64,000 nucleotides of DNA from Antedon mediterranea (lineage: Eukaryota; Animalia; Echinodermata), in NCBI RefSeq assembly GCF_964355755.1, contig NC_092674.1:17546001-17610000 (forward strand), given 5' to 3'. Positions 1 to 64,000 of this stretch are shown piece by piece. Every line of letters begins with the position of its first letter. The first letter of the stretch is position 1. The notes under the pieces were generated by a model. The model was not told the origin of the DNA. It searched no databases and saw only the letters and a program-made list of their open reading frames with translations. The translations under genes were made by a program, and so were the position numbers.

Positions 1-1679
1 ATGTTATCAATGTAAACATCTGGTTATTTATGCAATAATAATTTAACAGGATACATAAACTACCTCATATTAGTTAAATCCATTTATCAGTTTATTCCAT
101 CCATGATATTATTATACCAAAGAAGTTTAAATGTTTGCATGCCTTGTAATTTTGTTGTATATAATGCATAGCCTATATACAATATATATTTTCGAGCCAT
201 GTTAGTTTCCAGTTTGAAGTTTCAATGTTACAGTATTATTAAACGTGTCCATGTATTGTAGTGTTTTGTATATAAAATACAGTATCCATTTATCAGTTTA
301 TTCCATCCTTGATATTATTATACCAAAGACGTTTAAATGTTTGCATGACTTGTAATGTTTTTGTATATAATAGTACTTAGCCTACATATTATATTTATAT
401 ATATTTTTGTAGTCCTATAAACGGTTAGTTTCAGGTTTGATTTTTCAAATACAGTATTATTAAATGTGTGCATGCATTGTATTGTTTTGTATATAAAATA
501 TAGTATATTTATGTAGATTTTGCAATTAGAACAATAAGTCTTTCTGTATGCTCATTTTAATGCATTTTTCACTATACCATACAGTTATCACTGTATAATA
601 CAGTAATATAACAATCATTCTAAAAGTCTTTCATTCTGCATGCATTGTAGTTCTTTGTACATCATATATATATATATATAGTGTGCTGCATGATTGTAGT
701 TCTTTTGTCTGTCATTTCAATAAATATTATATATAAAAAAATAAAATAAAAGTACAGTATTTATTATTATTGATTGAAAATACAGTATTTTGTTTACAAA
801 AAAAAGTTTTTTTTCCCCTTTCCTTCGTCAAAAGTATCTACTAATCAATATATGATGTGTTTATTTGTCTGTATTTTCAAACGTGTAATGTAAATAGGCA
901 ATCTTTCGGTGCTTTTCTTATTTAACTGTCATACAATTGGCTAGCCCCGATGCGACTTATCGTGATGTCAATAGACCGACTTTTTGCCGCTGGAACAATC
1001 ACTCGCTAAATGGGCCTAGGCCGCGGCCTCGTATACAAGTTTAGAAATAGCGATTATAACTAACCTTAATAAATATTGTATTGTCGGGGATGAACAAGTA
1101 ATAATACAAGTTGTAACCGAGTATTTTTATTTATATAAATACTTGTCTGAGGCAATATCAATATCGAGTATTATTTTTCGCTACGTAAGTTTATAAATAC
1201 GATCATAAATGCGTTTTCAAAATGGCGGTTTCGCTGATTTCGGTGTATAAGAATAGAGACACCTTTAGTTTGAATAGTCGGAACTGCGTCCCAACAATCC
1301 AATTCTTTAGCTTATTATCGCATTTTGTAGATTATAAAATTCTCTAATAGGGATTTTAAATGCAAGACTGTTCAATTTTTTTATATATTTTATTTTTACA
1401 TGTTTTTAGGGTACAAATTCGTAAAAAAGACATCGGTCGATTTTGCCATTAAAGTACACATTATAGGTTTGGTCAAAGTCGTTAAATTTGATATCACAAT
1501 ATATAACAACTATATATAAAAGTATTTCACTGATAACATTTGATTCATAAACTACTAAATTAACAAATAATGTGTTTTTCTAATACCCCAAAATTTGGTA
1601 ATTTTGAACTAATTTCGAAAAGTAGGGCGCCCTCTCCGAATCGAAATTTGACACGATTTGACGACTGGCTTTCCTACTG
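1..1679. mobile_element. Terminal part of a probable Tc1/mariner/pogo-type DNA transposon (other end outside window)
   Basis: Ends ...GACTGGCTTTCCTACTG|TA (reverse complement TA|CAGTAGGAAAGCCAGTC). The TA at 1680-1681 is the TA of the satellite motif tttTAgaccatttt. Only one terminus is visible. Confidence 0.5.
75..510. repeat. Degenerate ~207-bp tandem duplication
   Basis: CCATTTATCAGTTTATTCCATCC..GATATTATTATACCAAAGA.GTTTAAATGTTTGCATG occurs at ~80 and ~287, with similarity continuing downstream. Confidence 0.75.
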
Positions 1680-2125
1680 TAGACCATTTTGTGCATTTCG
1701 AAAAAATGTGTTAACATAAAAAAACCAAAGTGTTTAGAATATCTTCAAATCGCATTTAGAGACGTTTTAGACCATTTTGTGCATTTCGATGAAAATTGGT
1801 TACACAAAAACATCAAAGTGCTTAAAATCACATTTAAAACCGTTTTAGAGCATTTTGAGCATTTCGGTAAAACTGTTCACACAAAAACATCAAAGTGTAC
1901 AAAATAGCTTAATATTGTGTTTGAAAACGTTTTAAACCATTTTGAGCATGTCGATAAAACTTTTCACACAACAACATCAAAGTGCACAGAATAGAAAGAC
2001 TGATTTGTGGACTATGATATATTTTAGTATTACTTGTTTGGACTGTGTTATACTATGTGTTTACATATTTACTATTATATTTATGTCAACTTCATCACTG
2101 CTTACTTGATGCAATAAAGGAAATA

Positions 2126-2159
<34 letters not shown>

Positions 2160-5100
2160 GCTTCAAATCGCATTTGGAGACATTTTAGACCATTTTGTGC
2201 ATTTCGAAAAAACTTTTTAACATAAAAACACCAAAGTGCTTCGAAATGCTTCAAATCGCATTTGGAGACGTTTTAGACCATTCTGTGCATTTCGATGAAA
2301 CTTGGTTACACAAAAACATTAAAGTGCTTAAAATCACATTTGAAACAGTTTTAGACCATTTTGAGCATTTCGATAAAACTTTTCACACACAAATATCAAA
2401 GTGCACAAAATAGCTTAGTATCGTATTTGAAAGCGTTTTGGACCATTTTGAGCATTTCGACATAAATTTTTCAAACAAAATATCAAAGTGTACAGAATAG
2501 CTTCAAATTGCATTTGGAGACGTTTTAGACCATTTTGTGCATTTCGAAAAAAATTGTTAATATATAAACACCAAAGTGTTTAGAATATCCTCAAATCGCA
2601 TTTGGAGACGTTTTAGACCATTTTGCACATTTCGATGAAACTTGGTTACACAAAAACATCAAAGTGCTTAAAATCACATTTAAAACCGTTTTAGAGCATT
2701 TTGAGCATTTCGATAAAACTTTTCACACAAAAACATCAAAGTGTACAAAATAGCTTCAAATCGCATTTAGAGAGGTTTTAGACCATTTTGTGCATTTCGA
2801 TAAAACTTTTCACACAAAAACATCAAATTGCACCAAATAGCTTAATACCGTGTTTGAAATCGTTTTAAACCATTTTGAGCATGTCGATAAAACTGTTCAC
2901 ACAAAAACATCAAAGTGCACAGAATAGCTTCAAATCGCATTTGGAGACGTTTTAGACCATTTTGTTCATTTCGAAAAAACTTGTTAACATAAAAACATCG
3001 AAGTTCTTAGAATAGCTTCAAATCGCATTTGGAGACGTTTTAGACCATTTTGTGATTTTCGAAAAAACTTTTTAACATAACACCAAAGTGCTTAGAAATG
3101 CTTCAAATCGCATTTGGAGACGTTTTAGACCATTTTGTGCATTTCGATGAAACTTGGTTACACAAAATATCAAGGTGTACAGAATAGCTTCAAATTGCAT
3201 TTGGAGACGTTTTAGACCATTTTGTGCATTTCGAAAAAATTTGTTAACATAAAAAGACTAAAGTGTTTAGAATATCTTCAAATCGCATTTGGATACGTTT
3301 TAGACCATTTTGTGCATTTCGATGAAACTTTTCACACAAAAACATCAAAGTGTACAAAATAACTTCAAATCGCATTTAGAGACGTTTTAGACCATTTTGT
3401 GCATTTCGATAAAACTTTTCACACAAAAACATCAAATTGCACAAAATAGCTTAATATCGTGTTTGAAAACGTTTTAAACCATTTTGAGCATGTCGATAAA
3501 ACTTTTCACACAAAAACATCAAAGTGCACAGAATAGCTTAAAATCGCATTTGGAGACGTTTTAGACCATTTTGTGATTTTCGAAAAAACTTTTTAACATA
3601 AAAACAGCAAAGTGCTTAGAAATGCTTCAAATCGCATTTTGTGGCGTTTTAGACCATTTTGTGCATTTCGATGAAACTTGGTTACACAAAAACATCAAAG
3701 TGCAGAAAATAGCTTAATATTGTATTTGAATGCGTTTTAGACCATTTTGAGCATTTCGACACAAAATTCTTTCACACAAAGTATCAAGGTTTACAGAATA
3801 TCTTCAAATCGCATTTGGGGACGTTTTAGACCATTATGTGCATTTCGATGAAAATCACATTTAAAACCGTTTTAGAGCATTTTGAGAATTTCGATAAAAC
3901 TTTTCACACAAAAACATCAAAGTGCACAAAATAGCTTCAAATCGCATTTGAAACCGTTTTAGACCATTTTGAGCACTTCGACAAAACTTGTTCACACAAA
4001 ATATCAAAATGAAACTTGGTTACACAAAAACATCAAAGTGCTTAAAATCACATTTAAAACCGTTTGAGAGCATTTTGAGCATTTCGGTAAAACTTTTCAC
4101 ACAACAACATCAAAGTGTACAAAATAACTTCAAATCGCATTTAGATACGTTTTAGACCATTTTGTGCATTTCGATAAAACTTTTCACACAAAAACATCAA
4201 AGTTTACAAAATAACTTCAAATCGCATTTAGAGACGTTTTAGACCATTTTGAGCATGTCGATAAAACTTTTCACACAATAACATCAAAGTGCTTAGAAAT
4301 GCTTCAAATCGCATTTGGAGACGTTTTAGACCATTTTGTGCATTTCGATGAAACTTGGTTACACAAAAACATCAAAGTGCTTAAAATCACATTTGAAAAT
4401 GTTTTGAACCATTTTGAGAATTTCGATACAACTTTTCACACACAAATATCAAAGTGCACAAAATAGCTTAATATCGTATTTGAAAGCGTTTTAGACCATT
4501 TTGAGTATTTCGACAAAACTTTTTCACACAAAATATCAAAGTGTACAGAATAGCTTCAAATTGCATTTAGAGACGTTTTAGACCATTTTGTGCAGCCATT
4601 TCGATAAAACTTTTCACACAAAAACATCAAATTGCACAAAATAGCTTAATACCGTGTTTGAAATCGTTTTAAACCATTTTGAGCATGTCGATAAAACTTT
4701 TCACACAAAAACATCAAAGTGCACAGAATAGCTTCAAACCGCATTTGGAGACGTTTTAGACCATTTTGTGCATTTCGAAAAAACTTTTTAACATAAAAAC
4801 ACCAAAGTGCTTAGAAATGCTTCAAATCGCAATTGCAGACGTTTTAGACCATTTTGTGCATTTCGATGAAACTTGGTTACACAAAAACATCAAAGTGCTT
4901 AAAATCACATTTGAAACCGTTTTAGACCATTTTGAGCATTTCGATAAAACTTTTTACATAAAAACATCAAAGTGCACAAAATAGCTTCAAATCGCATTTA
5001 GAGACGTTTTAGACGATTCTGTGCATTTCGATAAAACTTTTCACACAAAAACATCAAATTGCACAAAATAGCTTAATATCGTGTTTGAAAACATTTTAGA

Positions 5101-8100
5101 CCATTTTGAGCATGTCGATAAAACTTTTCACACAAAAACATCAAAGTGCTTAGAATAGCTTCAAATCGTATCTGGAGACGTATTTTAGACCATTTTGTGA
5201 TTTTCAAAAAAACCTTTTTAACATAAAACCACCAAAGTGTTTAGAAATGCTTCAAATCGCATTTGGAGACGTTTTGAACCATTTTGTGCATTTCGATGAA
5301 ACTTGGTTACACAAAAACATCAAAGTGCTTAAAATCACATTTAAAACCGTTTTAGAGCATTTTAAGCATTTCGATAAAACTTTTCACACAAAAACATCAA
5401 AGTGCACAAAATAGCTTCAAATCGCATTTAGAGACGTTTTATACCATTTTGTGCATTTCGATGAAACTTTGTTACACAAAAACATCAAAGTGCTTAAAAT
5501 CAGATTTGAAACCGTTTTAGAGCATTTTGAGCAATTCGATAAAACTTTTCACACAAAAACATCAAAGTGCATAAAATAGCTTCAAATCGCATTTAGAGAC
5601 GTTTTAGACCATTTTGTGCATTTCGATAAAACTTTTCACAAAAAACATCAAATTGCACAAAATAGCTTAATATCGTGTTTGGAGACGTTTTAGACCATTT
5701 TGTGCATTTCGATGAAACTTGGTTACACAAAAACATCGAAGTGCTTAAAATCACATTTAAAACCGTTTTAGAGCATTTTGAGCAATTCGATAAACCTTTT
5801 CACACAAAAACATCAAAGTGCACAGAATAGCTTAAAATCGCATTTGGAGACGTTTTATTGAGCAATTCGATAAAACTTTTCACACAAAAACATCAAAGTG
5901 CATAAAATAGCTTCAAATCACATTTAGAGACGTTTTAGACCATTTTGTGCATTTCGATAAAACTTTTCACAAAAAAACATCAAATTGCACAAAATAGCTT
6001 AATATCGTGTTTGGAGACGTTTTAGACCATTTTGTGCATTTCGATGAAACTTGGTTACACAAAAACATCAAAGTGCTTAAAATCACATTTAAAACCGTTT
6101 TAGAGCATTTTGAGCAATTCGATAAAACTTTTCACACAAAAACATCAAAGTGCACAGAATAGCTTAAAATCGCATTTGGAGACGTTTTAGACCATTTTGT
6201 TCATTTCGAAAAAACTTGTTAACATAAAAACATCGAAGTTCTTAGAATAGCTTCAAATCGCATTTGGAGACGTTTTAGACCATTTTGTGATTTTCGAAAA
6301 AACTTTTTAACATAACACCAAAGTGCTTAGAAATGCTTCAAATCGCATTTGGAGACGTTTTAGACCATTTTGTGCATTTCGATGAAACTTGGTTACACAA
6401 AATATCAAGGTGTACAGAATAGCTTCAAATTGCATTTGGAGACGTTTTACACCATTTTGTGATTTTCGAAAAAACTTTTAACATAAAAACACCGAAGTGC
6501 TTTGAAATGCTTGTTAACATAAAGAGACCAAAGTGTTTAAAATATCTTCAATTAGCATTTGGAGACGTTTTAGACCATTTTGTGCATTTCGATGAAACTT
6601 GGTTACACAAAAACATCAAAGTGCTTAAAATCACATTTAAAACCGTTTTAGAACATTTTGAGCATTTCGATAAAACTGTTCACACAAAAACATCAAAGTG
6701 TACAAAATAGGTTCAAATCGCATTTAGAGACGTTTTAGACGATTTTGTGCATTTCGATAAAACTTTTCACACAAAAACATGAAATTGCACAAAATAGCTT
6801 AATACCGTGTTTGAAATCGTGTTTTAGACATTTCAATACCGTGTTTGAAATCGTTTTAAACCATTTTGAGCATGTCGATCAAACTTTTCACACAAAAACA
6901 TCAAAGTGCACAGAATAGCTTCAAATCGCATTTGGAGACGTTTTAGACCACTTTGTGCATTTCGAAAAAAACTTGTTACCATAAAAAGACCAAAGTGCTT
7001 AGAATATCTTCAAATCGCATTTGGAGACATTTTTTACCATTATGTGCATTTCGATGAAACTTTTTAACATAAAAACACCAAAGTGCTTCAAATCGCATTT
7101 GGAGACGTTTTAGACCATTTTATGCATTTCGATGAAACTTGGTTACACAAAAACTTCAAAGTGGTTAAAATCACATTTTAAACCGTTTTAGACCATTTTG
7201 AGCATTTCGTTAAAACTTTTCACACAAAAACATCAAAGTGTACAAAATAGCTTCAAATTGCATTTGGAGACGTTTTAGACCATTTTATGCATTTCGATGA
7301 AACTTGGTTACACAAAAACTTCAAAGTGCTTAAAATCACATTTTAAACCGTTTTAGACCATTTTGAGCATTTCGTTAAAACTTTTCACACAAAAACATCA
7401 AAGTGTACAAAATAGCTTCAAATCGCATTTAGAGACGTTTTAGACCATTTTGTGCATTTCGATAAAACTTTTCACACAAAAACATCAAATTGCACAAAAT
7501 AGCTTAATATCGTGTTTGAAAATGTTTTAAACCATTTTGAGCATGTCGATAAAACTTTTCACACAAAAACATCAAAGTGCACAGAATAGCTTCAAATCGC
7601 ATTTGGAGACGTTTTAGACCATTTTGTGATTTTCGAAAAAACTTTTTAACATAAAAACACCAAAGTGCTTAGAAATGCATCAAATCGCAATTGGAGACGT
7701 TTTAGACCATTTTGTGCATTTCGATGAAACTTGGTTACACAAAAACTTCAAAATGCTTAAAATCACATTTGAAACCGTTTTAGACCATTTTGAGCATTTC
7801 GATAAAACTTTTCACACAAAAACATCAAAGTGTACAAAATAGCTTCAAATCGCCAAATTGCACAAAATAGCTTAATATCGTGTTTGAAAAAGTTTTAAAC
7901 AATTTTGAGCATGTCGATAAAACTTTTCACACAAAAACATCAAAGTGTACAAAATAGCTTCAAATCGCCAAATTGCACAAAATAGCTTAATATCATGTTT
8001 GAAAACGTTTTAAACAATTTTGAGCATGTCGATAAAACTTTTCACACAAAAACATCAAAGTGCACAGAATAGCTTCAAATCGCATTTGGAGACGTTTTAG

Positions 8101-10846
8101 ACCATTTTGTGATTTTCGAAAAAACTTGTTAACATAAAAACACCAAAGTGCTTAGAAATGTTTCAAATCGCATTTGGAGACGTTTTAGACCATTTTGTGA
8201 ATTTCGATGAAACTTGGTTACACAAAAACATCAAAGTGCTTAAAATCACATTTGAAACCGTTTTAGACCATTTTGAGCATTTCGATAAAACTTTTCACAC
8301 ACAAATATCAAAGTGCACAAACTAGATTAATATCGTATTTGAAAGCGTTTTTGACCATTTTGAGCATTTCGACAACATTTTTTCACACAAAATATCAAAG
8401 TGTACAGAATGGCTTCAAATTTCATTTGGAGACGTTTTAGACCATTATGTGCATTTCGATGAAACTTGGTTACACAAAAACATCAAAGTGCTTAAAATCG
8501 CATTTAAAACCGTTTTAGAGCATTTTGAGCATTTCGATAAAACTTTTCACACACAAATATCAAAGTGCACAAAATAGCTTCAAATCGCATTTGGAGACGT
8601 TTTAGACCGTTTTGTGCATTTCGATGAAACTTGGTTACACAAAAACATCAAAGTGCATAAAATCACATCTGAAACCGTTTTACACCATTTTGAGTCTTTC
8701 GATAAAACTTTTCACACAAAAACATCAAAGTGCACAAAATAGCTTCAAATCGAATTTTAGAGACGTTTTAGACAATTTTGTGCATTTCGATAAAACTGTT
8801 CACACAAAAAAACATCAAATTGCACAAAATAGCTTAATATCGTGTTTGAAGACGTTTTGACCATTTTGAGCATGTCGATAAAACTTTTGACACAAAAACA
8901 TCAAAGTGCACCGAATAGCTTCAAATCGCATTTGGAGACGTTTTAGACCATTTTGTGATTTTCGATGAAACTTGGTTACACAAAAACATCAAAGTGCTTA
9001 AAATCACATTTAAATCCGTTTTAGAGCATTTTGAGCATTTCGATAAAACTTTTCACACAAAAACATCAAAGTGTACAAAATAGCTTCAAATCGCATTTAG
9101 AGACGTTTTAGACCATTTTGTGCATTTCGATAAAACTTTTCACACAAAAACATGAAATTGCACAAAATAGCTTAATATCGTGTTTGAAGACGTTTTAGAC
9201 CATTTTGAGCATGTCGATAAAACTTTTGACACAAAAACATCAAACTGCACCGAATAGCTTCAAATCGCATTTGGAGACGTTTTAGACCATTTTGTGATTT
9301 TCGATGAAACTTGGTTACACAAAAACATCAAAGTGCTTAAAATCACATTTAAATCCGTTTTAGAGCATTTTGAGCATTTCGATAAAACTTTTCACACAAA
9401 AACATCAAAGTGTACAAAATAGCTTCAAATCGCATTTAGAGACGTTTTGGACCATTTTGTGCATTTCGAAAAAATGTGTTAACATAAAAAGACCAAAGTG
9501 CTTAGAATATCTTCAAATCGCATTTGGAGACGTTTTAAACCATTATGTGCATTTCGATGAAACTTGGTTACACAAAAACATCAAAGTGCTTAAAATCGCA
9601 TTTAAACCCGTTTTAGAGCATTTTGAGCATTTCGATAAAACTTTTCACACACAAATATCAAAGTGCACAAAATAGCTTCAAATCGCATTTGGAGACGTTT
9701 TAGACCGTTTTGTGCATTTCGATGAAACTTGGTTACACAAAAATATCAAAGTGCATAAAATCACATCTGAAACCGTTTTAAACCATTTTGAGCCTTTCGA
9801 TAAAACTTTTCACACAAAAACATCAAAGTGCACACAATAGCTTCAAATCGCATTTTAGAGACGTTTCAGACAATTTTGTGCATTTCGATAAAACTGTTCA
9901 CACAAAAAAACATCAAATTGCACAAAATAGCTTAATATCGTGTTTGAAGACGTTTTAGACCATTTTGAGCATGTCGATAAAACTTTTGACACAAAAACAT
10001 CAAAGTGCACAGAATAGCTTCAAATCGCATTTGGAGACGTTTTAGACCATTTTGTGATTTTCGATGAAACTTGGTTACACAAAAACATCAAAGTGCTTAA
10101 AATGACATTTAAATCCGTTTTAGAGCATTTTGAGCATTTCGATAAAACTTTTCACACAAAAACATCAAAGTGTACAAAATAGCTTCAAATCGCATTTTAG
10201 AGACGTTTTAGACCATTTTGTGCATTTCGATAAAACTTTTCACACAAAAACATGAAATTGCACAAAATAGCTTAATATCGTGTTTGAAAACGTTTTAGAC
10301 AATTTTGAGGATGTTGATAAAACTTTTCACACAAAAACATCAAAGTGCACAGAATATCTTCAAATCGCATTTGGAGACGTTTCAGACCATTTTGTGCATT
10401 TCGAAAAAACTTGTTAACATAAAAACATCGAAGTGCTTAGAATAGCTTCAAATTGCATTTGGAGACGTTTTGGACCATTTTGTGCATTTCGAAAAAATTT
10501 GTTAACAGAAAAAGACCAAAGTGTTTAGAATATCTTTAAATCGCAATTGGAGACGTTTTAGACCATTTTGTGCATTTCGATGAAACTTGTTTACACAAAA
10601 ACATCAAAGTGCTTAAAATCACATTTAAAACCGTTTTAGAGCATTTTGAGCATTTCGATAAAACTTTTCACACAAAAACATCAAAGTGCACAAAATAGCT
10701 TCAAATCGCATTTAGAGACGTTTTAGAAAATGTTGTGCATTTCGATAAAACTTTTCACACAAAAAACATCAAATTGCACACAATAGTTTAATATCGTGTT
10801 TGAAAACGTTTTAAACCATTTTGAGCATGTCGATAAAACTTTTCAC
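1680..10846. repeat. Satellite 1, 78-88 bp monomer variants
   Basis: About 100 tandem copies of gacgttttagaccattttgtgcatttcgataaaacttttcacacaaaaacatcaaagtgcacaaaatagcttcaaatcgcatttgga (87 bp) and a 78-bp variant (gaaacttggttacac...cttaaaatcacattt). Variants recur in semi-ordered runs. Confidence 0.97.
1995..2155 (+). mobile_element. 5'-truncated non-LTR retrotransposon 3' end inserted in satellite 1
   Basis: ~160 bp foreign sequence ending AATAAA..(TAA)n, flanked by AATAG at 1990-1994 and 2156-2160. Removing it restores the monomer cagaatagcttcaaatcg. Confidence 0.8.
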
Positions 10847-13800
10847 ATATATTGTGCTAACATCATCTAATAGAGCCATAGCAACTAGTTATGTCAAAAA
10901 ACAAAAGGGTCGAAAAATGGAAAAAATTTTCAATTTTTAAAATTCAATAATTATGCTATAATAATAAATTGCAATTTATGCAAATATATTGTGCTAACAT
11001 CATCTTGTAGAGCCATAGTAACCAGTTATGTAAAAAATTAAAAGGGTCGAAATTTGGATTTTTTCCGAAAATTTCCCTGCGGGGAAACCTTAGGAATTTT
11101 ATTCGAAAAATGGCAAAAATTTCCACTTTTCAAAATTCGAAAATTATGCTATAAGGTTGCCATTTATACAGATATATTTTGCTAACATTAACCAAAGTGT
11201 CCACCATTTAAAATTCAATAATTAGGCTATAATATTGCCATTTATTCACCTATATTGTGTTAACATCATCTTATAAAGCCATAGTAACGAGTTATGTCAA
11301 AAAATAAAAGGGTCGAAATTTGGCTATCAAAAAATAAAAGGGTCGAAATTTGGCCATTTTTCGAAAATTTTCCTGCGGGGGCCATAGGAATTTTTTTCAA
11401 AAATGGCCAAAATTTCCACTTTTTAAAATTATATAATTATGCTATAATATTGCCATTTATTCACATATATTGTGCTAACATCATCTTATAGAGCCATAGC
11501 AACTAGTTATGTCAAAAAACAAAAGTGTCGAAATTCGGCCATTTTCGAAAATTTTCCTGCGGGGACCATCGGAATTTTATTGAAAAATGGAAACAATTTC
11601 CACTTTTTAAAATTCAAAAATTATACTATAATATTGCCATTTTGCAAATATATTGTGCTAACATCACCTTATAAAGCCATAGTAACTAGTTATGTCAAAA
11701 AATAAAAGGGTCGAAATTTGGATTTTTTCCGAAAATTTCCCTGCGGGGAAACCTTAGGAATTTTATTCGAAAAATGGCAAAAATTTCCACTTTTCAAAAT
11801 TCGAAAATTATGCTATAAGGTTTCCATTTATACAGATATATTTTTCTAACATTAACCAAAGTGTCCACCATTTAAAATTCAATAATTAGGCTATAATATT
11901 GCCATTTATTCACCTATATTGTGTTAACATCATCTTATAAAGCCATAGTAACGAGTTATGTCAAAAAATAAAAGGGTCGAAATTTGGCTATCAAAAAATA
12001 AAAGGGTCGAAATTTGGCCATTTTTCGAAAATTTTCCTGCGGGGGCCATAGGAATTTTTTTCAAAAATGGCCAAAATTTCCACTTTTTAAAATTCAATAA
12101 TTATGCTATAATATTGCCATTTATTCACATATATTGTGCTAACATCATCTTATAGAGCCATAGCAACTAGTTATGTCAAAAAACAAAAGTGTCGAAATTC
12201 GGCCATTTTCGAAAATTTTCCTGCGGGGACCATCGGAATTTTATTGAAAAATGGAAACAATTTCCACTTTTTAAAATTCAAAAATTATACTATAATATTG
12301 CCATTTTGCAAATATATTGTGCTAACATCACCTTATAAAGCCATAGTAACTAGTTATGTCAAAAAATAAAAGGGTCAAAATTTTGCCATTTTTCGAACAT
12401 TTTCCATAGGAATTTTTTCGAAAAATGGCCAAAATTTCCACTTTCTAAAATTCCAAAATTATGTTATGATATTGCCATTTATGCACATATATTGTGCTAA
12501 CATCATCTTATAGAGCCATAGCAACTAGTTATGTCAAAAAATAAAAGGGTCGATATTTGACTATATTTCGAAAATTTTCCTGCGGGGACTATATGAATTT
12601 TTTCGAAAAATGGCACAATTTTCCACTTTTTCAAATTCAATAATTATGTTATAATATTGCCATTTATGCACATATATTGTGTTAACATCATCTTATAGAG
12701 TCATAGCAACTAGTTATGTCAAAAAATAAAAGGGTTGAAATTTGACAATTTTTCGAAAATTTTCCTGCGGGGGACCATAGAAATTTTATTGAAAAATGGA
12801 AACAATTTCCACCTTTTAAAATAAAAAAATTATGCTATAATATTGCCATTTATACACATATATTTTGCTAACATCATCTTATAGAGCCATAGTTACTAGT
12901 TATGTCAAAAAATAAAAGGGTCGAAATTTGGCCATTATTCGAAAATTTTCCTACGGGGGACCATAGGAATTTTTTTGAAAAAGGCAAATATTTACACTTT
13001 TTAAAATTCGAAAATTATGCTATAATATCATTTATGCAAATATATTGTGCTAACATGATCTTATAGAGCCATAGTAACTAGTTATGTCAAAAAATAAAAG
13101 GGTTGAAATTTGGCCATTTTCCGGAAATTTCCCTGCGTGGTCCATATAAATTTTTTTCGAAAAATAGACAAAATTTTCCATAGTTACTAGTTATGTCGAT
13201 AAAATAAAAGGTTCGAAATTTGGCCATTTTTCGAAAATTTTCCTCCGGGGGACCAAAGGAATTTTTTCGAAAAATAACCAAAATTTCAACCGTTTAAAAT
13301 TCAATCATTATGCTATAATATTGCCATTTATGCACATTGTGCTAACATCATCTTATAGAGCCATCACAACTAGTTATGTCAAAAAACAAAAGTGTCGAAA
13401 TTTGGCCATTTTCGAAAATTTTCATGCGGCGGACCATCGGAATTTTATTGAAAAATGGAAACAATTTCCACTTTTTAAAATTCAAAAATTATGCTATAAT
13501 ATTGCCAATTTTGCAAATATATTGTGCTAACATCACCTTATAGAGCCATAGTAACTAGTTATGTGTCAAAAAATAAAAGGGTTAAAATTTTGCCATTTTT
13601 CAAAAGTTTTCCTGGGGGACACCATAGGAATTTTTTCGAAAAATGGCAAAAATTTCCACTTTTTAAAATTCGAAAATTATGCTATAATATTGCCATTTAT
13701 CATCTTATAGAGCCATAGTAACTAGTTATATCAAAAAATAAAAGCGTCCCAATTTTGACATTTTTGGAAAATTTTCCTGCGGGGGCCTACAGGAATTTTT

Positions 13801-13966
13801 TTCGAAAAATAACCAAATTTCCACCTTTAAACTTCAGTAATTAGGCTATAATATTGCCATTTATGCACATATATTGTGCTAACATCATCTTATAGAGCCA
13901 TAGTTACTAGTTATATCAAAAAATAAAAGGGTCGAAATTTGGCCATTTTTCGAAACTTTTCCTGCG
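10847..13966. repeat. Satellite 2, ~180-185 bp monomer with internal inverted repeat (block 1)
   Basis: Tandem attgtgctaacatcatcttatagagccatagtaactagttatgtcaaaaaataaaagggtcgaaatttggccatttttcgaaaattttcctgcgggggaccataggaattttttcgaaaaatgg... A near-perfect 664-bp duplication is present (e.g. 11294 vs 11958). Confidence 0.97.
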
Positions 13967-15215
13967 CAAAGGGTACAGCTCAATCTTCTCACTCGGAACG
14001 GTAAAGAACGCAAAAAGAAATGGACAAGAAATGGACAGAGCCATATGGGGTCATTAAAACTGAATTGGACTGGGTCATTAGATAATGAGGAAACTAGACA
14101 ATTGGCCAATGGGACCCAAGAATCTAGGAGGTTGTTTTGAATACCGGCATACTAAAAACTGTCAATTTTAGGGGTTTATCACATGATCGATGTATTAAAT
14201 GAATAAAAATATTAAATAATAGAATAATAAGACTTAAATTTTTTGGTAAAAGTCGAGAAAGTCGACATTTTTTTTATCCAATTTTCGAAAAATCCTTGTA
14301 CTACAGTACATGAATTTTGTTTTTTAAAACACGGTAAATTCGACTACAATATGTATGTTGTATTAATTCTTAGTTCTTTTAATATGACGAGACGTTGTTT
14401 TTTGTTGTGTTTTTAGGGTGTGAACAAGTGTCAATCAAAATTGTATATATAATTATGTTACTATGTAACTATTTAAAAACCCACCCTGACTTCTGATTGG
14501 CCAACCATATTCCAAGTAGTTTGATAAGTTAGCCTTTTAAAAAAATTGAGACAAAATTACCGTTAACTTTGTCTGGGGCTTTTTTTCTAGGCCACATGGT
14601 ACTGTAGCCTATCATAGGATATGTGTAACTGTAAGAGGAGTAACTAAAGGTTACTGGATAATAACCTCTATAGTATGAGTTATTATCAAAATATATTATC
14701 AGAATTGGTGGAATGAATTATTTGATTCACATAAAAATGAATTGTAGTGGAATTGCTCTTGAAATAAATATAAAATATTTGAGAATTTACACTACTAAGG
14801 AAATAGTCTTGACAAGAATATAGAATTCACCCTTTAATGTACACTCAACTGCAAAAGTTTCCCCTCTGCTTTTTTTGTAAGGGCTTGGGACCTTCAAATA
14901 CAAAGTGCAATGAATGATATAATGTAAATTATAATGTAATAATTAAAACTGAATGTAATTTATAAAAATTACAAAATAATTTACAACATTAATCATTGCT
15001 CTTTGGATTTGGCAGCATTAAAAACTTTTTTTTATTATTCTTCTTCTTAACTTTACTGCACATTCAGAATACCATTAGATATGGTGGCCCAATGGCCAAA
15101 TTGCATAAAATACAAATATTTTGTAAAAAGTGAATATAAAATCACAGAACAACAAAAAATTGAAGATATACGAAACAGTATAAAAATTATCCATGGCTAC
15201 AACAATCATTTGGAA

Positions 15216-17330
15216 TCATTCTTTTTGCTGCTTTTTTTTCCTCTCTTGACGAAGGCGACGGATGGCAACCATAGCCGATTTCCATTCTTTAAAAGTCACA
15301 TCAGATGTTGCAGCACAATACCAATTTCCATAGTACTGAGTGTAGTTCTTATTTAATCTTGGTTGCTTACACTTTGAGCACACAATCGCAGACGTTCTTG
15401 GTTTGTATATTTTGATCGGTTTCCCTTCCGATATGTCTTTAGCCACTCGTTTTCTGTACAAGAGGGTAGTTCTAGGAATCCGAGTACTGCTAGCCTCAGG
15501 GACTGATGGTGGTGGTTTTGCTATCTCGCCTGGAACTGGGATCGACGGTCCGTTTCCTAGAGTCGCTAGGCCGGAAGTGTTTTTTGGTAGGACAAATGTG
15601 AAAGATGGAGCGCTTGTATGAACGTTTAGCACCGCTGGCTTGGTTAAAGGTTCAAGTAGGGTTTTATCAGAGACAAGTTTGGGTATTGTTGCTGAGATGC
15701 CAGATTCCAACACTTGCCGCTCTTGCTTCTTTGACGTTCTGTTGTACCTGTTGAAAATAAATCAAACACAGTATTTAAAAACTTTAATGTATTTACTGTA
15801 GCGTAAAATAACAATCAATAACAAGTAAAAACTCACCACTGGATGAGTGTCGTACGATTTATCTCCATCAACTGAAGCTTAGCAAACAACATCAGGTGTC
15901 CATTCGATAGCACTTTCCGACTAATGTTCTTGTAGCCTTTGGTAATGAGCGGCCAGCGCTGGAAACGTTTACCTTCGATAGATACGGTAGATGGATACGC
16001 TTCACATAGTTTTGTAATAATGCACTCCGTATATCGATTGCAGTCCGGCCACTGAGCTGGCCCGGTGTTCTGACCTAAGAAGCATCTTTTTAAAAAAAAA
16101 CAAAGAAACAAGTTAGATTTAAGACACATCATGCAACAAAGTAAAAAACGCTGGAAACTGCCTTACCGTCGAGTGCTTTCGAAACCAGGTATTACGGAAG
16201 TAGTTTTACTTTTCTTGAACCTGCCTTTCGTCAGGTAATCTTGATGCCGTGCTTTGCGTTTAATGGTTTTGTCATAAGCATCCAGGTTGTTCCACAACTT
16301 TGCGACATGTTCAGCATGACTTTGACTTATCACTCCACTGTCTTCCTTAAACTGCATAAGGTAGTCTGCCAGGGCTTCAACTTTGGCGTAGCCTGGAATG
16401 TTGTCCGGTCCAGTGGAATCCTCAAGTTCCTAAATTGTAAAATATGAAAACAAAATATATAATCAGACTCGTGCATTGTATTTCAAAACAGAAACAAAAT
16501 TCGTGAGGTAGAAGCTAATGATACAAATTTAACTCACTGTGTCATAAAAGGGCTGCTTTTCCTTCACCATCATCATCATCATTATCGTCACATGAAGGCA
16601 AGGGCTCCAGCTGGGGTGGTGAGGGTTCTTTAGCATTTCGAGGTTTAAAACAACGCTTAGGTGGTTTGTAGTCTGGTTGAGTCTTGTCATCATACCCTTC
16701 ATCAACATCAAAAGTGTAAATTTCTTCATCAAAGTCTTCATCATAAATGGTATCTGTTTTGACAGGAAATTGAGTTTCGAGCACTTTGTTCGACTGGTTG
16801 TACAGGTACTCCACTCCGATGAGTCCTCCGGTGTACTTTTTTGGGATGATAAAACTTTTGTACACTTTTTTTCCAATCATTTGCTTTGCTAGTTTGTTGA
16901 GAGCACGCTGGTGCAGCCCACTATATGTACTGGAGGATGGGTGCTCCAGACTGGGTAGCATCTAGTGCCCGGTTTGCGTTCCATCGAACAAGTCCATTCA
17001 TATCATGTAAGCCTGGAAATGTAAGTTGCTAGCACGCTCACCTGAGAGAAAAAAAAACATCCATAATGATTAAATAATTCAAAAAATAAATAGATAGGTT
17101 TAAAGATTAAGTGGATACCAAATAAACAGTAATACCTGGATTGAACCTGTTAAGGTAAAGGCGAATAGATTCCAAAGAAGAAGTGGAGTCTCTTGGCAAG
17201 GTAACTACTCTAACCTTAATCATCTAGCACTGGTTTTTTCTGGGTTCTGTATGCAGGCGATGTGTCCAGAGAGCCCAAGACATCACATTCATTGTTGGTG
17301 TTTCCGTCCACCCTTCACACCTCCTTCAAG
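15216..17330 (-). pseudogene. Dada-like transposase remnant, 3' exons (copy 1)
   Basis: GT-AG exons ~17330-17136, 17041-16538, 16429-16167, 16085-15837, 15747-15216. Motifs HIACIQNP, STSSLESIRLYLNRFNPG (degenerate RGSTSLESFHLHLNRFIPG), LHFQAY, GLVRWN, YTGGLIGVEYLY, GPDNIPGY, GPAQWPDC, and C-terminal CSKC..QYYGNWYC. Upstream exons are frameshifted and the N-terminus is absent. Confidence 0.85.
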
Positions 17331-18626
17331 GCATCTTGAAGTACAGCATCAGGATTTAGACACTTGTGGTTGGTCTTGTTAAATAATATTACTGCAGCAG
17401 GTGTGTATCTTCACTTCGCTGAAAAGTTGGTCTTAAGAAAACTAAAGAAACTGATCAAAGGCAAGAATATAATGTAAATTAAAATATATGATAAAACAAA
17501 ATGTTACCGTATAATGCCACTGTGCACCATGCAGTTGTAGTAAATGGCTGTAGATTTTATAAGAAAATTAGATCTAAATAAAATATCGGTGGGTTGAAAT
17601 TTCTCAAGTGATAATTAATAGTAGACCAAGACTTTAAATGTAAATAAAATACCAATAAAATGAATCAAATGTAGCATTAAAACAAATCAACTAAGAACAA
17701 ATTAATTTTCTTATCTGAATTAAGAATTAAGAAAATATTATTATACACACTTTTATGAATTATAAATAATGTTTTTTTGTTTTACGAAATTAAAAACAAT
17801 TTACAAAGGCAGCATTACAACATAAATTTGATGTAATTGAATAGTCTTTGTTTATTAATGTATAATCTTTGATTCAGAGCATTTTCTTTTATGCAATCAA
17901 GTTATTTGAGAATCTTATCTAAATCCACAAATACAATTGATTGTCTAATTAAACGAATGATTTGGATCAAAGAGTTGAAGCCTACACTTACAATAATAAT
18001 ACAAAACAATCATTATAAAAGTTAAATTGTTTTTCTATATCATAGAAGGGTAGACATAGCTTTATTTAGTTTGTTTTGTCATACCACGGTGATTAATTGT
18101 TTTATATTGTTTAAATTTAGGGTTAAAATCTATTTAAAAAAATTAATATTAACATTTTTTGCATCAAAATTAAATTTTGAAGAATAGCTCACTTTAAACG
18201 AAAAATTCATCTATTACAATTACTAACTAGGCCTACTTACTACTACTAGTAGTAGGATTGTTAAAATATTAAATAAATAAAAAAGTCTAGGCCAAAAGGG
18301 AGCCCTAAAAATATACTAGCACTAGCAGTAGCAGCAGGCCCATTGGAAAACAAAGATCTAGGCTAACTAAAAGAGTGGCACAGAGAAAATCCTACCTTTG
18401 TTTGTTAATAATAATTAATATAGCTAGGCCTAGTAGGGGCTAATAATACTAAACTACTAGGCTAGTAGTAGTACTAAAGTAACTATACTATAGTAGTACC
18501 TTACATAGCTTAGCTAGGCCTAACTAATAAATGATAATATTAATACTACTGTAATAATATTAATAATATAAATTATCATCATTTTTTAGGGCCTAGCCTA
18601 TAGTGTGCAAACAATGTAAATAACAA

Positions 18627-19328
18627 TGTCGTGGTTCGGGAATCCTTAATATTGATTTGCTAGGTTTAGACCATTAAGGTTTGGTTTGTGAAGCCATGTA
18701 TCCCATGCAACGAAACAATACGCAAAATGAGGCTGTATTTACTCTGTATCGTTTATTTTTCTAAACAGGAACAACAAACAGGAACAACAAACCCTGTATA
18801 AAACAACGTCATAATTATTATGCATCAACAGTGTAATATAATTCAACAATAAAAACAATCACAAGCAAGCTTACTACAATATGGTCACTTCACTAATTAT
18901 CAATTAGTATTACTGTATATAACATTTAACGAACTTATACCTGGATCCAATACACCAATTTCATACTACTAATCACGTCAACCTGGTAAGTTATCCAATT
19001 AACTTCAACATGGTATGTTATACAACTAACTTCAACATGTATGCTATCTAATAAGACAAAGCTGTATATCAAAGAGAAATTATTAAACAGTGAATTCATG
19101 GTCATTACAAATAATGAACGATAACAACTTAACTCGGTTATGCACATGGAGTAATACTGTAAAACATTATGGTTGTTGTATAGAAAATATCTACTCACAG
19201 TATTGGCGAGAATCCACACTTTAAAGAAATACAGTATATAACATGTCTTACTCAGACAACAACTAAAACAACTTCTGCAGAACCAACGCTCACGCAGCCT
19301 ATTCAATATAATCATTCACCTGATATGC
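18627..19328 (-). repeat. Distal 702 bp of the Gypsy 3' LTR
   Basis: Apparently identical to 24826-25527 (offset 6199). Confidence 0.95.
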
Positions 19329-19502
19329 GTGTGTTTTTATTTAAGATGATATTGTGAATTGATGCTTATACTTACCTTATATGAAATATTGTTACTTTTG
19401 TATTACATTTACGATACTTGTTTTTTGTATTGAAGCTCTGTTTATTGTAGTGTTTAAAGTATTTATAGTTACTATAATATTGTCACAAATTCACCTTCTG
19501 CA

Positions 19503-22500
19503 ATGTCGCTAGGCCAATCTAAATCTGAAGCAACTGCAAGCGGCGATGGCGTTAATGATATGATTGCGGCATTAACTAATGTTTTAAAAGGCGTTTCGGT
19601 TCAGAAAGCTCCTCCGATTAAGTTAGTAAAATTTAAGGGTGTTCCAAGATCTCCCGGGGACATTACGTTAAAAGAATGGCTTGAAGATTTTCGAATTTAT
19701 TGTGATCATTATTCGTTGGGCGATGATGATCGATACGATACCCTGATTAGTCATCTTGGTGGTTGTGCGAAGGATGAGGTTAAATGCAGTATGAGTATGT
19801 GTGAAAATGGGAAGAATGTGAAAGCGGCTATAAGAATTTTAGAACTCGCTTTTAAATCAGAGGATTCTGTTGCATCATATAGTTCAGCATTTTATTCTAG
19901 GCAATTGTTACCGGGTGAAACTTTGGCTGAATATAGCCTTTCTTTAATGAAACTGTACTCCCAACTTGTCGAAGCGTCTTATCCCTCTGAGCAATCCGCT
20001 TTGAGACATCTTCAAGATACTACTTTAAAGCAGCGTTTAGTGGACGGTGTTCGTGATCCTACAGTTAAGCGTGAATTACGTCGCATTGAGCTAGCTTTTA
20101 GAGGAAAATCTTTTTTTGATATGCGCGAAGAAGTTCTTGAGTTGTATAAAGTTGATATTGTTAGGACAAATCCGCGTGCACATGGCGTAGAATGTAATGA
20201 ACGGCCCTCAGAACTATCAGAAGTAAAGCGAGAATTGCAAGCATTAAAGAAACAAATTAGCGAAATTCAGCGTTCCCAATTTATATCTAGTCCACCTAAG
20301 TTTAATCAACATTCTACAGGTCCTTTAAAATGTTACAATTGCGGTAAAAATGGTCATACCAAATCTGATTGTGAAATACCTTCTGGGTTGTGTTGGTTTT
20401 GTAGAGGAAGAGGTCATTATTCATATGCATGTCCACATAAGAATCGTAGTAGTAATTCTAATACTCCGGGTATCCAACGTAGTGCTTCAGATACGCCTAC
20501 TCAGGATATAATTAATACTGTTTCTAAGTCACAAACCAATCATCCAATTCCAACTGGTAATGTTGAACGTGAAGTTCATATCCCTGTTGTTGCCACGGAC
20601 AATAATGGAAATATGTCTAACGTCCAATCCTTGAAATGTTCCGATGTTGTTTTAGTAGATAAATTAGTAGCCAGAAGTCCATGTACTATCCTTAGAATAG
20701 GCTCAACTGAGTTAGGTTGTATCTTGGATACAGGGGCTGAAGCTTCAATAATTCCGTCATCGGTCTATAATAAGCAATTAAAGTCAATTGTTGGAGAGCT
20801 GGGATCTGTTAATGGGCTTTTCATGAATGTTATCGGTGTTTGTGGGGTGGAGGTTCCAATCGAAGGATATGTAGAAATTCCCATTGTTATAGGTGAACAA
20901 AAGTTAACTGGTAGTTTTTTGGTAGTTTCAGATGCTGTCACTGTAACTAATCATAGTAATGAATATCCTGTTTTGATTGGGTGTAACATTTTACGCGAAT
21001 TACAAGGGTTCCATTTATTACGTGATCTTTCACATGTAACCGCTACTCATGTTGATGCTCCATGGAATAGAAAGGCTGAAATTCTTTTGCAAGTAGATGA
21101 GGATGAATCAAGTATCTTAGTTTCTTTGCAACATTCTGATGTTACTATTCCTTGTGATTCACATTCAGAAATTGTTGACGGTAGTGTAAAATCTGATATT
21201 GATGATTGTAAGTTTAGTGACCACACCCAAAGTCGACTTGTATCCGTCGGTTCTGTGCGTAAGTTATATGACATTAATCACTCTTATTCTAATTCTTTTT
21301 GTGGTACTGAGTTAAATTCTGAGAGCCAGCAGTTACCGCCTGGGGTAATTATCAACGGTAACCTTGATTGTGTGGAAACTCAACAAGTGACTAACCTATT
21401 GTCTAAATATAATCATGTTTTTTCTCATAGTGGTTTTGATGTTGGGAAGTGTGATGTTATTCCTCATGTTATCAATTTAAAAGATGAAACTCCAATTAGA
21501 CTACCATATCGTCGTATTCCTCCTCATTCTATATCAAGTGTTAAGTCTATGTTACAAGAAATGTTGGACCAAGGAATAATTAGGCCGTCCAAAAGCGAAT
21601 TTGCAAGTCCCATTGTGTTGGTCAAAAAGAAAGACGGGTCTTTGCGCATGTGCGTTGATTATAGGAAGTTGAATTTCCAAACGTTGAAAGATTCATTTCC
21701 CCTACCACGCATTGATGAGGTTCTAGAAGTACTCACTGGGTCTTGTTATTTTTCTACCTTAGATTTATCTCATGGATTTTTCCAAATTATAATGGCAGAC
21801 GAATCTATTAATAAAACTGCATTTAGGGTTCCTTGGGGACTGTATGAATTTGTTCGTATGCCGCAGGGTCTGTCTAATAGCCCGGGAACATTTCAACGTG
21901 TAATGGAATATGTATTAGGCGACATGAATTTGACTCAGATTGTGTTGTACTTGGATGACATTTTGATATTTTCTTCTTCGTTTAAACAACATTTATCTAG
22001 ATTAGAAAATGTGTTGTCCAGATTGTATAAGTATGGGTTAAAGGTTAAGGGGAAGAAGTGCGATTTCTTTAAGACGGAGGTAACCTATTTGGGTCATGTT
22101 ATCTCATCTGCTGGAGTTGCTGTAGACTATGGGAAAATAGAAAAGATACTGACCTGGCCAACGCCAAAAAGTATTACTGAACTTAAATCATTTCTGGGAC
22201 TCTCTTCATACTATCGAAAGTTTATTTGTAATTATGCCAAAATTGCTGCGCCCTTGCATTTGGTAACCCGGTTGTCTGACACACAAGCGGGGAAGGCCCA
22301 CAGTTTTCGTTGGACTGAAATTGAAGAAGCCGCATTTGTTGAATTAAAAAATGCTTTAACTAAACCCCCAGTTCTTGTATATCCCAAATTTGATGAACCA
22401 TTTGTTATTGAAGTAGATGCCAGTTTGAAAGGTTTAGGTGCTTGCTTGTTGCAGGAGTCTAATGGTTCTCTTCATCCAATTGCTTATGCAAGTAGAAGTC

Positions 22501-24470
22501 TTCGTGGTGCTGAATGCCGATACCCTGATTTATCGAGTTTTAAGTTAGAGTTGTTGGGGCTAAAATGGGCAGTGGTGGATAAATTCGCTTCTTACATTCA
22601 GGGTTCAAAGGTTACCATTTTTACTGATCATAATCCTTTAGCGCATTTAAAAACTGCAAAGCTTGGCGCTACAGAAATGAGATGGGTCTCTCAGTTAGCT
22701 ATGTTCGATATTGAAATCAAATATAAGCCAGGTTCTAGCAACAAATGTGCCGATACTTTAAGTCGTCGTCCGATTAGTGTGTGTACGGATTTTAAGTCGG
22801 ATCTAGGAGTTATCGCTTCATGTCTTAATATATATGTTGATTCTCATCCCTCAATTAATAAGTGTAAACCATGTATTGAAATTGATCAATCATCACGTAA
22901 TATTAACAAAGCATTGTCTATTTTTCCTTCATACTCCCATGAGCAGTTGGCAGAATGTCAGAAGAAAGATAGGGAATTGGGAGAAATCTGGAAATTATGG
23001 ATGGAAAAATGGTGTCCTGGTGACCGCTACAATACAGATAATTCTAGAATGTTGGGCTGGTTGAGACAGTGGACAAGTTATAGAGAGATTTGTGGAGTTC
23101 TGTATAGAGAGATCAATGAGGATATCCATGGTAAAATTCATCAATTGTTAGTGCCTACTAATTTGCGCAATCTTTTTATAGATTTATGTCATGATAAATG
23201 GGCTCATCAAGGAGTTCAACGGACTATACAACTTCTAAAGCGTCGATGTTTCTGGCCAGGTATGAATGGTGATGTACGTACGCATATTTCCAAGTGTTTT
23301 AGTTGTGTATCTAGTAAAGTCCCTACTCCAACGGTCAAACCCCCTCTTCGTCATATTCTAGCCTTTCGTCCCGAAGAGATTCTTGCTATAGATTTCTTAA
23401 AGATGGATCGTGGAAAGGGAGGCTATGAAGACATTCTTGTTATGACTGATGTGTTTAGTAAGTTTTCACTAGCGGTCCCATGTAAAGATCAGACGGCTGA
23501 TACAGTGGCTCGTGTATTGAGAGATAATTGGTTTTCCCACTATGGTGTGCCAGCACGGTTACATTCGGATCAAGGTAGATCCTTTGAGGGTAAAATTATT
23601 CAAGGTATATGTAGTCTTTATGGCATGACAAAATCTCGCACTACAGCGTATTGGCCTGCAGGTAATGGGCAGTGCGAACGTTTCAACAAGACCTTATGCA
23701 GTTTATTGCGTTCTTTAAGCCCGAAAGATCGACGCAAATGGCCCGAATTGCTGCAGCATATTGTGTTTATGTATAATTCCACCCCTCATACCGTTACAGG
23801 TGTAACACCGTATCTTCTTATGTTTGGTCGTGAACCATTAATTCCATTAGATCACTTTATTGGAGGTGCGGAGCAAGATTGGTCTGAGGATTATTTGACT
23901 AAAGAAGCTGATCTCATGAAGAGGGCATATGAAGTGGTTTCACGTAGAGTCAAATCAGCAGCAGCTAAAGAAGAGCATCGTTATAAGTCTTGTTCTCCGA
24001 CGGAAATATTAGAAATTGGTGATCGGGTTTTACTTCGTCGAAGACATTTTAATACTAGACATAAATTGGCCAATAAGTTCGAGGAGCACTCGTATATTGT
24101 TGAGACTATTAACAAAGAAGCAGACGTTTTTGGTATCCGCTCTGCAGTTGGGGGTCCTTTGAATTATGTTAACCGCAGACGATTGCGATCGGATCCTAGG
24201 AGTGTGGTGGAAGAACTGGTACATTTTGATTGGAATGAGTGGTTGCCGTATGATGGTCTAGAAGTGGATGTAAATTATAAAGATGAAAGTTGTGAGTCTG
24301 AATCGGATGATGATGTTGAAAGTTTTAAGATTGTTGTAGATGTGAATTCTGATCAATCAATAGATGTTGAGCGTGATGATTCGAGAGTAATTCCAAGGCG
24401 ATCATCTCGTTTTACAAAAGGTGTTCACAAAAATCGATATCGCTTACCCATGTCCACTCTTAAAAAATAA
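19503..24470 (+). CDS. Gypsy Gag-Pol polyprotein (single ORF, 1655 aa)
   Basis: Gag with two CCHC knuckles (CYNCGKNGHTKSDC, CWFCRGRGHYSYAC), protease LDTGA, RT (LRMCVDYRKLN, YLDD), RNase H (VDAS, TDHNPL, ADTLSR), integrase HHCC plus IDF/SDQG/CERFN. Order PR-RT-RH-IN, no stops. Confidence 0.98.
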   Translation: MSLGQSKSEATASGDGVNDMIAALTNVLKGVSVQKAPPIKLVKFKGVPRSPGDITLKEWLEDFRIYCDHYSLGDDDRYDTLISHLGGCAKDEVKCSMSMCENGKNVKAAIRILELAFKSEDSVASYSSAFYSRQLLPGETLAEYSLSLMKLYSQLVEASYPSEQSALRHLQDTTLKQRLVDGVRDPTVKRELRRIELAFRGKSFFDMREEVLELYKVDIVRTNPRAHGVECNERPSELSEVKRELQALKKQISEIQRSQFISSPPKFNQHSTGPLKCYNCGKNGHTKSDCEIPSGLCWFCRGRGHYSYACPHKNRSSNSNTPGIQRSASDTPTQDIINTVSKSQTNHPIPTGNVEREVHIPVVATDNNGNMSNVQSLKCSDVVLVDKLVARSPCTILRIGSTELGCILDTGAEASIIPSSVYNKQLKSIVGELGSVNGLFMNVIGVCGVEVPIEGYVEIPIVIGEQKLTGSFLVVSDAVTVTNHSNEYPVLIGCNILRELQGFHLLRDLSHVTATHVDAPWNRKAEILLQVDEDESSILVSLQHSDVTIPCDSHSEIVDGSVKSDIDDCKFSDHTQSRLVSVGSVRKLYDINHSYSNSFCGTELNSESQQLPPGVIINGNLDCVETQQVTNLLSKYNHVFSHSGFDVGKCDVIPHVINLKDETPIRLPYRRIPPHSISSVKSMLQEMLDQGIIRPSKSEFASPIVLVKKKDGSLRMCVDYRKLNFQTLKDSFPLPRIDEVLEVLTGSCYFSTLDLSHGFFQIIMADESINKTAFRVPWGLYEFVRMPQGLSNSPGTFQRVMEYVLGDMNLTQIVLYLDDILIFSSSFKQHLSRLENVLSRLYKYGLKVKGKKCDFFKTEVTYLGHVISSAGVAVDYGKIEKILTWPTPKSITELKSFLGLSSYYRKFICNYAKIAAPLHLVTRLSDTQAGKAHSFRWTEIEEAAFVELKNALTKPPVLVYPKFDEPFVIEVDASLKGLGACLLQESNGSLHPIAYASRSLRGAECRYPDLSSFKLELLGLKWAVVDKFASYIQGSKVTIFTDHNPLAHLKTAKLGATEMRWVSQLAMFDIEIKYKPGSSNKCADTLSRRPISVCTDFKSDLGVIASCLNIYVDSHPSINKCKPCIEIDQSSRNINKALSIFPSYSHEQLAECQKKDRELGEIWKLWMEKWCPGDRYNTDNSRMLGWLRQWTSYREICGVLYREINEDIHGKIHQLLVPTNLRNLFIDLCHDKWAHQGVQRTIQLLKRRCFWPGMNGDVRTHISKCFSCVSSKVPTPTVKPPLRHILAFRPEEILAIDFLKMDRGKGGYEDILVMTDVFSKFSLAVPCKDQTADTVARVLRDNWFSHYGVPARLHSDQGRSFEGKIIQGICSLYGMTKSRTTAYWPAGNGQCERFNKTLCSLLRSLSPKDRRKWPELLQHIVFMYNSTPHTVTGVTPYLLMFGREPLIPLDHFIGGAEQDWSEDYLTKEADLMKRAYEVVSRRVKSAAAKEEHRYKSCSPTEILEIGDRVLLRRRHFNTRHKLANKFEEHSYIVETINKEADVFGIRSAVGGPLNYVNRRRLRSDPRSVVEELVHFDWNEWLPYDGLEVDVNYKDESCESESDDDVESFKIVVDVNSDQSIDVERDDSRVIPRRSSRFTKGVHKNRYRLPMSTLKK

Positions 24471-24505
24471 ATTTGTTTCGCTCCTTTTGGGTCAAAAGGG
24501 CATCC

Positions 24506-24516
24506 AAGCGGGGAAA
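24506..24516 (+). other. Polypurine tract
   Basis: AAGCGGGGAAA lies one base before the LTR start TGTAATGG at 24518. Confidence 0.8.
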
Positions 24517-24517
24517 T

Positions 24518-24606
24518 TGTAATGGATCGGAAAGCTTCCGAAGTTTCTTATATCTACATTATTGGTGGCGCAATATATTGCATTGCATTGCTATTGTTCA
24601 CTACTG
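24518..24606 (+). repeat. First 89 bp of the Gypsy 3' LTR (carried by the inversion)
   Basis: Exact reverse complement of 25546-25634. Confidence 0.95.
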
Positions 24607-24804
24607 ATATGCATGTCCATCGAAACAAAGATTCTGTAATATTATTATATAAAACCATACACCTTCCGTTCTAAAATTAAATTAAGTTAATTAATCTTAT
24701 CTGTCCAATACTCCTTGTCTTATGCACGATCCAGGGTTTGGTAAAACAATTGTTGAAAATACACAAGGCAATCCTCCTTCAGGAATGCTTGAAACGTTGC
24801 ATCC

Positions 24805-24822
24805 ATCCTGTCCGTGACGCCA
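24805..24822 (-). other. Primer-binding site, tRNA-Ser-like
   Basis: Minus strand reads LTR end ..CCACGACA-AAT-TGGCGTCACGGACAGGAT. This is complementary to a tRNA 3' end ATCCTGTCCGTGACGCCA, resembling tRNA-Ser(CGA). Confidence 0.88.
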
Positions 24823-24825
24823 ATT

Positions 24826-25634
24826 TGTCGTGGTTCGGGAATCCTTAATATTGATTTGCTAGGTTTAGACCATTAAGGTTTGGTTTGTGAAGCCATGTAT
24901 CCCATGCAACGAAACAATACGCAAAATGAGGCTGTATTTACTCTGTATCGTTTATTTTTCTAAACAGGAACAACAAACAGGAACAACAAACCCTGTATAA
25001 AACAACGTCATAATTATTATGCATCAACAGTGTAATATAATTCAACAATAAAAACAATCACAAGCAAGCTTACTACAATATGGTCACTTCACTAATTATC
25101 AATTAGTATTACTGTATATAACATTTAACGAACTTATACCTGGATCCAATACACCAATTTCATACTACTAATCACGTCAACCTGGTAAGTTATCCAATTA
25201 ACTTCAACATGGTATGTTATACAACTAACTTCAACATGTATGCTATCTAATAAGACAAAGCTGTATATCAAAGAGAAATTATTAAACAGTGAATTCATGG
25301 TCATTACAAATAATGAACGATAACAACTTAACTCGGTTATGCACATGGAGTAATACTGTAAAACATTATGGTTGTTGTATAGAAAATATCTACTCACAGT
25401 ATTGGCGAGAATCCACACTTTAAAGAAATACAGTATATAACATGTCTTACTCAGACAACAACTAAAACAACTTCTGCAGAACCAACGCTCACGCAGCCTA
25501 TTCAATATAATCATTCACCTGATATGCAAATACGCCCGCGAATACCAGTAGTGAACAATAGCAATGCAATGCAATATATTGCGCCACCAATAATGTAGAT
25601 ATAAGAAACTTCGGAAGCTTTCCGATCCATTACA
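24826..25634 (-). repeat. Complete 809-bp Gypsy 5' LTR
   Basis: Minus strand TGTAATGG...CCACGACA with imperfect terminal inverted repeat, followed by the PBS. Confidence 0.95.
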
Positions 25635-26029
25635 ACAACACCATAGTAGAATGGGCTAACAAATGCATCTCTAGGCCTATTGTTACTAATAAAAAAAGGC
25701 CTACCATATAACGACAAATACGAGCAGGCCAACTGGTTTCGCGGGGCTGGCATGGGGCTTACCACATATGTCATACATAACATGACATTGGCTAGGCTAA
25801 CTAGGCCAAACAATTTTCAAAACTTTTAAATGCTAATTTATAGCATAAAATAAACTTCTTCTCCTACCTTAAATGCAAGCACACGTTCGACATAAATACA
25901 GCTACTACTAGAAGATCTTTTTCAAATGAATTTAATACTAAGTCGAGAGAATTTGTAAAAAGATGTTGTCTGTTGGCAAAATCTTATCATTGTTGTGAAT
26001 GTGTGAAACATGTGTGGAGAAGTCAGATA

Positions 26030-26120
26030 TTAATTACGTCACTTTCCAGTGCTCTGATTGTTCAACAATTTGAACACTTTAGTGACGTCATCAGTGCTCT
26101 CAGTGCTCTGATTGGTCAAA
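26030..26120 (-). promoter_or_regulatory. Putative promoter of the Dada-like transposase (CRE palindrome, CCAAT-type repeats); same at ~31236-31326
   Basis: TGACGTCA at 26083-26090 lies between two CAGTGCTCTGATTG(T/G)TCAA repeats, near the element end upstream of the minus-strand gene. Confidence 0.45.
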
Positions 26121-26187
26121 TTAGGCCATTGAATTGAACAACTCATGTTCCAATTCTACAGAACACATTGAGTTATTTGTAGCGCGG

Positions 26188-29100
26188 AGGGTACAGCTCA
26201 ATCTTCTCACTCGGAACGGTAAAGAACGCAAAAAGAAATGGACAAGAAATGGACAGAGCCATGTGGGGTCATTAAAACTGAATTGGACTGGGTCATTAGA
26301 TAATGAGGAAACTAGACAATTGGCCAATGGGACCCAAGAATCTAGGAGGTTGTTTTGAATACCGGCATACTAAAAACTGTCAATTTTAGGGGTTTATCAC
26401 ATGATCGATGTATTAAATGAATAAAAATATTAAATAATAGAATAATAAGACTTAAATTTTTTGGTAAAAGTCGAGAAAGTCGACATTTTTTTTATCCAAT
26501 TTTCGAAAAATCCTTGTACTACAGTACATGAATTTTGTTTTTTAAAACACGGTAAATTCGACTACAATATGTATGTTGTATTAATTCTTAGTTCTTTTAA
26601 TATGACGAGACGTTGTTTTTTGTTGTGTTTTTAGGGTGTGAACAAGTGTCAATCAAAATTGTATATATAATTATGTTACTATGTAACTATTTAAAAACCC
26701 ACCCTGACTTCTGATTGGCCAACCATATTCCAAGTAGTTTGATAAGTTAGCCTTTTAAAAAAATTGAGACAAAAATACCGTTAACTTTGTCTGGGGCTTT
26801 TTTTCTAGGCCACATGGTACTGTAGCCTATCATAGGATATGTGTAACTGTAAGAGGAGTAACTAAAGGTTACTGGATAATAACCTCTATAGTATGAGTTA
26901 TTATCAAAATATATTATTAGAATTGGTGGAATGAATTATTTGATTCACATAAAAATGAATTGTAGTGGAATTGCTCTTGAAATAAATATAAAATATTTGA
27001 GAATTTACACTACTAAGGAAATAGTCTTGACAAGAATATAGAATTCACCCTTTAATGTACACTCAACTGCAAAAGTTTCCCCTCTGCTTTTTTTGTAAGG
27101 GCTTGGGACCTTCAAATACAAAGTGCAATGAATGATATAATGTAAATTATAATGTAATAATTAAAACTGAATGTAATTTATAAAAATTACAAAATAATTT
27201 ACAACATTAATCATTGCTCTTTGGATTTGGCAGCATTAAAAACTTTTTTTTATTATTCTTCTTCTTAACTTTACTGCACATTCAGAATACCATTAGATAT
27301 GGTGGCCCAATGGCCAAATTGCATAAAATACAAATATTTTGTAAAAAGTGAATATAAAATCACAGAACAACAAAAAATTGAAGATATACGAAACAGTATA
27401 AAAACTATCCATGGCTACAACAATCATTTGGAATCATTCTTTTTGCTGCTTTTTTTTCCTCTCTTGACGAAGGCGACGGATGGCAACCATAGCCGATTTC
27501 CATTCTTTAAAAGTCACATCAGATGTTGCAGCACAATACCAATTTCCATAGTACTGAGTGTAGTTCTTATTTAATCTTGGTTGCTTACACTTTGAGCACA
27601 CAATCGCAGACGTTCTTGGTTTGTATATTTTGATCGGTTTCCCTTCCGATATGTCTTTAGCCACTCGTTTTCTGTACAAGAGGGTAGTTCTAGGAATCCG
27701 AGTACTGCTAGCCTCAGGGACTGATGGTGGTGGTTTTGCTATCTCGCCTGGAACTGGGATCGACGGTCCGTTTCCTAGAGTCGCTAGGCCGGAAGTGTTT
27801 TTTGGTAGGACAAATGTGAAAGATGGAGCGCTTGTATGAACGTTTAGCACCGCTGGCTTGGTTAAAGGTTCAAGTAGGGTTTTATCAGAGACAAGTTTGG
27901 GTATTGTTGCTGAGATGCCAGATTCCAACACTTGCCGCTCTTGCTTCTTTGACGTTCTGTTGTACCTGTTGAAAATAAATCAAACACAGTATTTAAAAAC
28001 TTTAATGTATTTACTGTAGCGTAAAATAACAATCAATAACAAGTAAAAACTCACCACTGGATGAGTGTCGTACGATTTATCTCCATCAACTGAAGCTTAG
28101 CAAACAACATCAGGTGTCCATTCGATAGCACTTTCCGACTAATGTTCTTGTAGCCTTTGGTAATGAGCGGCCAGCGCTGGAAACGTTTACCTTCGATAGA
28201 TACGGTAGATGGATACGCTTCACATAGTTTTGTAATAATGCACTCCGTATATCGATTGCAGTCCGGCCACTGAGCTGGCCCGGTGTTCTGACCTAAGAAG
28301 CATCTTTTTAAAAAAAAACAAAGAAACAAGTTAGATTTAAGACACATCATGCAACAAAGTAAAAAACGCTGGAAACTGCCTTACCGTCGAGTGCTTTCGA
28401 AACCAGGTATTACGGAAGTAGTTTTACTTTTCTTGAACCTGCCTTTCGTCAGGTAATCTTGATGCCGTGCTTTGCGTTTAATGGTTTTGTCATAAGCATC
28501 CAGGTTGTTCCACAACTTTGCGACATGTTCAGCATGACTTTGACTTATCACTCCACTGTCTTCCTTAAACTGCATAAGGTAGTCTGCCAGGGCTTCAACT
28601 TTGGCGTAGCCTGGAATGTTGTCCGGTCCAGTGGAATCCTCAAGTTCCTAAATTGTAAAATATGAAAACAAAATATATAATCAGACTCGTGCATTGTATT
28701 TCAAAACAGAAACAAAATTCGTGAGGTAGAAGCTAATGATACAAATTTAACTCACTGTGTCATAAAAGGGCTGCTTTTCCTTCACCATCATCATCATCAT
28801 TATCGTCACATGAAGGCAAGGGCTCCAGCTGGGGTGGTGAGGGTTCTTTAGCATTTCGAGGTTTAAAACAACGCTTAGGTGGTTTGTAGTCTGGTTGAGT
28901 CTTGTCATCATACCCTTCATCAACATCAAAAGTGTAAATTTCTTCATCAAAGTCTTCATCATAAATGGTATCTGTTTTGACAGGAAATTGAGTTTCGAGC
29001 ACTTTGTTCGACTGGTTGTACAGGTACTCCACTCCGATGAGTCCTCCGGTGTACTTTTTTGGGATGATAAAACTTTTGTACACTTTTTTTCCAATCATTT

Positions 29101-31387
29101 GCTTTGCTAGTTTGTTGAGAGCACGCTGGTGCAGCCCACTATATGTACTGGAGGATGGGTGCTCCAGACTGGGTAGCATCTAGTGCCCGGTTTGCGTTCC
29201 ATCGAACAAGTCCATTCATATCATGTAAGCCTGGAAATGTAAGTTGCTAGCACGCTCACCTGAGAGAAAAAAAAACATCCATAATGATTAAATAATTCAA
29301 AAAATAAATAGATAGGTTTAAAGATTAAGTGGATACCAAATAAACAGTAATACCTGGATTGAACCTGTTAAGGTAAAGGCGAATAGATTCCAAAGAAGAA
29401 GTGGAGTCTCTTGGCAAGGTAACTACTCTAACCTTAATCATCTAGCACTGGTTTTTTCTGGGTTCTGTATGCAGGCGATGTGTCCAGAGAGCCCAAGACA
29501 TCACATTCATTGTTGGTGTTTCCGTCCACCCTTCACACCTCCTTCAAGGCATCTTGAAGTACAGCATCAGGATTTAGACACTTGTGGTTGGTCTTGTTAA
29601 ATAATATTACTGCAGCAGGTGTGTATCTTCACTTCGCTGAAAAGTTGGTCTTAAGAAAACTAAAGAAACTGATCAAAGGCAAGAATATAATGTAAATTAA
29701 AATATATGATAAAACAAAATGTTACCGTATAATGCCACTGTGCACCATGCAGTTGTAGTAAATGGCTGTAGATTTTATAAGAAAATTAGATCTAAATAAA
29801 ATATCGGTGGGTTGAAATTTCTCAAGTGATAATTAATAGTAGACCAAGACTTTAAATGTAAATAAAATACCAATAAAATGAATCAAATGTAGCATTAAAA
29901 CAAATCAACTAAGAACAAATTAATTTTCTTATCTGAATTAAGAATTAAGAAAATATTATTTTACACACTTTTATGAATTATAAATAATGTTTTTTTGTTT
30001 TACGAAATTAAAAACAATTTACAAAGGCAGCATTACAACATAAATTTGATGTAATTGAATAGTCTTTGTTTATTAATGTATAATCTTTGATTCAGAGCAT
30101 TTTCTTTTATGCAATCAAGTTATTTGAGAATCTTATCTAAATCCACAAATACAATTGATTGTCTAATTAAACGAATGATTTGGATCAAAGAGTTGAAGCC
30201 TACACTTACAATAATAATACAAAACAATCATTATAAAAGTTAAATTGTTTTTCTATATCATAGAAGGGTAGACATAGCTTTATTTAGTTTGTTTTGTCAT
30301 ACCACGGTGATTAATTGTTTTATATTGTTTAAATTTAGGGTTAAAATCTATTTAAAAAAATTAATATTAACATTTTTTGCATCAAAATTAAATTTTGAAG
30401 AATAGCTCACTTTAAACGAAAAATTCATCTATTACAATTACTAACTAGGCCTACTTACTACTACTAGTAGTAGGATTGTTAAAATATTAAATAAATAAAA
30501 AAGTCTAGGCCAAAAGGGAGCCCTAAAAATATACTAGCACTAGCAGTAGCAGCAGGCCCATTGGAAAACAAAGATCTAGGCTAACTAAAAGAGTGGCACA
30601 GAGAAAATCCTACCTTTGTTTGTTAATAATAATTAATATAGCTAGGCCTAGTAGGGGCTAATAATACTAAACTACTAGGCTAGTAGTAGTACTAAAGTAA
30701 CTATACTATAGTAGTACCTTACATAGCTTAGCTAGGCCTAACTAATAAATGATAATATTAATACTACTGTAATAATATTAATAATATAAATTATCATCAT
30801 TTTTTAGGGCCTAGCCTATAGTGTGCAAACAATGTAAATAACAACACCATAGTAGAATGGGCTAACAAATGCATCTCTAGGCCTATTGTTACTAATAAAA
30901 AAAGGCCTACCATATAACGACAAATACGAGCAGGCCAACTGGTTTCGCGGGGCTGGCATGGGGCTTACCACATATGTCATACATAACATGACATTGGCTA
31001 GGCTAGCTAGGCCAAACAATTTTCAAAACTTTTAAATGCTAATTTATAGCATAAAATAAACTTCTTCTCCTACCTTAAATGCAAGCACACGTTCGACATA
31101 AATACAGCTACTACTAGAAGATCTTTTTCAAATGAATTTAATACTAAGTCGAGAGAATTTGTAAAAAGATGTTGTCTGTTGGCAAAATCTTATCATTGTT
31201 GTGAATGTGTGAAACATGTGTGGAGAAGTCAGATATTAATTACGTCACTTTCCAGTGCTCTGATTGTTCAACAATTTGAACACTTTAGTGACGTCATCAG
31301 TGCTCTCAGTGCTCTGATTGGTCAAATTAGGCCATTGAATTGAACAACTCATGTTCCAATTCTACAGAACACATTGAGTTATTTGTA
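26188..31387 (-). mobile_element. Dada-like DNA transposon, non-autonomous copy 2 (5,200 bp)
   Basis: Near-identical to copy 1 (only a handful of substitutions seen) and lacks the Gypsy. Flanked by a perfect 6-bp repeat GCGCGG (26182-26187, 31388-31393). Confidence 0.78.
27434..29548 (-). pseudogene. Dada-like transposase remnant, 3' exons (copy 2)
   Basis: Same exons and translations as copy 1 at offset 12218. Confidence 0.85.
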
Positions 31388-34350
31388 GCGCGGGGGACCA
31401 TAGGAATTTTTAGCAAAAATGACCAAAATTTCAACTTTTTAAAATTCAATAATTATGCTATAATATTGCCATTTATGCACATATATTGTGCTAACATCAT
31501 CTAATAGAGCCATAGTTACTAGTTATGTCAAAAAATAAAAGGATCGAAAAATGCCAAAATTTTCCACTTTTTAAAATTAAATAATTATGCTATAATATTG
31601 CCATTAATGCAAATATATTGTGCTAACATCCTCTTATAGAGCCATAGTAACTAGTTATGTCAAAAAATAAAAGGGTCGAAATTTGGCCATTTTCCGAAAA
31701 TTTCCCGTCGGGGGACAACAAGAATTTTTTCGAAAAATAACCAAAATGTCTACCATTTAAAATTCAATAATTTGGCTATAATATATCCATTTATGCACAT
31801 ATATTGTGTTAACATCGTCTTATAGAGCCATAGTAACTAGTTATGTCAACAAATAAAAGTATCGAAATTTTGCCATTTTCCGACAATTTCCCTGCGGGGA
31901 CCAGAGGAAATTTTTTCGAGAAATAACCAAAATTTCCACTTTTTAAAATTCGAAAATTATGCTATAATATTGCCATTGATACAAATATATTGTGCTAACA
32001 TCTTATAGAGCCATAGTAACTACTTATGTCAAAAAATAAAAGGGTTGAAATTTGGCCATTTTCCGGAAATTTCCCTGCGGGGTCCATAGAAATTTTTTTC
32101 GAAAAATAGACAAAATTTCCACTTTTTGAAAATTCGATAATTATGCTATAATATTGCCATTTATGCAAATATATTGTGCTAACATCAACTTATAGAGACA
32201 TAGCAACTAGTTATGTAAAAAAATAAATGGGTCAACATTTGGATATTTTCCAAAAATTTCGCTGCGGAGGACCATAGGAATTTTTTCCGAAAAATAGCAA
32301 ACTGCGGGGTACCATAGGAATTTTTTCGAAAAATGGCAAAAATTTCCACTTTTCCAAATTCGAAAATTATGCTATAATGTTGCCATTTTCACAGATATAT
32401 TTTGCTAACATCATCTTATAGAGCCATATAAACTAGTTATTTCAAAAAACAAAAGGGTCGAAAAATTGCATAGTTTCGAAAATTTTTCAGCGGGAGACCA
32501 TAGGAATTTTTTTCGAAAAATGGCAAAAATTCCCGATTTTTAAAATTTAGTAATTATTCTATAATATTGCCATAATTTATGCACATATATTGTGTTAAAA
32601 TCATCTAATAGAGCGATCATAACTAGTTATGTCAAAAAATAAATGGGTCGAAATTTGGCCATTTTTCGAAATTTCTCTGCGGTGGACCACAGGAATTTTT
32701 TCGAAAAATAACCAAAATATCCACATTTTAAAATTCAATAATTAGGCTATAATATGCCAGTTATGCACATATATTGTGTTAAAATCATCTTATAGACCCA
32801 TAGTCACTAGTTATATCAAAAAATAAAAGGGTCGAAATTTGGCCATTTTTCGAAAATTTTCCTTCGGAGGACCATAGTAATTTTTTTCAAAAATGGCCAA
32901 AATTTTCCACTTTTTCAAATTCAATAATTATGCTATAATATTGCCATTTATGCACATATATTGTGCTAACATCATCTTATAGAGCCATATCAACTAGTTA
33001 TGTTAAAAAACAAAAGGGTCGAAAAATTGCAAAATTTTCCACTTTTTAAAATTCAATAATTATGCTATAATATTGCCATTTTTGCAAATATATTGTGCTA
33101 ACATCATCTTATAGAGCCATAGTTACTAGTTATATCAAAAAATAAAAGGGTCGAAATTTGGCAATTTTTCGAAAATTTTCCTGCGGGGACCATAGGAATT
33201 TTTTCGAAAAATGGCAAAAATTTCCAATTTTTAAATTCTATAATTAGGCTATAATATTGCCATTCATGCACATATATTGTGCTAACATCATCTTATAGAG
33301 CAATAGCAACTACTTATGTCAAAATATAAAAGGGTCGAAAATGACCAAAATTTCCACCTTTTAAAATTCAATAATTATGCTATAATTGCACATATATTGT
33401 GTTAACATCATCTTATAGAGTAACTAGTTACATCAAAAAATAAAAGTGTCGAAATTCGGCCATATTCGAAAATTTTCCTGCGGGGGACCATAGGAATTTT
33501 TTCGAAAAATGGACAAAATTTCAAATTTCTAAAATTCGAAAATTATGCTATAATATTGCCATTTATGCAAATATATTGTGCTAACATCATCTTATAGACC
33601 CATAGTTACTAGTTATATCAAAAAATAAAAGGGTCGAAATTTGGCCATTTTTCAAAAATTTTCCTTCGGGGGACCATAGGAATTTTTTTCAAAAATGGCC
33701 AAAATTTCCACTTTCTAAAATTCCAAAATTATGTTATAATATTGCCATTTATGCACATATTTTGTGCTAACATCATCTTATAGAGCCATAGCAACTAATT
33801 ATGTCAAAAAACAAAAGTGTCGAAAAATTGAAAAATTTTCCACTTTTTTAAATTCAATAATTATGCTATAATATTGCCATTTATGCACATATATTGTGCT
33901 AACATCATCTTATAGAGCCATATCAACTAGTTATGTTAAAAAACAAAAGGGTCGAAAAATTGCAAAATTTTCCACTTTTTAAAATTCAATAATTATGCTA
34001 TAATATTGCCATTTTATCAAATATATTGTGCTAACATCATCTTATAGAGCCATAGTTACTAGTTATATCAAAAAATAAAAGGGTCGAAATTTGGCCATTT
34101 TTCGAAAATTTTCCTTCGGGGGACCATAGGAATTTTTTTCAAAAATGGCCAAAAATTTCCACTTTCTAAAATTCCAAAATTATGTTATAATATTGCCATT
34201 CATGCACATATTTTGTGCTAACATCATCTTATAGAGCCATAGCAACTAATTATGTCAAAAAACAAAAGGGTCGAAAAATGGAAACATTTTCCACTTTTTC
34301 AAATTCAATAATTATGCTATAATATTGCCATTTATGCACATATATTGTGT

Positions 34351-35309
34351 TAGACTTGCCCCAAGTCTGTATTATCTTTTTTTTTTTATTTATTTGTTTT
34401 TATTTCAACCGCGATTTTTGTCTGAAAATACAGACTTGTGAAACACGTATAGAAATCGATTTGCAGACCGCAAACATCCGATAAGAATGACGTAGGTTAT
34501 CATACCGTATTTGGCTATATGGGGCGGGCGGTATGTAAATATGGATTTCGAATCAACCAATGATCACTTTGTTTCAAAATGAAAAAGATCGAGTACGGAC
34601 AGTGCTGAATGTACGATCGAGACTGTTGAAATATAAAATCGTAATGCCAAGTTGTTTTGTTTATTAATTGTTTAGTCCTTGGCCTAGGCCTCTTTCGTAG
34701 GTCCTACTCAACTTGCACGTATGACCTGCCAAATAAAACGCCAATAAAGTAGGCCTACATACCACCGGCACACAACAGGGCTACACCACCACACAGAACC
34801 GGAAAGGGTCTGGGTGGGAATTAAATCAAAATTATCTCCGCGTAATAAATGATCCATTCAATGTTTGATTTGCGGAGAAGCTAGCCTATCATATCAAGAC
34901 GAGTTTTCATGTTCTTGGGAAAAATCCCATCAAATGTTTACCAGACTACTAGGCCTAGGCATATTAAAATAATTTCTAGCCTTCAGAAACTTTCATAAAT
35001 GTACCCAAGTACACATTGTCTAAACGTAACATAGCGCATGCGCATCATCTTAGTTGTTGAGTCTTTGAAATTCTGAAATATGAATATTTAAAACGGTGTA
35101 CGAGTGAGTAGCCAATCGCATGCAGCTGAAACTAGTCAACCGGATAATCGTATGCACCAAGAATTCTTGGTGTCAAACCACGTGACTTGTTCGTGTTTCC
35201 CCAGACGGAGTATTCAAAATCAAGTAGTATACGTATGAAACTCCATATGTGCCAAAATATTTATCTTTTTACTAATATTAAGACAAAACTCCGTCTGGAA
35301 CCCAGACTA
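34351..35309. mobile_element. AcademH-like non-autonomous DNA transposon (959 bp)
   Basis: TAG...CTA termini, each a small hairpin (AGACTTG-CCC-CAAGTCT; GTCTGG-AAC-CCAGAC). 9-bp TSD ATATTGTGT (34342-34350, 35310-35318). Confidence 0.8.
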
Positions 35310-37697
35310 ATATTGTGTTAACATCATCTTATAGAGCCATAGTAACTAGTTACATCAAAAAATAAAAGTGTCGAAATTCGGCCATTTTCGAAAATTTTCC
35401 TGCGGGGGACCATCGGAATTTTATTGAAAAATGGAAACAATTTCCACTTTTTAAAATTCAAACATTATGCTATAATATTTCCATTTTTGCAAATATATTG
35501 TGCTAACATCATCTCATAGAGCCATAGTAAATAGTTATGTCAAAAAATAAAAGGGTCAAAATTTGGCCATTTTTCGAAAATTTGCCTACGGGACACCATA
35601 GGAATTTTTTCGAAAAATTGCAAAAATTTCCACTTTTCAAAATTCGATAATTATTCTATAATGTTGCCATTTATACAGATATATTTTGCTAACATTAACC
35701 AAAATGTCCACCGTTTAAAATTCAATTATTAGGCTATAATATTGCCATTTATGCACATATATTGTGTTAACATCATCTTATAAAGCCATAGTAACGAGTT
35801 ATGTCAAAAAATAAAAGGGTCGAAATTTGACCATTTTTCGAAAATTTTCCTTCGGAGGACCATAGTAATTTTTTTCAAAAATGGCCAAAATTTCCACTTT
35901 CTAAAATTCCAAAATTATGTTATAATATTGCCATTTATGCACATATTTTGTGGTAACATCATCTTATAGAGCCATAGTAACTAATTATGTCAAAAAACAA
36001 AAGGGTCGAAAAATGGAAAAATTTTCCACTTTTTCAAATTCAATAATTATGCTATAATATTGCCATTTATGCACATATATTGTGCTAACATCATCTTAAA
36101 GAGACATAGTAACTAGTTATGTCAAAAAATAAAAGGGTCGAAAAATGCCAAAATTTTCCACTTTTTAAAGTTAAATAATTATGCTATAATATTGCCATTA
36201 ATGCAAATATATTGTGCTAACATCCTCTTATAGAGCCATAGTAACTAGTTATGTTAAAAAATAAAAGGGTCGAAATTTGACCATTTTCCGAAAATTTCCC
36301 GTCGGGGGACGACAAGAATTTTTTCGAAAAATAACCAAAATGTCTACCATTTAAAATTCAATAATTTGGCTATAATATATCCATTTATGCACATATATTG
36401 TGTTAACATCATCTTATAGAGCCATAGTAACTAGTTATGTCAACAAATAAAAGTGTTGAAATTTTGCCATTTTCCGACAATTTCCCTGCGGGGACCAGAG
36501 GAAATTTTTTCGAGAAATAACCAAAATTTCCACTTTTTAAAATTCGAAAATTATGCTATAATATTGCCATTGATACAAATATATTGTGCTAACATGATCT
36601 TATAGAGCCATAGTAACTAGTTATGTCAAAAAATAAAAGGGTTGAAATTTGGCCATTTTCCAGAAATTTCCCTGCAGGGTCCATAGAAATTTTTTTCGAA
36701 AAATAGACAAAATTTCCACTTTTTGAAAATTCGATAATTATGCTATAATATTGCCATTTATGCAAATATATTGTGCTAACATCAACTTATAGAGACATAG
36801 CAACTAGTTATGTCAAAAAATAAATGGGTCAACATTTGGATATTTTCCAAAAATTTCGCTGCGGAGGACCATAGGAATTTTTTCCGAAAAATAGCAAACT
36901 GCGGTGTACCATAGGAATTTTTTCGAAAAATGGCAAAAATTTCCACTTTTCCAAATTCGAAAATTATGCTATAATGTTGCCATTTTCACAGATATATTTT
37001 GCTAACATCATCTTATAGAGCCATATAAACTAGTTATTTCAAAAAACAAAAGGGTCGAAAAATTGCATAGTTTCGAAAATTTTTCAGCGGGAGACCATAG
37101 GAATTTTTTTCGAAAAATGGCAAAAATTCCCAATTTTTAAGATTTAGTAATTATTCTATAATATTGCCATAATTTATGCACATATATTGTGTTAAAATCA
37201 TCTAATAGAGCGATCATAACTAGTTATGTCAAAAAATAAATGGGTCGAAATTTGGCCATTTTTCGAAATTTCTCTGCGGTGGACCACAGGAATTTTTTCG
37301 AAAAATAACCAAAATATCCACATTTTAAAATTCAATAATTAGGCTATAATATTGCCATTTATGCAAATATATTGTGCTAACATCATCTTATAGACCCATA
37401 GTTACTAGTTATATCAAAAAATAAAAGGGTCGAAATTTGGCCATTTTTCGAAAATTTTCCTTCGGAGGACCATAGGAATTTTTTTCAAAAATGGCCAAAA
37501 ATTTCCACTTTCTAAAATTCCAAAATTATGTTATAATATTGCCATTCATGCACATATTTTGTGCTAACATCATCTTATAGAGCCATAGCAACTAATTATG
37601 TCAAAAAAACAAAAGGGTCGAAAAATGGAAACATTTTCCACTTTTTCAAATTCAATAATTATGCTATAATATTGCCATTTATGCACATATATTGTGT

Positions 37698-38655
37698 TAG
37701 ACTTGCCCCAAGTCTGTATTATCTTTTTTTTTTATTTATTTGTTTTTATTTCAAGCGCGATTTTTGTCTGAAAATACAGACTTGTGAAACACGTATAGAA
37801 ATCGATTTGCAGACCGCAAACATCCGATAAGAATGACGTAGGTTATCATACCGTATTTGGCTATATGGGGCGGGCGGTATGTAAATATGGATTTCGAATC
37901 AACCAATGATCACTTTGTTTCAAAATGAAAAAGATCGAGTACGGACAGTGCTGAATGTACGATCGAGACTGTTGAAATATAAAATCGTAATGCCAAGTTG
38001 TTTTGTTTATTAATTGTTTAGTCCTTGGCCTAGGCCTCTTTCGTAGGTCCTACTCAACTCGCACGTATGACCTGCCAAATAAAACGCCAATAAAGTAGGC
38101 CTACATACCACCGGCACACAACAGGGCTACACCACCACACAGAACAGGAGAGGGTCTGGGTGGGAATTAAATCAAAATTATCTCCGCGTAATAAATGATC
38201 CATTCAATGTTTGATTTGCGGAGAAGCTAGCCTATCATATCAAGACGAGTTTTCATGTTCTTGGGAAAAATCCCATCAAATGTTTACCAGACTACTAGGC
38301 CTAGGCATATTAAAATAATTTCTAGCCTTCAGAAACTTTCATAAATGTACCCAAGTACACATTGTCTAAACGTAACATAGCGCATGCGCATCATCTTAGT
38401 TGTTGAGTCTTTGAAATTCTGAAATATGAATATTTAAAACGGTGTACGAGTGAGTAGCCAATCGCATGCAGCTGAAACTAGTCAACCGGATAATCGTATG
38501 CACCAAGAATTCTTGGTGTCAAACCACGTGACTTGTGCGTGTTTCCCCAGACGGAGTATTCAAAATCAAGTAGTATACGTATGAAACTCCATATGTGCCA
38601 AAATATTTATCTTTTTACTAATATTAAGACAAAACTCCGTCTGGAACCCAGACTA
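37698..38655. mobile_element. Second copy of the AcademH-like element, same insertion site
   Basis: Near-identical sequence, identical TSD ATATTGTGT and identical satellite flanks, so it was duplicated with the array. Confidence 0.8.
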
Positions 38656-41187
38656 ATATTGTGTTAACATCATCTTATAGAGCCATAGTAACTAGTTACA
38701 TCAAAAAATAAAAGTGTCGAAATTCGGCCATTTTCGAAAATTTTCCTGCGGGGGACCATCGGAATTTTATTGAAAAATGGAAACAATTTCCACTTTTTAA
38801 AATTCAAACATTATGCTATAATATTTCCATTTTTGCAAATATATTGTGCTAACATCATCTCATAGAGCCATAGTAAATAGTTATGTCAAAAAATAAAAGG
38901 GTCAAAATTTGGCCATTTTTCGAAAATTTGCCTACGGGACACCATAGGAATTTTTTCGAAAAATTGCAAAAATTTCCACTTTTCAAAATTCGATAATTAT
39001 TCTATAATGTTGCCATTTATACAGATATATTTTGCTAACATTAACCAAAATGTCCACCGTTTAAAATTCAATTATTAGGCTATAATATTGCCATTTATGC
39101 ACATATATTGTGTTAACATCATCTTATAAAGCCATAGTAACGAGTTATGTCAAAAAATAAAAGGGTCGAAATTTGACCATTTTTCGAAAATTTTCCTTCG
39201 GAGGACCATAGTAATTTTTTTCAAAAATGGCCAAAATTTCCACTTTCTAAAATTCCAAAATTATGTTATAATATTGCCATTTATGCACATATTTTGTGGT
39301 AACATCATCTTATAGAGCCATAGTAACTAATTATGTCAAAAAACAAAAGGGTCGAAAAATGGAAAAATTTTCCACTTTTTCAAATTCAATAATTATGCTA
39401 TAATATTGCCATTTATGCACATATATTGTGCTAACATCATCTTAAAGAGACATAGTAACTAGTTATGTCAAAAAATAAAAGGGTCGAAAAATGCCAAAAT
39501 TTTCCACTTTTTAAAGTTAAATAATTATGCTATAATATTGCCATTAATGCAAATATATTGTGCTAACATCCTCTTATAGAGCCATAGTAACTAGTTATGT
39601 TAAAAAATAAAAGGGTCGAAATTTGGCCATTTTCCGAAAATTTCCCGTCGGGGGACGACAAGAATTTTTTCGAAAAATAACCAAAATGTCTACCATTTAA
39701 AATTCAATAATTTGGCTATAATATATCCATTTATGCACATATATTGTGTTAACATCATCTTATAGAGCCATAGTAACTAGTTATGTCAACAAATAAAAGT
39801 GTTGAAATTTTGCCATTTTCCGACAATTTCCCTGCGGGGACCAGAGGAAATTTTTTCGAGAAATAACCAAAATTTCCACTTTTTAAAATTCGAAAATTAT
39901 GCTATAATATTGCCATTGATACAAATATATTGTGCTAACATGATCTTATAGAGCCATAGTAACTAGTTATGTCAAAAAATAAAAGGGTTGAAATTTGGCC
40001 ATTTTCCAGAAATTTCCCTGCAGGGTCCATAGAAATTTTTTTCGAAAAATAGACAAAATTTCCACTTTTTGAAAATTCGATAATTATGCTATAATATTGC
40101 CATTTATGCAAATATATTGTGCTAACATCAACTTATAGAGACATAGCAACTAGTTATGTCAAAAAATAAATGGGTCAACATTTGGATATTTTCCAAAAAT
40201 TTCGCTGCGGAGGACCATAGGAATTTTTTCCGAAAAATAGCAAACTGCGGGGTACCATAGGAATTTTTTCGAAAAATGGCAAAAATTTCCACTTTTCCAA
40301 ATTCGAAAATTATGCTATAATGTTGCCATTTTCACAGATATATTTTGCTAACATCATCTTATAGAGCCATATAAACTAGTTATTTCAAAAAACAAAAGGG
40401 TCGAAAAATTGCCATGTTTCGACAATTTTTCTGCGGGGGACCATAGGAATTTTTTCGAAAAATGGCAAAAATTCCCAATTTTTTAAATTTAGTAATTATT
40501 CTATAATATTGCCATTCGGCCGTTCCAAGTCAAATCCACGTAACTCGCATTTTGGTCAATTTTGAGATTTTTACATTTGGGGAATTATTACAAATTTATG
40601 AACAACCTGTAAAAATGTCAGGTTTCAGAGATCATTATTTTTAGAGATAGTACCACGTACCTTTAAGCAAAAAACAAATAATTCTGGTATTTTCCAAGGC
40701 AAAACAACGTATCTACCAGATACGTTGTTCTGCCACGGAAATGCATACGATTTTTGCTTCAAATTCTCACAATCAGCTAACTTACATGATGTTGATACAG
40801 AAACCGCTGATGCATGACGATATGCATAGCAACGATCTTAACTAAAAGTAAAAGATATATTAAACAAGCACGAATGTGCAATACTCGGGGTACAGCGAAA
40901 GAAGCTGTAATGACGTAAAGACCGGATGTAACGTAACATACACATCAATAACCGCGCTACCAAATACGGCTATACGGTACCATCTTCGAGACGTGATATG
41001 GCTGCATCCGGTATGAAATTAAAAAATCCGGCTCTATAGCTTTGAGGACATGTCCCTGTAGTATATTCATGCTAAATCCGAGCTCAATACTACAACGAAA
41101 GGTAGGAGTATTTACCGATTACACAAAATAAATATTTAAAAAAATAATAAAAAATAAGATATACTGTGTATAATTATCATATTGCGT

Positions 41188-41520
41188 AAAGGACGCCTTG
41201 AAACTTTCATCCGTCGGGCTGGTAAAATGATTGGTCTGGAACTGCCTTCCTTTACCGATGTGCACCTAGAACACCTCCAGAAAGATTTCGAACGCATTGA
41301 GTCGGATGCCTCTCATCCTCTCCACAAAGTAATCATAGACCAACTTAATCCAAGTGGTAGATTGAGGCTCCTCAGTGTGAAAACAAATCGATTTGCTAAA
41401 TCCTTTATTCCCTCCGGTATCATCTAGTACAACAGGAAGTCAAGAAGATAATTTTATCTTGTAATTTTTTAGATGTTTTTATGCTATATTTGTTTTTATT
41501 GTGTGTTCTTTGTTATTATG
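41188..41520 (+). mobile_element. Non-LTR retrotransposon ORF2 C-terminal fragment plus 3' UTR (Rex-Babar/L2-group-like)
   Basis: Translation ..IRRAGKMIG..SHPLH..PSGRLR..KTNRFAKSFIPSGI matches the typical post-RT C-terminus. Confidence 0.75.
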
Positions 41521-41641
41521 TGTAAAAGTGATAATTACCGATTACACAAAATAAGTATTTTAAAAAATAATAATAAGATATACTGTGTATAATTATCATA
41601 TTGCGTATACAGTACTTTTCACCATAAAGTTTAAAAAAAAA

Positions 41642-41712
41642 GGTTTAGCCCGGGCTCGAACCAGGTACCTTCTACGTATTGAGCAAACGTTATAACCACT
41701 ACGCCAAGAAGC
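41642..41712 (-). pseudogene. tRNA-Val-like pseudogene (most degenerate copy)
   Basis: A box TGGCGTAGTGG and B box GGTTCGAGCCC. Anticodon arm mutated, T-run downstream. Confidence 0.6.
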
Positions 41713-41795
41713 CGCATATAACTACATAACGCTGTGGTGTGTGTCACACATTGTGGCTTCTTAATTAAACAAATTAATTAACAAAAAAGCACGAA

Positions 41796-42045
41796 TTATT
41801 ATTATTATTATTATTTATTGCCAATAACCAGTTACAAACAAACAAAACACAGAGACTAAGGGAGTAGGCAGGAACCTAAAAGTGAACCTAATCACTATAA
41901 CAAGAGTTCAGGTTCCGTACTCCCAAAGTAACAACAATGATATAAAATAAACTATATAAAAATATTTAAAAAACAAATAGACGAATCAACAGTGTCAATA
42001 TAAAATAAACGGATAAAATACATAATAGTCGATTCAACAAAGTCA
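41796..42045 (-). mobile_element. LINE 3' UTR fragment with (TAA)n tail
   Basis: Minus strand has a stem-loop (GGGAGTA..GGAACCT / AGGTTCC..TACTCCC), AATAAA and (TAA)n. It interrupts a second HINE end (AAGCACGAAT|CAATATTCGGGGTACAGC). Confidence 0.6.
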
Positions 42046-42119
42046 ATATTCGGGGTACAGCGAAAGAAGCTGTATATAGACGTATACAATTATTTCACCA
42101 TAAAGTAAAAGAAACCCGA

Positions 42120-42190
42120 GGTTTCGCCAGGGCTCGAACCGGGACCTTCTGCGTGTTAAGCAGACTTGACAACCACTACACTACGAAAGC
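42120..42190 (-). pseudogene. tRNA-Val(AAC)-like pseudogene
   Basis: GCTTTCGTAGTGTAGTGGTTGTCAAGTCTGCTTAACACGCAGAAGGTCCCGGTTCGAGCCCTGGCGAAACC. Anticodon AAC, with mismatches in the acceptor, D and T stems. Confidence 0.75.
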
Positions 42191-42405
42191 CACTTACACT
42201 AAAAATGTGGGTTACAGAAAGTTTTTTAATCCATTTAAATTACAAATAAATATGGTAATAAGCACAAAGAAAAATAAAAATGTGTAAAAGTGATAATTAC
42301 CGATTACACAAAATAAGTATTTAAAAAAATTATAAAAATAAGATATACTGTGTGTAATTATCATATTGCGTATACAGTACTTTTCACCATAACGTTTAAA
42401 AAAAA

Positions 42406-42476
42406 GGTTTCGTCCGGGCTCGAACCAGGTACCTTCTGCGTGTTAAGCAAACGTGATAACCACTACGCCAAGAATC
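42406..42476 (-). pseudogene. tRNA-Val(AAC)-like pseudogene
   Basis: GATTCTTGGCGTAGTGGTTATCACGTTTGCTTAACACGCAGAAGGTACCTGGTTCGAGCCCGGACGAAACC followed by a T8 run. Acceptor stem disrupted. Confidence 0.7.
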
Positions 42477-42793
42477 CGCATATAACCATATAACTACATA
42501 ACGCTGTGGTGTGTGTCACACATTGTGGATTCTTAATTAAACAAATTAATTAACAAAAAATTAAAAATCCGGCTCTATAGCTTTGAGGACATGTCCCTGT
42601 AGTATGTTCATGCCAAATCCCAGCTCAATACTACAACGAATAAGGGAGGAGTAGTACTTTAAAAATCGCACTTTTTACTCAATAGTGTCCAGATGGAGGA
42701 AGAAGAGGAGAAAATGAGTAAGTCCTAGACTCGGGTACCCCGAGTAACAATACTAGGCTTATTAGGCTAGACAACTAATTTAATGTATTACAT

Positions 42794-43596
42794 TTTTAGT
42801 CGCGTGGAAGCGACTCTATAGTTCACTATGTCGGTCGGTCGGTCTGTCTGTCGGTCTGTCTGTCGGTTTGTCTGTCTGTCTGTCGGTCCGGTATCACTAT
42901 GCGTTTTATCGCTTTATGACCTTATCTTGATATCAGTTTAATCTAGCTAAGTCAATTTTTCACAGAATATTCCTTATGGCCAGGAATCGATGTGGTTATG
43001 TTTTCACGGTGCGCAATAAAAAATTACGCGGTCTACGCACGATTTAACGAAATCACGTTTGTAATCATATCTTAACAACCATGAATCACAATTAAATAAA
43101 ATTTGGTACTCATAAATTTCAGGGCATAAATCATCATATGGCAATACAATTACGTGCGTAGCGCATGTAACGCATGCGTACGCGCGCTTAAAATTTTCAA
43201 AATTTATTTTCGATGAAATAAGAGTACGTTTCAGGCAATTTTAAGCGTTTACAAAATTGCCATGAGTGCGCAGATTTTTGCGCGCGCACGGCGCGTAAAA
43301 TGTTATTGCGCACTCTTTTTGCCCGATTTCTGTTTTCTTGACTTACTTTTCAACTCGAAATTACGTTATACGAGTACGTCAAAAGTGACAGGCTACGCAC
43401 GTGTAAATTAAAAAAATATAAATGTTTTTAAACATTTCAACATTTTTAAACATGTTCAGTAATTTCGGTCAGTATAGTTCACTATGTCGGTCGGTCCGTC
43501 TGTCTGTCGGTCTGTCTGTCTGTCGGTCTGTTTGTCTGTCGGTCCGGTATCACTATGCATTGTAGCACGCGACTTAATGGCTGTTGGCCTTGTTTT
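42794..43596 (+). mobile_element. Second HINE/DINE-1-like element
   Basis: TTTTTAGTCGCGTGGAAGCGACT start, (GTCN)n microsatellite twice, 3' CACGCGACT subterminal IR followed by GGC/GCC stem and TTGTTTTT. Confidence 0.85.
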
Positions 43597-44308
43597 TAAA
43601 GAATTAACTGTATTTACGAAAAAGTTCAGGCAACCTTGAAACTAGGCTAGGCTATTATTTTTGACAGACCTACCTAATCTAGCCTAGGCCTAGGCCTAGA
43701 CCCCAGTACTGTCAATGGAAATAGGCTAGGCCTAGGCTAGTAGGACGGCCGTTTTTTCATTGTTGTACGTAGGCCTTGTAGTAGCAGGCTAGTAGGTAGG
43801 CTATAACATAATGAATGTAAGTAAGTCGATATCCTAAATAGTAGATCAAAATGGCTAAGCCTAGCTTCAAATGCACTCTTTGTAAAGCCTACCTAGTTCG
43901 TAGGCATTATTAGTGATCGCAGCCCTCCCTGTTGTTCAAAAAGAATTTCAATCCATTGTTTTTAAAATAACCACAGTTACGTTGTTTTGCCATGGAATGA
44001 CCACTGTTACGTTGTTTTGCCACAGAATATCGCAGTTACGTTGTTTTGCCTCAGAAATGACTTTCATTCTATGCCCGTCATTTCCAAGGCAAAACAACGT
44101 ATCGGTTAAAAGCGGTAATAACTTTGATCAAATTGTATAAATTATTTAATATTTTGTATTTAATAATAATTATTATTTATTTATACTCATGCAAAATTTC
44201 ACATCATTACGATAATTTGTTTCTGAAATGCAAACACTCAAACTTCAATTACAATTTTTCTCGAAAAGCAAAATTTTGTAGTTACGTTGTTTTGCCTTGG
44301 AACGGCCG

Positions 44309-44615
44309 CATTTATGCACATATATTGTGTTAACATCATCTAATAGAGCGATCATAACTAGTTATGTCAAAAAATAAATGGGTCGAAATTTGGCCATTTT
44401 TCGAAATTTCCCTGCGGGGGACCACAGGAATTTTTTCGAAAAATAACCAAAATATCCACATTTTAAAATTCAATAATTAGGCTATAATATTGCCATTTAT
44501 GCACATATATTGTGTTAAAATAACGAGTTATGTTAAAAAATAAAAGGATCGAAATTTGGCCTTTTTGCGAAAATTTCCCTTCCCTATATTTTGATAACAT
44601 CATCTTATAACGTCA
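44309..44615. repeat. Satellite 2 (block 3)
   Basis: About 2 monomers continuing in register after the Sola-like element. Confidence 0.9.
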
Positions 44616-45547
44616 TCTATATATAAATTTACGTAAGGGCAAAATTCGGTAAATCGCGCGTTATTTCTAGAATGTTTACTCGATGGTATATAAAGTTGGT
44701 TCGTACTTTCGGTACTGATTTTAACCACCTGATGTAACCCAGTTTACTAATTAAATTGAGTTCGATAATTAGTTATTGACGATTAAAACGAATTTAGGTT
44801 CAACGATTTGCTCCAAATAGGGGTGTTTTTCGATCGTGGTATACAGTGTCCAATGGATGTCCGTCTTGAAAAATACCCGCAGACGATAATACGAGGATGC
44901 TTCGCATTTTCCTATCTCCTCCTACGATAATTGTTTTTAATGGCTGAAAACCGGTTGAACAGCTCGAGTACAGCATCATAATGTTGAAGACAGGCCGATT
45001 TTCTTTAAAAAATACTATTTTGATAGATTTAATATACATTTATACAAATGTATTGATTTGCGATGAATGGAACATTCCAATCTCTGTTCCACAAGTGTCT
45101 ATTCCCTCAGGCGTTGTAAAGGCAAGTGCTGTATACTCATAACAGAAATTCGATCCATTTTTTTCTTCAATCTGTGCTGCAGAGGTTGGATATAGATTTT
45201 TTTTAACGGATAATAATGAGCTAGCGTTTTCTGTCGCCGCGGGCGTATATTATGTACAAATCTTTATTATTGCAGTTAAACCACCCCGGGAACCACCCAC
45301 ATTATCACCCTTCCCTCACTGGCATGAGTAGCGTTGTAAAGCCAGTAGAGGATAGGCCTACGGTGGTACGAAGGATCAACAACAACTTCGGGTGGGTAGG
45401 GTAGGAACCAACTTAAGTATGAATTGGCTCTAGAAACAATTGAAAACCATTAGGCCTACTAATTAAGTTGAGTTAGATAATTTAATATTTATTAACGATT
45501 AAATCGAATTTATGATTTGCCCCGAATAGAGAGGTGGTTTTCACAAA

Positions 45548-48500
45548 GGCCGGTATTCATGAAAGGGGACTATCCTTAGTCCTGGACTATCTAGTCCAGG
45601 ACTAAGGATAATCCTGGACTATCCTTGACATGGTATTCATGAAACCTGGACTAAATAGTCCTGGATTAAGCCATGGAAAATTACAGCAGCTAGGTGGTCC
45701 ATGATGTTTCCTTTTAAACTTGTTCTAAACACGCTAGCATTGCAATCGCGTACTACGCGTCCAGGGTATAATTTACCCGGCACAAGTTCAACTAGAGGTC
45801 AGATTATAGGTTCAGTATGTGTACACGTGTGACAGATGCCTGATGAATAAATAGTAACATAAAAGAACTAATTTTGCCATTAAACCAGAAGCATAAATGA
45901 AATTATTGGAAAAAAAAGTAAGTCTTGAATATTTAAAGAAGACTCTTGTGTAATTTTATTTGAGTTTCATTTAAAGAAATTGGATTTTAAGGCGAACTTC
46001 AGGCCTAGGCCTACCCTACCTCTCTCTAGTAGGCCTACCTAGACTAGCCTAGGCGCAACTACTATCTAGGCCTAGTATTCCCACCCACTATTCTAGTCCT
46101 AGGCCTACACTAGTTTCACTAAAACTATGGCCTATTATACCTAGCCTAGGCCTAGTTCCAGTAGTAACTACTGTCTACTCTTTAGATCTAGACTAGCCTA
46201 CTAACTAGGCCTATTATTATAATATATATAGGAGGATTTATAGGCAGACTCCTACTACTGCTACTACTACTAGTTCTAGCCTAGGCCTAGCTAGTAGTAT
46301 TACTAATTTTGTCGTTTTTTATATTTTGTTTAAAAAAATGGGTTCATCATTTGTTATTATTAATTAATCTGTTACAGTAGGTTGATTCATAATAATAATA
46401 TGATTAAATAAAAAAAAAATAGGCCTAACCTAGCTAACTGCAACCTTGCCTATCTAGTTCCTACTATTAGACTAGATTAGAGCAATAGCCTGCCTTCTAC
46501 TAGCTACTGGCCAGGGTAGTCTCTCCTGGTAGTAGGCATAACAATAACATGCATTATTTAATTGAAGATCTGTGTTCAATAAGATTTACAATGAGATATC
46601 ACATTTAAATAGTGCACTACATTTTATATATAATTATTTCAAATGTTTTATTTGTTTTTTGTTAAATGGTGAACCTAGCATACAGTATGCATGATGACCA
46701 TAATTCAAGGGGCCCTCATATAAATACATAAAATAAACAAATAAATATAGCAAAGCAACAAAAAACAGAGAAATAAGAAAAACATGTTCAAAAGAAATAT
46801 TGATTAAAAAGTAATTTCACAGGAAAATATGAAAAAAAAACAATAATACAGTTACTAATTTCCAATATTGTAAATTTCCTCTTTTTTTTTATCTACACAG
46901 ATTTTCAAGTTAGCAAGGCATCAACATTGTTTAAATACTGTTATTATACTACTATTTTCATTGTTGGAGCTGTGATTGAAAAATTATCACAGAGTATAAA
47001 CTGGCTCGACTGCAGAATTGAGAATCGGACATAAATAATTGAAGATGATGACCATCTTTTAGTATAAACAAAACTATTTTGATGACAATTGTATATATAT
47101 GTATTTCAGTCACAAATTATTTATCTAAATAAACATTGAACAGAATTCTGTGATCTGAACATGAATGTACATGCTGACAAAACTACAGTAATAATATGGT
47201 ATTTTAATTTATTTATTTACTGTTTTTGAATAATAAAACAATACAGTAATTTAAAAAGTTTCATTTGTTGTTTTTATATGGATATTCTTATTTTCATTTA
47301 TTACTACACAAGTACAACTTGCTATACAATTGTTTTGGTAGTCCTGTTTCTCTCTGCATGATTATTGCGCTCCATCCAGGTTTGTTAGCAATTGTATCTA
47401 AAAAAAAAAAATAATGTTAAATTATATTACATCCAAACTTTAACACAGTACATATAATAGCGGTAGACGATAGACAATGTTTAGCCCTGGCCAACAAAAA
47501 CTGTAGGCTTACAAGCCTAGATAATTTGTCACAATACTCCACTCCATTTTTTTTCAATAATACCGCTTAACTTAATATGATGAAAATATCCAGAAATCAG
47601 GCCTTCCTAGATAACTATGCAGTGGGTGTGTAGTTTGCAGGATGCAATTTTTTTAGACAATTTATTAATACATTTTAAATATTTGTCTTTATCTTATTAC
47701 CTTACATGACCAACAGCATCACTCCATGTAGCCTAAGAGGACGGTAATGGAAGAGGCATATAATATTGACCAGATATGTGTTCAGCAGTCTAAACCAATA
47801 GAAAAATAATAGAAATTAAACTATATTATCTAAAAAATATTGAAACTATTCCTAGCCTAGGCCTATTTACATTAAATTATGCCAAATTAAAATTAATTCA
47901 ACAGGTTGTATGTAAATTGTTTTATTTTTATCTTACCTTACCTGACCAGCAGCATTCCATGTAACTAGGACAGTAGTGGAGGCATATAATATTAACCAGA
48001 CATTTTTCTTCAGCTGTCTAAACCAAATAGAAAAATAAATGATATTAAAATATATACATCTATTATTACTACTATACTAACTATTTATTAGCCTAGGTCT
48101 ATTGCATTTCAACACAATGTAGTTGATATGTGGGGTTAAAAAGGCATCGCCTAAACTTTCCCATTATAACTAAACTTAACTAAACTATGCCAAATTAAAA
48201 TTAATTCAACAGGATGCCCTATGTAAATTTATCCAATATTTTGAAAATACCTAACACTGCATTCATTCCAGTCTAGGCCTAGACAAGGCTAACTAAGTAA
48301 TACAATTTATGCCTACAATAGAATAAGACTACTGTTTACTGACTACCTGAAGTAGGGCCTTGCAATGCCCACCGACTCAGCCAATGGCATAGTCTAGAGA
48401 GGCCTAGTTAAGTGTAGGCCTAGCTTAAATAGGCTTTTAGACTGCGGTCTAGCTAGCTAGGCTATATCCCTCTAACATCATTTTAAACAAAAATGTTAAT

Positions 48501-49995
48501 AATGTAAAATCTATTACAAATTAAGATTATATATAATGTGATTTACATCTTTAAATAAGTTAAATGTGCGCTTAATGAAGAACAAATCATTTTAACACTA
48601 GCAGTATAGGGTGGTTGCTAGGCAATATCGCCCTAGGCAAGCGCTGTCAGAATTAAAGCTGTGGGCCTAGCTTTTGGGCCTAGATTAAACACACTAAATT
48701 AACTTACTAAATATAATTTTTTTACTTTCTAAAGTACTTTATTATATTAAATATATGTTTTAATTACTAATTTGATACAAATAAAAATGATTATTATTAT
48801 TTTGCTTCTTAAATACCGTTTTAAAGTTGTCACATTTGTAACCTACCTTACCTCAGGCCGCCATTTTTTTCGAGCTATTCTTGAGATAGTCCAGGACTAA
48901 CGCCCGTATTCTTAAACCGGACTTTAGTCGTAGTTCGAGCTAAAACTAAAAAAATGACGTCATTTTAATTCATAAACCGAACTTCAACTAAATCACCGAC
49001 TAAATTAGGCCAACCTCGACTAAATCGAGACGGATTTTGATCGATTTTTTTAGTCCTGGAGGGGGAAGACTAAATGGTCGACTAAATGGTTTTTAAACGA
49101 TGTTTATAAAAAACGTAACAGTCATTGAGTTGTTATATTGGCCAGATATTGAAGAATGAAATATCTATATTTATATTAGCTTAATTAAATATACATTGGT
49201 ATAAATTATAATAATGAAAATCATCTTTATTTACAACTGTATACAAATTACATTATTTTCTTCGCGCAAGTCCGACTTGAGCTATGTCACGCCATAGCGA
49301 CAATGGGAGATGCGGCAATTCACCACGCGATGGAATGTTTAGGGGGCCTAGCGCTTTCTTGTCACGCTATGAAGTGCGTGGTTCGTGGCGATCATAGTTT
49401 GTTGGGGGCCTAGAAAATATAAAAGTTACCGTACCGCCATGGTTTCTAAATATATTTTTAAGATTTTATTTATTGTTAATCAAATATACTTCACTGTTAA
49501 ATTAATACTGATATTGTTCTAATAATTAACGATTAAAATTATTTTTCATGTATATAGTCCTGATGCGTAAAAAGTGTTGTAAGAAATGGAAAGTGATATC
49601 AATGCGCAAAATTTCGTCTGCTCCTCAAATACTCTCTTGTCATTGGCCAATGTATAGCCTTTGTTACCCAGACGTGTGCAACTCGACTAAAAGCTCGACT
49701 TCATTAAGTCGAACTGCAAACTTCGACTACTTCGTTTTTGAATCGAATTTGAAGTTCGACTTTTCCAAGTCGAACTTCGAACTACGACTAAAGTCCGGTT
49801 TAAGAATACGGGCGTAACTTTCTTAAACCTACCCCTTGGGTGGACTATCTTTTGCCGGTTTTAGTCCAGGTTTAGTCCAGGTTTAGTCCAGGACTAAAGT
49901 TAGTCCCCTTTCATGAATACCATTTCAAAATAGTCCAGGACTAAATCCAGAGATAATCCAGGACTAAAGTTAGTCCCCTTTCATGAATACGGGCC
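45548..49995. mobile_element. PIF/Harbinger-like non-autonomous element
   Basis: TIR GGCC(G/C)GTATTCATGAAAGGGGACTA, 3-bp TSD AAA, many subterminal AGTCCAGG/CCTGGACT repeats. Confidence 0.85.
48901..49814. mobile_element. PIF/Harbinger (Tourist-like) MITE
   Basis: 38-bp perfect TIR CGCCCGTATTCTTAAACCGGACTTTAGTCGTAGTTCGA, TSD TAA (48898-48900, 49815-49817). Confidence 0.92.
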
Positions 49996-50489
49996 AAATT
50001 GTTTAACATTATATAAACATATATACGTCGTAGTGTATCGTTACATGTACTGTACTATTTCAATCGACTAGGACGGTGAAAGTTTCAATTACATCGCAAT
50101 GTTTTACTGTGTTTAGTGGTATATTATTTGTAAAACATGAAAACAATTAATAATTCGTTACTAAATGGATAAAGAATATATTTAAAAATTGTTCCTCTTT
50201 GCACCCATCCTCTTCCCCATCCTCAACCATAATGTTACATACAAAACACAAATTAAGTTTGTTTAAATTTGACTTAAACAATTGGTCTCATTTTGCGACA
50301 AGTTTTTCTTTCGGAAGTAATTCCTAGGGTGCTAATTTTAGTTGAGTACATAAATCACAGTGTCTTATTGTTCTGCATTATTGTACATTTGAAATCGTCA
50401 GTTTTTTAACGCTGAAATTATTATGTATTCAAGAACCATCTGTGGGCACGACCTAGATGGTACGCGAGCGAAGCGAGCGTACCATCTAG

Positions 50490-50836
50490 TAGTAACGAAT
50501 TATGTCAAAAAATAAAAGACTGGAAATTTGGCCATATTTTGAAAATTTGTCTGTGGGGGACCATAGGAATTTTTTCGAAAAATTGACAAAAAATTCCAAA
50601 TTTCTAAAATTCAAAAATTATGCTATAATATTGCCATTTATGCAAATATATTGTGCTAATATCATCTTATAGAGCCATAGTTACTAGTTATGTCAAAAAA
50701 TAAAAAGGTCAAAATTTGGCCATTTTTCGAAAATTTTCCTCCGGGGGGGACCACAGGAATTTTTTCGAAAAATAACCAAAATTTCAACCGTTTAAAGTTT
50801 AATAATTAAGCTATAATATTGCCATTTATGCACATA
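50490..50836. repeat. Satellite 2 (block 4, last)
   Basis: About 2 monomers, ending abruptly at gcacaTA. Confidence 0.9.
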
Positions 50837-51900
50837 CTGTAACTCTCTCTCGCTGATCTATCTCTCTCTCCTCAGAGCGCACATGCAAAAATGCACATCG
50901 GCCACCTACAGTTTTCAGTGAGAAACATGCACATTTGATGATAATCTAGGGGGACTTTCCACAGTAAGACATAGGCACAGGTGCATGTTTGCTCTCCGCG
51001 AGACTGTCACTATGAGAATTGCACATATGCTGATTTACATATAATTATTACTCTTTCTCTATCTATTCAATAAAAAGTCTGTAAAATATCGTTTTTCTGA
51101 GAGATTATTTAAGTCTCTAATTAACATTCATGTCTCTAATGATTTACACGTTATCTTCCTTGTTTTTTATGAAAAATATCGTTTTGGGGAAAAAATGGAG
51201 TAATGTTCTAAGAACGATAGGTCGTCATATTTTTTTTTTCGCATTCACCAACATCGTCCTTTAAACATTTACTTTACATTGGAAACATATAACGTTTATA
51301 TTTTTCCTATGTAAAAAAACACCAAAAGATCGTTTTTCCAGAGTTTCAACCCGATTTGACATCGGGAAAATGGTTTCCGCGGCGATTTTTATGTGTGTAC
51401 TTAATGGTGCACATATGCTGATTTTACCAAAAATACGTTATTTTACACAAAAATTCATCGTCTTGTAAAAATTTTGAGTTTCATACACAATACATTTATA
51501 TACTCTCTTTTTTTAATGAAGAAAACTAAAAAAAATATCGTGTCTTTTTTGAAAAAAATGTAAAAAACGCGTAATTTCTCAGACTCGAATGCACTTTTGA
51601 TGATTTTTGAATTTTTTCATGACTTATAACTTGGTATGTATTTGATTAAATTGTATGAAGTATGCTTTTCTCTACTCACTTTTCAACAAAGAAAATATTC
51701 TCTTGGGTCAAAATCGATAATTTATCGTTTTTCGGCTATAATTAATTACCTTATATGTAAAGAGCGCACGTCTAAATTGAGGTCGCCCTTTCACTGGAGG
51801 CTCGTTCGTTATTATATTTTTTTAATAGTTTTATAACTGTAGTTTGGTTATTTTAATAAAGTAGATTTAATTAATAACTATGCTGATTTTTATTTATTTT
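50837..51900. mobile_element. Probable terminus of a large DNA transposon inserted at TA
   Basis: Sharp junction TA|CTGTAACTCTCTCTCG, with repeated TGCACAT / TATGCTGATTT motifs. No partner end found, so the right coordinate is approximate. Confidence 0.35.
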
Positions 51901-53678
51901 TAGGAGTTGTTTGATTAAAATTCGACAATTTTATGTTGCCTTAATCAAATTTGGTAAAAATTAAACTAGTAAATAAATAAAATTAGCCGTTAGGGTTATG
52001 TCAACCCAATGTTTGTGAATGCTAAATTCCGTAATTTCTTAAAAATTACTACTTTACTTTATATGAAGCAATGCTTTGATTATATTTCTATAACATATCA
52101 AAAGGATTTAATTGAAACTGTACAAAAAAAGTGACAATTTATGCGATTTTCTATACCATACAAAAAAATTTGGAACGCGAAATATCCTTTTGTAACATAC
52201 AGAACGAAATTGAAATTTGTTTGCGGTTCAACACACATTGAGGTTATCGCGTCGTTCCGCAGACGTGACGCTATATTGGCAATTAGGTTTAGCGTAATTT
52301 CGCTATCGTAAACAGATATTTTTTTCTTATTTTGCTTCGATTTTATTTTAATTTGGCTGTTACACTTATTCTTTCCTTTTATTGGCGTCAGACACTGTGC
52401 ATTTGTGAACCAAGGGAGATCAATTTAGTGACTTGGGAATGAGTAAATAGTGAATTATTGAGCATTATTCTGCGGACTTCAAATTCAAAAGTGGAACCCG
52501 GAGGTTCAGCGTGGATCAATTATCATAATATAAACAAACGGGACCAAACAAACAAACATGTAGGATGGCTTTTTTCGGTAAACGATTAAACAAATGACTA
52601 GGCCTAGGCCTAGACTATAATATGTAGTACTTTTTATTGTCTTATAATAAACAAGGGAGAGGTAGGGATCATAGCTATGTCTACGCTAGGCCGAAGTTTA
52701 AGCCAGGCTAGTTAGAGGGCCTCCAGTCGTATTGTAGTAGGCCTACTAGGCCTAGCCTATAGTTATAGGCCTATAGTTAATTGAAGTAGGTAGGCCTAGA
52801 TAAAGTAGTCTAGGCCTAGTTTGAATGTTCAAGTACTTTAGTAATACTATCAAAGTATTCACAGCATTTAATCTGTAAAAGGCTAATCTAGACTAGTTGC
52901 TAGCTAGGCCTAGGCGAAAATAACATTATTATTGTTATACTGCCCTTAATAAACATGGAGTAATAATAAGGATAAGGTCTTGTTGGATGAGGCCATCGAT
53001 CAAGTTTACATTCCGTACAAGTTGTTCTGTTTTTCTGTTGTAAATTAGTATTTTCTATCAATCATCAACATTTGGTGTTGCGGCTATCGGGACATCAACC
53101 TCATTGGCTAATAAACAGCTCAGTGAATTTCGGCCACTGATCATGTCTGTTGCCGCATCCCTACTTACCAACAAAAAACACATCTCTTATAGACAATCGT
53201 CAATAAAAACAATTTTCAGAAAAAAATTTACAAATCAGGTCAGCCGAAACCAAATCAAATTACTAGAAAAAAATAAAAAATATTCATTTGATGCCTGGTA
53301 AACTGTGCCGATAGAAATGGTCATGGTGTACCCTAATGTAAAGAACATACTTTAAAGAAAATAATAAATCTTCTGAAACACCATTTTAAAAGCATTACCT
53401 TCGATTTCATAAAAGGAAGACACTGTCGTATCTACCATAAATATCATTTGAGAGACAAAAAAAATTCAAGAGTGAAACAAAACACAATACAATATTTAAA
53501 ATTTTATTGATTACATCACACAGAGAGTGTCATTATTCCATTACATGAAATGCTTAAATTTGTCTGGGAATTATGCAATGAACAATAAATATTTATTTAA
53601 ATAAGAAATAATAATTAATTTTATTTGAATTTATTAGGAAAATAATAAAATATACATACAAAGTAATAACATAAATTA

Positions 53679-55698
53679 AGGCCACAGCTCAATCTTCTCA
53701 TTCGGAAAAGTAAAGAACGCAAAAATAAATGGACAGAGGCATGTGGGGTCATTAAAACTGAATCGGACTGGGTCATTAGATAATGAAGAAACTGGACAAT
53801 TGACCAATGAAGCTAGGAGGTTTTGAATACCGGCAGACTAAAAACTGTCCATTTTAGAGGATTATCAAATGATCAATGTATTAAATAAATAAAAATATTA
53901 AATAATATTAATATAAAATCCTTTGTTAAAAAAAATGTTAAATTCGACTACATATGTATGTTTTAATTGTTAGCTTTTTTAATATGACGAGACATGTTTA
54001 TCAAAAATATTAGAAATCGTGGAAGGAAATATTTGATTCATATTAAAATGAATTATAGTGGAATTACTCTTGAAATATAAAATACTCATGACAAAATAGA
54101 AATCACAATTTAATGTACACATTTCATTGCAAAAGTTTCCCCTCTGCTTTTTTGTAAGGGCTTGGGATCTTCAAATACAAAGTGCAATGAATGATTTAAT
54201 GTAAATTATAATGCAATTATATAAACTTATTGTAATAATATAAAAATTACAAAATAATTCACTACATTAACCATTGCTCTTTGGATTTGGCAGCATTAAA
54301 AACTTTTTTTTTATTATTATTTTTATTAACTTTATTGCACATTCAGAAAACCATTAGATATGGTGGCCCAATGGCCAAATTGCATAAAATAAAAAATATT
54401 TTGTAAAAAGTGAAAATAAAATAACAGAACAAAACAAAAAATAGAAAATATATATATATGAAACAGTATAAAAACTCTATCCATGGCTACAAAAATCATT
54501 TGGAATCATTCTTGTTGCTGTTTTTTTTCCCACTTTTGACGAAGGTGACGGGTGGCAACCAATAGCCGATTTCCATGCTTCATCAGATGTTGCAGCACAA
54601 TACCAATTTCCATAGTACTGAGTGTGGTTCTTATTTAACCTTGGTTGCTTACACTTTGAGCACACAATCACAGACATTCTTGGTTTGTACATTTTGATCG
54701 GTTTCCAATGTCTTTAGCCACTCGTTTTCTGTACAAGAGGGTAGTTCTAGGAATGCGAGTACTACTAGCCGCAGGGACTGATGGTGGTGGGTTTGCTATC
54801 TCGCCTGGAACTGGGATCGACAGTCTGTTTCCTAGAGTTGCTCCGCCAGAAGTGTTTTTTGGTTGGACAAATGTGAAAGATGGAGCGCTTGCAGGATCGT
54901 TCAGCACCGCTGGATTGGTTAAAGGTTCAAGTAGGGTATTATCAGAGACAAGTTTGGGTATTGTTGCTGAGATGCCAGATTCCAACACTTGCCGCTCTTG
55001 CTTCTTTGATGTTCTGTTGTACCTGTAATAACATCAATAACAAGTTAAAACTCACCGCTGGATGAGTGTCGTACGATTTATCTCCATCAACTGAAGCTTA
55101 GCAAACAACATCAGGTGTCCATTTGATAGCACTTTCCGACGAATGTTTTTGTAGCCTTTGCCGATTAGCGGCCAGCGCTGGAAATGTTTCCCTCCGATAT
55201 ATACGGTAGACGGATACTCTTCACATAGTTTTGTAATAAGGCACTCCATATATTGATTGCAGTCCGGCCATTGGGCTGGTCCGGTGTTCTGACCTAAGAA
55301 GCATCTGTTAACCTACAAAGTGAAAAACGCAGGAAACTGCCTTACTGTCGAGTGCTTTCAACACCAGGTATTACAGCAGTCGTTTTACTTTTCTTGAACC
55401 TGCCTTTTGTGAGGTAATCGTGATGCCGTGCTTTGCGCTTAACGGTTTTGTCATACGCATCCAGGTTGTTCCACAACTTTGTGACATGTTCAGCATGACT
55501 TTGACTTATGACTTCACTGTCTTCCTTAAACTGCATAAGGTAGTCTGCCAGGGCTTCAACTTTGGCGTAGCCTGGAATGCTGTCCAGTCCAGTGGAATCC
55601 TCAAGTTCCTAAATTTTGTTAAGAAAATATGAAAACAACATAAATAATAAGACTTTATGCATTGTATTGCAAAACAGAAACAAAATTTATGAGGTAAA
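53679..55698 (-). mobile_element. Older, truncated relative of the Dada-like element (copy 3)
   Basis: Begins AGGCCACAGCTCAATCTTCTCA and is colinear with 13970-~16510, with many substitutions and deletions. Confidence 0.85.
54506..55608 (-). pseudogene. Dada-like transposase last three exons (copy 3, frameshifted)
   Basis: Homologous translations (GPAQWPDC, EINRTTLIQ, CSKC..NHTQYYGNWYC). Small deletions near 54580 and 54705 shift the frame. Confidence 0.85.
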
Positions 55699-55730
55699 TA
55701 ATAATAATATTTATTCGGTCATCAATGTAA

Positions 55731-55790
55731 AAACAAGCACGAATGTGGGGGTACAGCGAAAGAAGCTGTAATGACGTCATAAGACCATAA
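55731..55790 (-). mobile_element. Degenerate 3' end of the HINE family seen at 40862
   Basis: AAACAAGCACGAATGTG..GGGGTACAGCGAAAGAAGCTGTAATGACGT. Confidence 0.7.
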
Positions 55791-57814
55791 AGAGAAAATG
55801 TTTTATAAGGGAAATAAGAATAAAGGTGGGCGATACCCACAAAAGAGAAGAAAAACAAATGCTTTAAATCTCAACCAAAGTTACATTAAGCAAGTCTTCA
55901 ATGTATCAAGATTTGATTTGATCATCGGATGAGTTTTTAATTAATTTAATCCTGAGGATTCCATATAATTTGTAATTCTAACATGAAGCTATAAAATTAG
56001 ATGATTCTACCATAGCATAACATAAATGGAGCATGATTGAGAAGAGACAGCTTTATGTTATTATATGACATTTTTTGCTTTAAAAGTGACAATTGCTAGT
56101 ATACAACAGGGAAGACAGGCAGGCCCGAGGTGCTCTGAATCTCTGATGTAGAATTACATCTCTGTCGTAGAAAGTTCCAGGAAGACATATGACACTATAC
56201 AAGGAAAACCAAAAATAAAATTGATTATAACGTAATGTGCAGGTGGTAATTGTGTTGCCTTAATAACTTCTGTAGAAACTACCTTTCGATTGATCTGACC
56301 TTAGGTAGGTTGTCGGTGGTCGTCTGAAACTAGAATACATCAAAACTGCCAAGTTGAGGAGTGAGGGAGGACGTCCTAATATCTCTGCATGCACACAATG
56401 TTCTGAACACAACCTTATTTTAAGTATTATGGAATAAAAATTTATTTGATTGATTAATGGATTACCTTGGGAATTACCTGAATACAGTAAATGCAACCAG
56501 TTACAATAGTTGTCATCATTAATGACCTCAACACCAACCCACATAGATGAAACTGAAAGTATAACAATGTAAATACAGTTGTTCTGAGTTCAGTAATGTG
56601 GGGGAAGTTAGTAATAACTAGCGTCAGAATAAACAACACAGGTACCAATAATAAAGCAGGAGTTCTCAACAGTTTTCAATCGTACGCCACATTGTAATTT
56701 ACTAATAATGTTGTGTGCCAGAGATAGAATGTGAAGTCACAGGTGGGGGAACCAGCCGTGTAACAAGGGTGTTGTGTTGAATTGTGAACAAAGCATTATA
56801 GTCAACACTCCTACTAGTAAACAAAACAGAAACAAAATATTTCATCTCATATTTGATACAACACAGTTCGTTAAGTTGTGCAGTATTATTATTTAATTTG
56901 ACATTTAATTAAATAAAACACATGCATACAAAAGATACGTATTGTAAACTCTTACTTTTAAACTGCAAAAGGATGTTATGATGAAGAATATCCAGAATGT
57001 TAACAGCAACTAACTGTTGGTGGAAAATTAATGGCATATTAAAATATTAGAGTTTTCAGTTTATATTTATTAGACAACTGATAGACAAACTATATATAGA
57101 TAGATATTACCCAAGTACAAATAATAATTCACTGTCAATTAATAATTTATAACTTTTTTTTTTTCATTTATAACAATATTTGTAAAAATTATACTAAACC
57201 TTTTGTTTAGATCAGCTTTTTGAAATAATGCCCTGCTATTTTAGGGTATTTAACATTAGCGTATACTCAGAGTATACATACAGAAGAGTTGGTGTTAAAA
57301 AGGAGAAAGCAGAAATAAAAATAACCTATTACAAGTAAAATAGTTTTTGCAAACTAGCTACAGTATGGTTATAACTTACCAGGTCTAAATGTGTTTGTTG
57401 TAATAATGACTGCTAAAAACCATGACTCTGAATGAAACTCAAAGTAACTCAAACTACATGTTAATCAACATCAAAACATATGAAAATAATAAGGTAGCAT
57501 GTTGTGGTGGCTTTATCATTAACTAAAATACTGCCATGTTAGGATATGCTTGGGATTGGCTTCACGTTCTATTTCTGCCAATTTTCTGAATAATCTATTA
57601 AGCTACAGAATGCTAGAATTATGTTTAACCTGTCTGTGATTTGATGATCCATATATAACATCTTGAAAGGTCTTTCCTTGCATAGAAGACAAAACTACTG
57701 TTTTCATTAATTACTTTATAGAATTTTATTTTTCTTTTTTTGTAACTTAAATTAACATTTCCATTATTAAATCATTTAAAATAGTATAACATTTCAACAA
57801 TTCATTATTAACAC

Positions 57815-57980
57815 TAGACTTGCCCCAAGTCTGTATTATCTTTTTTTTTATTTATTTGTTTTTATTTCGACCGCGAATTTTGTCTGAAAATCAAGTAGTA
57901 TACGTATGAAACGCCATATGTGCCAAAATATTTATCTTTTTACTAATATTAAGACAAAACTCCGTCTGGAACCCAGACTA
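57815..57980. mobile_element. 166-bp internal-deletion derivative of the AcademH-like element
   Basis: Same termini as 34351-35309, with its own 9-bp TSD TATTAACAC (57806-57814, 57981-57989). Confidence 0.88.
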
Positions 57981-58006
57981 TATTAACACATGCTATGAAT
58001 ATAATA

Positions 58007-58444
58007 TAGTCGACTCTCCAAATACTGGACTCTGAACTGAAAAAACCGAACACTCTCCCAATACCAGAATTGTCTTGAGGACCAGAAGACCCCAAATTCC
58101 GAAGCTTTTAAGAGAATTTTCCAAAGAATGTAGGGAAAGTTTTGTGTAACTAAGCAGACAGGTCTATTTTCAATAAGGTGATGGGACCAGGATAGCTTTA
58201 TTTGCCAAGTCATGCATAACATATCGTTTGAGGGGCTTCATAAGCAGCCGCACATGTGGTTTAATCTTTTGTTTTAATTTAGCTGACTGAGACAATCACT
58301 ACATAGTTGCACGCTTATCCACTTTAGCGGACTTCCTGCTATGCGGAACAGGATGTAAACTCGTTAAAAAACACATTCCAAATACCAAACCGTTACGGAA
58401 TCCAACATATTCTGCCAGGTGTCCGGTATTAGGAAAGTTGACTG
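58007..58444. mobile_element. Degenerate pogo/Tigger-like MITE
   Basis: TA|TAGTCGACTCTCCAAATACTGGAC ... GTCCGGTATTAGGAAAGTTGACTG|TA imperfect TIRs. Confidence 0.7.
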
Positions 58445-58587
58445 TACAATAATGAATAATTTATCAACTACATATGTTATTAAACCACCACACAAACAAT
58501 TAATGTTAAATATTAAACGATGAGACATGTTTTGTCTAAATCAACTAACAATTACTTATTAAGGGTATGTTCAGACTCTTGACGTAA

Positions 58588-58764
58588 AAGTACTACTTCT
58601 CCCTACCATCCACAAACCGAGGAATTAGTGGAAAGCTTTAATGGCACCCTTAAGTGTATGGTTTGTTCAGGATGATCCCCGGGAATGGAATAAATTGCTT
58701 CCGTACCTATTATTTGCTTATAGGGAGATACCGCAGGAGTCTACTGGGTTCTCCCCACATGATA
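58588..58764 (+). mobile_element. Gypsy integrase fragment
   Basis: TTSPYHPQT / GLVESFNGTLK / REWNKLLPYLLFAYREIPQESTGFSP across frameshifts. Confidence 0.85.
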
Positions 58765-59815
58765 CGTCCACCTAGGGATAGTATGACTGATAACCACATC
58801 ATGGAGGAAATAAAGTTCATCAGTTTTTATATGAGAAAACAAATTTGTTATCCTTACTCTGTAGAGATAGTCAACTGAAGGCAAACAGACACAAGTGATT
58901 CTGCTAACTTTTCTAATCAGACGATCTATTAATTCTTTATCTTTGTTAAAAGCAATTTCTCCCCATCCCGTTAAGCAATAACTCCAAACCCCACAAACAA
59001 CTGACGTATAAAAGATATTGATGGTTTTGTTACTCACATTAAAAGCATTTACATACGAGTATTTAATTTCTTACTAATATATTCTAAATATTCAGAAAAA
59101 TTTAATCTATCTCTACATGATTACCATCAATAATGAATGAATAATATCAGTAGATGCCCTAAATTTATTACGAAAATCTATTACCATTTCTTTGGTCTTA
59201 GAATAGCAGTATTAAGTTTAAGATGGTTTTTATTACAAAAACCTTACAAACCGGTCAATTTCAGCTTTATAATAACCATAGTTGTCATGTTTGACCCAGG
59301 ATGGCTGTGTCATCAGCTAATTTGATAACAGGACAATCTGGGTGATCGGACTTAAAGTCTGAAGTGAACACAGTGAATAGGAAAGGGGCTAAAACTGTGC
59401 CCTGTGGGGAATCTGTGTTACTAAACAATAATTTCATATTTAACTTCGCTGTTCAGTTTAATATATTGATATCTATGTGTCAACAAAATTAAGTACAAGG
59501 CCATTCAACTTATTAGGTACGTTGGCATTTATCAAATTATTTGTCAACAGATGAAGGCCGATGATAGATCAAAATACATTATTCTGACACTGTGTTGGTG
59601 TTTGTACCCTCTAAATGAGAATAATGTATAACGTTCGTGTAATATTGATCCATTGCGATTGATTATTGCGATTAAAATCATCATTTATTATAATATAAGC
59701 ATCAGCGTATTTGGCTTCAATATCTAAGATAACATCATTTATTTCACAAAGGACCTCTTTTCCAAGATTAGTGTGCGGAATGTAGATGGAAATGTTCATA
59801 ATAACTGAAAATTCG
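58765..59815 (-). mobile_element. Internally deleted non-LTR retrotransposon ORF2 (Rex-Babar-like)
   Basis: In order on the minus strand: endonuclease (IYIPH..IIINDDFN), RT (FDLSSAF; SPQGTVLAPFLF; KLADDT), C-terminus (FYTSVV..SYCLTGWG..IRKVSRI). Confidence 0.85.
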
Positions 59816-60120
59816 CATGGAAAAACTACTGTAATAAAGCATGACGTACACCCAGTTAGACAAAAAGCTTATCCAATTCATCAGGCTAAGTTAGGCAAAG
59901 TAAAAGAAGAGTCTCACTGTCCAAAACGGGACGGTACAGCTCGCTTTAACATGAATTACAAAAAAATGCATATCCAATGCCACGGATAAATGAAATAATA
60001 GGCAGGGTTGGTACTACTAAATTTATAACGAAATTAGATTGATGTAGAAGGTTCCTAACTGAACGGTCAAAACCATATACAGCTTTTTCAACACCAATGG
60101 TTTTGTAACAATTTAAGTGT
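59816..60120 (+). mobile_element. Gypsy reverse-transcriptase N-terminal fragments
   Basis: GKTTVIKH, PVRQKAYP, PKRDGTARF, AYPMPRINEII, FITKLD, TAFSTP, with stops and deletions. Confidence 0.8.
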
Positions 60121-60144
60121 TAGGCCAAGAGTCTGGACATACCC

Positions 60145-60995
60145 TAAATAACCACAGTACATATGTTGTTTAAATCAGTTCAACAATTCTGATTAAACCA
60201 TGACACATGTTTTGTTTAAATCAGGTCAGCAATTACTGATTAAACTATGACACATGTTTTGTTTAAATCAACTAAGCAACTAATGTCTAAAAAACCACAC
60301 ATGATTTGTTTAAACATGGAGTAAATATAACTCTATGGTTTTGTTTAAATCAACTAAGCAAACTGATTAAACCACCACACATGTTTTGTTTAAATCAGGT
60401 CAACAATTACTGATTAAACCATGACATATGTTTTGTTTAAATCAGGTCAACAATTACTTATCCATGACACATGTTTTGTTTAAATCAACTAAGCAACTAA
60501 TGTCTAAAAAACCACACATGTTTTGTTTAAACATGGAGTAAATATAACTCCATGGTTTAAATCAGTTCAACAATTACTGATTAAACCATGACACATGTTT
60601 TGTTTAAATCAACTAAGCAAACTGATTAAACCACAACACATGTTTTGTTTAAATCAGGTCAACAATTAATGATTAAACCATGACATATGTTTTGTTTAAA
60701 TCAGGTCAACAATTACTGATTAAACCATGACACATGTTTTGTTTAAATCAGTTCAACACTTACTTATTAAACCATGACACATGTTTTGTTTAAATCAACT
60801 AAGCAACTAATGTCTAAAAAACCACACATGTTTTGTTTAAACATGGAGTAAATATAACTCCATGGTTTAAATCAGTTCAACAATTACTGATTAAATCATG
60901 ACACATGTTTTGTTTAAATCAACTAAGCAACTAATATCTAAAAAACCACACACGTTTTGTTTAAACATGGAGTAAATATAACTCCATGGTTTAAA
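60145..60995. repeat. ~47-bp minisatellite
   Basis: TTAAACCATGACACATGTTTTGTTTAAATCAGGTCAACAATTACTGA and variants. A related degenerate unit lies at ~58480-58562. Confidence 0.92.
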
Positions 60996-60999
60996 TGGT

Positions 61000-61518
61000 G
61001 ATTTGTTTATGAAAAGTAAAAAACAAAAAGTAATACTACTAAAACATGGGGGAATTATAAATAGTATTCTTAAAGGCAAAAGTCAGACTGTTCATGAAAT
61101 TATTCCAGATAAACTTAAAGAATAATTAAATGATGTTAATATTGAATGTAATTCCAATGAACAAAAAGCCGACTTGTTTAATGATTATTTTGTAAATATC
61201 GGCAGAAATTAGCAAGCAAGATTGATTGTTCTCAAAAAAGTTCCAATGATTATTTGAAAAATTCAATTAGTTCCTCTTTTATTTTGGAAACCTGTTTTAG
61301 AATTTAAAGAATTATTAAGAAATATAGATATAAAAAAGTCCACTTGACATGACCAGTTATCTGCTAGATTAATTAAGGATTCATCTATTGTTATTGCAAA
61401 GCCATTAACATATATTATTAACTTATAACTTGTCACAGGTGTTTTTCATGATGACTTGAAGGTGGCACAAGTGACTCCAATTTTTAAAAAGGGTTATAAG
61501 GATATCCTTGGAAATTAT
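61000..61518 (+). mobile_element. CR1/L2-group LINE ORF2 fragment
   Basis: KTWGIINSIL, ADLFNDYFVNIG, LSARLIKD, IAKPLTYIIN, LKVAQVTPIFKKG..GNY, with stops and frameshifts. Confidence 0.85.
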
Positions 61519-64000
61519 CTAAACTGTTACTGACTACATTTTGACTATACAGTCCATTGATTATTCTACTATGTATTTGCAGTTTAAATTCTCTAAACTG
61601 TTACTGAATAATCAACTGTCTTTTGACTAGACAATTCACTTATTATTCTACTATGTATTTGCAGTTTAAATTCTCTAAACTGTTACTGACTAATCAACTG
61701 TCTTTTGACTAGACAATTCACTTATTATTCTACTATGTATTTGCAGTTTAAATTCTCTAAACTGTTACTGACTAATCAACTACTTTTGACTAGACAATTC
61801 ACTGATTATTCTACTATGTATTTGCAGTTTAAATTATCTAAACTGTTACTGAATAATCAACTGTCTTTTGACTAAACAATTCACTGATTATTCTACTATG
61901 TATTTACAGTTTAAATTCTCTAAACTGTTACTGAATAATCAACTGTCTTTTGACTAAACAATTCACTGATTATTCTACTATGTATTTACAGTTTAAATTC
62001 TCTAAACTGTTACTGAATAATAAACGGTCTTTTGACTAAACAATTCACTGATTATTCTACTATGTATTTACAGTTTAAATTCTCTAAACTGTTACTGATT
62101 AATCAACTACATTTTGACTAGACAATTCACTGATTATTCTACTATGTATTTGGATTTTAAATTCTCTAAACTGTTACTGACTAATCAACTGTCTTTTGAC
62201 TAAACAATTCACTGATTATTCTACTATGTATTTGCAGTTTAAATTCTCTAAACTGTTACTGAATAATCAACTGTCTTTTGACTAAACAATTCACTGATTA
62301 TTCTACTATGTATTTGCAGTTTAAATTCTCTAAACTGTTACTGAATAATCAACTGTCTTTTGACTAAACAATTCACTGATTATTCTACTATGTATTTGCA
62401 GTTTAAATTATCTAAACTGTTACTGACTAATCAACTACTTTTGACTAGACAATTCACTGATTATTCTACTATGTATTTGCAGTTTAAATTCTCTAAACTG
62501 TTACTGACTAATCAACTACATTTCGACTAGACAATTCACTGATTATTCTACTATGTATTTGCAGTTTAAATTCTCTAAACTGTTACTGAATAATAAACGG
62601 TCTTTTGACTAAACAATTCACTGATTATTCTACTATGTATTTACAGTTTAAATTATCTAAACTGTTACTGAATAATCAACTACATTTTGACTAGACAATT
62701 CACTGATTATTCTACTATGTATTTGCAGTTTAAATTCTCTAAACTGTTATTGAATAATCAACTGTATTTTGACTAGACAATTCATTGATTATTCTACTAT
62801 TTACACATAGTTTATATTCTCTAAACTGTTACTGAATAATCAACTGTATTTTGACTAAACAATTCATTGATTATTCTACTATTTGCACACAGTTTAAATT
62901 CTCTAAACTGTTACTGACTAATCAACTGTCTTTTGACTAAACAATTCACTGATTATTCTACTATGTATTTGCAGTTTAAATTATCTAAACTGTTACTGAA
63001 TAATAAACGGTCTTTTGACTAGACAATTCACTGATTATTCTACTATTTACACACAGTTTAAATTCCCTAAACTGTTACTGACTAATCAACTGTCTTTTGA
63101 CTAAACAATTCACTGATTATTCTACTATGTATTTGCAGTTTAAATTATCTAAACTGTTACTGAATAATAAACGGTCTTTTGACTAGACAATTCACTGATT
63201 ATTCTACTATTTACACACAGTTTAAATTCCCTAAACTGTTACTGACTAATCAACTGTCTTTTGACTAAACAATTCACTGATTATTCTACTATGTATTTGC
63301 AGTTTAAATTATCTAAACTGTTACTGAATAATAAACGGTCTTTTGACTAGACAATTCACTGATTATTCTACTATTTACACACAGTTTAAATTCCCTAAAC
63401 TGTTACTGACTAATCAACTGTCTTTTGACTAAACAATTCACTGATTATTCTACTATGTATTTGCAGTTTAAATTATCTAAACTGTTACTGAATAATCAAC
63501 TGTATTTTGACTAAACAATTCACTGATTATTCTACTATGTATTTGCAGTTTAAATTCTATAAACTGTTACTGAATAATAAACGGTCTTTTGACTAAACAA
63601 TTCACTGATTATTCTACTATGTATTTACAGTTTAAATTCTCTAAACTGTTACTGAATAATCAACTGTCTTTTGACTAGACAATTCACTGATTATTCTACT
63701 ATGTATTTGCAGTTTAAATTATCTAAACTGTTACTGACTAATCAACTACATTTTGACTAGACAATTCACTGATTATTCTACTATGTATTTGCAGTTTAAA
63801 TTATCTAAACTGTTACTGAATAATCAACTGTCTTTTGACTAGACAATTCACTGATTATTCTATGTGTTTGCAGTTTAAATTCTCTAAACTGTTACTGAAT
63901 AATCAACTGTCTTTTGACTAAAAAATTCACTGATTATTCTACTATGTATTTGCAGTTTAAATTCTCTAAACTGTTACTGAATAATCAACTGTCTTTTGAC
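61513..64000. repeat. Satellite 3, 82-bp monomer (runs off window)
   Basis: About 30 homogeneous copies of CTAAACTGTTACTGAATAATCAACTGTCTTTTGACTAAACAATTCACTGATTATTCTACTATGTATTTGCAGTTTAAATTCT. Confidence 0.97.

What the first reader, a model, noticed from the sequence alone, without database searches (positions are those of the whole stretch)
18627..25634. Young Gypsy element whose intact gag-pol is flipped antisense to its own LTR promoter and PBS
Seen: the complete 809-bp LTR (25634->24826), the tRNA-Ser-like PBS (24822->24805) and ~190 bp of leader run on the minus strand. The rest of the leader, the uninterrupted 1655-aa ORF, the PPT and the first 89 bp of the 3' LTR (~19329-24606) run on the plus strand. 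The remaining 702 bp of the 3' LTR is again minus (19328->18627). The TG..CA ends and ACAA TSD are intact and the LTR copies look identical. Established: Gypsy LTR, PBS, ORF and PPT are normally co-oriented. Inference: a 5.3-kb internal inversion in a very recent insertion. The 5' LTR would now transcribe full-length antisense gag-pol with LTR termination, making it a ready-made antisense/piRNA source against its own active family. A less likely alternative is a propagating rearranged architecture.
Basis: partly seen in the sequence, partly recalled or inferred. Interest (0 to 1): 0.85.

Follow-up and report, generated by a model that had tools for sequence, protein, structure and literature searches.

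The report
Retrotransposon copy with flipped gene core
One very young copy of an otherwise ordinary jumping gene, likely from a feather star, has its 5.3-kb protein-coding core turned backwards between its two end repeats, likely through a one-off DNA repair accident, so it likely cannot copy itself and would make backwards RNA that could, but is not shown to, silence its relatives.

Summary
The anatomy is as described: intact 809-bp 5' LTR, PBS and 193 bp of leader on minus; remaining leader, unbroken 1655-aa Ty3/Gypsy gag-pol, PPT and LTR 1-89 on plus; LTR 108-809 on minus; LTR copies identical. A tandem twin of the flanks holds the empty ACAA site, so the flip is confined to the element. 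In 4 of 4 public runs (3 samples) the family reads in normal orientation across both junctions. The break lies in presumed U3 while the 5' LTR is whole, so this copy is unlikely to descend from an inverted parent: a propagating architecture is improbable. Both junctions carry the same 9-mer from an imperfect LTR palindrome, with small losses, as in microhomology-mediated repair. No reads of the carrier were available, so an assembly artefact remains open (about 0.13). Antisense RNA is predicted, not shown; eight AATAAA sites on the antisense strand weaken 'full-length', and only an 89-bp stem can form, unlike Mu killer. Verdict: likely a real, dead-end, internally inverted copy; silencer role speculative. 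The scan's notes held no earlier match.

The parts
13964..18626 (.). Left flank: first part of a 5.2-kb unit that is duplicated head to tail inside a 186-bp satellite
   Evidence: 99.85% to 26182-30844 over 4663 bp
18623..18626 (.). Target site duplication ACAA, left copy
   Evidence: single copy at empty twin site
18627..19328 (-). Distal part of the 3' LTR (LTR positions 108-809); keeps the CA end and the LTR's only sense AATAAA (LTR 679, window 18757-18752)
   Evidence: 702 of 702 identical to 24826-25527
19320..19328 (+). Left inversion junction; 9-mer that is native LTR sequence here
   Evidence: family contigs leave the window path here
19329..19502 (+). Second half of the leader (inside the inversion)
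   Evidence: joined to 24612 on the opposite strand in 4 of 4 runs
19503..24470 (+). Single gag-pol ORF, 1655 aa: PNMA-like gag, two CCHC knuckles, protease DTG, RT YLDD, RNase H, integrase HHCC and D-D35E; no env, no chromodomain
   Evidence: 1045 of 1051 aa identical to a protein named Antedon mediterranea
24494..24517 (+). Short purine-rich PPT-like stretch just before the LTR start (inside the inversion)
   Evidence: two 7-nt purine runs at 24494 and 24510; function inferred from position
24518..24606 (+). First 89 bp of the 3' LTR (inside the inversion)
   Evidence: 89 of 89 exact to the start of the intact LTR
24604..24613 (+). Right inversion junction; 10-bp match to the LTR site 25519-25528, of which about 5 bases (24607-24611) belong to neither neighbour as read in the family contigs
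24612..24804 (-). First half of the leader (outside the inversion)
24805..24822 (-). Primer-binding site, 18 nt, starts TGG 3 nt after the LTR
   Evidence: contigs of 3 runs stop matching exactly at 24805 (loose ends); tRNA-Ser assignment recalled, not tested
24826..25634 (-). Intact 5' LTR, 809 bp, TG...CA; TATA-like words at LTR 414, 497, 515 and AATAAA at 679 suggest U3 is the first ~500 bp (predicted)
25635..25638 (.). Target site duplication ACAA, right copy
25635..26190 (.). Right flank: second part of the duplicated unit
   Evidence: 99.6% to 30841-31396
26182..31396 (.). Twin of the flanking unit without the element; empty target site at 30841-30844
   Evidence: 6 differences in 5197 compared bases

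Best explanation
This is one young Ty3/Gypsy copy whose 5.3-kb core reads opposite to its LTRs and primer site, likely flipped once by microhomology-mediated repair of two DNA breaks, which likely leaves it unable to retrotranspose and predicted to make antisense RNA of untested effect. Shown: the anatomy, the empty twin site, and that family contigs are co-oriented. Inferred steps: (1) a normal parent RNA was reverse-transcribed, giving two identical LTRs; (2) the DNA copy broke once in the leader and once in an imperfect palindrome at LTR ~81-121; (3) the ends were rejoined crosswise with 18 bp of LTR and a few leader bases lost and a short stretch copied from the far arm of the palindrome, as in synthesis-dependent MMEJ; most likely after integration (about 0.6), otherwise on the unintegrated cDNA or by RT strand jumps (about 0.4); (4) the 5' LTR would now drive RNA through PBS and half the leader into antisense integrase-to-gag sequence, ending at an internal AATAAA or in the remaining 3' LTR; (5) such RNA has no PPT before its 3' LTR and its U3 lacks the TG end, so it would give no integrable daughter.
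For: Canonical joints at both breakpoints in 4 of 4 runs from 3 samples; one 6248-bp contig of run X6 holds the whole family in normal order. LTR contigs of X1, X3, X4 run on into native LTR sequence past 19328. Flanks collinear with the empty twin, 4-bp TSD true. LTR copies 0 differences in 791 bases; twin 6 in 5197, so 0.92 LTR differences expected if equally old. Break at LTR 89/108 lies far upstream of TATA-like words and AATAAA, and both LTRs' U3 derive from the parent's 3' U3 (established), so a whole 5' LTR implies a whole parent. Same 9-mer at both junctions; chance of the 5 unexplained bases matching at that place about 0.002; SD-MMEJ leaves such repeat motifs from 2-4-bp repeats within 30 bp of the break (PMC7407515, passages). 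No inverted repeat long enough to mislead an assembler borders the segment, no N. No purine run of 7 or more within 279 nt before the distal LTR part. Proviruses with inversions are a known defect class in HIV-1 (6% of 531, PMC6235535; two of the proviruses in PMC9278108; passages).
Against: No read or contig spanning either novel junction was seen; the four runs of the best-matching sample give no cover of the left flank at 98%, so the carrier was not tested. The LTR palindrome is no more stable than shuffles (z -0.93, 41 of 200 fold as well), so its causal role is only suggested by position. Family contigs differ in the number of letters between the leader halves (3 in X1, X2, X5; 7 in X6; record coordinates), so whether the 5 extra bases are a templated insertion or came from the parent's leader is open. 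Promoter, start site and polyA site are motif guesses in AT-rich DNA. The region is satellite-rich with other near-identical tandem duplications, which is hard ground for assemblers.
Confidence: 0.72

Rival explanations
1. Assembly or library artefact: the animal carries a normal copy and the inversion arose from chimeric molecules or a misjoin.
For: All four laid runs show only the normal form; no bridging contig; satellite-rich region with tandem duplications; amplification chimeras are often inversions with small deletions (recalled).
Against: Two reciprocal junctions with only 18 and a few bases lost, both carrying one 9-mer; no long inverted repeat, no gap; breakpoints are not at LTR ends where contigs break; the laid sample does not cover the flank, and Logan contigs drop rare variants, so their silence is uninformative.
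Confidence: 0.13
2. The copy is real and acts as a self-contained, dominant antisense silencer (or defective-interfering RNA) of its own active family: LTR-driven antisense RNA feeds small-RNA production or is co-packaged through its retained PBS and half leader.
For: Intact 5' LTR, PBS and R region face antisense gag-pol that is about 99% like family copies; single rearranged or well-placed copies silence whole families in maize (Mu killer, PMC3440606 abstract), Antirrhinum (OSt/NSt, bioRxiv 10.1101/2024.06.24.600476 abstract) and koala (MAP4K4 insertion, PMC11703332 passage).
Against: No RNA data; 8 AATAAA and 3 ATTAAA on the antisense strand (about chance level, 6.0 AATAAA expected, but enough to end a transcript); only an 89-bp stem with a 931-nt loop, and that only on read-through from upstream; an intact, unselected ORF shows youth, not function; any copy landing antisense in a host transcript gives the same RNA.
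Confidence: 0.1
3. A propagating architecture: an inverted master makes inverted daughters, in cis or with helper proteins.
For: Ends, TSD and ORF are intact; PBS and R are kept.
Against: Normal form in 4 of 4 runs; a daughter of an inverted RNA would carry two LTRs both lacking positions 1-107, unlike this copy; no PPT-like run before the distal LTR.
Confidence: 0.03
4. Helper copy: the LTR's antisense strand has promoter activity and now drives sense gag-pol, giving proteins without a packageable RNA.
For: A TATAAA lies on the LTR's antisense strand (LTR 639) upstream of the ORF, and an AATAAA at 24466 at its end.
Against: Such words are common in 33% GC DNA; an antisense-strand AATAAA follows 51 nt later (LTR 588); no RNA evidence.
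Confidence: 0.02

Closest known systems
Ty3/Gypsy (Metaviridae) LTR retrotransposons with PNMA-like gag, as in sea urchin relatives P0005 and P0008
   Same: TG...CA LTRs, 4-bp TSD, PBS, PPT-like tract, single gag-pol in PR-RT-RH-IN order; best solved relative is Ty3 Gag-Pol (E 6.6e-97); PNMA match E 1.7e-4, below Pfam's cut-off.
   Different: In this one copy ORF and PPT are opposite to LTRs and PBS, and the 3' LTR is split; the family itself is normal.
Defective HIV-1 proviruses with internal inversions (PMC6235535, PMC9278108; passages read)
   Same: An integrated retroelement with a segment that aligns only when reverse-complemented; counted as replication-defective.
   Different: Those are somatic and amplified by PCR or whole-genome amplification; here a likely germline copy, with the whole ORF unbroken and one breakpoint inside the 3' LTR.
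Mu killer (maize) and Old/New Stabiliser (Antirrhinum) (abstracts read)
   Same: A rearranged single copy that could aim RNA at its own family.
   Different: DNA transposons; Mu killer and NSt are inverted duplications with hairpin RNA and have shown small RNA or silencing. Here a plain inversion, 89-bp stem at most, nothing shown.
KoRV-A insertion in the MAP4K4 3' UTR (PMC11703332, passage read); piRNA-cluster traps such as flamenco (listing)
   Same: One copy proposed to silence a young invading family through RNA.
   Different: Those rely on a host transcript or cluster; here the element's own LTR would be the promoter.
[quoted passage not shown]
   Same: Small deletions and a short repeat motif copied from within 30 bp of a break.
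   Different: A junction signature only; the enzyme and timing cannot be read from one sequence, and RT strand jumps could leave a similar mark.

Membership tests
Ty3/Gypsy LTR retrotransposon | RT, RNase H and integrase in the order PR-RT-RH-IN behind a gag | tested here: met
   Pfam RVP 393-502 (E 2.7e-4), RVT_1 707-867, RT_RNaseH 963-1068, Integrase_H2C2 1217-1272, rve 1289-1383; DTG, YLDD, D-35-E motifs
Ty3/Gypsy LTR retrotransposon | TG...CA LTRs and a 4-6 bp TSD (PMC12440569 abstract) | tested here: met
   empty twin site confirms a 4-bp TSD
Ty3/Gypsy LTR retrotransposon | LTR, PBS, ORF, PPT, LTR co-oriented | tested here: not met
   Not met in this copy; met in the family's contigs in 4 of 4 runs. 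So: a defective copy of a member family
Ty3/Gypsy LTR retrotransposon | PBS complementary to a host tRNA 3' end | tested here: inconclusive
   18-nt block starting TGG next to the LTR, conserved to its exact edge in other contigs; cognate tRNA not in the window
Ty3/Gypsy LTR retrotransposon | Named clade within Gypsy by RT tree | not tested
   No reference set of named clades was at hand; only PNMA-like gag and lack of env/chromodomain seen
Mu killer-type silencer locus | Long inverted duplication giving hairpin RNA | tested here: not met
   Only inverted pair is 94 bp with 931 nt between
Mu killer-type silencer locus | Small RNAs from the locus and dominant silencing of the family | not testable with these tools
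   No raw or stranded RNA reads offered
Mobile rearranged subfamily | Several copies with the same junctions at different target sites | tested here: inconclusive
   No genome held; 0 of 4 runs and 0 of 4 list a contig through the window's junctions, but contigs drop rare variants and the piece tables were cut
Mobile rearranged subfamily | PPT and a complete U3 end in front of the 3' LTR on the transcribed strand | tested here: not met
   No purine run of 7+ within 279 nt; LTR 1-107 missing there

The most novel reading that the evidence does not exclude
A retrotransposon that turned itself into its own off-switch in one step: the inversion puts a complete antisense gag-pol between the element's own promoter and terminator, with no host gene or piRNA cluster needed, and the RNA, still carrying PBS and half the leader, is packaged with or pairs with sense genomes and silences the active family in carriers.
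Probability: 0.1. Interest if true: 0.7.

Novelty: new variant of a known kind. Interest (0 to 1): 0.33.

Why it matters
As it stands it is a tidy natural example of a defective retroelement copy with an exact record of how it broke, plus an empty twin site as built-in control. If it is transcribed and lowers family activity, it would show a route to transposon silencing that needs neither a trap locus nor a hairpin, and carriers versus non-carriers of one allele would test directly whether a single antisense copy can start silencing of a young family in a marine invertebrate. A population check would also tell whether such inversions arise at birth of a copy or later.

Tried and rejected
Whole-genome census of copies: no genome is held for this window. 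Sequencing runs: 13 listed, no RNA holder listed; X5 is only guessed to be RNA and is contigs, so it says nothing on strand or expression. 6 of the 13 runs were laid (X1-X6); X7-X13 were not. Left flank 18300-18626 has no cover in X1-X4 at 98%: not used as evidence for or against the locus. Contig depths were not read as copy numbers. Hairpin stability at the LTR break and at both junctions: none of 5 folded stretches beats shuffles. Metagenome search for relatives with the same architecture: 79 loci, best 48% identity, none matches this LTR; a crude PBS/PPT orientation screen on them was uninformative, mostly because LTRs were cut by contig ends. 126-aa ORF in the LTR: no Pfam match and frameshifting indels in run X6, taken as chance. 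Autointegration and DNA-transposon-driven inversion were considered and dropped: junctions do not involve LTR ends and no transposon remnant is present. Haplotype false duplication of the flanks was considered; the head-to-tail joint at 26182-26190 has no satellite between units, which argues against it but does not exclude it. PMC12657518 holds no 'inversion'; 10.1101/2022.12.06.519325 passages were irrelevant. Ten literature searches listed no natural LTR retrotransposon copy with this arrangement in titles or abstract starts; only listings were seen for most, subscription journals and supplements were not covered. Earlier scan notes: one near miss on a fungal genome, nothing by place or sequence.
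Full report
Observation. On minus lie an intact 809-bp LTR (25634-24826, TG...CA), an 18-nt PBS starting TGG 3 nt later (24822-24805) and 193 bp of leader. On plus lie 174 bp of leader, a 1655-aa ORF without a stop (19503-24470), a short purine tract and the first 89 bp of the LTR (24518-24606, exact). On minus again lie LTR positions 108-809 (19328-18627), identical to the intact LTR at 702 of 702 bases. LTR positions 90-107 are missing from the split copy. The window has no N.

What the protein is. Pfam gives zinc knuckle, protease, RT, RNase H and integrase in Gypsy order; the catalytic words DTG, YLDD and D-35-E are present. The gag part matches PNMA weakly (E 1.7e-4, below the cut-off), and the last 256 aa show no env or chromodomain match. 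The nearest solved relative is Ty3 Gag-Pol. The nearest database protein is 1045 of 1051 aa identical and is labelled Antedon mediterranea; other relatives are from sea urchins or unnamed. The host is therefore likely a feather star (inference). I did not place the family in a named clade.

A built-in control. The element sits in the first unit of a 5.2-kb head-to-tail duplication set in a 186-bp satellite: 13964-18626 plus 25635-26190 recur at 26182-31396 with 6 differences in 5197 compared bases. The second unit has the empty site with one ACAA (30841-30844). So the TSD is a true 4-bp one, both flanks are collinear, and the flip is confined to the element. At the twin's divergence 0.92 differences would be expected between the LTR copies; 0 are seen, which fits an insertion no older than the duplication.

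The family is normal. Of 13 public runs listed, four from three samples were laid on 18900-25090. All four show two strand-changing joints, 19328/24610 and 19329/24612: the LTR continues as an unbroken LTR, and the two leader halves join in one direction. Run X6 holds the whole family in one 6248-bp contig in normal order. Loose ends at LTR edges with other flanks point to other insertion sites. A second lay of the four runs of the best-matching sample on 18300-19420 again showed LTR contigs leaving the window path at 19328 in X1, X3 and X4 (X2 had no LTR contig there at 98%) and leader contigs starting at 19329 in all four; it gave no cover of the left flank. No listed contig runs straight through either novel junction, but the piece tables were cut (147 and 10 rows not shown), contigs drop rare variants, and this sample does not appear to be the carrier. 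These calls show what the family looks like, not whether this allele is real. No whole genome was held.

The junctions. The 9-mer CTGATATGC stands at both junctions in the same direction and in the intact LTR, and nowhere else in 64 kb (0.38 expected by composition). At the left junction it is native LTR. At the right junction it overlaps the end of LTR 1-89 by three bases and the leader by one or two, leaving about five bases that neither neighbour supplies in the family contigs; chance of that match is about 0.002. In the intact LTR the two break positions lie in the two arms of an imperfect palindrome (LTR about 81-121), which is not more stable than shuffles (z -0.93). Family contigs have 3 letters (X1, X2, X5) or 7 (X6) between the leader halves, by record coordinates; the letters were not printed, so the extra bases may be templated from the LTR arm or inherited from the parent. 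Either way the picture is two reciprocal joins with small losses and short homology. That is the signature described for synthesis-dependent MMEJ (PMC7407515, passages). It is unlike an assembler misjoin, which needs long repeats or gaps (established; none border the segment), and a library chimera would need two matched switches. I leave 0.13 for artefact because no carrier reads were seen and the region is satellite-rich with other 97-99% duplications.

When it happened, and whether it can move. The LTR has one sense AATAAA at 679 and TATA-like words at 414, 497 and 515, so the break at 89/108 likely lies in U3 (predicted). Both LTRs of a new copy take U3 from the parent's 3' LTR (established). 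A whole 5' LTR thus implies a whole parent, and the flip came after LTR copying: on the integrated DNA (my estimate 0.6; reciprocal joins come naturally from two breaks) or on the cDNA (0.4; the copy is very young, and HIV-1 proviruses with inversions are a recognised class: 6% of 531 in PMC6235535, two cases in PMC9278108, passages; those data pass through amplification). An RNA from this copy would lack a purine tract before its 3' LTR (none of 7 or more within 279 nt) and the TG end of U3, so it would likely give no integrable daughter; any daughter would have two LTRs starting at 108.

The silencer idea. The geometry would let the intact 5' LTR transcribe antisense gag-pol, and the LTR polyA word survives in the distal part. 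But the antisense strand carries 8 AATAAA (6.0 expected) and 3 ATTAAA, the first 745 nt in, so 'full-length' is not safe; their downstream U content is lower than or near that of the LTR signal, so read-through is not excluded either. The only inverted pair is 94 bp with a 931-nt loop, and one arm lies in presumed U3, outside an LTR-started RNA. Mu killer is a partial inverted duplication with a proposed 4-kb hairpin (PMC3440606, abstract); the Antirrhinum Stabiliser loci are rearranged or head-to-head Tam3 copies that make small RNAs (bioRxiv 10.1101/2024.06.24.600476, abstract); a single KoRV-A insertion in MAP4K4 appears to drive silencing in koalas (PMC11703332, passage); dispersed piRNA-producing insertions are discussed in Drosophila (PMC10588112, abstract). 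These show the idea is plausible in kind; nothing here tests it.

Novelty and verdict. The family is an ordinary Ty3/Gypsy member (termini and TSD as in PMC12440569, abstract). This copy is a defective variant with an unusually clean whole-core inversion. Ten searches listed no natural LTR retrotransposon copy of this form, judged from listings only; subscription papers and supplements were not seen. Distant metagenome relatives gave nothing usable. The scan's earlier notes held no match. Best reading 0.72: a real, one-off, dead-end inversion. Interest 0.33; it would rise to about 0.7 if antisense small RNAs and family silencing were shown in carriers (probability about 0.1).

Noticed in passing
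window 13964-18626 + 25635-26190 and 26182-31396; diverged relative at 53678-55709: A 5.2-kb unit without Pfam-matching ORF sits as a head-to-tail dimer inside the 186-bp satellite, entering at a short GCG/G-rich overlap, with weak imperfect terminal inverted repeats; an 83% relative starts at nearly the same boundary. Possibly a non-autonomous mobile element.
   Followed up: partly
window 33952-37170 and 37298-40515; 31415-33097 and 36009-37696: Further 97-99% tandem duplications of 1.7-3.3 kb inside the satellite region; the neighbourhood is rearrangement-prone or hard to assemble.
   Followed up: no
window 1650-10850, 10900-13960, 31390-40500, 61457-64000: Three satellite families with units of about 87/165, 186/132 and 82 bp fill much of the window.
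   Followed up: no
window 42118-42190 and 42405-42477, minus: Two tRNA-Val(AAC) genes 287 bp apart.
   Followed up: no
window 24962-24984 and 19172 (both LTR copies): Both window LTRs carry a 13-bp extra repeat and 3 extra bases that the main contigs of the laid runs lack, and the ORF differs from all four runs at a few sites (19662, 19763, 22931, 23429): the window copy belongs to its own sub-lineage (table cut).
   Followed up: partly
window 24805 and 19289-19327, loose ends in runs X1, X2, X5: Contigs that share the PBS or short LTR patches and then diverge point to a related LTR family in the same animals.
   Followed up: no
window 25134-25514 and 18935-19315, minus: A 126-codon ORF inside the LTR; no Pfam match, frameshifting indels in run X6, taken as chance.
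   Followed up: partly
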